This document shows positions 1 through 64,000 of a DNA stretch of 64,000 bases, piece by piece. Where the stretch lies: assembly GCA_002269645.1 (NCBI GenBank), contig NIVC01000704.1:17692-81691 (forward strand). The letters are read 5' to 3'. Each line of letters opens with the position of its first letter. The first letter of the stretch is position 1. This DNA comes from Macrostomum lignano (lineage: Eukaryota). A model generated the notes under the pieces. That model saw nothing but the letters and a program-made list of their open reading frames with translations, was not told the DNA's origin and ran no database searches. The position numbers and the translations under genes are program-made.

Positions 1-138
1 ATGGAAGCGGCGGGTAGGCGGGATGGAAGCGGCGTAGGCGAGATGGAAGTGGCGGGTAGGCGGGATGGAAGTGGCGGGTAGGCGGGATGGAAGTGGCGGG
101 TAGGCGGGATGGAAGCAGCGGGTAGGCGGGATGGAAGT
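1..138. repeat. 22-bp tandem repeat (GGCGGGATGGAAGTGGCGGGTA), runs off window start
   Basis: About 6 near-identical units read directly. Confidence 0.9.
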
Positions 139-1805
139 GGCAATCGGTTTCTACAACTGTTCAAGACCGCAACGCAAAGTATTCTCACAGTGGTGTTGAA
201 TTTAGCGGGCAATCTCTCCTGTTTGGCATCGATAAGGCAGTGCCTGCAGTAGGCAGGTACATATGGTAATACCTGTCGTCTGGCCGCAGCTCTAAACCGC
301 ACGGGCCGCTACACTCTGTGGATGGAAAAGATATGAGCAAGAATAATGCTGCTAGCCGATAATAGGATTAATAATTAAAGCACACGAATTTGGTTTAAAG
401 CTATTTGCAACACAGATTACGGGTAGGGCTTCACTCACTGATCAATTTCATTGCAGGCTGGTCAGCAATGACCGACTTTGGAGCAGTTGGAATGCTTGGC
501 CTGAAAAGTTTTTTGACCACTCATTTAAGTAACAATAAAAATAATTATAGAAAAAAGTTCAATGAGCAAACATTTGTTAATTACCTTTTTTAGCTGCTAT
601 CTGGGCAACTTTATCCTGAGTTGGGTCATCCCAGAATGTGACACCCCATTCTAAAACAAGAAACAAACAGCCAGTAAACTTACTGCTAAAATGAATGAGT
701 GAATAGAGTCACATAAGACAAACCTTAGAGGAGCCTTCATCAAAGTCAAACGCCTTGATATTGCTACTGTACCAATCTATGTTCTCAGCAGATTCCTCGA
801 GAGAATTCATTGAGTATGTTCTGAAAATGGGTAAGAAATTTTCGTATGAGAGCTTAAATAGAACAGATAAAAATCTAGATAAATTCTAGAATTAATTTAA
901 TTTTATAAATTTAATGGAAGGATTTTAGTATACACCAGTTTTATTTATTAAATTAAATAATTTTCTAGGAGGCTTTTTTGCTTTAATATTAGTTGAAAAA
1001 TAAAAAACAATAGCCAGGATAATCTTATATGATGTTTTGCTATTACCATTGGTAATATTGGAAACATAGGAGAAAAGTAAATTGTCAATGTCTTAAATAA
1101 GGGGAAGGATAGATAGCACAAAGGTTAAAAATACAAGTATTCTCAAAGATGTACATTTGCACTTAATCTAAAGAGTTGCATATTAAAGAGATTAGACAGT
1201 AAGCTAGTGTATGCAGATAGGTCAATGATCTTAAAAGTTTTAAAGACATCTTTCATAATATAGTTTTCATATACTAGGCGTTTATGAAATGTAATTACTA
1301 GTCTTAAACATACATTCTTTGCTAATTATAGGCCCTAGAATGTAGCTGAATAGCTTTCTAGGCATATGTTATTTGCATAGTACTGTGTAAATAGTACTGT
1401 CATTATTAATATGGTAGCTAAAATAAAGACAAGTTTTATACTGCTGTAGTACTTATAGCTATGGTCCAGTTATATATGTTCACAAATATATCCTTTTGAA
1501 GTTGAATGAGTTGTATTCTTGTTTGTTTCTTTTGAAATACTCTTTGTACTTTGCATATTAATAGTATGAGTATGAGCTAATAAAAATATGTTAAGCCATA
1601 AACACAAAAATTATACCTAAACTCTATCTTTTGACTTAGTTTAAACTTTTTTTTGAAAATAAAAAATATAAGGACAAATATTGAATAGTCATATTATTTC
1701 TATATTATTTCAGTTATTTTATAAATAGGCCTAAGTTAAATAACACTGGCAATATTTATACAGTAACATGTAAATAATGATGGCCAGCTTCCTATTACAA
1801 ATTCT

Positions 1806-2981
1806 TCCTTCCAGTCAAGCCTTATTGTCATCTTTGTTGACTTCCTCAAGGCCTTCGACTCGGTGGCGCGCGGCGCGCTGCCTCACGTGCTCCGTGCCTA
1901 CAACGTACTGCAGCAGCTGATCTCCGCCATCATGGCGCTGTATCAGGACACCACCGCCGCGGTAGCGACGCCAGACGGACCGTCGGACCTGTTTAGCACG
2001 ACCTCCGGAGTGCTACAGGGTGACACTCTGGCGCCCTTTCTCTTCGTGCTGGTGATGGACTGGGTGCTCAGGACCGGCCTGCCGACATCAGAGGACGGCT
2101 TTCTGCTGCAAAGGCGCACCAGTAGACGGCACCCGAGAAGAAACTGTCTGTCCTTGGCTACGCGGACGACCTCGCCCTGCTGTCTTCCACGGCCGAAGGC
2201 GCCCAATGGCTGCTGGACAGCCTGACTGAGGCGGCGGCGAGGGTCGGTCTCGTCATCAACGCCAGGAAGACCGAGGTGCTGACGGTGCCGCATGATCTAC
2301 CTGCCGAGATTCGACTTCGAGACGGCGACGGCCCGGACGGCGCTCCCGAAGTGCCTTCAGTTCGTCTACCTCGGCGGACTGGTGCCGGACGTCGGTGACG
2401 ACCTAGCGAGACGGCGCGGCAAGGCCTGGGCTGCCTTCCGATCTGTGCGGGCGGTGCTGCTCTCCGAGGCCCTGTCGACGGCGCCAGGTCCCAGCTGTTC
2501 CAGGCGGTTGTTGAGACCGCCCTGCTGTACAATGCTGAGACCTGGATGCTGACCGGGGCGCTTGAGGCGCAGCTCGACGCGGCGCATGCGGCCCTAGTCC
2601 GCGCCGCTTTCGGCGCCCGCCGCGGCCCTGGCAGCGAGACAACCGAGTCCCTGTACAAACGCACAGGCCTGACGCGGCCTTCTGCCCTGCTGAGTCAGCG
2701 GCGCCTGCGGCTTGCCGGACATGTCATCCGGGCCGAAGCCTACTGCCGAGAGCCGCTGCAGGACGTCCTGCTGTGGACCCCGCAGGGACCGCGCAGGCGT
2801 GGTCAGGGACGATCAGCCCGCTACGTCGACCGCCTTTTTGAAGATGCGCGAGCACCCAGCCAGACGGCCGGTGTGAAGCACATTAGAGACCTGGCTCTGA
2901 AACGCGCGATTTGACGCTCCCCCTCTTGGCCACTCCCGTGGCTGCGTGGGGCGTAACTATTATTATTATTATTATTATTAT
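1806..2981 (+). mobile_element. 5'-truncated, frameshifted RTE-like non-LTR retrotransposon (RT remnant)
   Basis: RT motifs DFLKAFDSV, GVLQGDTLAPFLF and YADDLAL (after a 1-nt frameshift near 2135), plus RLRLAGHV. (TAT)n tail; 13-bp TSD TATTACAAATTCT at 1793-1805 and 2982-2994. Confidence 0.9.
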
Positions 2982-4362
2982 TATTACAAATTCTAATTCT
3001 AAAAATTTTGCAATAAAATATATTTTCAAATATAATATTAATAAATTCTTTCTATACAAAATGTTCTGTAGCAAATTTTCAAAAGCTATAATAAAGTTCC
3101 CAATTCTGCAATCAAATGATTACAACCTTAGTCTTAGACTCTATTGTCAATCAATATATAAGCAGTGTTGGGCACTGTTAATGAAAATCATAACCTCTGT
3201 TAATGGCAAAAGTGTTAACATTGAAACACAAAAACTTTAACTTATAAACACTTAATTTTTTATGAGGAAGGGCACTTATAATACGTACAAATGTTTTAAA
3301 TTTACTCATTTTGCCTATTATAGGCCTATTTTGAAGAAAACCATTTTTCAAATTTGCGCTAAAATACTAACCTTTGTTTAAATGTTGTGATTTGCAAAAA
3401 TATTCTCACAATTAGTATTTGTTTTAAACTGCAATAAATATTGATATAAATAGAGGCCCTGAGTGGGCCAAATGAAGCAACTTGTTTTGAGCTTCCAATT
3501 GCAAGCAAAGTTTAATAAGTCCTTACTAAATCTTAAAAAGCAGTTGTTCAAATTGACTTTTTCATTTTCTAAAGTATTAAGCCCCTTATTGGGAGAATTA
3601 GAGAAATGTTAAGGAGCGAGAATTGCCTCAGGGCAATAACCCTATAGACTATATAACTGCCTCAGGGCAGGAAAAGCACCTCAGGGCAAGGAAAATGCAT
3701 AAGGCTATGACCCTCTGATCCAGGGAATGCCCAGGACTGAGAGAAAACTTATAGGAGTAAATAGAGTACTTGTAGACAGTGCCATTAGACCACTCAGACC
3801 AAAGAGTACAGTATATGTACAGATGCTACTAATAAGATAAGTAGACGCTACCAATATAGAAGTAGATAGAGGAATAGTCATACTACCAATAATTATAAGT
3901 ACATTTGTGCAAAAATACATTAATTAAATTAAGTATAGGAATTAGCCCTGCAATAGCTTTGGTGGCATTGTGAGATTATTTATAAAGACAGAAGTAACCC
4001 CTACATCAGTTAAGTTAATTATTAATAAGCAATAATCTGTTAAAGTTAACATATAAAAACAGAAATCTTGCACTTTTTTCCAAATCAGACTCCATAATGC
4101 AGTGTCTTCATCTTTTTAGCCAAATACTTGTAAGAGAAAATAGTGATAATAATACATTCAAAGGGCTGTTAATACTAACATTTTACTAATACAAACAATC
4201 ACTTCTATAAATATTCTATATTGTTGGCTATTGTCAACTCTGCTATATGCTAATGCTATGAACACTGCATTAAGTATACATACTACTACTATCTGATTGT
4301 AAGTGAAAGTTCTCAGATATTAAGTCATTTCACTTCAAACTATCATTATTATTATTAATTTA

Positions 4363-5735
4363 TTAGTATTCAATATAATCTCTATCAGAAGCAATAATAT
4401 TGTGCCAATGTGCATGCAGAGAATAGATACCCTAGAGCTGTCAAAATTAGAGATTTTATTTGAGATGAGATTCGAGACAAGAAAGGCTTATAAGTCGAGA
4501 ATTTTGAGACGAGACAAGACAAAGTAAATCTAAAAAATATATTTCAGAATTGCATCTTGTCTTGCTCTTATCTTGCCTTATCTTGTCTTAAATTTCTTGA
4601 TAAGATACAATTCTAAAATTTATTTTTTAGATTTTCCAGAATACTTTCTTAATTCTAGTTTAAATTCTTTGCTATTTATTTATAAGAATTTATGCTTGTA
4701 GCATATAGGCCCTTGGCCCTACTATGTCTATTACTAATTTGTCAAAAGACCTGTGTAGATTGTCTTCAAGTCTGCTATGATACACCTTGCTGCAGAACTG
4801 AAATGATAACTAAAAGAGCGCATATGCAATGCAAACTCGTATATAACGATGTTTGTTAAATAATTGCTCGACATTGGCTAGATTTTATTTTACCATTTGA
4901 AAATTACCCTATCAAGCGTGTTACAACAAACAGTTGTATTTATATGAAAATTTGCTCCCCTTTTTATATCTTATCACTTAAAAGCTTTTGAAAAAAGGTA
5001 TCAGAAAAATTCTTGAATCTTGTTGCGAATTTCTTGACAAAATTTGAGATTTCTCGAGACAAGAAAAAATGTTGAGATCTTGTTTCAAATCTTGTCTTGT
5101 CGAGATCTGTGACAGCTCTAGGATACTTGGAGCTTTGGGAGTCAAAGAAGTCATGCAGATGCTCCTCGACCTCTAAGTCCTCATCCTTGAAGCTGTGATC
5201 AGCCATAGACTGGCTGAGCATAGCAAAAAGGTGGTAGTTGGTAAGTGCAATATCTGGGCTATAAGGTGGATGGAAAAGAACCTCCCAACCAAAGGCTAGC
5301 AGCAGAGAGAATGGGTAACTTCTATGCGGCTATCCAGGTCATAGGCTACCAGCTTGTGCAGCACCCAACACCCAAGTTTAGCTTTCATCTATATCTGGCA
5401 GAGATGATTGACAATAGCCATCTAGTGCATATTCAGCTCATCAGCCAACTCACCTGTTGTCTGCTGATTGTTCTCCACAAGGAGGGCTTCTAGGGTATCA
5501 TTATTGAGTTCAGGTAGATGCCCATTGCAAGGTCTGTTTCAAGGCCCAGTTCTCCATTCTTGAAGCACTTGTACTTGTACCTATTGTACCCCAAAGAGGT
5601 CTTGATGGTAGACGAGCCGAATGCAATGTTGATGTCAGCAATGAAATTTGCCACTTTCTTGCCACAAAGGAAATCATTCAGCAACAGCATCAAGAGCCGA
5701 AGCTGATGTTTTGTCAAAGGGTTAGATTGCACCAT
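4363..5735 (-). pseudogene. Highly degenerate, internally deleted mariner transposase, interrupted by a MITE
   Basis: Minus-strand remnants: WVLHKL (WVPHEL motif), HPPYSPDIALTNYHLF (YSPDLAP motif), and GIYSLHAHW...DRDYIE beyond the MITE. Multiple stops; TIRs not recognisable. Confidence 0.7.
4433..5120. mobile_element. hAT-like MITE
   Basis: Terminal inverted repeats TAGAGCTGTCA...TGACAGCTCTA; internal GACAA/TTGTC subrepeats; TSD degenerate (AGATACCC vs GGATACTT). Confidence 0.6.
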
Positions 5736-5937
5736 ATTAGTGCTGCGCAGCTGAAGCAAGGTTCAATCCATACAGTGTAGTTGCAGGGTACAATTGTTCA
5801 CCCTATTTTTACCCATGAAAAAGTTCTAGAACATTCCAGATAAAAAGTTATACTCAAATGTTAAAAAAATTCTGAAAACTTTCCCTAAAATCAGATCTAC
5901 TAGTATTGATACGATACTTTGTTGGTAAATGGTAATA

Positions 5938-6361
5938 TACTCAGCAACAGCTAAAACCCCCCACCCAACTCACGCTGTCACTGTCACACGGCCCAAAAGT
6001 TTTGTATGCCATCGGTGACTCGGAAGCAGCTCAGCATTCGCACATTCAAATTGAACTGACCGTCAAAGTCTTCAGACATGAATCCCATCGAACATGTCTG
6101 GGACTTTGTAAAGCGAAGAGTTCAGCAGGATGCCCCACAGAATGCCGAACAGTTGCGACTGGCGGTGCTGAATGCCTGGCAGCAGCTGCCCCAAGAGTTC
6201 ATCAACCTGCTGGTGATCAGGATGCCACGACGAGTCACGGCACTTTTGCATGCTCGTGGTTCCTACACACGATACTGAGACTAGAATTAAAGACATTGCT
6301 TAACTTTTGTGCCCGTGTGACAGCGTGAGTTGGGGGGGGGGGGTTTAGCTGTTGCTGAGTA
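5938..6361 (+). mobile_element. Internally deleted Tc1-like element (424 bp) with transposase C-terminus
   Basis: ~65-bp imperfect TIRs TACTCAGCAACAGCTAAAACCCC; TA TSD; ORF 6078-6278 NPIEHVW...MPRRVTALLHARGSYTRY. Empty site GGTAA-TA-CTGTAT on the opposite arm (~63965-63978). Confidence 0.9.
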
Positions 6362-7634
6362 TACTGTATATCCAACAATAAACATACCCCCTGCCTCTTA
6401 AATTCAGCTGATTCTTATAAAGTAAGTCAATGCTGATCATTGGCATTTAATGATTACTTTAGCTCCGAGAAGTAGACAGTAGACTTGAACTAGGCTAGTA
6501 TAGTAAGCTTGCAATAAGAATGCGAATATAAATTTCGCAGAAAATGATTATTTTAAAATGATGTTTTGAAAAAAGCAACCTACTCATTACAACAAATCTT
6601 ATACTCAGGCTAATGTCTTATAATTAGATTACCGCTTATAATTTCTAAAATTGACAGTATTTCACATGTTTATTATAAGTTAAATTTTAATTTGCTTAGA
6701 AAATCTAACTATCTGCCGAATGCAATTTGCAGCAAAAACAGTCTGGACTGCAGTAATTCGTAACGGTTACTTCTAGTGGTCCTTGTTCGTAAGATTTGCG
6801 AGTGTAACGCGGTTCTGGATGTAATTAATTCTGCTTTCTTATATAGTAATTGATGGTCCGCGACCAGTCCTAAAAGAACTACATATGTACAATGATAGGG
6901 TCAAAGTATGCTGCTGGTAACATTTACTACACATGTACGGATCTAACCATCGAAAATTAAACTATCTATTGCATAATAGGTACTGATGCGACAGCGTTCC
7001 GGCCAACAGGATTTGTAAGGTTATTTTCCACAATCTCTAATTCCCTTCCCCGCGATTACTCATCCACATCCCGCCTACACTTCCGCGTTGTTGCGAAAGC
7101 ACTGAAGCTCGTTGAACGCGCATACAAAAGCTTTTATTCCCGAAAGCTAGCTATTTCCTTCTCGATCACGCGAGTTTCCATTTTTTCATCCCTAATGGAA
7201 CTAAGACAATTGTAAGTCGTCGGCTCCAATGCTACGCTCGTAGATAATGGATTCATGATTTAGAGGATTGTAAAATTGTAAGTTGAAGTTTACTGGCTTT
7301 ACTGGCTTTAGAGAAAACGACTCCATCTTTAAAAATGAGCGGCTGATGATAAAATGATGTTAATATACTGCAGATCTAGCTAAATGTTCATGCAGCACTT
7401 TCGAAAACTGCCCGCGATGTATTCATACGAATTACCAGGAACTTGGATGTGAAATCTATGTAGTTGCAAGCATTCGATCGTAATAAAAAACCATACAGAA
7501 TTATTTCGTACGAAATCCACTGATTATATATACTCTTACTTGGATCCCCGGGCCCTGGCAATACGCTCCTACGGTTAGGTGAGCACCTTATGGCCAACAG
7601 CTTTGATCAGTTATTTTAACGCAAATGCCCAAAT

Positions 7635-7657
7635 GCCGTAAAGACGGTCTCTGACTG
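7635..7657 (+). other. Flatworm spliced-leader 5' stem-loop-like motif (partial SL exon)
   Basis: CCGT-AAAG-ACGG hairpin. Matches the first ~23 nt of the Macrostomum SL as I recall it (GCCGTAAAGACGGTCTCTTACTG..., 1 mismatch) and resembles planarian SL GCCGTTAGACGGTC. Lacks the SL 3' ATG/GT donor, so not an SL RNA gene. Confidence 0.65.
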
Positions 7658-8953
7658 TTTTTACCCTGGTTGCCTTCTGGCAGCTTGTCTAAGGGTTGTG
7701 CGCAATCCGATTGGCTATGCCAATTTCTAAGGGTCCGCCCCGGAGGGGCTGTGCCTGTTCTAAAAATAAACCCTATCTTTCTTAGGTGTACATTCCAATT
7801 ATTTGGCCCTCGGCCTTGGTTTAGGGGGGGTGGTGCCCGGAGTGAGTTGGTTCTCTGGACTGCAGTGTGGCTAGGACGGGACTGAGCCCCCCGGTCGTAC
7901 CCGCCCTGCAGGAAAGAAAATGACCAATTCACAAAGGTGTACGGTAGACCCAGTAGCATGCCAGCCCTGAGGCTGAGCACCCGGGCTGCAGGTCGGCAAG
8001 CTGCCTGCTCTAGGGCTATGGTGCTCCTCCCTTCTGCCAATCTTTTTTTCTGGGCTGGCATCCCAGCGCTGTTTTATCCCTAGCTTTGTGCCTTTGTGGC
8101 TTTTTATTCTTTTAATCTTTTATCTGGCCAATAGAAGCCTTCCAATTCTCGGAGTTATGAGCTCTGCCCTTGCCCGGTCCATCTTGCCCTGTCCTCGGGT
8201 CCATCTCCTGGCTCCTGCTGAAGGTCCCTGCTTGCGTGTCTCTGGCTCTCATCCTGACAGTGGATTGGTGTCCTGGGAAGGATGTTCGTCCCGTACCGGG
8301 GACAACCGGCTGAGTCCGGAGTCCTCTTGCCCTGGGTGCCTCTTCTCCCGACCCCTTGGCCTGGCCCCCAATAATGAGCTGGATAGGCGATGCCCTTGGG
8401 TTGGTAGCAATAGAGGTGTTGCCATGTCCGCCTAGAGTCTCCCCCTCGGATACAAGCCTTCCAGACTCACTCCAATATAGAGCTGGGTAGTGAAAAGCCT
8501 TGAGGCTCGAGACCTACAGGCCAAGCTGTATAGGATCGCTCTTGGTAAATAGCTGCCCAGACTCGCTCCAATAGTTTAAGCCATTTCCGCAGGTTTAGGA
8601 GTAACTCCTCACTCGGACCGCTTTTTTCAAGTAGTATTTCAAGCATTTCGCTCTCCAATTTTTCTGCGCACTCCCAAGGACTCGCTGGCTGGGGGGTGGC
8701 CTGGGTGGACTCGGTCCTAGCACCGTCCCTGATTCCACTGTTTGGGTTGGCGGTGTCTTGTACCGTAGGCTTGGGTCAACTCGCCCTTTCCCTAGCTTTA
8801 AGCTGGGCCCAATCCCAATGTATTCATGGGGTATCTCGGGCCCTGGACAGCTAATGCCTTGGCCCCTGGAAGTGCCCCTCGCGGCAGAGCCCACCCCAGG
8901 GCTGATCCGCGGGTCCCCCTAGGACCCTTTCGTTTAACAAAAACAACAACAAC
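7635..8953 (+). mobile_element. Candidate non-autonomous retroposon with spliced-leader-like 5' end and (AAC)n tail
   Basis: GC-rich segment absent from the right arm. Begins GCCGTAAAGACGGTCTCTGACTG, ends with hairpin GGGTC-CCCCTAG-GACCC then TTTCGTTTAACAAAAACAACAACAAC. Flanked by CAAAT/AAAT at both junctions; no convincing sense ORF. Confidence 0.6.
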
Positions 8954-10625
8954 AAATCTACGAGACATCCAGGGCTTTCACGTGGTAAATCTATGAACAA
9001 TCCATGGTATTCCCGTGAAATTAAGAGCTCAAATTAATCTTGTAACAGTAGTCAACAGTTAGTACCGTGTGCAAAAAAAAAGTAAATATGCCTAAACCAA
9101 TTACAATATAAAACATACATTTTGAAAGAAGCAGCATATTTTTAAAATTAAGGATGCGTCATAATTGAAAAAAGTTGTTTATGTTTAAGTTAACGCTTTA
9201 TTTAAATATGCTTAATCAATTCATTTTTTAGGCGCATGCATGCATCCAGGTATTTGCGCTATCGATCATGCGCATTGCGCAGCTAGTGAGCTACATTAGC
9301 CTTCGCAGCTATAAGCTAAATGAGTCATGGTAGTAGGATTAACATTGACCGACTGAGATACAAATAAATAGTTGCAACCTAATAATAAGGTGTATTTACC
9401 GAACTTTGTTGTAGATCTTTTTTTAAAAACATTTATCAATTATCACTTATCAGGACTACTGAGTCTGTGTCTGAGTGTAGTTATGTTATTGTTCATGTTA
9501 GTTTTGTTTTTGGTCTGCTAATAATACTAAAATAGGATAGGGCTAAGCGCCTATGCCATTAAAAAATATGTTTTAATTTTTTAAATATTTTCTAAGCCTA
9601 GGCTACTAGGCCCATGCTGCCCATATCTTATTATTTTTGTAATTTTTGTCTAACCTTTGAATTTGTCTTTGACATACTTTTCAGGGGTTAAAATTTGCAT
9701 TGTTGGATAAGTTCCTTGAAAAAAACTTATCTTTATCATGTTACTGTAAGTTGTAACTTAACTTTTTAGTTCTTACCTAAGTTAGGGACCTAGGCCCTAC
9801 CACTTTAAAAAATAATATTTAGCTTGTGTTATTGTTAACATTTCTATTACTGCTAACTTTTTACTCACAAATTCTAATGTTCTTAATGTGATAGGACTAT
9901 TTCTTATTCTTATTCTATATTTTTTTTAAAGCTACCATCAAAGTTGTTACAATGCTCCTTGTTTTCTTTATTCATTATTAAAATCCTAATAATGACACTA
10001 AATTAAAATTGTAACTGTGATTTAAGTCTAGGCCCTACCTTTTGCAATGATCCTACTATTATTTTTAGGCAGTTGTTATTATTACGGTAACCATATAAAT
10101 AGTGAAATGGTTATTTTTACAGTTAACATTTAAAACAAATCTAAAAATCCTAAATCTATATACTAATTTTGCACTGTATTTGTGCGTGCATGCGTGTAAT
10201 TGATTTTTTCAAGAATGGCTCAACCAATTCTCTTCAAACTTGCATTATTCAATCAGAAAATTTCCTGGGACAGTTCGTGCATCTTGGCTAAGAAATTGCT
10301 CAATATTAAAGGGATTAAATATTGAAAACATGATTTTTTGCAAAGTTCAAGCAGTTCTTTTGACCTGAAATGCATTGTAAGAATGCTAGAAAAAACCTGA
10401 CTGACTGAATTTCAATTCTAATAAGATTGCATCACAACAAGTTGAAAACAGTGCCGAAGAAATGCACACACAACTTGATTTAAATTGTGTAACCATATTG
10501 CTAACTTAAATTGAGACTGATACTAGCTGACTAAGAAATTGATTATGTCATAACTTTTTGCTCTAACTGACTTGCTGAAAGATTGAATTATAAGGGCCAC
10601 AATTCATGTTCTCCAATCGACAAGA

Positions 10626-10685
10626 GATAGCCTAGATGCGAACAGACTAGACTGCTAATTCAGCAACCTGGGTTTGAATCTTAGT
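10626..10685 (+). other. tRNA-like (Ser-GCT-like) motif inside Helitron; other copies 15497-15556, 19578-19640, 21735-21799, 23958-24020 (all minus)
   Basis: A-box-like TAGCCTAGA, GACTGCTAAT anticodon-loop-like segment, B-box GGTT(C/T)GAATC; acceptor stem not evident. Confidence 0.55.
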
Positions 10686-10744
10686 AGTGCAAAATAATTT
10701 TTTATTAAAACATCTTAAAAACAAAATGCTAAACATAAAAGAAG

Positions 10745-11085
10745 CACAATGTCAAACAAAAGTGGCACCATTTCAAACATTAAAGGCCACCATGTCAAAC
10801 ATATATGTGACTCCATGTCTAACATTAAAGATCCACCATGTCAAACATTAAAGGGCCACCATGTCAAACATTAAAGGGCCACTATGTCAAACATTAAAGA
10901 GCCATCATTATAGACATTAAGGTGCCACCAGGTCAAACATTAAAGAGCCACCATGTCAAATACAAAACAGCTACCATGTCAAACATAAAACTGGCACGAT
11001 GTCTAACATTAAAGAGCCACCATATCAAACATTAAAGAGCCACCATATCAAACAATAAAGAGCCACCATGTCAAACATAATAGAG
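10745..11085 (+). repeat. 23-bp tandem array type 1 (CATGTCAAACATTAAAGAGCCAC)
   Basis: Degenerate units; same repeat at 14025-15430 and 54240-54640 in reverse. Confidence 0.85.
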
Positions 11086-11177
11086 ACAATTACAAACGTA
11101 AAAAGAAGTGTCATGCCAATCATAAAGTAGCCACTATAAAGCTAAGGAAATTATTGCACTAGATACTTATTGTCTGG

Positions 11178-11520
11178 TGGATGCTTGCTATTTAAGATAG
11201 ATACTTGCTATCAATTGGATGCTTGCTATCTGGAGGTGCTTGCTATTTGGGGATGCTTGCTTTCTAAGGGTGCTTGCTATTAGGTGGATGCTTGCTATCT
11301 TGGGGTGCTTACTATCTGGGGTGCCTACTATCTGGGGGTGCTTGCTATTTAGAGATGCTTGCTATCTGGGGATGCTTGCTATCTAGGGGTGCTTGCTATC
11401 TAAAGGTGCTTGCTATTAGATGGATGCTTGCTATCTGGGGTGCCTGCTATCTAGGGGTGCTTGCTATCTGGAGATGCTTGCTATCTGGGGGTGCTTGCTA
11501 TCTGGGGGGTTGCTTGCTGT
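11178..11520 (+). repeat. 18-bp tandem array (GATGCTTGCTATCTGGGG)
   Basis: Read directly; also at 13463-13928, 21840-22075, 53655-54145. Confidence 0.9.
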
Positions 11521-12331
11521 CCTAGGATGTTTTATTTTTGCATTGCACTTTATTTGAGCAGTTTTTCTATTGTCTATGTGAAGGCTTTATTTGGCTGTCT
11601 TTTTGATACTTGTAGAAAGCCAAAGATTCTATCTAGATGCCCCCCTATTGGGGGGCAAAGATTGCTAGTACTACCTAAATAAAGTGATGAACTTGCGGTG
11701 CAAATACTACAATGGTTAAATTAAAAAAATAAAGAAATGTATCATTAATAAATACCATGATAACTTTTAGTGGATTCTGTCATGGTAGCTTACCTTAGGT
11801 AATTGTTAACTATACATTGTAATTTAACTGAAATTTCTTCCACACAACCATAAAAATAACTATTTTGCTTCCTACCTATGGTAACCATAAAAATAACAGT
11901 TTTGCTATTCATATGGTTACATAAATAAAAACCATAGGCCCAGATAGTGTCTTATGCATTAACCGTAAAAATAGCCATTTTGTTATTTATACAATCATTG
12001 TAATATTAACAACTGCCATTTTTTTTAATGTAAGGAAATAAACAAGTCTTTTTAACATTGTAGATAGCAATTTAATATGCAAACAACTTTATTAGTTTAC
12101 TAGCTCATAACATAAGCAACAAGTCAATAAGTTAACAAGTCAAGTTATTCTTCTTGGCTTGCTCTAGGCTCCTATTTATATTCTTTCAGAGATTTGTTAA
12201 AAACATTTTATTTTATAAAAATGTTATCTGGTATCACAACAGTCTATTATTTACTATTCTATTTAGTATATTTTAAAAAAATAAATCTTTGCTTTTTCAT
12301 AATTATATTGCTATTAACTAATGCCAATGCT

Positions 12332-12918
12332 CCCTATTGGAATAAATGTTAAAAACCCGCGGACGCGCGCTTTAGAAAAGAGTCAAACTATTTTACCGCG
12401 CTTTAGGATTATTAAAGATGTTCCGAAAGATCTGCAGTTTCGTCGAAATAAAAATTCGCTAACTTTCCAAAATCAAAATTGAAATTTCCCGAAATCATAA
12501 TTCAGAAAAACAAAGTTTAGTATGATCAACACTCACTTTTTTACTTTCAATTTACTGCTTAAGCAAAAAGTAATACATGTATATGTAGTAGAAAGTAGTT
12601 TATTTTTAGCGACTTTTTAGACACTACCAAAATTTTCACTTCTAAATTTTTTTTCGAAATTGAAATTCGCTCTAAAAAATTTCAAATTTTGGAAATTGAA
12701 TTTTTGGAACATCTCTAAGCTTAATAAATTACGAGTATATAAGCCCCTTCAACAGAGGTATTATACCCATTTCCATGTATATGTATTTGCTAGAGCAGCA
12801 GCCAGTAAGAAAGGGCAGCGCGCGCGCAGGCCCTGCGCCTGTGCGCACGCTGCGCTTTAGAAAAATTTCAAAAGTGCGCCGGACACCGTCCGCGGTTTTA
12901 CAACTTTTTCCTATAGGG
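12332..12918. mobile_element. MITE with CCC...GGG termini and 8-bp TSD
   Basis: TIR CCCTAT(T/A)GGAA...CCGCGGACG; TSD CCAATGCT at 12324-12331 and 12919-12926; single-copy empty site at 52854-52861. Confidence 0.85.
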
Positions 12919-13329
12919 CCAATGCTTAGTAGAGGAACAATATACAAAAATTCATAATTGCAAAAAGCCAAAAAGAAATACACCAAAAGAACATTTATTG
13001 GCTATCTTGTAGAATCATTTCTTAAACTCACTATATACACATTTTTTAGCTATTGACATTGAACTTTTCTAAAATGAATATTTTTATTATGCCAATATTT
13101 TAGAAATGTTTTGGCATTAAAATTCCATTGTTAATCCTTAATTGAGATTAAGATTAATTGAAATTGAATCCATATTAGGGTAGAAGGTTGTCTGCTAGCT
13201 ATTTTTAAGTGGAAAGCACTTTATTTGCTATATTTGCAGCTTAGCATTTCTAACCTCAAAACCCTCTTTAAAGCCCCAGGGTTTGTAACTAATTTTGGCA
13301 CTGTTTTGCCAGTGAAATTAGTGCATAAA

Positions 13330-16029
13330 CTAGCAATCTTCGCCCCCCGTTGGGGGACATCTGTATAGAATCTGTGCTCTCTACAAGTAACAAAAAGATA
13401 GCCAAATAAAGCATTCACAAAGAGAACAGACAAAATACTTAAATGAAGTGCAATGCAAAAAGACAGCAAGCATCCCCCAGATAGCAAGCATCCCCCAGAT
13501 TGCAAGCATCCCCCGGATAGCAAGCATCCCCTAGATAGCAAGCATCCCCTAGATAGCAAGCATCCCCATGATAGCAAGCATCCCCCAGATAGCAAGCATC
13601 CCCCAGATAGCAAGCATCCCCCAGATAGCAAGCATCCCCCAGATAGCAAGCATCCCCCAGATAGCTAGCATCCCCCAGATAGCAAGCATCCCCAGATAGA
13701 TAGCATCCCCCAAATAGCAAGCATCCCCCAGATAGCAAGCATCCCCAAGGTAGCAAGCACCCCCCAGATAGCAAGCACCCCCCAGATAGCAAGGATCCCC
13801 CAGAAAGCAAGCATCCCCAAGATAGCAAGCTTCCCCCAGATAGCAAGCATCCCCCAGATAGCAAGCATCTTCCAGAGAGCAAGCTCCCCCAGATAGATAG
13901 CATCCCCAAATAGCAAGCATCCACCAGACAATAAGTAGCTAGTGCGACAATTTCCTTAGCATTATAGTGGCTCCTTTAAAATTCGCTTACTTTTACGTTT
14001 GAAATTGTGTATCTTTTATGTTTGGCATGGTGGCTCTTTAATGTTTGACATGATGGCTCTTTTATGTTGACATGGTGGCTCTTTTATACTTGACATGGTG
14101 GCTCTTTACTGTTCGAAATGGTGGCTCTTTTATGTTTGACATGGTGGCTCTTTTAGGTTTGACATGATGGCACTATTATGTTTTGACATAGTGGCTCTTT
14201 AATGTTTGACATGGTAGCTCTTAAATGTTTGACATGGTAGCTCTTAAATGTTTGACATGGTAGCTCTTTTATGTTTGACATGGTGGCTCTTTATTGTTTG
14301 ACATGGTGGCTCTTTAATGTTTAACCTGGTGGCTCTTTTATGTTTGACACGGTGGCTTTTATTGTCTGACATGGTGGCTCTTTTATGTTTTACATGGTGG
14401 CTCTTTATTGTTTGACATGGTGGCTCTTTAATGTTTAACCTGGTGGCTCCTTATGTTTGACACAGCGGCTCTTTTATGTTTGACATGGTGGCTCTTTAAT
14501 GTTTGACATGGTAGCTCTTAAATGTTTGACATGGTAGCTCTTAAATGTTTGACATGGTAGCTCTTAAATGTTTGACATGGTAGCTCTTAAATGTTTGACA
14601 TGGTAGCTCTTTTATGTTCAACATGGTGGCTCTTTATTGTTTGACATGGTGGCTCTTTAATGTTTAACCTGGTGGCTCTTTTATGTTTGACACGGTGGCT
14701 TTTAATGTCTGACATGATGGCACTTTTATGTTTTGACATAGTGGCTCTTTAATGTTTGACATGGTGGCTCTTAAATGTTTAACCTGGTGACTCTTTTATG
14801 TTTGACATGGCGGCTCTCTAATGTTTGACAAAGTGGCTATTTAATGTTCGAAATGGTGGCTCTTGAAAGTTTGACATAAAGTCACATATATGTTTGAGAT
14901 GGTGGCTCTTAAATGTTTGACATGGTGGCTCCTAAATGTTTGACATGGTGGCTCTTTACTGTTTGAAATGGTGGCTCTTTAATGTTCTACATGGTAACTC
15001 TTTTATGTTCGACATGGTGGCTTTTTAATGTCTGACATGGTGGCTCCCAAATGTTTGACACGGTGGCTCTTTAATGTTCTTCATGGTGGCTCTTTAATAT
15101 TCTACATGGTGGCTCTTTTATGTTTGATACGGTGGCTTTTTAATGTCTGACATGGTGGCTATTTTATGTTTGACATGGTGGCTCTTCTATGTTTAACATG
15201 GTGGCTCTTTTATGTTTGACACGGTGGCTCTTTAATGTTCGACAAAGTGGCTATTTGATGTTTGATATGGTGACACTTAAATGTTTGACATAAAGTCACA
15301 TAAATGTTAGACATGGTGGCTTTTTAATCGTTGACATGGAGTCACGTATATGTTTGACATAGTGCTTATTTTATGTTTGGCATGGTGGCTCTTTTATGTT
15401 TGACATGGTGGCTCTTCTATGTTTGACATTCCGCTTCTATTATGTTTAGCAGTTTTGTGTTTTTAAGGTGTTTTAATAAAAAAATCTTTTTGCACTACTA
15501 AGATTCAAACCCAGGTCGCTACATTAGCATTCCAGTCTGTTTGCATCTTGGCTATCTATTTTCAATTGGAGAACATGAATTGTGGCCCTTATAATTCAAT
15601 TCTTACAGCAAGTCAATTGGAGTAAAAAGTTATGACATAATCAATTTCTCAGTCAGCCAGTATCAGTCTCAATTTGAGTTAGCAATATGGTTACGCAATT
15701 TCATTCAAGTCGTGTGTGCATTTCTTCGGCACTGTTTTCAACTTGTTGTGATGCAATCTTTATCACAATCGGAATTCAGCCAGTCAGTTTTTTCTCTAGC
15801 ATTCTTACAATGAATTTTAGGTCGAAAGAGCTGCTTGACCTTTGCAAAAAAGCATGTTTTTCGAATATTTAATCCTTTTAACATTGAGAAATTTCTTAGC
15901 CAGGATGCATGTACCGTCCCAGGAAAATTTCCGATCGAATGGTGCAAGTCTGAAGAAAATTGGTTGAGCCATTTTTTCTGGAATCTATCTCACACATACA
16001 CACAGACATTTCATTTTTAGTATATAGGA
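13330..16029 (-). mobile_element. Non-autonomous Helitron 2 (family A)
   Basis: Minus strand 5' TCCTATATACTAAAAATG at 16029; GC hairpin then CTAG|T at 13330; 23-bp array 14025-15430; 18-bp array 13463-13928. Confidence 0.88.
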
Positions 16030-19000
16030 CTAGCAATCAGCGCCCCCCCGTTGGGGAGCCAAAAAAAATGCAGTACAAGTTTTTTTAATAAACTACATGT
16101 AAGCGTCTCTTTGCATTATACCTTGTAAGCCTTGACATGTCAGAAAATCCCCCCCACAAGCCTTAGCATATCAACCCCCTTGACATCTTAGCAATGCCCC
16201 ATAAGCCTTGCAATCTTAAAAAATCTGTCAACCTTCTAACCCTAACCCTAACCCTAAAGCATTGACATTTCAGTAATTCTCTCCAACAGTCATTATAGCA
16301 CTACAGCATTATAGCGATTCCCTGCAAGCCTCGACATCGTAGGGATTCCCAAATGAATCTCTTAACTTCGACATGAAGCTTCTTTTATTTTTTACATTAC
16401 ACTTTTTCTATCAGCAATCCCTCCCGTGAGGAGCCAACAAATAATGAAAAAAAGTTTTCAATAGAATACATGTAGCTTCTGACTTTAGCCTTGACATCTC
16501 ATTTATTCCCCCATGAGCCTTGACATCTCAGCTATTCCCCTGTAAGCCTTGACATGTCAGCAATGCCCCGCATAAACCTTGATATCTGAAAAATCCCCTG
16601 TTAACCTTGAAACCCGCTAAAATCTAACCCTCAACCCAAACCTGACCTAAACCTAACTTTAACCCAACCTATAAAAGCCTTGAAATCTCAGCAATTCTTC
16701 TCCCTAAGCCTTGACAATTTAGTGATTCTTTCTTCAAGAATCACAGCACTATAGCAATTCCCTCCAAGCCTTGACATTGTGGCAATTCCCAAATGAATCT
16801 TTTAACTTCGACATGACTCTTCTTTTATGTATACATAGTGCTTCTTTTCTTTTTTACATGACTCTTCTTCTATCAGCGCCCCCCCCCCGTGGCGAGCCAA
16901 CAAAGAATGTTATAAAAAAATTGAGTAAAGTACATGTACTTTGAAGTAGCTTCTGACTTTTGCTTTGACATCTCAGAAACCCCCCCGTAATCTCAGTTAT
17001 TCTCTGAGAGCCTTGACATCTTAGTAATTCTCCCCAGCACAGCACGATGGCTTCATTTAATTTTTACATGACACTTCTTTCATGTCTGACATTTTTTATT
17101 GTCACTTGATTTTTTATGTCAGTATGATTTTTTTACATGACGCTTTCATGATTGTTTACATGACGCTTCTATGATTTTTTATATGACGCTTCTATGATTT
17201 TTTACATGACGCTTCTATGACTTTTTCATGACGCTTCTATGATTTTTTACATGACGCTTCTTTGATTTTTTACATGACGCTCCTATGATTTTTTCATGAC
17301 GCTTCTATGATTGTTTACATGACACTTCTATGATTTTTTACATGACGCTTCTATGATATTTTACATGACGCTTCTATTATTGTTTACATGACGCTTATAT
17401 GATTTTTTATATGACGCTTATATGATTTTTTAAATGGCGCTTCTATGATTTTTTAACTGACGCTTTGATGATTTTTTACATGACGCTTTCATGATTGTTT
17501 ACATGGCGCTTCTATGATTTTTTACATGGCGCTTCTATGATTTTTTACATGACGCTTCTATGATTTTTTACATGACGCTTCTATGATTGTTTACACAACG
17601 CTTATATGATTTTTTACATGACGCTTCTATGATTTTTTCATGACGCTTCTATGATTTTTTACATGACGCTTCTATGATTTTTTCATGACGCTTCTATGAT
17701 TTTTTACATGACGCTTCTGCGATTGTTTACATGACGCTTCTATGATTTTTTACATGACGCTTCTGCGATTGTTTACATGACGCTTCTATAATTGTTTACA
17801 TGACGCTTATATGATTTTTTACATGACGCTTCTATGATTTCTCAAATGACGCTTCCATTAGTTTTTATATAAGGCTTCTATGATTTTTTACATGACGCTT
17901 CTATGATTGTTTACATGACGCTTCTATGATTGTTAGATGACGCTTCTATGATTGTTTACATGATGTTTTTATGATTGTTTACTTGACGCTTCTATGATTG
18001 TTTACATGACGCTTCTATGATTGTTTACATGACGCTTCTATGACTTTTCATGGCGCTTCTATGATTTTTTACATGACGCTTATATGATTTTTTACATGAC
18101 GCTTATATGATTGTTTACATGACGCTTCTATGATTGTTTATATGACGCTTCTATGCTTTTTTACATGACGCTTCTATGCTTTTGTACATGACGCTTATAT
18201 GATTGTTTACATGACGCTTCTATGATTGTTTATATGACGCTTCTATGCTTTTTTACATGACGCTTCTATGCTTTTGTACATGACGCTTATATGATTGTTT
18301 ACATGACGCTTCTATGATTGTTTACATGACGCTTCTATGATTTTTTACATGACGCTTCTTTGATTGTTTACATGACGCTTCTATGATTTTTTACATGACA
18401 CTTCTATGATTGTTTACATGACACTTCTATGATTTTTTACATGACGCTTCTTTGATTGTTTACATGACGCTTCTATGATTGTTTACATGACGCTTCTTTG
18501 ATTGTTTACATGACGCTTCTATGATTTTTTACATGACGCTTCTATGATTCTCTACATGAGGCTTCTATGATTTTTTACATGACGCTTCTATGATTCTCTA
18601 CATTACGCTTCTATGATTGTTTACACGACGCTTCTATGATTTTTTCATGACGCTTTCATGATTGTTTACATGACGCTTCTATGATTTTTTTACATGACAC
18701 TTTCATGATTGTTTACATGATGCTTCTATTATTTTTTACATGACGCTTCTATGACTTTTTCATGGCGCTTCTATGATTTTTTACATGACGCTTCTATAAT
18801 TATTTACATGACGCTTCTATGCTTTTTTACATGACGCTTATATGATTGTTTACACGTCACTTCTATGATTGTTTACATGACGCTTCTATGCTTTTTTACA
18901 TGACGCTTCTATGCTTTTGTACATGACGCTTATATGATTGTTTACATGACGCTTCTATGATTGTTTACATGACGCTTCTATGATTTTTTACATGACGCTT

Positions 19001-20133
19001 CTTTGATTTTTTACATGACGCTTCTATGATTTTTTCATGACGCTTCTATGATTGTTTACATGACGCTTCTATGATTTTTTACATGACGCTTCTATGATTT
19101 TTTACATGACGCTTCTTTGATTGTTTACATGACGCTTCTATGATTTTTTACATGACGCTTCTATGATTCTCTACATGAGGCTTCTATGATTTTTTACATG
19201 ACGCTTCTATGATTCTCTACATTACGCTTCTATGATTGTTTACACGACGCTTCTATAATTTTTTCATGACGCTTTCATGATTGTTTACATGACGCTTCTA
19301 TGATTTTTTACATGACGCTTCTATGATTTTTTACATGACGCTTCTATGATTTTTTCATGACGCTTTCATGATTTTTTACATGACGCTTCTATGATTGTTT
19401 ACATGACGCTTCTATGATTTTTACATGACGCTTCTATGATTGTTTACATGACGCTTTTATGATTTTTTACATGACGCTTCTATGATTTTTTACATGACAC
19501 TTCTATGATTGTTTACATGACACTCTTGTCCTTTATTTGTCCTTTAATATAAGCTTTTAATAAAAAAACTTTTCACTACCAAGATTCGAACCCAGGTCGC
19601 TGCATTTGCAGTCTAGTCTGTTCACATCTAGGCTAGCTCTTATCGTATTTATAAATGAAATTGTAGCACTTATATTATTCAACACTCACTCACGAAGCAG
19701 TTATGACATAATCAATTTCCCAGGCAAGTCAGTATCAGTCTCAATTAAAGTTGACAATATGGTTACCCAATCTAAATCACGTCTGGTGCTACGCTTCCAC
19801 ACTGCATTTTCAATACTGTGACGCAATTCAAGTCGGAGTTACAATTCATTTATGATGCAATCTATTTCAGAATCAGAATTCAACCAGTCAGTTTTTTCTC
19901 TAGCATTCTTACAATGCATTTCAAGTCGAAAAGTTTGCTTGACCTTTGCAAAAAAGCATGTTTTTCGAATATTTAATCGCTTTAACATGGAGCAATTTCT
20001 TAGCCAAGATGCATGTACCGTAACGGGAAAATTTCTGATCGAACAGTGCAAGTCTCATGAAAATCGGTTAAGCCATTTTTTCTCTAATCGATTACAAGCA
20101 AGCAAGCAAGATTTTCATTTTTAGTATATTGGA
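16030..20133 (-). mobile_element. Non-autonomous Helitron 3 (family B)
   Basis: 5' TCCAATATACTAAAAATG at 20133; hairpin CCCC-AAC-GGGG then CTAG abutting the TC of Helitron 2; 23-bp type 2 array; telomere-like repeats. Confidence 0.88.
17130..19525. repeat. 23-bp satellite array type 2 (CATGACGCTTCTATGATTTTTTA), ~100 units
   Basis: Read directly; shorter copy at 21370-21682. Confidence 0.95.
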
Positions 20134-23100
20134 CTAGCAATCTAGCGCCCCCCTTCGGGGTGGCCAATAAGCAAGGGACGAATCCTTTAAAATGAAAAAA
20201 AAATTCTTAGGGAGGGGGGCTAGGAATCGAATTCTCATTTTAATTCCAGGCTTATGTACCAATAAAACATGTTTGTGCAGAATTTTATAACAGACATTGA
20301 AATTCAACCATACTTGCCTTCTTTCAGAGCTACTTCTACCAGTATGCTTCAGTACGCTACCAGTACCCTTGCAAGCCTTGACATGTCAGCAATCCCCCCC
20401 CACAAGCCTTAACATATCAACTCCCCCCTTGACATCTCAGCGATGCTCCCATAAGCCTTGAAATCTTAAAAAATCTGTCTACTTTCTAACCCTAACCCTA
20501 ACCCTAACCCTAACCCTAACCCTAAAGCATTGAAATTTCAGTAATTCTCTCTAAGAGTCATTATAGCACTACTACAGCATTATAGCGATTCCCTGCAAGC
20601 CTCGACATCGTAGGGATTCCCAAATGAATCTCTTAACTTCGACATGAAGCTTCTTTTTTTTACATTACGCTTTTTCTATCAGCGATCCCTCCCGTGAGGA
20701 GCCAACAAATAATGTAATAACTTTTTTCCAATAAACTACATGTAGCTTCTGACATTAGCCTTGACATCTCATTTATTCCCCCGTGAGCCTTGACATCTCA
20801 GCTATAGATAGATAGATAGATAGATTCCCCTCGTAAGCCTTGACATGTCAGCGATGCCCCCCCATAAACCTTGAAATCTAAAAATCCCCTGTTAACCTTG
20901 AAACGCGCTAAAATCTAACCCTCAACCCAAACCTGACGTAAACCTAACTTTCACCCAACCTAAAGCCTTGAAATCACAGCAATTCTTCTTCCCTAAGCCT
21001 TGGCATTTAAGTGATTCCTTCTTTAAGAATCACAGCACTATAACGATTCCCTCCAAGCTTTGACATCGTAGCAATTCCCAAATGAATCTTTTAACTTTGA
21101 CATGACTTTTATTTTATGTATACATAGTGCTCCTTTTATTTTTACATGACTCTTCTTCTATCAGCGCCCCCCCACCGTGGCAAGCCAACAAAGAATGCAA
21201 TAAAAAAACTTAAGTAAAGTACATGTACTTTGAAGTAGCTTCTGACTTTTGCTTTAACATCTCAGAAACCCCCCTGTAATCTCAGTTATTCTCTGTGAGC
21301 CTTGACGTCTCAGTGATTCTCCCCAGCACAGCACTATAGCTTCATTTAATTTTTATGACACTTGTTTCATGTCTGACATGACGCTTCTTTTGATTTTTAC
21401 GTTACGCTTCTTTTATTCTTCCATGATGCTTCTTAATTTTTTAAATGACACACTTTCATTAGTTTTTATAGGAGGCTTCTATGATTTTTTCATGACGCTT
21501 CTATGTTAACATGACGCTTCTATGCTTGTTTACATGACGCTTCTATGATTGTTTACATGACGCTTCTATGATTGTTTACATGACGCTTGTATGATTGTTT
21601 ACATGACGCTTCTATGATTTTTTACATGACGCTTCTATGATTTTTACATGACGCTTCTATGATTTTTACATGACGCTTCCATAATTTTTTTTGTCTTGGC
21701 GTTAAAAAGCTTTAATTAAAAAAACTCTACTCTCTAAAAATTCGAACCATCGTCCCTGCATTTAGCAGTTTAGTCTGTTTACCTCTAGGCTAGCTCTCAT
21801 GAATTTTAGTCATTATCCCTAAATAGAAAATATTCCCAAGACAGCAAGCATCCCCCAGTAGCAAGCATCCCCTAATACTCCTAGCAAGCATCCACCCAGA
21901 TAGCAAGCATCTGCAGATAGCAAGCATCTGCAGATAGCAAGCATCTTGCAGATAGCAAGCATCTTGCAGATAGCAAGCATACCCCAAATAATGTAGAAGC
22001 ATCCTTCCAGATAGCAAGCATCCTGCACATAGCAAGAATCCCTAAATAGCAAGCATCCCTGGATAGAAATAATCCTATACATGTAGCCAAGCTTATCAAG
22101 CGCAGTAATCCTTGGCTATCGAGTGCAGTAATTCTTGGTTTGCCAAGTGCAGTAAGTAATCCTTGGTTTATTAATAGCAATAATCCATGGCTTATGAGTG
22201 CAGTAATCCTTGGTTTATTAATAGCAATAATCCTTGGCTTATCGAGTGCAGTAATCCTTGGTTTATTAATAGCAATAATCCTTGGCTTATCGAGTGCAGT
22301 AATCCTTGGTTTATTAATAGCAATAATCCATGCCTTATCGAGTGCAGTAATCCTTGGTTTATTAATAGCAATAATCCTTGGCTTATCGAGTGCAGTAATC
22401 CTTGGTTTATTAATAGCAATAATCCTTGGCTTATCGAGTGCAGTAATCCTTGGTTTGTTAATAGCAATAATCCTTGGCTTATCGAGTGCAGTAATCCTTG
22501 GTTTATTAATAGCAATAATCCATGCCTTATCGAGTGCAGTAATCCTTGGTTTATTAATAGCAATAATCCTTGGCTTATCGAGTGCAGTAATCCTTGGTTT
22601 ATTAATAGCAATAATCCTTGGCTTATCGAGTGCAGTAATCCTTGGTTTATTAATAGCAATAATCCTTGGCTTATCGAGTGCAGTAATCCTTGGTTTGCCA
22701 AGAGCAATAGTCCTTGGCTTATCGAGTGCAGTAATCCTTGGTTTGCCAAGAGCAATAGTCCTTGGTTTATTGAGTGCAGTAATCCTTGGTTTATTAATAG
22801 CAATAGTCCTTGGTTTATTGAGTGCAGTAATCCTTGGTTTATTAATAGCAATAATCCTTGGCTTATCGAGTGCAGTAATCCTTGGTTTGCCAAGTGCATA
22901 ATCCTTGGTTTATTAATAGCAATAATCCTTGGCTTATCGAGTGCAGTAATCCTTGGTTTATTAATAGCAATAATCCTTGGTTTATCGAGTGCATTAATCC
23001 TTGGTTTATTAATAGCAATAATCCTTGGCTTATCGAGTGCAGTAATCCTTGGTTTATTAATAGCAATAATCCTTGGCTTATCGAGTGCAGTAATCCTTGG

Positions 23101-24615
23101 TTTGCCAAGAGCAATAGTCCTTGGTTTTTTGAGTGCAGTAATCCTTGGTTTATTAATAGCAATAGTCCTTGGTTTATTGAGTGCAGTAATGCTTGGTTTA
23201 TTAATTAATAGCAATAATCCTTGGCTTATCGATTGCAGTAATCCTTGGTTTGCCAAGTGCATAATCCTTGGTTTATTAATAGCAATAATCCTTGGTTTAT
23301 CGAGTGCAGTAATCCTTAGTTTATTAATAGCAATAATCCTTGGCTTATCGAGTGCAGTAATCCTTGGTTTATTAATAGCAATAATCCATGGCTTATCGAG
23401 TGCAGTAATCCTTGGTTTGCCAAGAGCAATAGTCCTTGGCTTATCGAGTGCAGTAATCCTTGGTTTGCCAAGAGCAATAGTCCTTGGTTTATTGAGTGCA
23501 GTAATCCTTGGTTTATTAATAGCAATAATCCTTGGTTTATCGAGTGCAGTAATCCTTGGTTTATTAATAGCAATAATCCTTGGCTTATCGAGTGCAGTAA
23601 TCCTTGGTTTATTAATAGCAATAATCCATGGCTTATGAGTGCAGTAATCCTTGGTTTATTAATAGCAATAATCCTTGGCTTATCGAGTGCAGTAATTCAT
23701 GGTTTTTTAATAGCAATAATCCTTGGCTTATCGAGTGCAGTAATCCTTGGTTTATTAATAGCAATAATCCATGGCTTATCGAGTGCAGTAATCCTTGGTT
23801 TGCCAAGAGCAATAATCCTTGGCTTATCGAGTGCAGTATTCCTTGGTTTGCCAAGAGCAATAATCCTTAGCTTATCGAGTGCAGTAATCTAAGTGTTTTT
23901 ATTTAGTCCTTTAATAAAAGCTTTTAATAAAAAATTTTACACTACTACTTTTAAACTACTTAGATTCGAACCCAGGTCGCTGCATTAGCAGTCTGGTCTG
24001 CTCAGCTCTAGGCTAGCTCTCATCGAAGTTATCAGTGAATTTGTACCACTTATATAATTAATTCAACACTCACACCAAGTCAGGTAGAGTAAAAAGTCAC
24101 GCGAAGCAGTTATGACATAATCAATTTCTTAGGCAAGTCAGTACCAGTGTCTATGAAAGTTTACAATATGGTTACGTAATATAAATTCAGTACTGCACTA
24201 TACTTTCACCCTCAAAGCTGTGACGCAATTCAATTGAGTGTCAAATTCAGCCAGTACACAGACGATAAATAAAGTGTATTGTGATGCAATCTATTTCAGA
24301 ATCAGAATTCAACCAGTCAGATTTTTCTCTAGCATTCTTACAATGCATTTCAGGTCGAAAGAGCTGCTTGACCTTTGCAAAAAATCATGTTTTTCGAATA
24401 TTTAATCCCTTTAACATTGAGCAATTTATTAGCCAATATGCATGTACCGTCCCGGGAAAATTTCTGATCGAATGGTGCAAGTTTGAAGAAAATCGGTTGA
24501 GCCGTTCGGGAGAAAATCAATTACAAGCAAGCAACCAAGCATTTCATTTTTAGTATATTAGATTAGAGATTTAGTATATTTAGATTTATAGGATTAGAGA
24601 TTTAGTATATTTAGA
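20134..24615 (-). mobile_element. Chimeric non-autonomous Helitron 4
   Basis: CTAG at 20134-20137 with hairpin; three tandem 5'-end motifs at 24551-24615; carries 48-bp, 18-bp and 23-bp arrays and two tRNA-like motifs. Confidence 0.82.
22100..23889. repeat. 48-bp satellite made of two related 24-bp subunits
   Basis: ATCGAGTGCAGTAATCCTTGGTTT + ATTAATAGCAATAATCCTTGGCTT; variant subunit GCCAAGAGCAATAGTCCTTGG. Confidence 0.95.
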
Positions 24616-24982
24616 TTTAAAATTGCATTATTGTTAATTGCAATCAAAATGAGGAAAACCTAGAAATTGATGTAAAAGTGAGTTGCAACCTTCACAATAA
24701 AATTTAAATGCCAAAAATATTAACATAATGAAAATATTCATTTTTGAGAAGTTTAATATCAATAACTAAAAAAGTATATAAATAGTGAGTTTTACAAACA
24801 ATTTTGCAAGATAGCCCATCCATTTAAATAATTGTATTAATATTATTAAATTTGAATTTTATATCCATATGATATAGCAAATTTTGATAAAAATAGATAT
24901 AACTAAAGGGGGATTTAGAAAATGAAAATGATTAAAATTTTAGCAATATGAATAAAGGTGCCATGAATTTTATAAAGGCATA

Positions 24983-26611
24983 CAAGGGGCACTAGATAAG
25001 TTTTTAGCTGCAGTCAACATGTAACAGTTATAAAGATGAAACTTTTAGAGCTTTTCAAAGTACTCTCCATCAGCTTGGATGCACCGCCTCATCTGCTCAA
25101 ACCAAGTTTCAAAGCAGTGGCGCCACTCTGAGTGGGATACCCCCTCAATGGCCGATCTATAGGCATCAACAGCCTCTTCGGCGGAGGAAAATCGGCACCC
25201 TCGCATGGAATTCTTGATGAATGGAAACAATTGATGACCATTGATGAATGGTCAGGTGAATATGGTGGATGACCATACATGCGCAACAGTCGGCCGAGTC
25301 GGCCGATCTGGCCGACCGATTTGGCAGCCAACCAAGGAAGTCGCAAAAATGCCAACCCGAAAAAAACACCGAGTAGTAGTACTAAGTAGCTGACGAGGCA
25401 TTTTGGCTTTATAAGACAGTCATAGTTACTCCTGCCGTTTACCCAAAGTTGCGTTAATTTTGCTTTTGGGTTTTTTTACATGTGCATTTTTGGCCCAAAC
25501 CTACGATGTTGCATTTTTGGCCAAAAACTACGTCGCATTTTTGTTAAAACTAAGTCGCATGGCCGACCGAAATTTGGAGGTTGCGCATGTATGTGGATGA
25601 CTGAGCTGTTGGAAGCCCACCGTCTGTAGAAACTCTCGAGTTCAATTTGCCAGTGTGCGCACTGGCGTTGTCCTGGTGCAGCCAGAGACCTCGAATGCCG
25701 CACTTTGGCCGCGCCTCTTTAAGGCTGCTGATGACACGCAGCAGGCAGATGGTGCAGTACCAATCTGCAGTCACTGTGCACTGGCTCTCGAGTGCTACAG
25801 TCGCAATGTGGCCAGTCTTTTGGAAGAAAGTTGCCACCATTTGCTTGCCAGTGCTCCGACCCCTGACAACCTTGGCGTTCTTCATCTTCAAAAGCCCACA
25901 CACGCAACTGGCATTTTTGCTCGGGTTCGTAGCAATACACCCACGTTTTGTCACATGTGACAATGTCTGTGACAGACTTCGACGTCCCTCCACCAAACCT
26001 GTCCAGCATTTCCTGGCACCAGCTCATGCGGGCCTGCTTCTGCTCAGCAGTGAGCAAATGCGGCACCCAGTGACTGGTCAGCTTGCAGACTGCAAGGTGA
26101 TCACAAAGGATAGAAGCGACTGTCAGTGATGAGATACCAAGACATGCCTTAATTGTTTGATATGTCACTTGCCGATCAGCCTCAATCATGTGCTGCACGT
26201 GGTCGATAGTTTCAGGTGTCATCACTGAAACAGGTCGGCCAGTTTGACCTTTGTCTTCCAAGCTGTCTCGGCCACGCTTGAACTTTTGGAACCAGGCGGT
26301 GACAGTGGCGATGGATGGCGCAAGGTTAGGAAAGGCAGCAGACAGCCACTTGTGGCACTGGTGAAATGTCAAGCTGCTCTTAAAATCATAGAAAATCATG
26401 GCACAAAAGTGTTCACGATTGAGCTCCATTACAGTGCTGAAAGAGTCACAGACCTTGTTGAGATAAAATGCAACAGTGAGAGAATGGTGACAATTAGGTG
26501 CATGAAACTTTGGGGATCATGATAAAACTTCTTATTCAATATGCTCAGAAAATATGGCCTCATTTGAATAAACAGTTTGACCACAGCTAAAAACTTATCT
26601 AGTGCCCCTCG
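24983..26611 (-). mobile_element. Full-length but inactivated mariner transposon
   Basis: TIRs C(A/G)AGGGGCACTAGATAAGTTTTTAGC; TA TSD; transposase from ATG 26429 with WVPHLL, CDKTW, HQDNASAH, HPPYSPD and C-terminal DGEYFEKL; frameshifts plus a MITE insertion. Confidence 0.95.
25274..25593. mobile_element. hAT-type MITE (CATACATGCGCAAC TIR) inserted in the mariner
   Basis: Perfect 14-bp TIR; 8-bp TSD TGGATGAC; removing it restores QLSHPPYSPD. Confidence 0.92.
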
Positions 26612-27102
26612 TAATATATATTAAAGCCTATAAAGGTACCATTACCCATAAGCCTAAAGATCTAGGTAAACTTGTCAACTTTATTAGTTAACTTTGTTGT
26701 AACTAATTTGCTATATAACAAAATATATAGGAGTAAAAGATGCTGACAAAAATAAAAGCAATAAAGTTTACATTATAATTGTATATGTATTTATAATTAA
26801 TTTATAAATTTATTTTGATCAATTGAAATTGATTTTTATTGTTGATTTTTATTGTTTATCTCATTCTCATTGTCAAGCTTGTTGTTGCCATCAAATATTC
26901 CTAATTTTGTTTTTATAGTTTTATCTTATCTTGTATTTTATCGCATTTGTATATGGCAAACTACTAGGTAGTATGTGCTACTGTCTAAAATCTAGTCAAT
27001 CTAGTGAAAGATAATCTGGCTTACCAAACTCTTTTACCAAAATGGGCATACAAAACACATTACAAAGAAGTAGCATATATTACCATTTGCAAGTTATTCA
27101 AT

Positions 27103-27646
27103 CATATATGTGCAACCCCCTGATTTATACTGGTTATGCAACTTACTTTTTGACCAAAAATGCAATTTACCTATGAAAGAAACCCTAAAGCAAAATTAAT
27201 GCAATTTTGAATAAATGGCAGGAATAACTATTATTGTCTTATAAAGTCTATGATGTCATAATGTCAATGCTTTAAGGTTAGGTTTAGGGTTAGGGTTAGG
27301 GTTAGGGTTAGGTTTAGAAGGTTAACATATTTTTTAAGATTTCAAGGCTTACGGGGGGAATTGCTAAGATGTCAAGGGGGAGTTGATATGCTAAGGCTTG
27401 TGGGGGGGGAGGAATTGCTGGCATGTCAAGGCTTACAAGGGGTTGCTGAGGTATAATGCAAAGAGACGCTTATATGTAGTTTATTAAAAAACTTGTGCTG
27501 TATTTTTTGGCTCCCCAACGGGGGGCGCTGATTGCTAGTACTATGTCTATATTCTTTTTTTGTGGGCATTTTTGCAACTTACCCTTGGTCTACCACAATT
27601 AATGGTAGCCAAATCAGCCAGATTGGTCAATAGTTGCGCATGTTTA
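27103..27646. mobile_element. Older copy of the same hAT-type MITE, containing a Helitron 3' fragment
   Basis: Degenerate TIRs; TSD TATTCAAT; uninterrupted counterpart at 50742-51018. Confidence 0.8.
27251..27538 (+). mobile_element. Helitron family B 3'-end fragment with TTAGGG repeats
   Basis: Reverse complement of ~16030-16275; ends hairpin-CTAG|T. Confidence 0.85.
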
Positions 27647-28500
27647 TATTCAATAATGGAGATATCTAACATTGAAAATTAGGCAATTCTTGTTATGATG
27701 ACAACCATATAAATAATGATTTAGTTTTTTGTAGTCAATACAATAAATACTATCTAGGGTTAAATATAACTGTTTAACTAGGCTTAATTAAGAAAAATGC
27801 TTTTTTACAAAGGTCAAGTAGACTGTGATTTTCAAAAAATGCTAGAAACAGTGCTAGAAAAAACTTATTGACTAAATTTTTATTCTGTTTGATAAAGATT
27901 ATATAAGTTGAAAGCACAATGTAAAAATAAATCCAAAGACTTGATTATGATTGCATAACTATATTGTTGAATTTAATAGACTGATTCTGTCCTAGGGCTT
28001 TTCTGTCTGTTATAGATATTTCCTATTTCTTACTAGTAGCATTCTTACTCTATATTAGTAGCATTCTATGTAGGCCTAGGCAATCCTAATACTAAAACTC
28101 ACATGTTGTTTATCTATGTATTCGGTAACTCCTCTGAAAATACTGCCAAGTCAGCATTGAAACTTATATAGGCAAACTGCAAATTTTAATGTATATTACT
28201 ATTACTGGTATACATATTGTGTGTATGTCTTCTAGCCTTGGGCATTCCTAGGATTAGAGAGTCATGGCCTTCAATATCTACATATGCTCTGAGATCTACT
28301 TTGTTTCTATCTGATTTCAGTATTCGAATTATTATTAAGTATATGCTCCTTCTATTTTACTCAGAAAATTAAACAGTTCAGATGCAATTCCCAATTTATT
28401 TGGAACTCACTTTCTTATTACCTAATAAATTCTTTTTCTTAGTCAAAGAGGTTGCAATGATTAGAAAACAGTTATTCCCTATTTAACCCAAAGTTTATAG

Positions 28501-29504
28501 CAAGGACGACTTAAGTAGAAGGACGGGAAACCTCGTTTCTTAGAAATTTTTTGAAGGCACTTTTTCCCGAAAAAATACACTGCGGAGATAGGAAATTTTC
28601 ATTTTTTCAGCACAAAAATTGCTATAACTTTTGATAGGAGGCAGATCCAGTGTTGATCTTTTGATATGTTGTGCCTTTTTTATTGCTCTATCGATATTTA
28701 TAAAGCTTTCTGTTCAGAAAATTAGGATTCTATGTTAATTTTTTATTCTACGTATATTTCCTGTATCTAAAAATCACAAAAATGCATGACACAGCTTCAA
28801 TATTTGGTTTTATGAACCTATTTTATCATACATGCGCAACCTCCAAAATTCGGTCGGCCGTGCGACTTAGTTTTAACAAAAATGCGACGTAGTTTTTGGC
28901 CAAAAATGCGACTTACATGTAAAAAAACCCTAAAGCAAAATTAACGCAACTTTGGGTAAACGGCAGGAGTAACTATGACTGTTTTATTAAGCCAAAATGC
29001 CTCGTCAGCTACTTAGTACTACTACTTGGGTATTTTTTTAGGTGGACATTTTTGCGACTTCCTTGGTTGGCTGCCAAATCAGTCGGCCGGATCGGCCGAC
29101 TCGGCCGACTGTTGCGCACGTATGTATTTTATCATCTCTGTTACAAATATTCGCTACACAGTCAGGTAAGAAGGATAAAATAGACTCATAAAATCAAAGA
29201 GCCAAGCCGTGGCATTCTAATGTATTTCAAGCACAAGACACATGAAAATATACGTAGAATAAAAAATTAACATAGAATCCTAATTTTCTGAACAGAAAGC
29301 TTTATAAATATCGATAGAGCAATAAAAAAGGCACAACATATCAAAAGATCAACACTGGATCTGCCTCCTATCAAAAGTTATAGCAATTTTTGTGCTGAAA
29401 AAATGAAAATTTCCTATCTCCGCAGTGTATTTTTTCGGGAAAAAGTGCCTTCAAAAAATTTCTAAGAAACGAGGTTTCCCGTCCTTCTACTTAAGTCGTC
29501 CTTG
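28501..29504. mobile_element. Foldback-type non-autonomous DNA transposon with ~259-bp TIRs
   Basis: TIRs start CAAGGACGACTTAAG and appear identical over ~259 bp; TSD GTTTATAG; empty site 49887-49894. Confidence 0.9.
28827..29124. mobile_element. hAT-type MITE copy nested in the foldback element
   Basis: CATACATGCGCAAC...GTTGCGCACGTATG; TSD TATTTTAT. Confidence 0.9.
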
Positions 29505-29739
29505 GTTTATAGATCTATTTTTACTAAAAAATTGGTTCTATTTAAAACAAAGAAAATATATACTTTGGAAAATATGCAAAGCAAAACAAATTAGCTTTCT
29601 AAAAAATCCATGCAGATTTAATTTGCAAAAAAGTTCTTATTTCATGCAAGAAGGCCTTAAACAATACTAACTGAGAAACTGTGTATATCATAACTGCTTT
29701 TTGTGACATTTACCTTTAACTACCCCTGTTTTCATGCCA

Positions 29740-32273
29740 ATGGGCGCCTTCCTAGACAAACCTGTTGTAAACAAAGTGTCCGGCAGCGGCCAGCTGCCCG
29801 ACGGCATCGCCTACGGCCACTCCACCATGCAGGGCTGGCGCACCAGCCAGGAGGACGCGCACGCCTGCGCTCCCGGCTTCGACGCCAGCCAGCCAGACCG
29901 GCACCTGTTCGCCGTCTTTGATGGCCACGGCGGCGCCGAGGTGGCACTCTACCTGGCCAAGCACCTCCCCCAGTACCTGCTGCAGACTGACACCTACCAG
30001 AGCGGCGACTTTGAACAAGCGCTCAAGGACGCCTTTCTTGGCCTCGATGCCAAGCTGCTCGAGCCCGAGGTGGCCGCCGTGCTGAAGAGCCTCGCCAAAT
30101 CGGCCGAAGACGACTCCGAGTCCGACCAGGACGCCATGGCCGAGGAGGCCAGCGCCCTGCGCGAGGAGGCTGACATGCCGCTGGACCGCCTGCTGCGCAC
30201 CATCAACGCGGCCGCAGCGGCCAGGCGTCAGCGTAGGGCAGAGGAAGGTGAGATTTTTCGGATCCAATCTCTTACCATCATTCACTGACCATTTCTGACC
30301 AATTCTAAATATCACCCTCTCTGACCAATTCTGACCATCATCCTCTGACCAATTCTGACCATCATCCTCTGACCAATTCTGACCATCACCCTCTGACCAA
30401 TTCTGACCATCATCCTCTGACCAATTCTGACCATCACCCTCTGACCAATTCTGACCATCACCCTCTGACCAATTCTGACCATCATCCTCTGACCAATTCT
30501 GACCATCACCCTCTGACCAATTCTGACCATCATCCTCTGACCAATTCTGACCATCATCCTCTGACCAATTCTGACCATCATCCTCTGACCAATTCTGACC
30601 ATCATCCTCTGACCAATTCTGACCATCATCCTCTGACCAATTCTGACCATCATCCTCTGACCAATTCTGACCATCATCCTCTGACCAATTCTGACCATCA
30701 CCCTCTCTGAGCAATTCTGACCATCATCCTCTGACCAATTCTGACCATCACCCTCTGACCAATTCTGACCATCATCCTCTGACCAATTCTGACCATCATC
30801 CTCTGACCAATTCTGACCATCATCCTCTGACCAATTCTGACCATCATCCTCTGACCAATTCTGACCATCATCCTCTGACCAATTCTGACCATCATCCTCT
30901 GACCAATTCTGACCATCATCCTCTGACCAATTCTGACCATCATCCTCTGACCAATTCTGACCATCATCCTCTGACCAATTCTGACCATCATCCTCTGACC
31001 AATTCTGACCATCATCCTCTGACCAATTCTGACCATCATCCTCTGACCAATTCTGACCATCATCCTCTGACCAATTCTGACCATCATCCTCTGACCAATT
31101 CTGACCATCACCCTCTCTGAGCAATTCTTCAGTTATTGCCTACAAACTTATTTAATCTTCTCAATCGCCAGTGAGTCAGCTGAAGCCGCTGTCGCTGAAA
31201 ACGAGAACAACGAGAATACGGAGCGGGAGGCGGCCGCCCACACCGCCGACTCTGCCGATAACGGCGTCAATGGTTCTGCCGCCGCCGCCACCGCTGCTGC
31301 TGCCACCAACGACGAGGGCGCCGGCAGTTCGTCGAATGCGGAGGCGAAGGCAGCGGCGGAGGAAGACGCCGAGGCAGAGGAAGACGACAAAGACTACGTG
31401 CCCGGCGAAGCGGATGAGGAAGAGGAGGAGGAAGAAGAGGAAGACGAGGAAAGCAAAGATGAGGGCGATGAAGATGAGGAGGATGGCGAGGAAGGTGAGG
31501 AAGGCGACGATGATGAAGAGGAGGACTCCGAATCCGAGGAATCGGACGAGTCAGAAGAGTACGAGGTCATCATGCCCACCGGTGACGACCCCGGCGTGGA
31601 CTCCGGGACCACCGCCGTGGTGGCCCTGATGGTTGGCGACCGGCTGTTCGTGGCCAACGCTGGCGACTCGCGCGCTGTCCTGTCCGATGCCGGCGTCGCG
31701 GTCGACATGAGCGACGATCACAAGCCGGAGGATGAGCCAGAGCGGCAGCGCATCGAGACTGCTGGCGGTCACGTGACTAAGGAGGGCCGCGTGAACGGCG
31801 GCCTGAACTTGAGCCGAGCCATCGGAGACCACGCCTACAAGCAGAACTCCGAGCTGACGGCCGCCAAGCAGATCATCAGCCCGCTGCCCGACGTTCGCTC
31901 GGTCACCATCACAGACAGTCACCGGTTTCTTCTGTTGGCCTGCGACGGCATCTGGAACTCGATGTCCTCCCAGGAGGCCGTGGACTTCTGCGAGAAGCGC
32001 CTGTCCGCCGGGCTTGGCCCCGAGCAGGTGTGCGAGGCCCTGTTCGACCACTGCCTGGCCCCCAACACCGAGGACTCGGACGGGACCGGCTGCGACAACA
32101 TGACGGCCGTGCTGGTCCGCTTCCACGGCGCCGACCAGCAGCAGGCGGCGGAAGGCGTCTCCCGCAAGCGCCAGCTGCCATCAGCCGGCCAGGAGGCCGA
32201 GGCCGCCGCCGGCGCTGAAGCTTCCGCCGCGGCCGCTGGGGAGAGTGAGAGCAAGAGAGCCAAGGAGGGCTAG
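29740..32273 (+). CDS. PPM1G: Protein phosphatase 1G (PP2C-gamma), left copy; exons 29740-30247 and 31180-32273
   Basis: [25 protein letters not shown], long acidic insert, [39 protein letters not shown] donor at 30248; in-frame acceptor is the CAG at 31177-31179. An upstream in-frame ATG exists at 29734. Confidence 0.92.
30285..31122. repeat. 24-bp intronic tandem array (CTGACCAATTCTGACCATCATCCT)
   Basis: ~34 units in two blocks; right-arm counterpart 48880-49112 has only ~8-9. Confidence 0.95.
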
Positions 32274-32396
32274 GATTGTGGCAACTGTTGACTGCTTTGC
32301 ATGCGGCATTTGACCTTTGACCCCGCCCTGTCTGCTGTGTTGCTTTCTGTGTCAGCGAGCTGAGCTTATCGCCAATCATGTATGAAATTATCTTGG

Positions 32397-32900
32397 GTGA
32401 TGCTGGTGATTATCATGGGTGATGCTGGTGATTATCATGGGTGATGCTGGTGATTATCATAGATGATGCTGGTGATTATCATGGGTGATGCTGGTGATTA
32501 TCATAGATGATGCTGGTGATTATCATAGATGATGCTGGTGATTATCATGAGTGATGCTGGTGCTTATTATAGGTGATGCTGGTGATTATTATAGGTGATG
32601 CTGGTGATTATCATGAGTGATGCTGGTGATAATCATAGGTGATGCTGGTGATTATCATAGATGATGCTGGTGATTATCATGGGTGATGCTGGTGATTATC
32701 ATAGATGATGCTGGTGATTATCATGGGTGATGCTGGTGATTATCATAGATGATGCTGGTGATTATCATAGATGATGCTGGTGATTATCATAGCTGATGCT
32801 GGTGATTATCATGGGTGATGCTGGTGATTATCATGGGTGATGCTGGTGATTATTTTAGGTGATGCTGGTGATTATCATGGGCGATTCTGGTGATTATTAT
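32397..32900. repeat. 22-bp tandem array (GATGCTGGTGATTATCATGGGT); inverted copy 47100-47605
   Basis: Read directly. Confidence 0.95.
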
Positions 32901-33621
32901 GACTCCGATTAGTGTTTAAGTCCATAGCCAGCAATGATGATTATTACTGCAAGCCAGGTGATCATCTGCTCGAGTAAACAGGTTATGTTTATCATGAAAA
33001 TTTGGATTTAATGAATGGCTCAGCTATCATTCCAGAATAGTTCATGAATCAGGCCATTGGCTCCCTCACCGTGCTGGCAGATAAATGAACTGGCTGGCCT
33101 CCCCCGATTTGAATAATTTGTGCTTTTGTCCAGTTGTGTGTGCGTGTTGCCATGCAAAAAATGCATTTCAACGACCCAGTTGAACCCCCTTTCTGCAGTC
33201 CCTCGCTTTACTTTTCAAAAGTAAAACGTGTCGCTGTTTCCATTTTTTACCGTTTCTCCCCGACCTGAATGAACTCGCCTCCCAGCGTTTGCGTTTCTTG
33301 TTGTCGCTTTTAAACTGCGCATCAAATTGTTAATCTCTGTGTGTTCCGGGTTGCGCACTGGTTACATTTTTCATAGCTGTTCTTTTCGCTTACTGAGCGA
33401 GTTTTAGCCTGGTCGGCCGATTCCGTACCTGAGGTGATGAAAATTAATTAATACTTGAATAATTAGGCCATACTAATAAACATATTGTCTATTTTTATTT
33501 GTTCGCGCAGCGGCGGGCAACAGTCCGGTCTGCCCGGCCCTGATTGAGGAAATGCCTGGCTGGGTCTGCCTTCGTTTATCGCTTTATTGTTTGATGTACT
33601 TCACAGCAGAGATCCGCCATC

Positions 33622-33868
33622 TCAGATACTCGGGTCGGGTAGCCACTGAGTCCAGATACTCGGGTCGGGTCGCCACTGAGTCCCAGATACTCGGGTCGGG
33701 TCGCCACTGAGTCCCAGATACTCGGGTCGGGTCGCCACTGAGTCCCAGATACTCGGGTCGGGTCGCCACTGAGTCCCAGATACTCAGGTCGGGTAGCCAC
33801 TGAGTCCCAGATACTCAGGTCGGGTAGCCACTGAGTCCCAGATACTCAGGTCGGGTAGCCACTGAGTC
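33622..33868. repeat. 31-bp tandem array (CAGATACTCGGGTCGGGTCGCCACTGAGTCC); inverted copy 46068-46376
   Basis: ~8 units left, ~10 right. Confidence 0.95.
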
Positions 33869-33981
33869 TCTATAATAAATCTAAGGCTAGAAAATACAGT
33901 TGTACTTTTATAGAAGCAATCAGTTAACTTGCACTTTAACTCTGTTTCAGCGGCAGCCGCGCGCTCAGCTCCCGCCCGCCA

Positions 33982-34287
33982 ATGTCCGCCTGCCTGCCGC
34001 TTGCCGCCAACGCTCCCCTGCCAGCCGTAGACACCGTCGGCTGGTCGACACCGCGCCGCGCCGTCTCAGTGAGCGCCACGCGAGCCCGTGCCGCTGATGG
34101 CGGCAGCGCCACGACGCGCCGCTGCATTCTCGGCGAACTCTCGTCGATCTCGGCAACCGTGGCGCCGGCCGCCGCCCCAGCAGCGGCGGCAAGACTCGAC
34201 TCGCCGCGTCGCCGCCTGGCGCAACTGGCGCGCCAGTTCTGCGCCACGCGCCATCCTACGCTTGGCGCCACTGGTGCAGAACGCTAG
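33982..34287 (+). CDS. Hypothetical 101-aa Ala/Arg-rich protein or exon
   Basis: GC-rich island preceded by a good acceptor (TTAAC...TCTGTTTCAG at 33950); same translation in the right arm; no recognised homology. Confidence 0.35.
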   Translation: MSACLPLAANAPLPAVDTVGWSTPRRAVSVSATRARAADGGSATTRRCILGELSSISATVAPAAAPAAAARLDSPRRRLAQLARQFCATRHPTLGATGAER

Positions 34288-34766
34288 TTCAGGTGTGGAG
34301 TCTATGGCCGAACCGCCCCAAAGCACTCTCGATGTCGTACATCTTAGATAGTTTAAACTGTTGTCTCATCATTTTTCATTTTTCGCCGCGTCGCCGACGA
34401 TGCTGGATTTTCGGTCAAGCTGACGTCTATTGAACCTCTGTGCCTCTCTGTCTCTCCGCCTATAGCTGTGATGCAGTGGAACTTTTCATTCATTTCGATT
34501 GATTGCTAAATAAATAGTTAATAATCACTTTTTTAGTAATTTTTCAGCTTTTCTAATCACTATCATCACTCAAATTAGCGGCTTGGCTGTTTTATTCAAA
34601 AACTTATTTCGAATAGTTTTTACGGTTGCATTCGTGCATTAGTTTATGGCAAAGTTGTCAAGCTGTGTTAGAAAAAGAGCTTGAAAAGCTTGCATCTTGC
34701 ACACAACTGCGCGCAGTCCACCCGATTGCTTGTGCGGCTAACTGGGGCGTCAACTCGTCGAGAGAC

Positions 34767-36202
34767 ATGCGACGCAGTCTGAACATTCACGCGACCACCA
34801 GCCAGAATGTTACCCTGGACTCCCTGATGCTGAAGGTCTTCCAGAGCATGGCCAGGAAGAAGGACTCCGGCCTCACCTCGGACGACATCATTGTTGCCAT
34901 GCGCCGCCAGAATCCCTACAAGTTCATCAGCAATGACGTGTACGACCTGATCCATTCCGCTCTGGGCACCGAGGGAGTCGACGTCACCAGCTTCCGGGTG
35001 AGAGCTGGAAGACTTTAGGGTTGAGGAGGTCCAGATTCGAGTGTTCCAGATATTTGCATGTGTGTACTAGTAGAACTCAAACTTTGCGGGTTTGCACTTA
35101 CTCGCCGCCAGTTGTTGGCAATACGGTTACAAGTACCCGCTACAAGAAATTTGAACGAAGTTTCCCCGCCTGACCTTATTGTATGTAGTAGCCATAGACC
35201 TGTTGGTGATGTTTGAACAAGTTTTAAGCCATGATAGAAAGGTCTCGCAAACACAACGGACCCAAGGGCTCATTTATTTTGGTGCTTGTGCACGAAAATT
35301 GGCCGGAGGTTGTCGTACGATTCACACCTACGAGGGCCAAGCTCCAAGGTACACGTCTGGCAGTTACAAACTTAGGGCCGCTGTACAGTGTACACCCTGG
35401 GCCTTTTCATATTGCTTGTTCTGGTACCAGAACCAATTTGTGAAGTAATTTTGTCTCCATAACTAGAGGGAGATACGTGCCATAAAGTTTTTATTATTGA
35501 ATGACAATCGCCAAGAAGAAAGTGAAAAATTGTGCTAAGTGAGGTTGTTAAAGGCAGTCAAATATTAACAGAGTTAAATAGTTATACTGCTGTTTTTCTT
35601 GGAATTCCGAACCGATTCTGGAATTGGTAATATGAAAAGGCCCCTGCTGTGTGAGCACTGTTTATGAGTGCGTGCTTGCGTACGACATTTTCGTATAGTC
35701 TGCGAAATGGCAGAATTGCCTCACTAATATTTAGGGAACGGCATAAAGTGACCACAGCTCTCGCGCAAATGCTTGTTCACTTCATTTCTATCAACCTCGC
35801 GCTCACCGCCGCCGCCCCTCAAAGAACTTCGCCGCCCGCATCATCAGCGAGAACGTTGAGAATTACCTAAACGAGTACATGGAGGCGCTGCAGGTGGGCA
35901 ACGAGGGCTGCCTCACCCGCTACCGCCTGGAGATGCTCTTCTGCCAGGAGATCGGCGCCAAGATCAGCCACACCGATGAGGCCTTCGATTCGCTCGAAGA
36001 TGACTCCGTCATCACCGTGGAGACGCTCTGGCGGCTGCTAGAGGACAGGCGGCGCCTGCTTAGCTCTTTGGTGAGGCACATCTTCCGGACGGAGATTAAT
36101 GCAGACTGCGGTGACGACATCCTCGACAGGTTCACCTCGACCACCGCCGACATGCTCAGCAAGAGGAGAAGCCGCCGGTGCAGCTGCTGCAACCTGCTGT
36201 GA
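34767..36202 (+). CDS. Hypothetical ~202-aa protein, possibly EF-hand-like, with C-terminal polybasic-CaaX; exons 34767-34997 and 35825-36202
   Basis: Two GC-rich exons; CGG|GTGAG donor joins in phase 0 to AAG|AAC; ends KRRSRRCSCCNLL*. Confidence 0.6.
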
Positions 36203-36644
36203 CTGAATTAACAATTGATTACTTGTTTAGACTGCTTGATTCGGCTATGCCATTGTTTGAAATTTAATAGAATTTGGCCGCTATTAAAAACATGCATGTC
36301 GTCTTGGTGCTCCTGTTTTGCTAATTTTTTAAATAACGGGAACAACATGGAAATGTATTGACGTCGCTTAAATTGACAAACTGTAATACTGTAAAATGAA
36401 GTGTCAACAAATGCTAGTCCAAGTCCCCATCCTAGTGGTATTAAATTTAAACCCAAGACTTGTCCGAGCAAATGTCTATAATTAAAGTTTTATGATGCTC
36501 TCGATCGCATCGATGATACATAGAAAAGGTAAATTCTACTTCCCGTCATCCCTAACAATTCAGAATTTTTGGAATCGACACGCATAACATAAAAGTATCT
36601 TTGAATAATCTCCCACTTTTCAATTTTTGTTTTCATCTGTCCCG

Positions 36645-37527
36645 ACATCAGGATTCGGGACAGGATCACACTGTCTCCCCATCTCAACCTCAGGATTCGG
36701 TACAGGATCACTGTCTCTCCATCTCAACCTCAAGATTCGGTACAGGATCACTGTCTCCCCATCTCAATCTCAGGATTCGATACAGGATCACCGTCTCCCC
36801 ATCTCAACCTCAAGATTCTGTACAGGATCACTGTCTCCCCATCTCAACCTCGGGATTCTGTACAGGATCACTGTCTCCCCATCTCAACCTCGGGATTCTG
36901 TACAGGATCACTGTCTCCCCATCTCAAACTCGGGATTCTGTACAGGATCACACGTCTCCCCATCTCAATCTCAGGATTCGATACAGGATCACTGTCTCCC
37001 CATCTCAACCTCAAGATTCTGTACAGGATCACTGTCTCCCCATCTCAACCTCGGGATTCGGTACAGGATCACTGTCTCCCCATCTCAATCTCAGATTCGT
37101 ACAGGATCACTGTCTCCCCATTCAACCTCAAGATTCGGTACAGGATCACTGTCTCCCCATCTCAACCTCAAGATTCGTACAGGATCACCTGTCTCCCCAT
37201 CTCAACCTCAAGATTCGGACAGGATCACTGTCTCCCCATCTCAACCTCAAGATTCGGTACAGGATCACTGTCTCCCCATCTCAACCTCAAGATTCGGTAC
37301 AGGATCACTGTCTCCCCATCTCAACCTCAAGATTCGGTACAGGATCACTGTCTCCCCATCTCAACCTCAAGATTCTGTACAGGATCACTGTCTCCCCATC
37401 TCAACCTCAAGATTCTGTACAGGATCGCTGTCTCCCCATCTCAACCTCAAGATTCGGTACAGGATCACTGTCTCCCCATCTCAATCTCAGGATTCGGTAC
37501 AGCATCACTGTCTCCCCATCTCAATCT
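36645..37527. repeat. 40-bp tandem array (TACAGGATCACTGTCTCCCCATCTCAACCTCAAGATTCGG); inverted copy 42436-43270
   Basis: Read directly. Confidence 0.95.
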
Positions 37528-37536
37528 CTACCAGTG

Positions 37537-38283
37537 NNNNNNNNNNNNNNNNNNNNNNNNNNNNNNNNNNNNNNNNNNNNNNNNNNNNNNNNNNNNNNNN
37601 NNNNNNNNNNNNNNNNNNNNNNNNNNNNNNNNNNNNNNNNNNNNNNNNNNNNNNNNNNNNNNNNNNNNNNNNNNNNNNNNNNNNNNNNNNNNNNNNNNNN
37701 NNNNNNNNNNNNNNNNNNNNNNNNNNNNNNNNNNNNNNNNNNNNNNNNNNNNNNNNNNNNNNNNNNNNNNNNNNNNNNNNNNNNNNNNNNNNNNNNNNNN
37801 NNNNNNNNNNNNNNNNNNNNNNNNNNNNNNNNNNNNNNNNNNNNNNNNNNNNNNNNNNNNNNNNNNNNNNNNNNNNNNNNNNNNNNNNNNNNNNNNNNNN
37901 NNNNNNNNNNNNNNNNNNNNNNNNNNNNNNNNNNNNNNNNNNNNNNNNNNNNNNNNNNNNNNNNNNNNNNNNNNNNNNNNNNNNNNNNNNNNNNNNNNNN
38001 NNNNNNNNNNNNNNNNNNNNNNNNNNNNNNNNNNNNNNNNNNNNNNNNNNNNNNNNNNNNNNNNNNNNNNNNNNNNNNNNNNNNNNNNNNNNNNNNNNNN
38101 NNNNNNNNNNNNNNNNNNNNNNNNNNNNNNNNNNNNNNNNNNNNNNNNNNNNNNNNNNNNNNNNNNNNNNNNNNNNNNNNNNNNNNNNNNNNNNNNNNNN
38201 NNNNNNNNNNNNNNNNNNNNNNNNNNNNNNNNNNNNNNNNNNNNNNNNNNNNNNNNNNNNNNNNNNNNNNNNNNNNNNNNNNN
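37537..38283. other. Assembly gap (747 N)
   Basis: Run of N. Confidence 1.
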
Positions 38284-38437
38284 TCACTGTGTTTTGATTC
38301 TAAAATAAAAGTGACATCACAGCTCACTGTGTTTGATTCTAAAAATAGAAGTGACATCACAGCTCACTGTGTTTTGATTCTAAAAATAGAAGTGACGTCA
38401 TAGTTCACTGTGTTTTGATTCTAAAAATAAAAGTGAC
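38284..38437. repeat. ~41-bp tandem repeat, truncated by the gap
   Basis: CTCACTGTGTTTTGATTCTAAAAATAGAAGTGACATCACAG about 3.5 times. Confidence 0.85.
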
Positions 38438-38469
38438 GTCTTCTGGCACTCGCACTTTCCTACGCGCAG

Positions 38470-40746
38470 ACAAAAGACCTGGACCAGGTGCTGAAGCGGC
38501 AGGACAAAGAGCAGCAGGCAATGCTGAAGACGCACACAAGCGAATGCGAGCGACTCGCCGCTCAGCAGGGCAAGGCTCTGGCATCGTTGGCGAAGAAAAC
38601 CAACAAGGGTGGCGGATCGTGAGTAGCTGAGTTGCCTCCTGGCTCCGCTGTTGTTTCTGTGTTGTCTGCCTATGGAATATGACTAATTGTGTTGTAAACA
38701 TTGCGCTGCCGGGCAGGGTAGAGGAGAGGCAGACAATCAGGTTGCACTGTGTAGCTTCTATCTGTGTTGTATTTCTGTGCTTTCTAGCCCAGAAACCGTA
38801 TCAGCCTGCGGCGGCGACGGCGCGGCGGCAGGGGTGCCGGCTCGCTTATCTCTGCTGCGCCTCCCGGCCTCAGCAGCGGTCGACTGGAGACCAGCCGGAG
38901 CCGCCAGGATTGGCCATAGACAACAGGTCTTGGTTTTGGCTGGCACTGAGCCGCTTGAGCCTCACCAATCCTAGCCAATATTTCTCTCCGAAATTTTTAT
39001 CGATTTCATTTCTTAGATTTTGTCACGGATTGAAATTTGCCAACTATCGTAGTTGGATGCTTCTTAATAACCCGGTTTTGAACGTGTGATTGGCTTGCTA
39101 GGCTGCTCGGGCTCTGCGCTACCTACTCACATTGCTAAGTAGTCACATTAGACTGTTTTATTTATAATTCTGATTTCTGATTTCTCAAGAAATTTAGCCA
39201 TCCTCGGACGGCGGGAACTCGCCTCGTCGGGTTCCAGATTCTTTCCTGCTTTATTTGTCTTTAATTTTGGAGTTTCATTCGCGTTACTCACTACTAATAA
39301 ACTCATTCCTAGCTAAGCTTTGCTTTAAGCTTTTAAATTGACTTTTTAGGTGTAAGCGGATAATTTTCCCGTAGAGCAATGCTGGTCCGCTCTCGAAACA
39401 CTTTTCTCGCAATTTTTACCTTGCAGAGAGAACGGCGCCTCGGATGGACAGACGAAAGAGCTGCGGGACAGCCAGGGTGAAGAGGTGAGCTTGGCTCGTG
39501 TTTGACTGATTGATGGCGCCTCATTTCCGGTTAGATTGATTGATGGCGCCTCATTTCCGTTAGATTGATTGATGGCGCCTCATTTCCGGTTAGATTGATT
39601 GATGGCGCATCATTTCCGGTTAGATTGATTGATGGCGCCTCATTTCCGGTTAGATTGATTGATGGCGCCTCATTTCCGGTTAGATTGATTGATGGCGCTA
39701 TTTCCGTTAGATTGATGATGGCGCCTCATTTCCGGTTAGATTGATTGATGGCGCATCATTTCCGCTTAGATTGATTGATGGCGCCTCATTTCCGGTTAGA
39801 TTGATTGATGGCGCTCATTTCGGTTAGATTGATTGATGGCGCATCATTTCCGGTTAGATTGATTGATGGCGCCTCATCCCGGTTAGATTGATTAAAGGCG
39901 CATTATTTCCGGTTAGACTGAATGAAGGCGCCTCATCTCCGGTTAGATTGATTGAAGGCGCCTTATTTCCGGTTAGACTGAATAAAGGCGCATCATTTCC
40001 GGTTAGATTGATTGAAGGCGCCTCATTTCCGGTTAGATTGAAGGCGCCTCATTTCCGGTTAGATTGAAGGCGCCTCATTTCCGGTTAGATTGAAGGCGCC
40101 TCATTTCCGGTTAGATTGGTTGAAGGCGCGTCATTTCGAGTTAGATTGATTGATGGCGCCTCATTTCCGGTTAGACTGAATGAAGGCGCATCAATTTCGG
40201 TTAGATTGATTGATGTCGCCTCATTTCCGGTTAGATTGATTGATGGCGCCTCATTTTCGGCTATAGTTATTCGACAGCGCCTGGCATGCTGCCAAACGCC
40301 CCCCCCCCACCCACACGCCGCAGATGTCCCGCGTGGTGGCGCAGCACACTGAGCAGTGGACGGCCCTGATTCGCCAGCACTCCAAGGAGGTCTACGAGCT
40401 GCGCCGCGCTCAGCTTGAGGCGCACCGGGAGCTCGCAACCAGGGTGGCCCTGGAGATCCAGGCCAGCCAGGAGAAGGAGATGACGTCGCAGCACGAGCGC
40501 GAGAACAAAGACTTGAAGGCGCAGCAGGCCAAGCACAGCATGGAGTCCAGCAAAGCCGTGCAGAACGACAAGACCATCCGCAACAAGGCGGAGCGCGACC
40601 GTCGGGTTCGCGAGGTCAATGAGAACAACACCAAGCGATTCATCGAAGAGCGGAAGCGGCTGCTCAACAGACAGGGCAACCACAGGGAAAACCTCAAGAA
40701 GGAGCACGACGAGCAGGCGGCCCGGGTTGGCAAGTCGCTAGACGAG
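38470..40746 (+). CDS. PLCB4: Phospholipase C-beta (PLCB4/NorpA-like) distal C-terminal coiled-coil exons: 38470-38618, 39427-39484, 40324-40746 (5' part absent, last exon not located)
   Basis: VVAQHTEQW...[46 protein letters not shown] matches the PLC-beta4 CTD; canonical AG/GT sites with consistent phases (2, then 0). Confidence 0.85.
39507..40258. repeat. 30-bp intronic tandem array (GATGGCGCCTCATTTCCGGTTAGATTGATT)
   Basis: Read directly. Confidence 0.95.
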
Positions 40747-40984
40747 GTTGGTTGCCGTTCAGAGAGGAATGGGTTGGGCGCTTCTTCTGGCGATGGCCTT
40801 CTAGCTCTCAAAGGGTGAACGCTTGTACGCGTGCCCTAAAATTTCTTATCATCAGGCAGTGTCCGCAGTGTAGTGGGGTTTGGCCCCTGTAATCGTAAAT
40901 CGCACTAACATGAGCAGCATATTTTATGGCAACATTCCCCGCGCCGCAAGAGGGCGCGCAAGGAGAGAGAGAGGTGGGTCTGCT

Positions 40985-41090
40985 GATTCCAGCCAATCAG
41001 AGAGGCCGGCAGCTTCAACTGATAACGCGGGGGCGAGAGGGCGGCAGGGTAGAGAGAGATTGCCAGCCAATCAGCGGCCTATATGCTAGG
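40985..41090 (+). promoter_or_regulatory. Possible promoter: two CAGCCAATCAG (CCAAT) boxes and a TATA-like CCTATATG
   Basis: Motifs only; no transcript evidence. Confidence 0.25.
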
Positions 41091-43721
41091 GATGCGAGTT
41101 TAACTACTGATGAGTAGAAAGTATGGAGTGTGGCGCGAAAAGCTTGTATAGCGGGAAAAGCTAGCCGGGGCACAGAGCTTCAACTCGCTACTTTTTCGCT
41201 CTGAAATCACCTGCAGGAAATCAGCCTGCTGGAGTTGACCTACCGGGAGAGCAGTCTGGCCGCCAAACCTGTGGCGGCGGTGTGAACAAGCGCAGCCGGC
41301 TGACTGACACATTCCTGTTCCCACTGCACCGACTCGTATTCACGATATTACTATGCGGAATTGCTTCATCACCCCCGATCAGCTTCACCCTGCCGCAGTG
41401 AAGTCCTCCGCGGGCCTGCCTGCCCTCATCGCCATCTCACTTTTTGACACCGGAATATTTTAAGATTCTTAGAAAATAGGTTAAGAAAAGTACACGGCCT
41501 TTATATTATTACTTGCAGTAGCCACGTAAACCTATTTTTGTGCAGCGTCTTGTTACGAAAAAGACTGAAAAAAGAAATTTTGCTTGTCTGAGTACGATCT
41601 AATGCGCCGAGACCAAGCCTTCGTTTTGCGCCTGCGATACCTGTTCCGTATTCTTACCGGCTTTATTACCTACCGTATTACCTGCTTCGCTACCTGCTGT
41701 TGCGGCAACTTCAAGCGGCTGTGCGATCTTGCGCATCCTCATTCAGCCCGATGGCCTGGGGTGGCAATTCTGTAATGCTGTCAGCACGGCAACCCATTGG
41801 AGTCTCTTCCCGCTTGTACTTTACTCAGCAATACTCTATCCTGACTACTTTTATCACCATCATGCTTTTCTATTTTTGTTCATAAGCTGCCATTCTCCCA
41901 AGCTGCCTGAACCAATTTCTAGTCAGATATATTTTATATTTCCTGTCCCAGTCATGTCTGTATTATTTATTATCAAGAACTCTCATCGTCAGCACAATGT
42001 ACTACTGTGCGCAATCTATATAGTCCTACCATTGCTGTGTACTATTTTTGTATTGTTCTATCTCAATTATTCAAACTATACACGTGTAGCAGCAAGTTCG
42101 CACCAGTTTATTGACACCTGTACACTTTTTGAGGACCTATACAATGCGCACAGGCTGGCCACTTCTGGCTTGTTCAAGCCGAACTCAGACAGTCTCGGAT
42201 TTGATTGAGCAGACAGACCAAACTTTTATGATTTGTTATAATCATGTCTCCGTTTTTTATCAAAATTATACCGCGGCTCGGTCACTTCGACCGTGAGCTA
42301 TTGGACTGAGCAGCAATATACAGACAGATGCAATAATATACATTATACTGCTTCATTACCAGCGCTGATTAACACTGAGGTGTTGTTCCAGTGTCAGCTT
42401 CTTTATCTGGGTGAAGGAAGGGGAGGACTCGCACTGGTAGAGATTGAGATGGGGAGACAGTGATCCTGTCCGAATCTTGAGGTTGAGATGGGGAGACAGT
42501 GATCCTGTACCGAATCTTGAGGTTGAGATGGGGAGACAGCGATCCTGTACAGAATCTTGAGGTTGAGATGGGGAGACAGTGATCCTGTACCGAATCTTGA
42601 GGTTGAGATGGGGAGACAGTGATCCTGTACCGAATCTTGAGGTTGAGATGGGGAGACAGTGATCCTGTACCGAATCTTGAGGTTGAGATGGGGAGACAGT
42701 GATCCTGTACAGAATCTTGAGGTTGAGATGGGGAGACAGTGATCCTGTACCGAATCTTGAGGTTGAGATGGGGAGACAGCGATCCTGTACGAATCTTGAG
42801 GTTGAGATGGGGAGACAGTGATCCTGTACCGAATCTTGAGGTTGAGATGGGGAGACAGTGATCCTGTACCGAATCTTGAGGTTGAATGGGGAGACAGTGA
42901 TCCTGTACGAATCCCGAGGTTGAGATGGGGAGACAGTGATCCTGTACCGAATCTTGAGGTTGAGATGGGGAGACAGTGATCCTGTACGAATCTTGAGGTT
43001 GAATGGGGAGACAGTGATCCTGTACGAATCCTGAGATTGAGATGGGGAGACAGTGATCCTGTACAGAATCTTGAGGTTGAGATGGGGAGACAGTGATCCT
43101 GTACGAATCTTGAGGTTGAGATGGGGAGACAGTGATCCTGTACAGAATCCCGAGGTTGAGATGGGGAGACAGTGATCCTGTACAGAATCTTGAGGTTGAG
43201 ATGGGGAGACAGTGATCCTGTATCGAATCCTGAGGTTGAGATGGGGAGACAGTGTGATCCTGTCCCGAATCCTGATGTCGGGACAGATGAAAACAAAAAT
43301 TGAAAAGTGGGAGGTTATTCAAAGATACTTTTATGTTATGCGTGTCGATTCCAAAAATTCTGAATTGTTAGGGATGACGGGAAGTAGAATTTACCTTTTC
43401 TATGTATCATCGATGCGATCGAGAGCATCATAAAACTTTAATTATAGACATTTGCTCGGACAAGTCTTGGGTTTAAATTTAATACCACTAAGGATGGGGA
43501 CTTGGACTAGCATTTGTTGACACTTCATTTTACAGTATTACAGTTTGTAAATTTAAGCGACGTCAATACATTTCCATGTTGTTCCTGTTATTTAAAAAAT
43601 TAGCAAAACAGGAGCACTAAGACGACATGCATGTTTATAATAGCGGCCAAATTCTATTAAATTTCAAACAATGGCGTAGCCGAATCAAGCAGTCTAAACA
43701 AGTAATCAATTGTTAATTCAG

Positions 43722-45170
43722 TCACAGCAGGTTGCAGCAGCTGCACCGGTGGCTTCTCCTCTTGCTGAGCATGTCGGCGGTGGTCGAGGTGAACCTGTCG
43801 AGGATGTCGTCACCGCAGTCTGCATTAATCTCCGTCCGGAAGATGTGCCTCACCAAAGAGCTAAGCAGGCGCCGCCTGTCCTCTAGCAGCCGCCAGAGCG
43901 TCTCCACGGTGATGACGGAGTCATCTTCGAGCGAATCGAAGGCCTCGTCGGTGTGGCTGATCTTGGCGCCGATCTCCTGGCAGAAGAGCATCTCCAGGCG
44001 GTAGCGGGTGAGGCAGCCCTCGTTGCCCACCTGCAGCGCCTCCATGTACTCGTTCAGGTAATTCTCAACGTTCTCGCTGATGATGCGGGCGGCGAAGTTC
44101 TTTGAGGGGCGGCGGCGGTGAGCGCGAGGTTGATATAGAAATGAAGTGAACAAGCATTTGCGCGAGAGCTGTGCAGTGGTCACTTTATGCCGTTCCCTAA
44201 ATATTAGTGAGGCAATTCTGCCCATTTCGCAGACTATACGAAAATGTCGTACGCAAGCACGCACTCATAAACAGTGCTCACACAGCAGGGGGCCTTTTCA
44301 TATTACCAATTCCAGAATCGGTTCGGAATTCCAAGAAAAACAGCAGGATAACTATTTAACTCTGTTAATATTTGACTGCCTTTAACAACCTCACTTAGCA
44401 CAATTTTTCACTTTCTTCTTGGCGATTGTCATTCAATAATAAAAACTTTATGGCACGTATCTCCCTCTAGTTATGGAGACAAAAAGTTATACTTCACAAA
44501 TTGGTTCTGGTACCAGAACAAGCAATATGAAAAGGCCCAGGGTGTACACTGTACAGCGGCCCTAAGTTTGTAACTGCCAGACGTGTACCTTGGAGCTTGG
44601 CCCTCGTAGGTGTGAATCGTACGACAACCTCCGGCCAATTTTCGTGCACAAGCACCAAAATAAATGAGCCCTTGGGTCCGTTGTGTTTGCGAGACCTTTC
44701 TATCATGGCTTAAAACTTGTTCAAACATCACCAACAGGTCTATGGCTACTACATACAATAAGGTCAGGCGGGGAAACTTCGTTCAAATTTCTTGTAGCGG
44801 GTACTTGTAACCGTATTGCCAACAACTGGCGGCGAGTAAGTGCAAACCCGCAAAGTTTGAGTTCTACTAGTACACACATGCAAATATCTGGAACACTCGA
44901 ATCTGGACCTCCTCAACCCTAAAGTCTTCCAGCTCTCACCCGGAAGCTGGTGACGTCGACTCCCTCGGTGCCCAGAGCGGAATGGATCAGGTCGTACACG
45001 TCATTGCTGATGAACTTGTAGGGATTCTGGCGGCGCATGGCAACAATGATGTCGTCCGAGGTGAGGCCGGAGTCCTTCTTCCTGGCCATGCTCTGGAAGA
45101 CCTTCAGCATCAGGGAGTCCAGGGTAACATTCTGGCTGGTGGTCGCGTGAATGTTCAGACTGCGTCGCAT
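43722..45170 (-). CDS. Right-arm copy of the CaaX-ending hypothetical gene; exons 45170-44940 and 44099-43722
   Basis: Inverted near-identical copy; R>H change near the C-terminus. Confidence 0.6.
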
Positions 45171-45649
45171 GTCTCTCGACGAGTTGACGCCCCAGTTAGC
45201 CGCACAAGCAATCGGGTGGACTGCGCGCAGTTGTGTGCAAGATGCAAGCTTTTCAAGCTCTTTTTCTAACACAGCTTGACAACTTTGCCATAAACTAATG
45301 CACGAATGCAACCGTAAAAACTATTCGAAATAAGTTTTTGAATAAAACAGCCAAGCCGCTAATTTGAGTGATGATAGTGATTAGAAAAGCTGAAAAATTA
45401 CTAAAAAAGTGATTATTAACTATTTATTTAGCAATCAATCGAAATGAATGAAAAGTTCCACTGCATCACAGCTATAGGCGGAGAGACAGAGAGGCACAGA
45501 GGTTCAATAGACGTCAGCTTGACCGAAAATCCAGCATCGTCGGCGACGCGGCGAAAAATGAAAAATGATGAGACAACAGTTTAAACTATCTAAGATGTAC
45601 GACATCGAGAGTGCTTTGGGGCGGTTCGGCCATAGACTCCACACCTGAA

Positions 45650-45955
45650 CTAGCGTTCTGCACCAGTGGCGCCAAGCGTAGGATGGCGCGTGGCGCAGAA
45701 CTGGCGCGCCAGTTGCGCCAGGCGGCGACGCGGCGAGTCGAGTCTTGCCGCCGCTGCTGGGGCGGCGGCCGGCGCCACGGTTGCCGAGATCGACGAGAGT
45801 TCGCCGAGAATGCAGCGGCGCGTCGTGGCGCTGCCGCCATCAGCGGCACGGGCTCGCGTGGCGCTCACTGAGACGGCGCGGCGCGGTGTCGACCAGCCGA
45901 CGGTGTCTACGGCTGGCAGGGGAGCGTTGGCGGCAAGCGGCAGGCAGGCGGACAT
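45650..45955 (-). CDS. Right-arm copy of the 101-aa hypothetical ORF
   Basis: Same translation as 33982-34287. Confidence 0.35.
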   Translation of the reverse strand: MSACLPLAANAPLPAVDTVGWSTPRRAVSVSATRARAADGGSATTRRCILGELSSISATVAPAAAPAAAARLDSPRRRLAQLARQFCATRHPTLGATGAER

Positions 45956-47725
45956 TGGCGGGCGGGAGCTGAGCGCGCGGCTGCCGCTGAAACAGAGTTA
46001 AAGTGCAAGTTAACTGATTGCTTCTATAAAAGTACAACTGTATTTTCTAGCCTTAGATTTATTATAGAGACTCAGTGGCTACCCGACCTGAGTATCTGGG
46101 ACTCAGTGGCTACCCGACCTGAGTATCTGGGACTCAGTGGCTACCCGACCTGAGTATCTGGGACTCAGTGGCGACCCGACCCGAGTATCTGGGACTCAGT
46201 GGCTACCCGACCCGAGTATCTGGGACTCAGTGGCGACCCGACCCGAGTATCTGGGACTCAGTGGCGACCCGACCGAGTATCTGGGACTCAGTGGCGACCC
46301 GACCCGAGTATCTGGGACTCAGTGGCGACCCGACCCGAGTATCTGGGACTCAGTGGCGACCCGACCCGAGTATCTGAGATGGCGGATCTCTGCTGTGAAG
46401 TACATCAAACAATAAAGCGATAAACGAAGGCAGACCCAGCCAGGCATTTCCTCAATCAGGGCCGGGCAGACCGGACTGTTGCCCGCCGCTGCGCGAACAA
46501 ATAAAAATAGACAATATGTTTATTAGTATGGCCTAATTATTCAAGTATTAATTAATTTTCATCACCTCAGGTACGGAATCGGCCGACCAGGCTAAAACTC
46601 GCTCAGTAAGCGAAAAGAACAGCTATGAAAAATGTAACCAGTGCGCAACCCAGAACACACAGAGATTAACAATTTGATGCGCAGTTTAAAAGCGACAACA
46701 AGAAACGCAAACGCTGGGAGGCGAGTTCATTCAGGTCGGGGAGAAACGGTAAAAAATGGAAACAGCGACACGTTTTACTTTTGAAAAGTAAAGCGAGGGA
46801 CTGCAGAAAGGGGGTTCAACTGGGTCGTTGAAATGCATTTTTTGCATGGCAACACGCACACACAACTGGACAAAAGCACAAATTATTCAAATCGGGGGAG
46901 GCCAGCCAGTTCATTTATCTGCCAGCACGGTGAGGGAGCCAATGGCCTGATTCATGAACTATTCTGGAATGATAGCTGAGCCATTCATTAAATCCAAATT
47001 TTCATGATAAACATAACCTGTTTACTCGAGCAGATGATCACCTGGCTTGCAGTAATAATCATCATTGCTGGCTATGGACTTAAACACTAATCGGAGTCAT
47101 AATAATCACCAGAATCGCCCATGATAATCACCAGCATCACCTAAAATAATCACCAGCATCACCCATGATAATCACCAGCATCACCCATGATAATCACCAG
47201 CATCAGCTATGATAATCACCAGCATCATCTATGATAATCACCAGCATCATCTATGATAATCACCAGCATCACCCATGATAATCACCAGCATCATCTATGA
47301 TAATCACCAGCATCACCCATGATAATCACCAGCATCATCTATGATAATCACCAGCATCACCTATGATTATCACCAGCATCACTCATGATAATCACCAGCA
47401 TCACCTATAATAATCACCAGCATCACCTATAATAAGCACCAGCATCACTCATGATAATCACCAGCATCATCTATGATAATCACCAGCATCATCTATGATA
47501 ATCACCAGCATCACCCATGATAATCACCAGCATCATCTATGATAATCACCAGCATCACCCATGATAATCACCAGCATCACCCATGATAATCACCAGCATC
47601 ACCCAAGATAATTTCATACATGATTGGCGATAAGCTCAGCTCGCTGACACAGAAAGCAACACAGCAGACAGGGCGGGGTCAAAGGTCAAATGCCGCATGC
47701 AAAGCAGTCAACAGTTGCCACAATC

Positions 47726-49659
47726 CTAGCCCTCCTTGGCTCTCTTGCTCTCACTCTCCCCAGCGGCCGCGGCGGAAGCTTCAGCGCCGGCGGCGGCCTC
47801 GGCCTCCTGGCCGGCTGATGGCAGCTGGCGCTTGCGGGAGACGCCTTCCGCCGCCTGCTGCTGGTCGGCGCCGTGGAAGCAGACCAGCACGGCCGTCATG
47901 TTGTCGCAGCCGGTCCCGTCCGAGTCCTCGGTGTTGGGGGCCAGGCAGTGGTCGAACAGGGCCTCGCACACCTGCTCGGGGCCAAGCCCGGCGGACAGGC
48001 GCTTCTCGCAGAAGTCCACGGCCTCCTGGGAGGACATCGAGTTCCAGATGCCGTCGCAGGCCAACAGAAGAAACCGGTGACTGTCTGTGATGGTGACCGA
48101 GCGAACGTCGGGCAGCGGGCTGATGATCTGCTTGGCGGCCGTCAGCTCGGAGTTCTGCTTGTAGGCGTGGTCTCCGATGGCTCGGCTCAAGTTCAGGCCG
48201 CCGTTCACGCGGCCCTCCTTAGTCACGTGACCGCCAGCAGTCTCGATGCGCTGCCGCTCTGGCTCATCCTCCGGCTTGTGATCGTCGCTCATGTCGACCG
48301 CGACGCCGGCATCGGACAGGACAGCGCGCGAGTCGCCAGCGTTGGCCACGAACAGCCGGTCGCCAACCATCAGGGCCACCACGGCGGTGGTCCCGGAGTC
48401 CACGCCGGGGTCGTCACCGGTGGGCATGATGACCTCGTACTCTTCTGACTCGTCCGATTCCTCGGATTCGGAGTTCTCCTCTTCATCATCGTCGTCTTCC
48501 TCGCCTTCCTCGCCATCCTCCTCATCTTCATCGCCCTTATCTTTGCTTTCCTCGTCTTCCTCTTCTTCCTCCTCCTCTTCCTCATCCGCGTCGCCGGGCA
48601 CGTAGTCTTTGTCGTCTTCCTCTGCCTCGGCGTCTTCCTCCGCCGCTGCCTTCGCCTCCGCATTCGACGAACTGCCGGCGCCCTCGTCGTTGGTGGCAGC
48701 AGCAGCGGTGGCGGCGGCGGCAGAACCATTGACGCCGTTATCGGCAGAGTCGGCGGTGTGGGCGGCCGCCTCCCGCTCCGTATTCTCGTTGTTCTCGTTT
48801 TCAGCGACAGCGGCTTCAGCTGACTCAACTGGTGATTGAGAAGATTAAATAAAGTTTGTAGGCAATAACTGAAGAATTGCTCAGAGAGGGTGATGGTCAG
48901 AATTGGTCAGAGGATGATGGTCAGAATTGGTCAGAGGGTGATGGTCAGAATTGGTCAGAGGGTGATGGTCAGAATTGGTCAGAGGATGATGGTCAGAATT
49001 GGTCAGAGGGTGATGGTCAGAATTGGTCAGAGGATGATGGTCAGAATTGGTCAGAGGATGATGGTCAGAATTGGTCAGAGAGGGTGATATTTAGAATTGG
49101 TCAGAAATGGTTAGTGAATGATGGTAAGAGATTGGATCCGAAAAATCTCACCTTCCTCTGCCCTACGCTGACGCCTGGCCGCTGCGGCCGCGTTGATGGT
49201 GCGCAGCAGGCGGTCCAGCGGCATGTCAGCCTCCTCGCGCAGGGCGCTGGCCTCCTCGGCCATGGCGTCCTGGTCGGACTCGGAGTCGTCTTCGGCCGAT
49301 TTGGCGAGGCTCTTCAGCACGGCGGCCACCTCGGGCTCGAGCAGCTTGGCATCGAGGCCAAGAAAGGCGTCCTTGAGCGCTTGTTCAAAGTCGCCGCTCT
49401 GGTAGGTGTCAGTCTGCAGCAGGTACTGGGGGAGGTGCTTGGCCAGGTAGAGTGCCACCTCGGCGCCGCCGTGGCCATCAAAGACGGCGAACAGGTGCCG
49501 GTCTGGCTGGCTGGCGTCGAAGCCGGGAGCGCAGGCGTGCGCGTCCTCCTGGCTGGTGCGCCAGCCCTGCATGGTGGAGTGGCCGTAGGCGATGCCGTCG
49601 GGCAGCTGGCCGCTGCCGGACACTTTGTTTAAAACGGGTTTGTCTAGGAAGGCGCCCAT
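47726..49659 (-). CDS. PPM1G: Protein phosphatase 1G (PP2C-gamma), right copy; exons 49659-49152 and 48828-47726
   Basis: Same motifs as the left copy; acceptor CCAG|TT GAG is in frame. Confidence 0.93.
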
Positions 49660-50741
49660 TGGCATGAAAACAGGGGTAGTTAAAGGTAAATTTCACAAAA
49701 AGCAGTTATGATATAATCAGTTTCTCAGTTAGTATTGTTTAAGGCCTTCTTGCATGAAATAAGAACTTTTTTGCAAATTAAATCTGTATGGATTTTTTAG
49801 AAAGCTAATTTGTTTTGCTATGCATATTTTCCAAAGTATATATTTTCTTTGTTTTAAATAGAACCAATTTTTTAGTAAAAATTGATCTATAAACTTTGGG
49901 TTAAATAGGGAATAACTGTTTTCTAATCATTGCAACCTCTTTGACTAAGAAAAAGAATTTATTAGGTAATAAGAAAGTGAGTTCCAAATAAATTGAGAAT
50001 TGCATCTGAACTTTTTAATTTTCTGAGTAAAATAGAAGGAGCATATACTTAATAATAATTCGAATACTGAAATCAGATAGAAACAAAGTAGATCTCAGAG
50101 CATATGTAGATATTGAAGGCCATGACTCTCTAATCCTAAGAATGCCCAAGGCTAGAAGACATACACACAATATGTATACCAGTAATAGTAATATACATTA
50201 AAATTTGCAGTTTGCCTATATAAGTTTCAATGCTGACTTGGCAGTATTTTCAGAGGAGTTACCAAATACATAGATAAGCAACATGTGAGTTTTAGTATTA
50301 GGATTGCCTAGGCCTACATAGAATGCTACTAATATAGAGTAAGAATGCTACTAGTAAGAAATAGGAAATATCTATAACAGACAGAAAAGCCCTAGGACAG
50401 AATCAGTCTATTAAATTCAACAATATAGTTATGCAATCATAATCAAGTCTTTGGATTTATTTTTACATTGTGCTTTCAACTTATATAATCTTTATCAAAC
50501 AGAATAAAAATTTAGTCAATAAGTTTTTTCTAGCACTGTTTCTAGCATTTTTTGAAAATCACAGTCTACTTGACCTTTGTAAAAAAGCATTTTTCTTAAT
50601 TAAGCCTAGTTAAACAGTTATATTTAACCCTAGATAGTATTTATTGTATTGACTACAAAAAAACTAAATCATTATTTATATGGTTGTCATCATAACAAGA
50701 ATTGCCTAATTTTCAATGTTAGATATCTCCATTATTGAATA

Positions 50742-51018
50742 TAAACATGCGCAACTATTGACCAATCTGGCTGATTTGGCTACCATTAATTGTGGTAGAC
50801 CAAGGGTAAGTTGCAAAAATGCCCACAAAAAAAGAATATAGACATAGTACTAATTAAATGATGAGGCATTTAGACTTTATAAGACAATAATAGTTATTCC
50901 TGCCATTTATTCAAAATTGCATTAATTTTGCTTTAGGGTTTCTTTCATAGGTAAATTGCATTTTTGGTCAAAAAGTAAGTTGCATAACCAGTATAAATCA
51001 GGGGGTTGCACATATATG
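50742..51018. mobile_element. Older hAT-type MITE copy (counterpart of 27103-27646, no Helitron insert)
   Basis: TSD ATTGAATA on both sides. Confidence 0.8.
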
Positions 51019-51499
51019 ATTGAATAACTTGCAAATGGTAATATATGCTACTTCTTTGTAATGTGTTTTGTATGCCCATTTTGGTAATAGAGTTTGGTAA
51101 GCCAGATTATCTTTTACTAGATTGACTAGATATTAGACAGTAGCATATACTACCTAGTAGTTTGCCATATACAAATGTGATAAAATACAAGATAAGATAA
51201 AACTATAAAAACAAAATTAGAAATATTTGATGGCAACAACAAGCTTGACAATAAGAATGAGATAAACAATAGAAATCAATTTCAATCAATCAAAATAAAT
51301 TTATAAATTAATTATAAATAGATATACAATTATAAGTTTAAACTTTATTGCTTTTATTTTTGTCAGCATCTTTTACTCCTATGTATTTTATTATATAGCA
51401 AATTAGTTACAACAAAGTTAACTAATAAAGTTGACCTAGATAAACCTAGATCTTTAGGCTTATGGGTAATGGTACCTTTATAGGCTTTAATATATATTA

Positions 51500-51642
51500 C
51501 GAGGGGCACTAGATAAGTTTTTAGCTGCGGTTAAACTGTTTATTCAAATGAGGCCATATTTTCTGAGCATATTGAATAAGAAGTTTTATCTTTATAACTG
51601 TTACATGTTGACCGCAGCTAAAAACTTATCTAGTGCCCCTTG
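51500..51642 (+). mobile_element. 143-bp internally deleted mariner at the same site as 24983-26611
   Basis: Both TIRs and TA TSDs kept; matching flanks; deletion junction at AGTTT(T/C)ATC microhomology. Confidence 0.92.
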
Positions 51643-52032
51643 TATGCCTTTATAAAATTCATGGCACCTTTATTTTTATTGTTAAAATTTTAGTCAATTT
51701 CATTTTCAATTTTAAATCCCCCTTTAGTTATATCTATTTTTATCAAAATTTGCTATATCACATGGATATAAAATTCAAATTTAATAATATTAATACAATT
51801 ATTTAAATGGATGGGCTATCTTGCAAAATTGTTTGTAAAACTCACTATATATATACTTTTTTTAGTTATTGATATTAAACTTCCCAAAAATAAATATTTT
51901 CATTATGTTAATATTTTTGGCATTAAAATTTTATTGTGAAGGTTGCAACTCACTTTTACATCAATTTCTAGGTTTTTTCTCATTTTAATTGCAATTAACA
52001 ATTATGCAATTTTAAATTTATGCACTAATTTC

Positions 52033-52451
52033 TAGTGGTTGGACGTGATCACAATTGTAATCACAATTTTGTGAATTCACGACCATTTTTTCACGATTGT
52101 TATTTCCTTGAAACCTGTTCATGACAGTTGTGAATTTCTGCTTTATAACATTTTTATTAAAAGTATAACTTTTCTACTTGGTTTACCAAAATATGTAAAC
52201 AGTAAACACAAATGTGTAAAAGAGTAATAAATTTTAAATTTGTTGACTTGACAACATTACTGAGTAGCTATTATCAATTTATAAATATTTCTTTTCTTGT
52301 TTTGTTATTTTCAACACTTGTAACTTATGAGCTCAAAATATGTGTATGTATGTTTACAAAATATGTAAATTCACGATCACAATCACGCCCAACTTTGAAA
52401 ATTGCACAAAATTTCATGCCTGACCAAAATTTTCTGCTCATCCAACCTCTA
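52033..52451. mobile_element. hAT-type MITE, right arm only
   Basis: TAG(T/A)GGTTGGA TIRs; TSD CTAATTTC; empty site 13314-13321. Confidence 0.85.
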
Positions 52452-53510
52452 CTAATTTCACTGGCAAAATAGTGCCAAAATTAGTTATAAACCCTGGGCT
52501 TTAAAGAGGGTTTCGAGGTTAGAAATATTTTGATGCTAAGCTGCAAATATAGCAAATAAAGTGCTTTCCACTCAAAAATAGCTAGCAGACAACCTTCTAC
52601 CCTAATATGGATTCAATTTCAATTAATCTCAATCTCAATGAAGGATTAACAATGGAATTTTGATGCCAAAACATTTCTAAAATATTGGCATAATAAAAAT
52701 ATTCATTTTTGACAAGTTCAATGTCAATAGCTAAAAAATGTGTATATAGTGAGTTTAACAAATGATTCTACAAGATAGCCAATAAATGTTCTTTTGGTGT
52801 ATTTCTTTTTGGCTTTTTGCAATTATGAATTTTTGTATATTGTTCCTCTACTAAGCATTGGCATTAGTTAATAGCAATATAATTATGAAAAAGCAAAGAT
52901 TTATTTTTTTAAATATAGAAGTAATAGTAAATAATAGACTGTTGTGATCCCAGATAACATTTTTATAAAATAAAATGTTTTAAAAAATCTCTGAAAGAAT
53001 ATAAATAGGAGCCTAGAGCAAGCCAAGAAGAATAACTTACTTGTTAACTTATTGACTTGTTGCTTATGTTATGAGCTAGTAAACTAATAAAGTTGTTTGC
53101 ATATTAAATTGCTATCTACAATGTTAAAGAGACTTGTTTATTTCCTTAAATTAAAAAATGGCAGTTGTTATTATTATGATGATTGTATAAATAACAAAAT
53201 GGCTATTTTTATGGTTAATGCATAAGACACTATCTGGGCCTATGGTTTTTATTTATGTAACCATATGAATAGCAAAACTGTTATTTTTTGGTAGTTACCA
53301 TAGGTAGAAATCAAAATAGTTATTTTTATGGTCGTGTGGAAGAAATTTTAGTTAAATTACAATGTATAGTTAACAATTACCTAGGGTAAGCTACCATGAC
53401 AGAAATCATTAAAAGTTATCATGGTATTTATTAATGACATGTTTCTTTATTTTTTAAATTTAACCATTGTAGTATTTGCACCGCAAGTTCATCACTTTAT
53501 TTAGGTAGTA

Positions 53511-54708
53511 CTAGCAATCTTCACCCCCTGATGAGGGGCATCTAGATAGAATCTTTGGCTCTCTACAAGTATCAAAAAGATGGCCAAATAAAGCCTTCAC
53601 ATAGACAATAGAAAAACTGCTCAAATAAAGTGCAATGCAAAAAGAAAACATACCAGGACAGCAAGCAACCCCCCAGATAGCAAGCACCCCTGCAGATAGC
53701 AAGCATCTCCAGATAGCAAGCACCCCCAGATAGCAAGCATCTCCAGATAGCAAGCACCCCCAGATAGCAGGCACCATAGATAGCAAGCATCCACCTAATA
53801 GCAAGCACCCCAAGATAGCAAGCATCTACCTAATAGCAAGCACCCTTAGATAGCAAGCATCCACCTAATAGCAAGCACCCTTAGATAGCAAGCACCCCCA
53901 GATAGCAAGCATCCCCAGATAGCAAGCATCTCCAAATAGCAAGCACCCTCAGATAGCAGGCATCCCAGATAGCAAGCATCTACCTAATAGCAAGCACCCC
54001 AAGATAGCAAGCATCCACTTAATAGCAAGCACCCTTAGAAAGCAAGCATCCCCAAATAGCAAGCACCCCCAGATAGCAAGCATCTCTAGATGGCAAGCAT
54101 CCAATTGATAGCAAGTATCTATCTTAAATAGCAAGCATCCACCAGACAATAAGTATCTAATGCAACAACTTCCTTAGCTTTATAGTGGCTACTTTATGAT
54201 TGGCATGACACTTCTTTTTACGTTTGTAATTGTCTCAATTATGTTTGAAATGGTGGCTCTTTAATGTTTGATATGGTGGCTCTTTAATGTTTGATATGGT
54301 GGCTCTTTAATGTTTGACATCATGCCAGTTTTATGTTTGACATGGTAGCTGTTTTGTGTTTGACATGGTGGCTCTTTAATGTTTGACCTGGTGGCACCTT
54401 AATGTTTGTAATGATGGCTCTTTAATGTTCGACATGGTGGCTCTTTAATGTTTGACATGGTGGCTCTTTAATGTTTGACATGGTGGCTCTTTAATGTTTG
54501 ATATGGTGGCTCTTTAATGTTTGACATGGTGGGCCTTTAATGTTTGACATGGTGGCTCTTTAATGTTAGACATGGAATCACATTTATGTTTGACATGGTG
54601 GCCTTTAATGTTTGAAATGGTGTCACTTCTGTTTGACATTGTGGTTTTTTATGTTTAGCATTTTGTTTTTAAGATGTTTTAATTAAAAAATTATTTTGCA
54701 CTACTAAG
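53511..54708 (-). mobile_element. 5'-deleted counterpart of Helitron 1
   Basis: Same 3' flank CTAG|TACTACCTAAAT; 18-bp and 23-bp arrays; truncated at the end of the tRNA-like motif. Confidence 0.85.
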
Positions 54709-55996
54709 TCTATTGATAAATTATCAGGAAAGATCTACAAAAGATCTACAACAAAGTTCGGTAAATACACCTTATTATTTGGTTGTAACTATTTATTGGT
54801 ATCTCAGTCGGTCAACGTTAATCCTACTACCATGACTCATTTAGCTTATAGCTGCGAAGGCTAATGTAGCAGGTAGCTCACTAGCTGCGCATGATCGATA
54901 GCGCTACTGGATGCATGCGCCTAAAAAATGAATTGATTAAGCATATTTAAATAAAGCGTTAACTTAAACATAAACAACTTTTTTTAATTATGACGCATCC
55001 TTAATGTAAAAAATATGCTGCTTCTTTTAAAATGTATGTTTTTTATTGTAATTAGGTCTAGGCATATTTACTTTTATTTTTTTGCACACGGTACTGACTG
55101 TTGACTACTGTTACAAGATTAATTTGAGCTCACGGGAATACCATGGATTGTTCATAGATTAACCACGTGAAAACCCTGGATGATTCGTAGATTTACCGCG
55201 TGAAAACCATATTTCCTTTTTCGATCACGGTAGTATACCATTCATGTAAGTAGTTCTATAACTTCTCTTTATTTTTAATAACTGTGTAATATCTAAGTCT
55301 AAGTCTAAGATATTTCTTTTGTTAGTAGAACAGTGTATTCATTTTTTCAAATAATAACTAGGCCTTATATAATAACATTATTAAAAATTAAAATAGCAAG
55401 GTCCTTACTTAGCTGCAGGGCGGTCCGAAGAAAACAGCAAGGTCCAATGTCAGTAAGAAAGGTAGGCCTTTTAGCTTAGAAAAAGCTTTAGCTTTTAGCT
55501 TGCTTTTAAATGTGCTATGTTAGGCATAATAAAAAAATGAAAATGTATCTCTAAATAATACTTCTAGTGGGGCAAATTTTATATTATTCTTTTATCTTTT
55601 ATTAAGCCTAAAAATTCATAATCTACACCCCTATAGGCTACAGCAATACCAATGGGCATAGGTTAGGCCCCTATTAACATTTAAGTATTTTTGCGAAGGT
55701 GTCCTTTTATATTGATTTATTTGAAGCCTGATCTCTCATATTATATTTTATTGAGTAATTATTTTTTGGTTGATACTAAGGACAGGTTAAGTATTTTTAA
55801 TAAGCTATATTACATATATATTACATACCTATAAAAATAGGGCCTAGTAGCCAATTTGATAATAGCCATTTTATTTAGTTTCTAATTAGAAGAGGCAATT
55901 ATTCTATATATTATTTCTATTATTAGGAATCATAAAATAGTCTATATAGACTAGCAATGACTATCTATTAGTCTTAGACCCTGTGCCAGCATCTGT

Positions 55997-56031
<35 letters not shown>

Positions 56032-58095
56032 TAGTCTTAGAAATCTAACCCTAGTTTAATCTAATTCCCAATGGGTTATTCAGTGGACTTGAAAGGCATG
56101 GCCATTAGCATTATTGCACTGAGTGCAAACTAAATAGTTTCTATACATGGGCAGCAGGAGCTTGTAGCACCAGGGGCATGTGCCCCCCAGAATATGAGTC
56201 CATGCAATATATTTTAGTGCTTTTTCTATTTTTGGCCCTTATTAGCAGTTACAAAGGTACCTATGCCCCCCTTGCCCTGTGCCTGGTCCCCCCTCAAAAA
56301 TATTAGGCTCTGCTGCCCCTGCTGCTGTAGGATATTATATGCCTGAATACAGATTTCTTATTCCTATTTATTAGACCTTTAATTGTAAGCAGTCTAGATT
56401 CTTCTCATACCTTGGTGGCCCTGATATATTAGCTATAAGCTCTAGTATTATAGATCTATCAAGCAGAAAAAATTGGCTCAATAGTTTATTTATCTTATAG
56501 CTTATATGCTTCTTCATTCAGCCCCCTAAGAACTAGGTTGTTTTTGTCTACCATGATATCAGTTGACATGCAGTGTTGCTTCTACATTTGTTTCCTTATT
56601 GGAAGCTACTTTGATATTGCCTAGGCTACTTGTTGCTATACAATTTGGTATGTTCTTGCCAACTCAAGAGTTTCTACTAGGCTAATATTAAAGATATTTA
56701 GGAGCCTCTTGCATGAGGAGTTGTTGCAGCAAGTAAGTGGCCATTGTTTGACTAGCACAGGCCTTGTATCTGGTAGGCTTCAAAGGCACTCCATAGCATG
56801 CTGTGTTAGATGTCAATAATGGCACTAGTAGAACTAGTAATAAATAGATCACATTGTCTTAATATTAAGCTGAACTGCTCTATTAAGCTGAACAACTGTG
56901 GCCATAGCCTTGCCTTCTATTGATAGCCTTGCTATAGTGCCAACTGCATTATTGAAGTCATTTATGCTTGTAATTCTTTGCTCTTTGCTAGCAATATAAA
57001 AGAGTACTCTGTTTTATGTTTAATTTGTAATGCTTATAGCTAGCAAATAATGCAGAAGGATTGTTGACCACTCTGGCCAACAGTTGCTAACTAAGTGAGG
57101 GTCATCTCTAATGTTAAAAGTTCCTGGGGAAGGCAGTTAAAGATAGGCCATTGTACATTTTTATATAATTCCAATGTAATATTGAAAAGGGGAGACTTAC
57201 AATTGACTGCTACAATTTGATTGCCAAAATTTAATCTTTAAATAATTTGACTGCTAGCAATTTCACCATTGCTATATTTCATCTTGTGTAAGTAGAGCAG
57301 CAGTCAAATTGTCTAGCAATGAAATAGTTAGGCAATAAAACTGTTGGTAGTCAAATTATGGCAGTCAATTGTCATAGATCCATTGAGTAGTTTGCCATGC
57401 AATGTCTAAACTTATGTGGCAATAAGCTTGGCCCTCTGGCCAGGGCAATTGGCTTTTATATATATTTTGGTACCAGTGTGCAGCATGCATTAGCCCTATA
57501 GCTTGAGATATTACATATTCAGCTAGATTGCACATGAAATGATTGCATTGAATATTGGAAACAATATTGCCAAAGGCCTGGTGCAATGCATAATAGTTTC
57601 ATTTTTTGGTATTAATAAAAATTGGACTTTTAATTTTGAACTTGGACTTGGCCCAAGGTTGTTTCAAGATTCTTGCTCTGTTGCATAGCCTTGGCAACTA
57701 TATGCTCATTATATACTTTGTTAGAATCAATAGTTACAATAGCTAAATTGACTTAGAGGAGCTCTATATTAGTGTGATTGGGGAACGGTGGAGCATGTAA
57801 GGGAAAATCCTAGACTTTTTTTTTCTCCAAATTTTCAAAGCATATAGCTTATATATTATATAGCTATTTGTATAGCATAGTATCAGAAACATGCAATAGC
57901 CAGCCAACCCAGAAAATCTGGCCATTGTAAAATGTAGAAAGTAAGGTTAAGTTAGAAAATTGATAACTTTTTTGTCAATATTAAACAAATTTTGACAAAG
58001 TCTTGACCAATTTAATAAAAGTTGATTTAACAAAAGTTGCATTTCTATGAAATCTTATTGACTATCCATATTATCTTATTTCAACAATCTATCAG

Positions 58096-58640
58096 GTGTT
58101 GCCACAGCTTGAGATATTTGGAACTTGCACTGCTACAGCTTCAAACAATGTCATTCAGGCAGCAGCACCACCCACTAAGGTTTCAACTATGGCCCAGCCC
58201 AATACAGTACCACAACAGGGCCTCTTTCCAAACCTGGATGTATTTAAGAATTGTCAGCTTCAGTCGCAAGACAAACTGCAGCATGTACAGCCAAGCCAGC
58301 AGTTTGTGCAGCCAAATTTGTGGTTAGACCAGTCACCACCTCAACAACAAGGCCCACCACAGTGTGCTCAGAATGACCAGCAGCCCTCTGGCCCAGTCGA
58401 ACCGGCTTTTGTGTTTGGTGAAAATATTCCACTCTTCAGCAGCGATTTCTTCCTAATCGAAGCGGTACCGTTTGAACAGGAACTCAGCACAATCCTGCAG
58501 ATGTCTCGTGAGTTGGTTCTTTTAATAAAATTTTCCCATAACAACTGCGTCTATAACGCGTATTTTAAATTTAAAGCTGGCCTATGAATATATTTTCAGC
58601 TGCTGTACCAACGCTGCCGGTGTTTACTGATGAAGGATGA
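58096..58640 (+). CDS. Possible Gln/Pro-rich 3' exons (58096-58507, 58600-58640) of an unidentified gene
   Basis: Open frame bounded by TATCAG| acceptor and |GTGAGT donor; next TTTTCAG| exon continues in phase to TGA; no homology recognised. Confidence 0.4.
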
Positions 58641-61591
58641 AACGAATTTGCGGAAGGCTTCTACACAGAGTACCCGTTGAATTAGATGAGCTAAACAGAC
58701 TAACTGAATATGCTTATACGAGCGGATTTATCTATTTATTTATCCAGCATCTGCGTTTTATCTTATGTCAACTCTTTTCTTAAGTGCCTACTGGCCACAC
58801 AGTTTAAATTCTTCTTGAACTCGATGAAAGCTAGGTGTTTGTGAGATTATAGCCTGATTGGAGGCCTGTGATTTTTGTATGCCCTGTTTATTACTAACTC
58901 CTATAATTTCTTCAGCTGTAAGTTTTTTTGCTTATCCGATAACAAAATGCCTGAAAGTTTCATGTTTTTCTATGGGGCCATCGTTTGTTCTTTTCTCTTA
59001 GTCCTAATCCTTGACTAATCCTTGGTTATGATTTAATTCGCTAACTTATGTGCACGCGCTTGTGCCGACCAATCTGCGGCCGGCAAAAGCAGTTGGGCTC
59101 TAATCTCAAACCCTATAGGTTTGGAATGTGGCTTGCTTGTGTCAAACATGTGTTGGGGGTGAGCGATGGAGAACAAGCGTGCCTTTTGATCCTATTTCGA
59201 CGACTCAGTCAACAACGAGAAAACGCATTGTAATATAAACCTCTCTGCCCGGTCTGCCTCGCTTCACCGTGATTTGTAGTCACCGGCCTCTGACGGAAAC
59301 AGCTTGAGTTTATCCGGCCGTTTTATTTGCGTGGGAACACTGTCTTTGAGAACATTAAAGCTGTGAGACTTTTTTTTTGTTTTATGAATTATATTAGCTC
59401 GTAGTTACTTTATGTATGGCTACTTCAATTTTTTATGCCTTCACAGATTTTTTTAATAATAGGGCATTTGCGTTAAAATAAATGATCAAAGCTGTTGGCC
59501 ATGAGGTGCTCACCTAACCGTAGGAGCGTATTGCCAGGGCCCGGGGATCCAAGTAAGAGTATAATCAGTGGATTTCGTACGAAACAATTCTGTATGGTTT
59601 TTTATTACGAATGCTTGCAACTACATAGATTTCACATCCAAGTTCCTATAGTAATTCGTATGAATACATCGCGGGCAGTTTTCGAAAGTGCTGCATGAAC
59701 ATTTAGCTAGATCTGCAGTATATGGTATATTAACATGATTTTATCATCAGCCGCTCATTTTTAAGGATGGAGTCGTTTTCTCTAAAGCCAGTAAAGCCAG
59801 TAAACTTCAACTTACAATTTTACAATCCTCTAAATCATGAATCCATTATCTACGAGCGTAGCATTGGAGCCGACGACTTACAATTGTCTTAGTTCCATTA
59901 GGGATGAAAAAAATGGAAACTCGCGTGATCGAGAAGGAAATAGCTAGCTTTCGGGAATAAAAGCTTTTGTATGCGCGTTCAACGAGCTTCAGTGCTTTCG
60001 CAACAACGCGGAAGTGTAAGCGGGATGTGGATGAGTAATCGCGGGGAAGGGAATTAGAGACTTGTGGAAAATAACCTTACAAATCCTGTTGGCCGGAACG
60101 CTGTCGCATCACTACCTGTTATGCAATAGATAGTTTAATTTTCGATGGTTAGATCCGTACATGTGTAGTAAATGTACCAGCAGCATATACTTTGAACCTA
60201 TCATGTACATATGTAGTTCTTTTAGGACTGGCCGCGGACCATCAATTACTATATAAGAAAGCAGAATTAATTACATCCAGAACCGCGTTACACTCGCAAA
60301 TCTTACGAACAAGGACCACTAGAAGTGACCGTTACGAATTACTGCAGTCCAGACTGTTTTTGCTGCAAATTGCATTCAGCAGATACTTAGATTTTCTAAG
60401 CAAATTAAAATTTAATTTATGATAAACATGTGAGATACTGTCAATTTTAGAAATTATAAGCGGTAATCTAATTATAAGACATTAGCCTGAGTATAAGATT
60501 TGTTGTAATGAGTAGGTTGCTTTTTTCAAAACATAATTTGTAAAGAAAGTGGTTTGGTTTGGGTCTCGTTTGAATTTTTCCTAAATGCTGGGCTCGCGTG
60601 TGTACTGCTGTAGTAGGATATAGAGAGTTAGAAAAGTAGGTGTGGTCGCCAATTATTTTTTCTTTCCAAATACTAAAGCTGACGCGATGTTTGTGTGTTG
60701 CAAGTGAACTCCTACAATTCTGCCAAGTCAGCGTTGAATTCTGCCAAGTCAGCGTTGAAACTTATATGGGAAAACTGCAAATTTTCCGGAGCAGGCTTTA
60801 GGCTATTTTAATTTTTAATTTTCACATTTTAACATCCCTAAAAAAGCAGAAAACTGCTTTTTTAACCCCCAATAACCTTCTTTGGCCACTCTGCCTGGGG
60901 CTGCAGCCAGTTTGTAAAAATAGCCACCCCAACCTCCGCCCGCGGGCCGCTGTGTATTGAGGGGTGGTGGGTGCGAGTGGAAATAAAACCCCCCGCGTGT
61001 TGGGGGGGGTTGAGTTAAATTTAATGCTTCCCCCAGAACGGGGGGTTGGGCTTGGGTTGAGTGTACATAGCAGTTGTACAGTGTAAACAGATAGATAGGA
61101 ATCAGGACTATGTCGAGATTCAATTGGTTTTATTATTGGCGCCTTTTTTTCTCCATAGGCATCCCTGTGTATTAGCTTGGCAGTGAAATTCAATGAATTG
61201 CGAGCTTCTCTAGCAAGCAGTCGGGAAATCGGTAAATTTCAAACGCTAACTGTTCCTCGAGTTTTAAACTTTGAGAGGAGAAACTTATATTGCTGGAAAG
61301 ATCTTGCAACGCAGAGTTCGAGGATATAAGTTGTTTGCTTTATATATGAAAACTAAAAGCTTTTCATTGGGAAAACTATTCCCATACTTTTAACTTTTTG
61401 CAAAAATTGTTATCAGTCTTGCGAGACGTAATAGATAAAGTTGGGGGAGGGTTCAACTTCTCACTGCTGCTGTGTATTGGAGGGTTGATTTAGATTGACT
61501 GACTGACTGTGAAATAAGTTGCGCAATGAATTGATTCAATTAGCTCAATATTTTTATCAGTGCCTTTTAACACGAAGCTGTGCGCGTAGTT

Positions 61592-61615
61592 CTAACCCTA
61601 ACCCTAACCCTAACC
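61592..61615. repeat. Interstitial (CCCTAA)4 telomere-like repeat; others at 16236-16257, 20486-20525, 27278-27312
   Basis: Read directly. Confidence 0.9.
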
Positions 61616-61939
61616 AATGAACCAGAGAGTTGTTGTTTGACGGAAAAAATTCGATTGAGTCCAGTTTAGCGGAGACGATTTCAATGTTTTAATTTTGACG
61701 GAGAGGATTTCTGTTTCGTGGAGAGGATTTCGATGGTGTTCAGTTTCACGGAGAGGATTTCTGTTTCGCGGAGATAATTTATGATTGATTTCTGCTTTAT
61801 AGAGACGATTTTCATGGATTTAAGTTTCAAGGAAATGATTTCGAAGGAGTCCAGTTTCACGGAGAGGATTTCGATGGTTTTCAGTTGCACGGACAGGATT
61901 TCTGCTTCGCGGAGAGGATCTTGATGAATTTGGCATCTT

Positions 61940-63000
61940 CAATCAGTCAGAGAAGAAAGTAAAGAGAAGAATGAAAAGAGAAGAGAGATGAGATGATAGA
62001 AAACAGAGTAGAAATGAGTGGAGAGATTAGACATGACAGATGGGAGAGAAGAGGGGAGTAAGGCGGGAACGAAGGAGAGAGAAGAGAAGAGGAGAGAGGA
62101 GATGAAGGGAGAGGATATGAGAGAGGAATTATGAGATAGCAGAGAGGAAACAGGAGAGAGAAGAAAGGAGGGATAAGAGCGTACAGAGGTAATAGAAGAG
62201 AGGAAAGAGAGGTGAGAGGTGAGAGGAGAGAGATGAAAGATCAGAGATCAAAGATTTAAGAGAAGAAAGTAGTGAGGAGAAAGAAGAGGGTAAAGATGAG
62301 AGTGCAGAGAGGAGAGAAACGAGAGGAGACAGGTGGTAGAAAGGAGTGTAAAAAACAGGAGATAAGAAAGGAGAGGGTGAGAGTGAGAGCATATAGGAAA
62401 GTGTAAAAGGGGAGAGAGAATAGATAAGTGAGTAGAGAAGAGATATGAGAGAGGAGAGATTAGAGATTAGAGAAGAGATGAGGGGAAATGAGAGGAGAGA
62501 AGAGGGAATGGAGAGAAGAGAAAAGAGAGGAGAGGAGACAGGTAATGCAGTAGAAAGGGAAGAAAGATGGTAGATAAGAAAGGAGAGGGTGAGAGCGTAT
62601 AAGAGATACGAGAAATAAGAGCAGAGAGAAGAGAGAAAAGGGAAGAGAGAAAGTAGAGCGGAGACGATAGATGAGTGAGTAGAGATGAGATATGAGTGAG
62701 GAGAGAAAAGGGGAGAGATAAGAGAGAAGATAGGAGAGTAGACAGGAGAGGGTACAGACGAAAGACGAGGGAGAAGAGATAAATAAGGGAGTAGAGATGA
62801 GAAAAGAGAGAGAAGAGATAAGCGAGAAGAGTAGGAATAGAGGAGAGAGAGAGAGAAGCGAGAGAAGGGAGAGAGGAGGGAGAAGAGAGATGAAAGATCC
62901 GAGATGAGAGAGATGAAAGTGTAGAGAGGAGTAATTAGTGAGGAGAAAGAAGAGAGTAAAAATAAAAATCAGAGCGCAGGGCGCAAGAGATGAGAGATGG
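61940..63000 (+). repeat. GA-rich low-complexity purine tract
   Basis: About 1 kb dominated by G and A. Confidence 0.9.
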
Positions 63001-63235
63001 GAGTTGATAGATTGTAGAGGATTTGGAGATGATTTGGAAGATGGGATTCAAGTCATGGAATTTCGGCTGATGGGAGTTCTTCCCCTTCAGAATTCCGGTG
63101 ATGGGAGTTCTTCCCCTTTCTCCTCCGAAGGAGGAGTTCCACTCGTTTTTTCCAAAAATAATAAAAGTCAATAACAAATATAGCAACTGAGTAATTTAAG
63201 TTAAGTAGTTAAGTCAAGTAGTTCAATACGCTAAT

Positions 63236-63415
63236 CAGTGGCGCAACCAGGGGGGGGCGGTCGCCCCCCCCTTAGGCGGGGGACCGAAAAAAATCAAAGG
63301 GGGGACCAAGCGAATTTTCGCCAAAAACAGAGCCACCCCTCCGCCGCCCCCCCCCTCCCGGGACTTTACCCTCAGAATCCGCCCCCCCCCTTGAAAAATT
63401 TCTGACCGCAACTGT
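63236..63415. mobile_element. Possible degenerate MITE with G/C-run interior
   Basis: Starts CAGTGGCGCAACCAGGGG; weak inverted match near GACCGCAACTG. Confidence 0.3.
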
Positions 63416-64000
63416 GATAACTACTTAGTTAGTTGGGCGCTTTTTATTAACGAATTGGATAAACCTAAGACTCCAATGCTAAATCACAATACCAATGACT
63501 GCTGTTATTAAGAAGACGCTAAGCTACGCTGTGACTCACGACCCAGTAGCCCAAGTAGCCCGAGTTGACCGTCCAACCGTCCTGGCAGCGCGACGCTCTT
63601 TCCAATTTGAATATATTTCATATAAACTAAATAATAACAAAATAAGTACACAACGTAAAAATATACTACTACAATTACAGAATAAGGGATATGCATGAAA
63701 AATAATATAAATACAATATAAAACTATAAGAAATTCCAAATAAAGTACAAGATTCAAAATTGAGCTATAATTTCATTACACCATTTTAAAATATTCATTT
63801 TCTGCGAAATTTATATTCGCATTCTTATTGCAAGCTTACCATACTAGCCTACTTCAAGTCTACTTCTCGGAGCTAAAGTAATCATTAAATGCCAATGATC
63901 AGCATTGACTTACTTTATAAGAATCAGCTGAATTTAAGAGGCAGGGGGTATGTTTATTGTTGGATATACAGTATTACCAACAAAGTATCGTAATCGTATC

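What the first reader, a model, noticed from the sequence alone, without database searches (positions are those of the whole stretch)
7635..8953. Candidate spliced-leader-headed, (AAC)n-tailed non-autonomous retroposon
Seen: a 1319-bp GC-rich, left-arm-only segment. Its first base coincides with the breakpoint in arm homology and starts GCCGTAAAGACGGTCTCTGACTG. It ends in a hairpin plus an AAC tail, with (C)AAAT at both junctions. Known: flatworm SL exons begin with a (G/A)CCGT..ACGGT hairpin, the match to the Macrostomum SL is from memory, and NeSL/Utopia LINEs target SL/U2 genes. Inference: a SINE-like element that carries or acquires the SL RNA 5' end (snRNA-promoter capture, cap mimicry or template switch) and is mobilised by a LINE. 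It is not a retrocopy of a trans-spliced mRNA, because the SL stops after ~23 nt without the terminal ATG.
Basis: partly seen in the sequence, partly recalled or inferred. Interest (0 to 1): 0.85.

Follow-up and report, generated by a model that had tools for sequence, protein, structure and literature searches.

The report
Spliced-leader-headed chimeric retrocopy in Macrostomum
A 1.3-kb non-coding insert in one copy of a duplicated flatworm (Macrostomum lignano) region begins with the first 23 bases of the spliced-leader RNA and ends in an AAC repeat; it is most likely a one-off chimeric retrocopy made when a reverse transcriptase jumped onto the SL RNA, a known kind of event seen here with a new partner RNA.

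Summary
The sequence facts hold. Bases 7635-7657 equal nt 1-23 of the Macrostomum SL RNA (22/23), checked against two papers and against two intact SL RNA genes I recovered from environmental contigs. The segment is GC-rich (55% vs 35% in the flanks), has no ORF, and has no Pfam, Rfam or protein relative. It ends in (AAC)n and is absent from the other palindrome arm. The window is M. lignano Mlig_3_7 (NIVC01000598.1).

Two points need correcting. The right arm is not an empty site: it holds 4,267 bp of other DNA, and a split 35-bp repeat unit shows the left arm lost ancestral sequence. The 4-5-nt (C)AAAT is therefore not a secure target-site duplication. Also, only SL nt 1-23 are present; the rest of the 109-nt SL RNA is not.

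My best reading is a chimeric retrocopy. A LINE reverse transcriptase copied a tail-bearing non-coding RNA, then switched template onto SL RNA and ran to its 5' end, as in U5/U3/U6-LINE chimeras. Insertion came with a target deletion.

It remains a minority rival at about 0.2. Interest is modest.

The parts
6552..7630 (.). Left-arm 5' flank, homologous to right arm 60544-59462 (96%). Homology ends at C7630.
7622..7637 (+). Exact tandem duplication CAAATGCC CAAATGCC across the 5' junction. Copy 1 plus C7630 are flank, AAAT is extra, and GCC equals SL nt 1-3.
7631..7634 (+). AAAT at the 5' junction, absent from the right arm at this point. It is either a 4-nt TSD or short templated filler.
7635..7657 (+). 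Copy of SL RNA nt 1-23 (22/23; G7653 in place of T). Alternatively, SL nt 1-18 plus a donor RNA that starts GACTG, with ACTG microhomology.
7638..7664 (+). 12-bp hairpin: GTAAAGACGGTC / TCT / GACTGTTTTTAC (10 Watson-Crick plus 2 G-U pairs). It joins the SL part to the first bases of the body.
7658..7683 (+). T5 run and pyrimidine-rich tract ending in CAG. Together with CTGAC at 7651-7655 it looks like a branch site plus 3' splice site. Noted only.
7658..8935 (+). GC-rich non-coding body. No ORF over 157 aa, no Pfam, Rfam or protein relative, and single copy in the window.
8911..8927 (+). Perfect 6-bp stem GGGTCC / CCCTA / GGACCC, 8 nt before the tail. Not statistically unusual.
8936..8953 (+). 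Tail AACAAAAACAACAACAAC. No poly(A) signal in the preceding 55 nt.
8954..9421 (.). Left-arm 3' flank, beginning AAATCTACGA, homologous to right arm 55194-54739 (91%).
55195..59461 (-). Right-arm counterpart: 4,267 bp of unrelated AT-rich single-copy DNA occupying the same position. Its end next to the 3' junction completes a 35-bp repeat unit, so it is at least partly ancestral.

Best explanation
The 1.32-kb segment is an RNA-derived insertion found only in the left arm. It is a chimeric retrocopy with two directly fused parts. The first is a DNA copy of the first 18-23 nt of the M. lignano SL RNA, beginning at its nucleotide 1. The second is an unrelated, non-coding, GC-rich RNA that ends in a short (AAC)n-type tail.

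Most likely mechanism:
1. A non-LTR (LINE) reverse transcriptase primed on the tail at a nick in ...GGTAAAT/CTACGA.
2. It copied the body RNA to its 5' end (GACUGUUUUUACC...).
3. It then switched template onto an SL RNA molecule at an internal position. The 4-nt ACUG homology with SL nt 20-23 would help this. A 12-bp pairing between the body RNA's 5' end and SL nt 4-15 may have helped too.
4. It ran on to the capped 5' end of the SL RNA.
5. The cDNA end was joined to an upstream DNA end, with loss of at least 14 nt and probably up to 4.3 kb of the original sequence.

Shown: SL identity from nt 1; absence of the rest of the SL RNA; absence from the other arm; the tail; lack of coding capacity or relatives; loss of ancestral target DNA.

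Inferred: the template switch, the LINE enzyme, the order of events, and that this is a single event and not a family.
For: - SL nt 1-23 match at 22/23 and start exactly at SL nt 1. A start at the transcript's first base points to an RNA intermediate.
- Nothing beyond nt 23 of the 109-nt SL RNA is present. Local alignment is no better than shuffles, and the covariance model scores 11.8 bits against 131-137 for real genes.
- The segment is missing from the paralogous right arm, and the flanks re-align on both sides.
- The 3' end is a simple-repeat tail with no poly(A) signal. This is the type from which stringent LINEs initiate.
- An RTE-like LINE with a GC hairpin plus a microsatellite tail lies 5 kb away, so such LINEs exist in this genome.
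- The body has no ORF, Pfam, Rfam or protein relative.
- Precedent (PMC4476161): snRNA/LINE chimeras arise by template switching. U5 and U3 parts are 3'-truncated because the switch is internal. L2- and RTE-type LINEs form such chimeras with TSDs of only 1-9 bp.
- The junction has ACTG microhomology and a 12-bp hairpin, -13.2 kcal/mol against -5.6 for the native SL.
Against: - This is one instance only.
- The donor RNA is unidentified.
- No LINE with the same 3' end or (AAC)n tail was found in the window.
- There is no secure TSD.
- The right arm is not an empty site, so insertion and deletion may have been separate events.
- The hairpin and microhomology arguments are post hoc (about 1e-3 to 1e-2 by chance).
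- Genome-wide copy number is unknown.
- The switch point lies in the 5' strand of SL RNA stem I, not in a single-stranded stretch, which is where human 3'-truncated snRNA pseudogenes end (truncations fall almost always in single-stranded segments).
Confidence: 0.5

Rival explanations
1. The segment is one member of a family of non-autonomous (SINE-like) retroposons whose constant 5' head is SL nt 1-23. For example, master copies could sit inside SL RNA genes and be co-transcribed from the SL promoter, then be mobilised by a LINE that recognises the 3' hairpin and (AAC)n tail.
For: - The exact SL 5' start and a LINE-like simple-repeat tail without a poly(A) signal.
- The head and the first body bases form a stable 12-bp hairpin that could be a conserved feature.
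- Site-specific LINEs in SL and snRNA genes are known elsewhere (own knowledge: SLACS/CZAR, NeSL-1, Utopia).
- Partial SL sequences next to LINE/LTR elements are frequent in parasitic flatworms (PMC12582326).
- Chimeras born by template switching can become families (MINE in Magnaporthe, PMC2104539).
Against: - Single copy in 64 kb.
- No called protein in a 5.8-billion-protein collection that includes the M. lignano NCBI and UniRef sets matches any of ten six-frame segments. This is a weak argument for a non-coding element.
- Only 23 of 109 SL RNA nucleotides are present, so there is no snRNA body or Sm site.
- The flanks are not an SL RNA gene.
- The one LINE in the window has a different 3' end and tail.
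- 1.3 kb is long for a SINE.
Confidence: 0.2
2. The segment is a retrocopy of a genuinely SL-trans-spliced (probably non-coding) transcript. SL nt 24-45, and perhaps some 5' exon sequence, were lost either by intramolecular skipping of the reverse transcriptase across RNA structure or by a later small deletion.
For: - About 30% of M. lignano genes are trans-spliced (PMC8629364), so SL-bearing RNAs are abundant.
- ACTG microhomology and a strong hairpin at the junction fit RT skipping.
- Calvelo et al. interpret partial-SL loci as integrated trans-spliced transcripts.
Against: - No remnant of SL nt 24-45.
- The tail is (AAC)n and not poly(A), and there is no poly(A) signal.
- No ORF or parent protein.
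- The sequence just after the head looks like a pyrimidine tract plus CAG acceptor, which would be removed by trans-splicing and not retained.
Confidence: 0.12
3. This is a DNA-level event or an artefact. One option is a templated or segmental copy from another locus where a broken SL RNA gene abuts this sequence. Another is a mis-join in the assembly: the window is a near-perfect palindrome around a 747-N gap.
For: - Replacement of 4.27 kb by 1.32 kb, and an 8-nt templated-looking duplication at the 5' junction, resemble end-joining repair.
- The palindromic scaffold with an N run at 37537-38283 raises assembly concerns.
Against: - A DNA copy would not be expected to begin at the first transcribed base of the SL RNA and end in a retroposon-type tail.
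- There is no N or discontinuity near 7.6-9.0 kb, and both flanks align to the other arm across the junctions.
Confidence: 0.08

Closest known systems
snRNA/LINE chimeric retropseudogenes made by template switching (U6/L1; 3'-truncated U5/L1 and U3/L1; U6-L2 and U6-RTE chimeras; 'Group IV' of Doucet et al. 2015, PMC4476161)
   Same: A small nuclear RNA copy that starts at its own 5' end is fused head-to-tail, in the same orientation and without an intervening poly(A), to another retro-copied RNA that carries the LINE-type tail. For U5 and U3 the snRNA part is 3'-truncated because the switch is internal. With simple-repeat-tailed LINEs the TSDs are only 1-9 bp.
   Different: - The small RNA here is the SL RNA. 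I found no published SL RNA case in the searches I ran.
- Only 18-23 nt are retained.
- The 3' partner is not identifiable as a LINE, SINE or mRNA.
- There is no secure TSD, and target DNA was lost.
Partial spliced-leader sequences adjacent to LINE/LTR elements in parasitic flatworms (Calvelo et al. 2025, PMC12582326; 597 discarded loci)
   Same: This is also a flatworm genome with a partial SL next to retroelement-like sequence and no other SL RNA gene feature.
   Different: - Those loci were attributed to integration of trans-spliced retrotransposon transcripts, and the paper does not say which part of the SL is kept.
- Here the 5' part is kept and the 3' part (with the ATG) is missing, which trans-splicing alone cannot give.
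- This is a free-living macrostomid.
SL-gene-specific non-LTR retrotransposons (SLACS/CZAR/CRE in trypanosomatids, NeSL-1 in C. elegans; own knowledge)
   Same: An SL 5' fragment lies directly upstream of a retroelement. Co-transcription from the SL promoter is a possible route to an SL-headed RNA.
   Different: - Those elements sit inside SL RNA genes, with the rest of the gene downstream, and they encode RT and an endonuclease.
- Here neither flank is an SL gene and there is no ORF.
MINE of Magnaporthe (WEIRD RNA + MGL LINE 3' part; PMC2104539)
   Same: A chimera of a cellular non-coding RNA and a LINE 3' end made by template jumps. It shows how such a chimera can seed a new repeat family.
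   Different: MINE is multi-copy and its LINE partner is known. Neither is shown here.
Relict SLs in dinoflagellate retrogenes (Slamovits & Keeling 2008, as cited in PMC12582326)
   Same: SL sequence is written into the genome through reverse transcription.
   Different: Those relicts lack the SL 5' part, because they are re-trans-spliced at an internal AG. Here it is the 3' part that is missing.

Membership tests
snRNA/LINE template-switch chimeric retrocopy | The 5' part is a small nuclear RNA copy beginning at the RNA's native first nucleotide, in the same orientation as the 3' part. | tested here: met
   7635-7657 equals SL RNA nt 1-23 (22/23) against published SLs and two intact SL RNA genes.
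snRNA/LINE template-switch chimeric retrocopy | The two parts are fused directly, with no poly(A) between them. | tested here: met
   The SL part runs straight into TTTTTACCC, with no A-run. ACTG microhomology is possible.
snRNA/LINE template-switch chimeric retrocopy | The 3' part is a 5'-truncated LINE/SINE or processed RNA that carries the tail used for target-primed reverse transcription. | tested here: inconclusive
   An (AAC)n-type tail is present. The body has no recognisable LINE, SINE or mRNA parent.
snRNA/LINE template-switch chimeric retrocopy | One pair of target-site duplications flanks the whole chimera. | tested here: inconclusive
   Only (C)AAAT, 4-5 nt. The other arm shows loss of ancestral DNA, and there is an 8-nt flank duplication at the 5' junction.
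SINE / non-autonomous retroposon family with a small-RNA head | Many dispersed copies share head, body and tail. | not testable with these tools
   Single copy in the window. No M. lignano genome collection was searchable. Metagenome scans found none.
SINE / non-autonomous retroposon family with a small-RNA head | The head contains the small RNA including its promoter or structural core. | tested here: not met
   Only nt 1-23 of 109 are present. The SL RNA covariance model scores 11.8 bits against 131-137 for real genes.
SINE / non-autonomous retroposon family with a small-RNA head | The 3' end is shared with a partner LINE. | tested here: inconclusive
   The only LINE in the window (1830-2990) has an unrelated 3' end and an (ATT)n tail. 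Other LINEs of the genome could not be examined.
Processed retrocopy of an SL-trans-spliced mRNA | The complete SL exon (45 nt, ending ATG) is joined to an exon. | tested here: not met
   SL nt 24-45 are absent.
Processed retrocopy of an SL-trans-spliced mRNA | A poly(A) tail preceded by a poly(A) signal, and a coding body related to a parent gene. | tested here: not met
   The tail is (AAC)n and none of 12 signal hexamers occurs at 8880-8945. No Pfam or protein relatives.
SL-gene-specific non-LTR retrotransposon (SLACS/CZAR/NeSL type) | Inserted in an SL RNA gene, with the remainder of the gene downstream and the promoter upstream. | tested here: not met
   The flanks show no significant SL RNA similarity. 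The upstream flank is shared with the SL-less right arm.
SL-gene-specific non-LTR retrotransposon (SLACS/CZAR/NeSL type) | Encodes a reverse transcriptase and an endonuclease. | tested here: not met
   No ORF over 157 aa and no Pfam hit.
Functional SL RNA gene | SL exon with terminal ATG, a GTAAG donor, an Sm-like site between two hairpins, about 109 nt in total. | tested here: not met
   True genes in L001 and L002 show all of these features. The element lacks them.

The most novel reading that the evidence does not exclude
Macrostomum harbours a previously undescribed family of SL-headed retroposons. These could be non-autonomous elements, or their LINE partner, that reside in or target SL RNA genes at about nt 23, are transcribed from the SL promoter, and carry the SL 5' hairpin (extended here to 12 bp) as a functional 5' module. 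That would be a flatworm counterpart of SLACS/NeSL, or the birth of an SL-RNA-derived SINE.
Probability: 0.15. Interest if true: 0.7.

Novelty: new member of a known kind. Interest (0 to 1): 0.35.

Why it matters
If the main reading is right, the locus shows three things. The abundant SL RNA of a flatworm can be picked up by a LINE reverse transcriptase through template switching. Such enzymes were active after the M. lignano duplication. Insertions can also be accompanied by kilobase deletions.

In practice, it warns that partial SL hits in flatworm genomes need not mark SL RNA genes or trans-spliced retrocopies. It also gives one sequence-resolved junction (microhomology plus hairpin) for thinking about how RNA-RNA proximity guides template jumps.

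Only if many copies share the same head would it become a new class of SL-derived retroposon.

Tried and rejected
- **Rfam:** gathering search on the whole window and E-value search on 7400-9200 gave nothing relevant.
- **Coding potential:** Pfam on the ten longest six-frame segments gave nothing. A concatenated six-frame query against 5.8 billion proteins gave no hit. The body is therefore not a recognisable coding or LINE ORF remnant on either strand.
- **Other copies in the window:** self-BLAST found none, and nothing resembles the 3' end.
- **Metagenome scan with the 3' hairpin/tail 28-mer:** 0 hits.
- **SL-head scans of metagenomes and prokaryote genomes:** these found two intact SL RNA genes, which served as references, but no second SL-headed element.
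- **Exact-protein look-ups of nearby window ORFs, to fetch paralogous M. lignano loci:** none on record.
- **LINE RT search, meant to sample M. lignano LINE 3' ends:** it returned mostly short environmental contigs, with best identity 81%, so I dropped it.
- **'Diverged SL RNA gene or SL-RNA-derived head' idea:** rejected by local alignment and by the covariance model.
- **'Inserted into an SL gene' idea:** rejected. Flank similarity to SL RNA is not significant (p = 0.03 upstream and 0.22 downstream).
- **Trans-splicing at a cryptic donor inside the SL:** rejected, because there is no GT at nt 23/24.
- **Y-branch (trans-splicing intermediate) read-through:** considered because of the CTGAC + pyrimidine tract + CAG after the head. 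Rejected because the topology would place SL intron sequence there, not SL exon sequence.
- **3' hairpin as a recognition signal:** not statistically distinguishable from chance.

Full report
**What the window is.** A PP2C exon in the window is 100% identical to BOX15_Mlig004716g2 of Macrostomum lignano. The gene maps to GCA_002269645.1 contig NIVC01000598.1, 862 kb. The 64 kb form a large imperfect inverted repeat. The inner arms are 98-100% identical and the outer arms 88-96%. A 747-N run at 37537-38283 lies beside the centre. The two "arms" can therefore be used as paralogous or allelic copies for comparison, whether the palindrome is real or a scaffolding product.

**Checking the observation.** The sequence is as quoted.
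- The first 23 bases, GCCGTAAAGACGGTCTCTGACTG (7635-7657), match the Macrostomum spliced leader at 22 of 23 positions.
- The M. lignano consensus is CCGTAAAGACGGTCTCTTACTGCGAAGACTCAATTTATTGCATG (PMC5173321).
- The longest assembled SL, from M. cliftonense, starts one base earlier with G (PMC10468722 supplement).
- To obtain a real SL RNA gene I scanned public contigs for the head. This recovered two intact genes, L001 615-723 and L002 1589-1695. Each has a 45-nt exon identical to the published SL, a GTAAG donor, a hairpin, a U-rich Sm-like stretch and a terminal hairpin. Each folds well (z = -3.3 and -3.9) and fits the description of the 109-nt M. lignano gene in PMC8629364.
- Against these genes the element matches nt 1-23 and nothing else. 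Local alignment of SL RNA nt 24-125 to the whole element is no better than shuffles. A covariance model of the two genes scores them at 131-137 bits and the element at 11.8 bits.
- The head occurs once in the window.
- The segment has 55% GC against 35% in the flanks.
- It ends in AACAAAAACAACAACAAC, with none of 12 poly(A)-signal hexamers found at 8880-8945.
- The 6-bp stem at 8911-8927 is real but not unusual.

**The arm comparison needs correcting.** Left 6552-7630 aligns to right 60544-59462 (96%), and left 8954-9421 aligns to right 55194-54739 (91%). Between those points the left arm has 1,323 bp and the right arm has 4,267 bp of unrelated, AT-rich DNA that is single copy in the window. 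The right-arm sequence next to the 3' junction, GGTTTTCACGCGGT, is the first 14 nt of a 35-bp unit. Its remainder (AAATCTACGA...) and its second copy are present in both arms. The left arm has therefore lost ancestral DNA: at least 14 nt, and plausibly the whole 4.27 kb. The site is a replacement, not a filled site against an empty one.

**The junctions.** (C)AAAT does occur at both junctions. The AAAT at 8954-8957 is original target sequence. The AAAT at 7631-7634 is the only extra sequence between the flank and the SL start. TRF also shows an exact tandem duplication, CAAATGCC CAAATGCC, at 7622-7637 spanning the 5' junction. So the AAAT may be a 4-nt TSD, or it may be a short templated copy of the flank of the kind left by end-joining. 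I cannot decide between these, and I do not count a TSD as shown.

**What the body is.**
- There is no ORF over 157 aa on either strand.
- There is no Pfam hit in the ten longest six-frame segments and no Rfam hit.
- A search of those segments against 5.8 billion proteins found no relative. That collection does contain the M. lignano NCBI and UniRef proteins.
- The body is single copy in the window and unrelated to the only LINE present. That LINE is a 5'-truncated RTE-like element at 1830-2990, ending in a GC hairpin and (ATT)9.
- The body is thus a non-coding RNA-like sequence whose 3' end resembles a simple-repeat-tailed retroposon more than an mRNA.

**The junction in detail.** The RNA fold of the first 34 nt gives a 12-bp hairpin: SL nt 4-15 (GTAAAGACGGTC), loop TCT, then GACTGTTTTTAC. 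It has 10 Watson-Crick and 2 G-U pairs and an energy of -13.2 kcal/mol, against -5.6 for the same length of native SL.
- Four of these pairs are intrinsic to the SL, because ACUG pairs with CGGU.
- The other eight need the mismatch base G7653 and the first seven body bases, TTTTTAC.
- By composition, the seven TTTTTAC pairs alone have a chance probability of about 1e-3 in that register (my hand estimate from base composition, not a tool result). With the first 18 nt of the head held fixed and the following 16 nt sampled, 0.7-2% of samples fold as well.
- This allows an alternative parse: SL nt 1-18, followed by a donor RNA beginning GACUGUUUUUACC. The cDNA end of that donor could re-anneal to SL nt 20-23 (ACUG). 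This parse would also explain the single "mismatch".
- After the head come CTGAC, a pyrimidine-rich tract and CAG (7651-7683), which look like a branch site and 3' splice site. I record this but could not connect it to a mechanism.

**Mechanism.** Three features point to reverse transcription primed at the tail and ending on an SL RNA template:
- the start at the first transcribed base of an abundant capped small nuclear RNA;
- the direct fusion to an unrelated RNA;
- the simple-repeat tail.

This is the architecture of snRNA/LINE chimeras. According to Doucet et al. (PMC4476161):
- they arise by template switching;
- U5 and U3 parts are 3'-truncated because the switch is internal;
- L2- and RTE-type LINEs make only this kind of snRNA copy;
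- their TSDs are 1-9 bp because insertion starts from a simple repeat.

The 5' end was then joined to an upstream DNA end with loss of target DNA, either in the same event or later. I put this reading at 0.5.

**Rivals.**
The snRNA-promoter idea is weakened because only 23 nt of SL RNA are present. The SL-gene-resident idea is weakened because neither flank resembles an SL gene.
- A trans-spliced transcript with RT skipping or a later deletion (0.12) fits the microhomology. It does not fit the tail, the missing poly(A) signal or the acceptor-like tract that is retained.
- A DNA-level copy or an assembly error (0.08) does not explain a start at SL nt 1.
- A chance match is excluded by 22/23 identity at the exact breakpoint.

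**Comparison with what is known.** The closest relatives are the snRNA/LINE chimeric retropseudogenes. In flatworms, the closest report is the 597 "partial leader next to LINE/LTR" loci that Calvelo et al. discarded while annotating SL RNA genes (PMC12582326). This locus differs in three ways: the small RNA is the SL RNA, only its first 18-23 nt are kept, and the partner RNA is unidentified. It is not a member of the SL-gene-specific LINEs, of SL RNA genes, or of ordinary trans-spliced retrocopies, because defining features of each were tested and not met.

**Verdict.** This is a real and correctly spotted feature, with an over-reaching family interpretation. It is best filed as a new member (SL RNA as acceptor) of the known class of template-switch chimeric retrocopies, pending a genome-wide copy count.

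Noticed in passing
window 6361-37536 vs 42400-63974; N run 37537-38283: The whole window is a giant imperfect inverted repeat around a 747-N gap. Inner arms are 98-100% identical and outer arms 88-96%. It contains two mirror copies of a PP2C gene (29734-32273 + and 47726-49665 -). It may be a true palindromic duplication or a head-to-head scaffolding of paralogous or haplotype contigs in Mlig_3_7.
   Followed up: partly
window 1830-2990 (+): A 5'-truncated, frameshifted RTE-like LINE (FVDFLKAFDSV ... YADDLALL ... LRLAGHVIR). It ends in a GC-rich hairpin, GTAAC and (ATT)9. The best database relatives are only 81% identical, and M. lignano UniRef entries are 57-80% identical.
   Followed up: partly
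window 7622-7637: An exact tandem duplication CAAATGCC/CAAATGCC straddles the 5' junction of the insert. It looks like a templated filler from end-joining and makes the exact 5' boundary ambiguous.
   Followed up: partly
window 7604-7630: The upstream flank GATCAGTTATTTTAACGCAAATGCCC weakly resembles SL RNA nt 70-91, GATCAGTATTTTTAGCAGCCC (local alignment p about 0.03 by shuffling). It is shared with the right arm and is probably chance.
   Followed up: partly
L002 1589-1695 (JAGQZA010000190.1, labelled Flavobacteriaceae MAG) and L001 615-723 (JGI Ga0302322_100095745): Both contigs carry an intact Macrostomum-type SL RNA gene whose 45-nt exon is identical to the published SL. This is macrostomid flatworm DNA in a metagenome and, apparently, a eukaryotic contaminant contig in a bacterial MAG.
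   Followed up: partly
window 55195-59461 (right arm): This is 4.27 kb of right-arm-only DNA. It has an (ATT)12 microsatellite at about 55998-56033 and a 163-aa ORF (58096-58587) that has no database relative and no exact record.
   Followed up: partly
window 25719-26429 (-) and 5490-5759 (-): A mariner-like transposase ORF (236 aa, HTH_48-type N-terminus) and a degenerate second mariner N-terminal fragment.
   Followed up: no
window 10.7-11.1k, 13.4-15.4k, 17.0-19k, 22.0-23.6k, 30.2-31.2k, 36.5-37.5k, 42.4-43.3k, 53.7-54.1k: Numerous minisatellite arrays with 17-40-nt units. Several are shared between arms or recur (for example the AGATAGCAAGCATCCCCC family at 13.4k, 21.8k and 53.7k).
   Followed up: no
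window 62001-63000: An extreme strand asymmetry (GC skew 0.84, AT skew 0.64): a purine-only stretch on the + strand inside a right-arm-specific 3.2-kb insertion (60545-63770).
   Followed up: no
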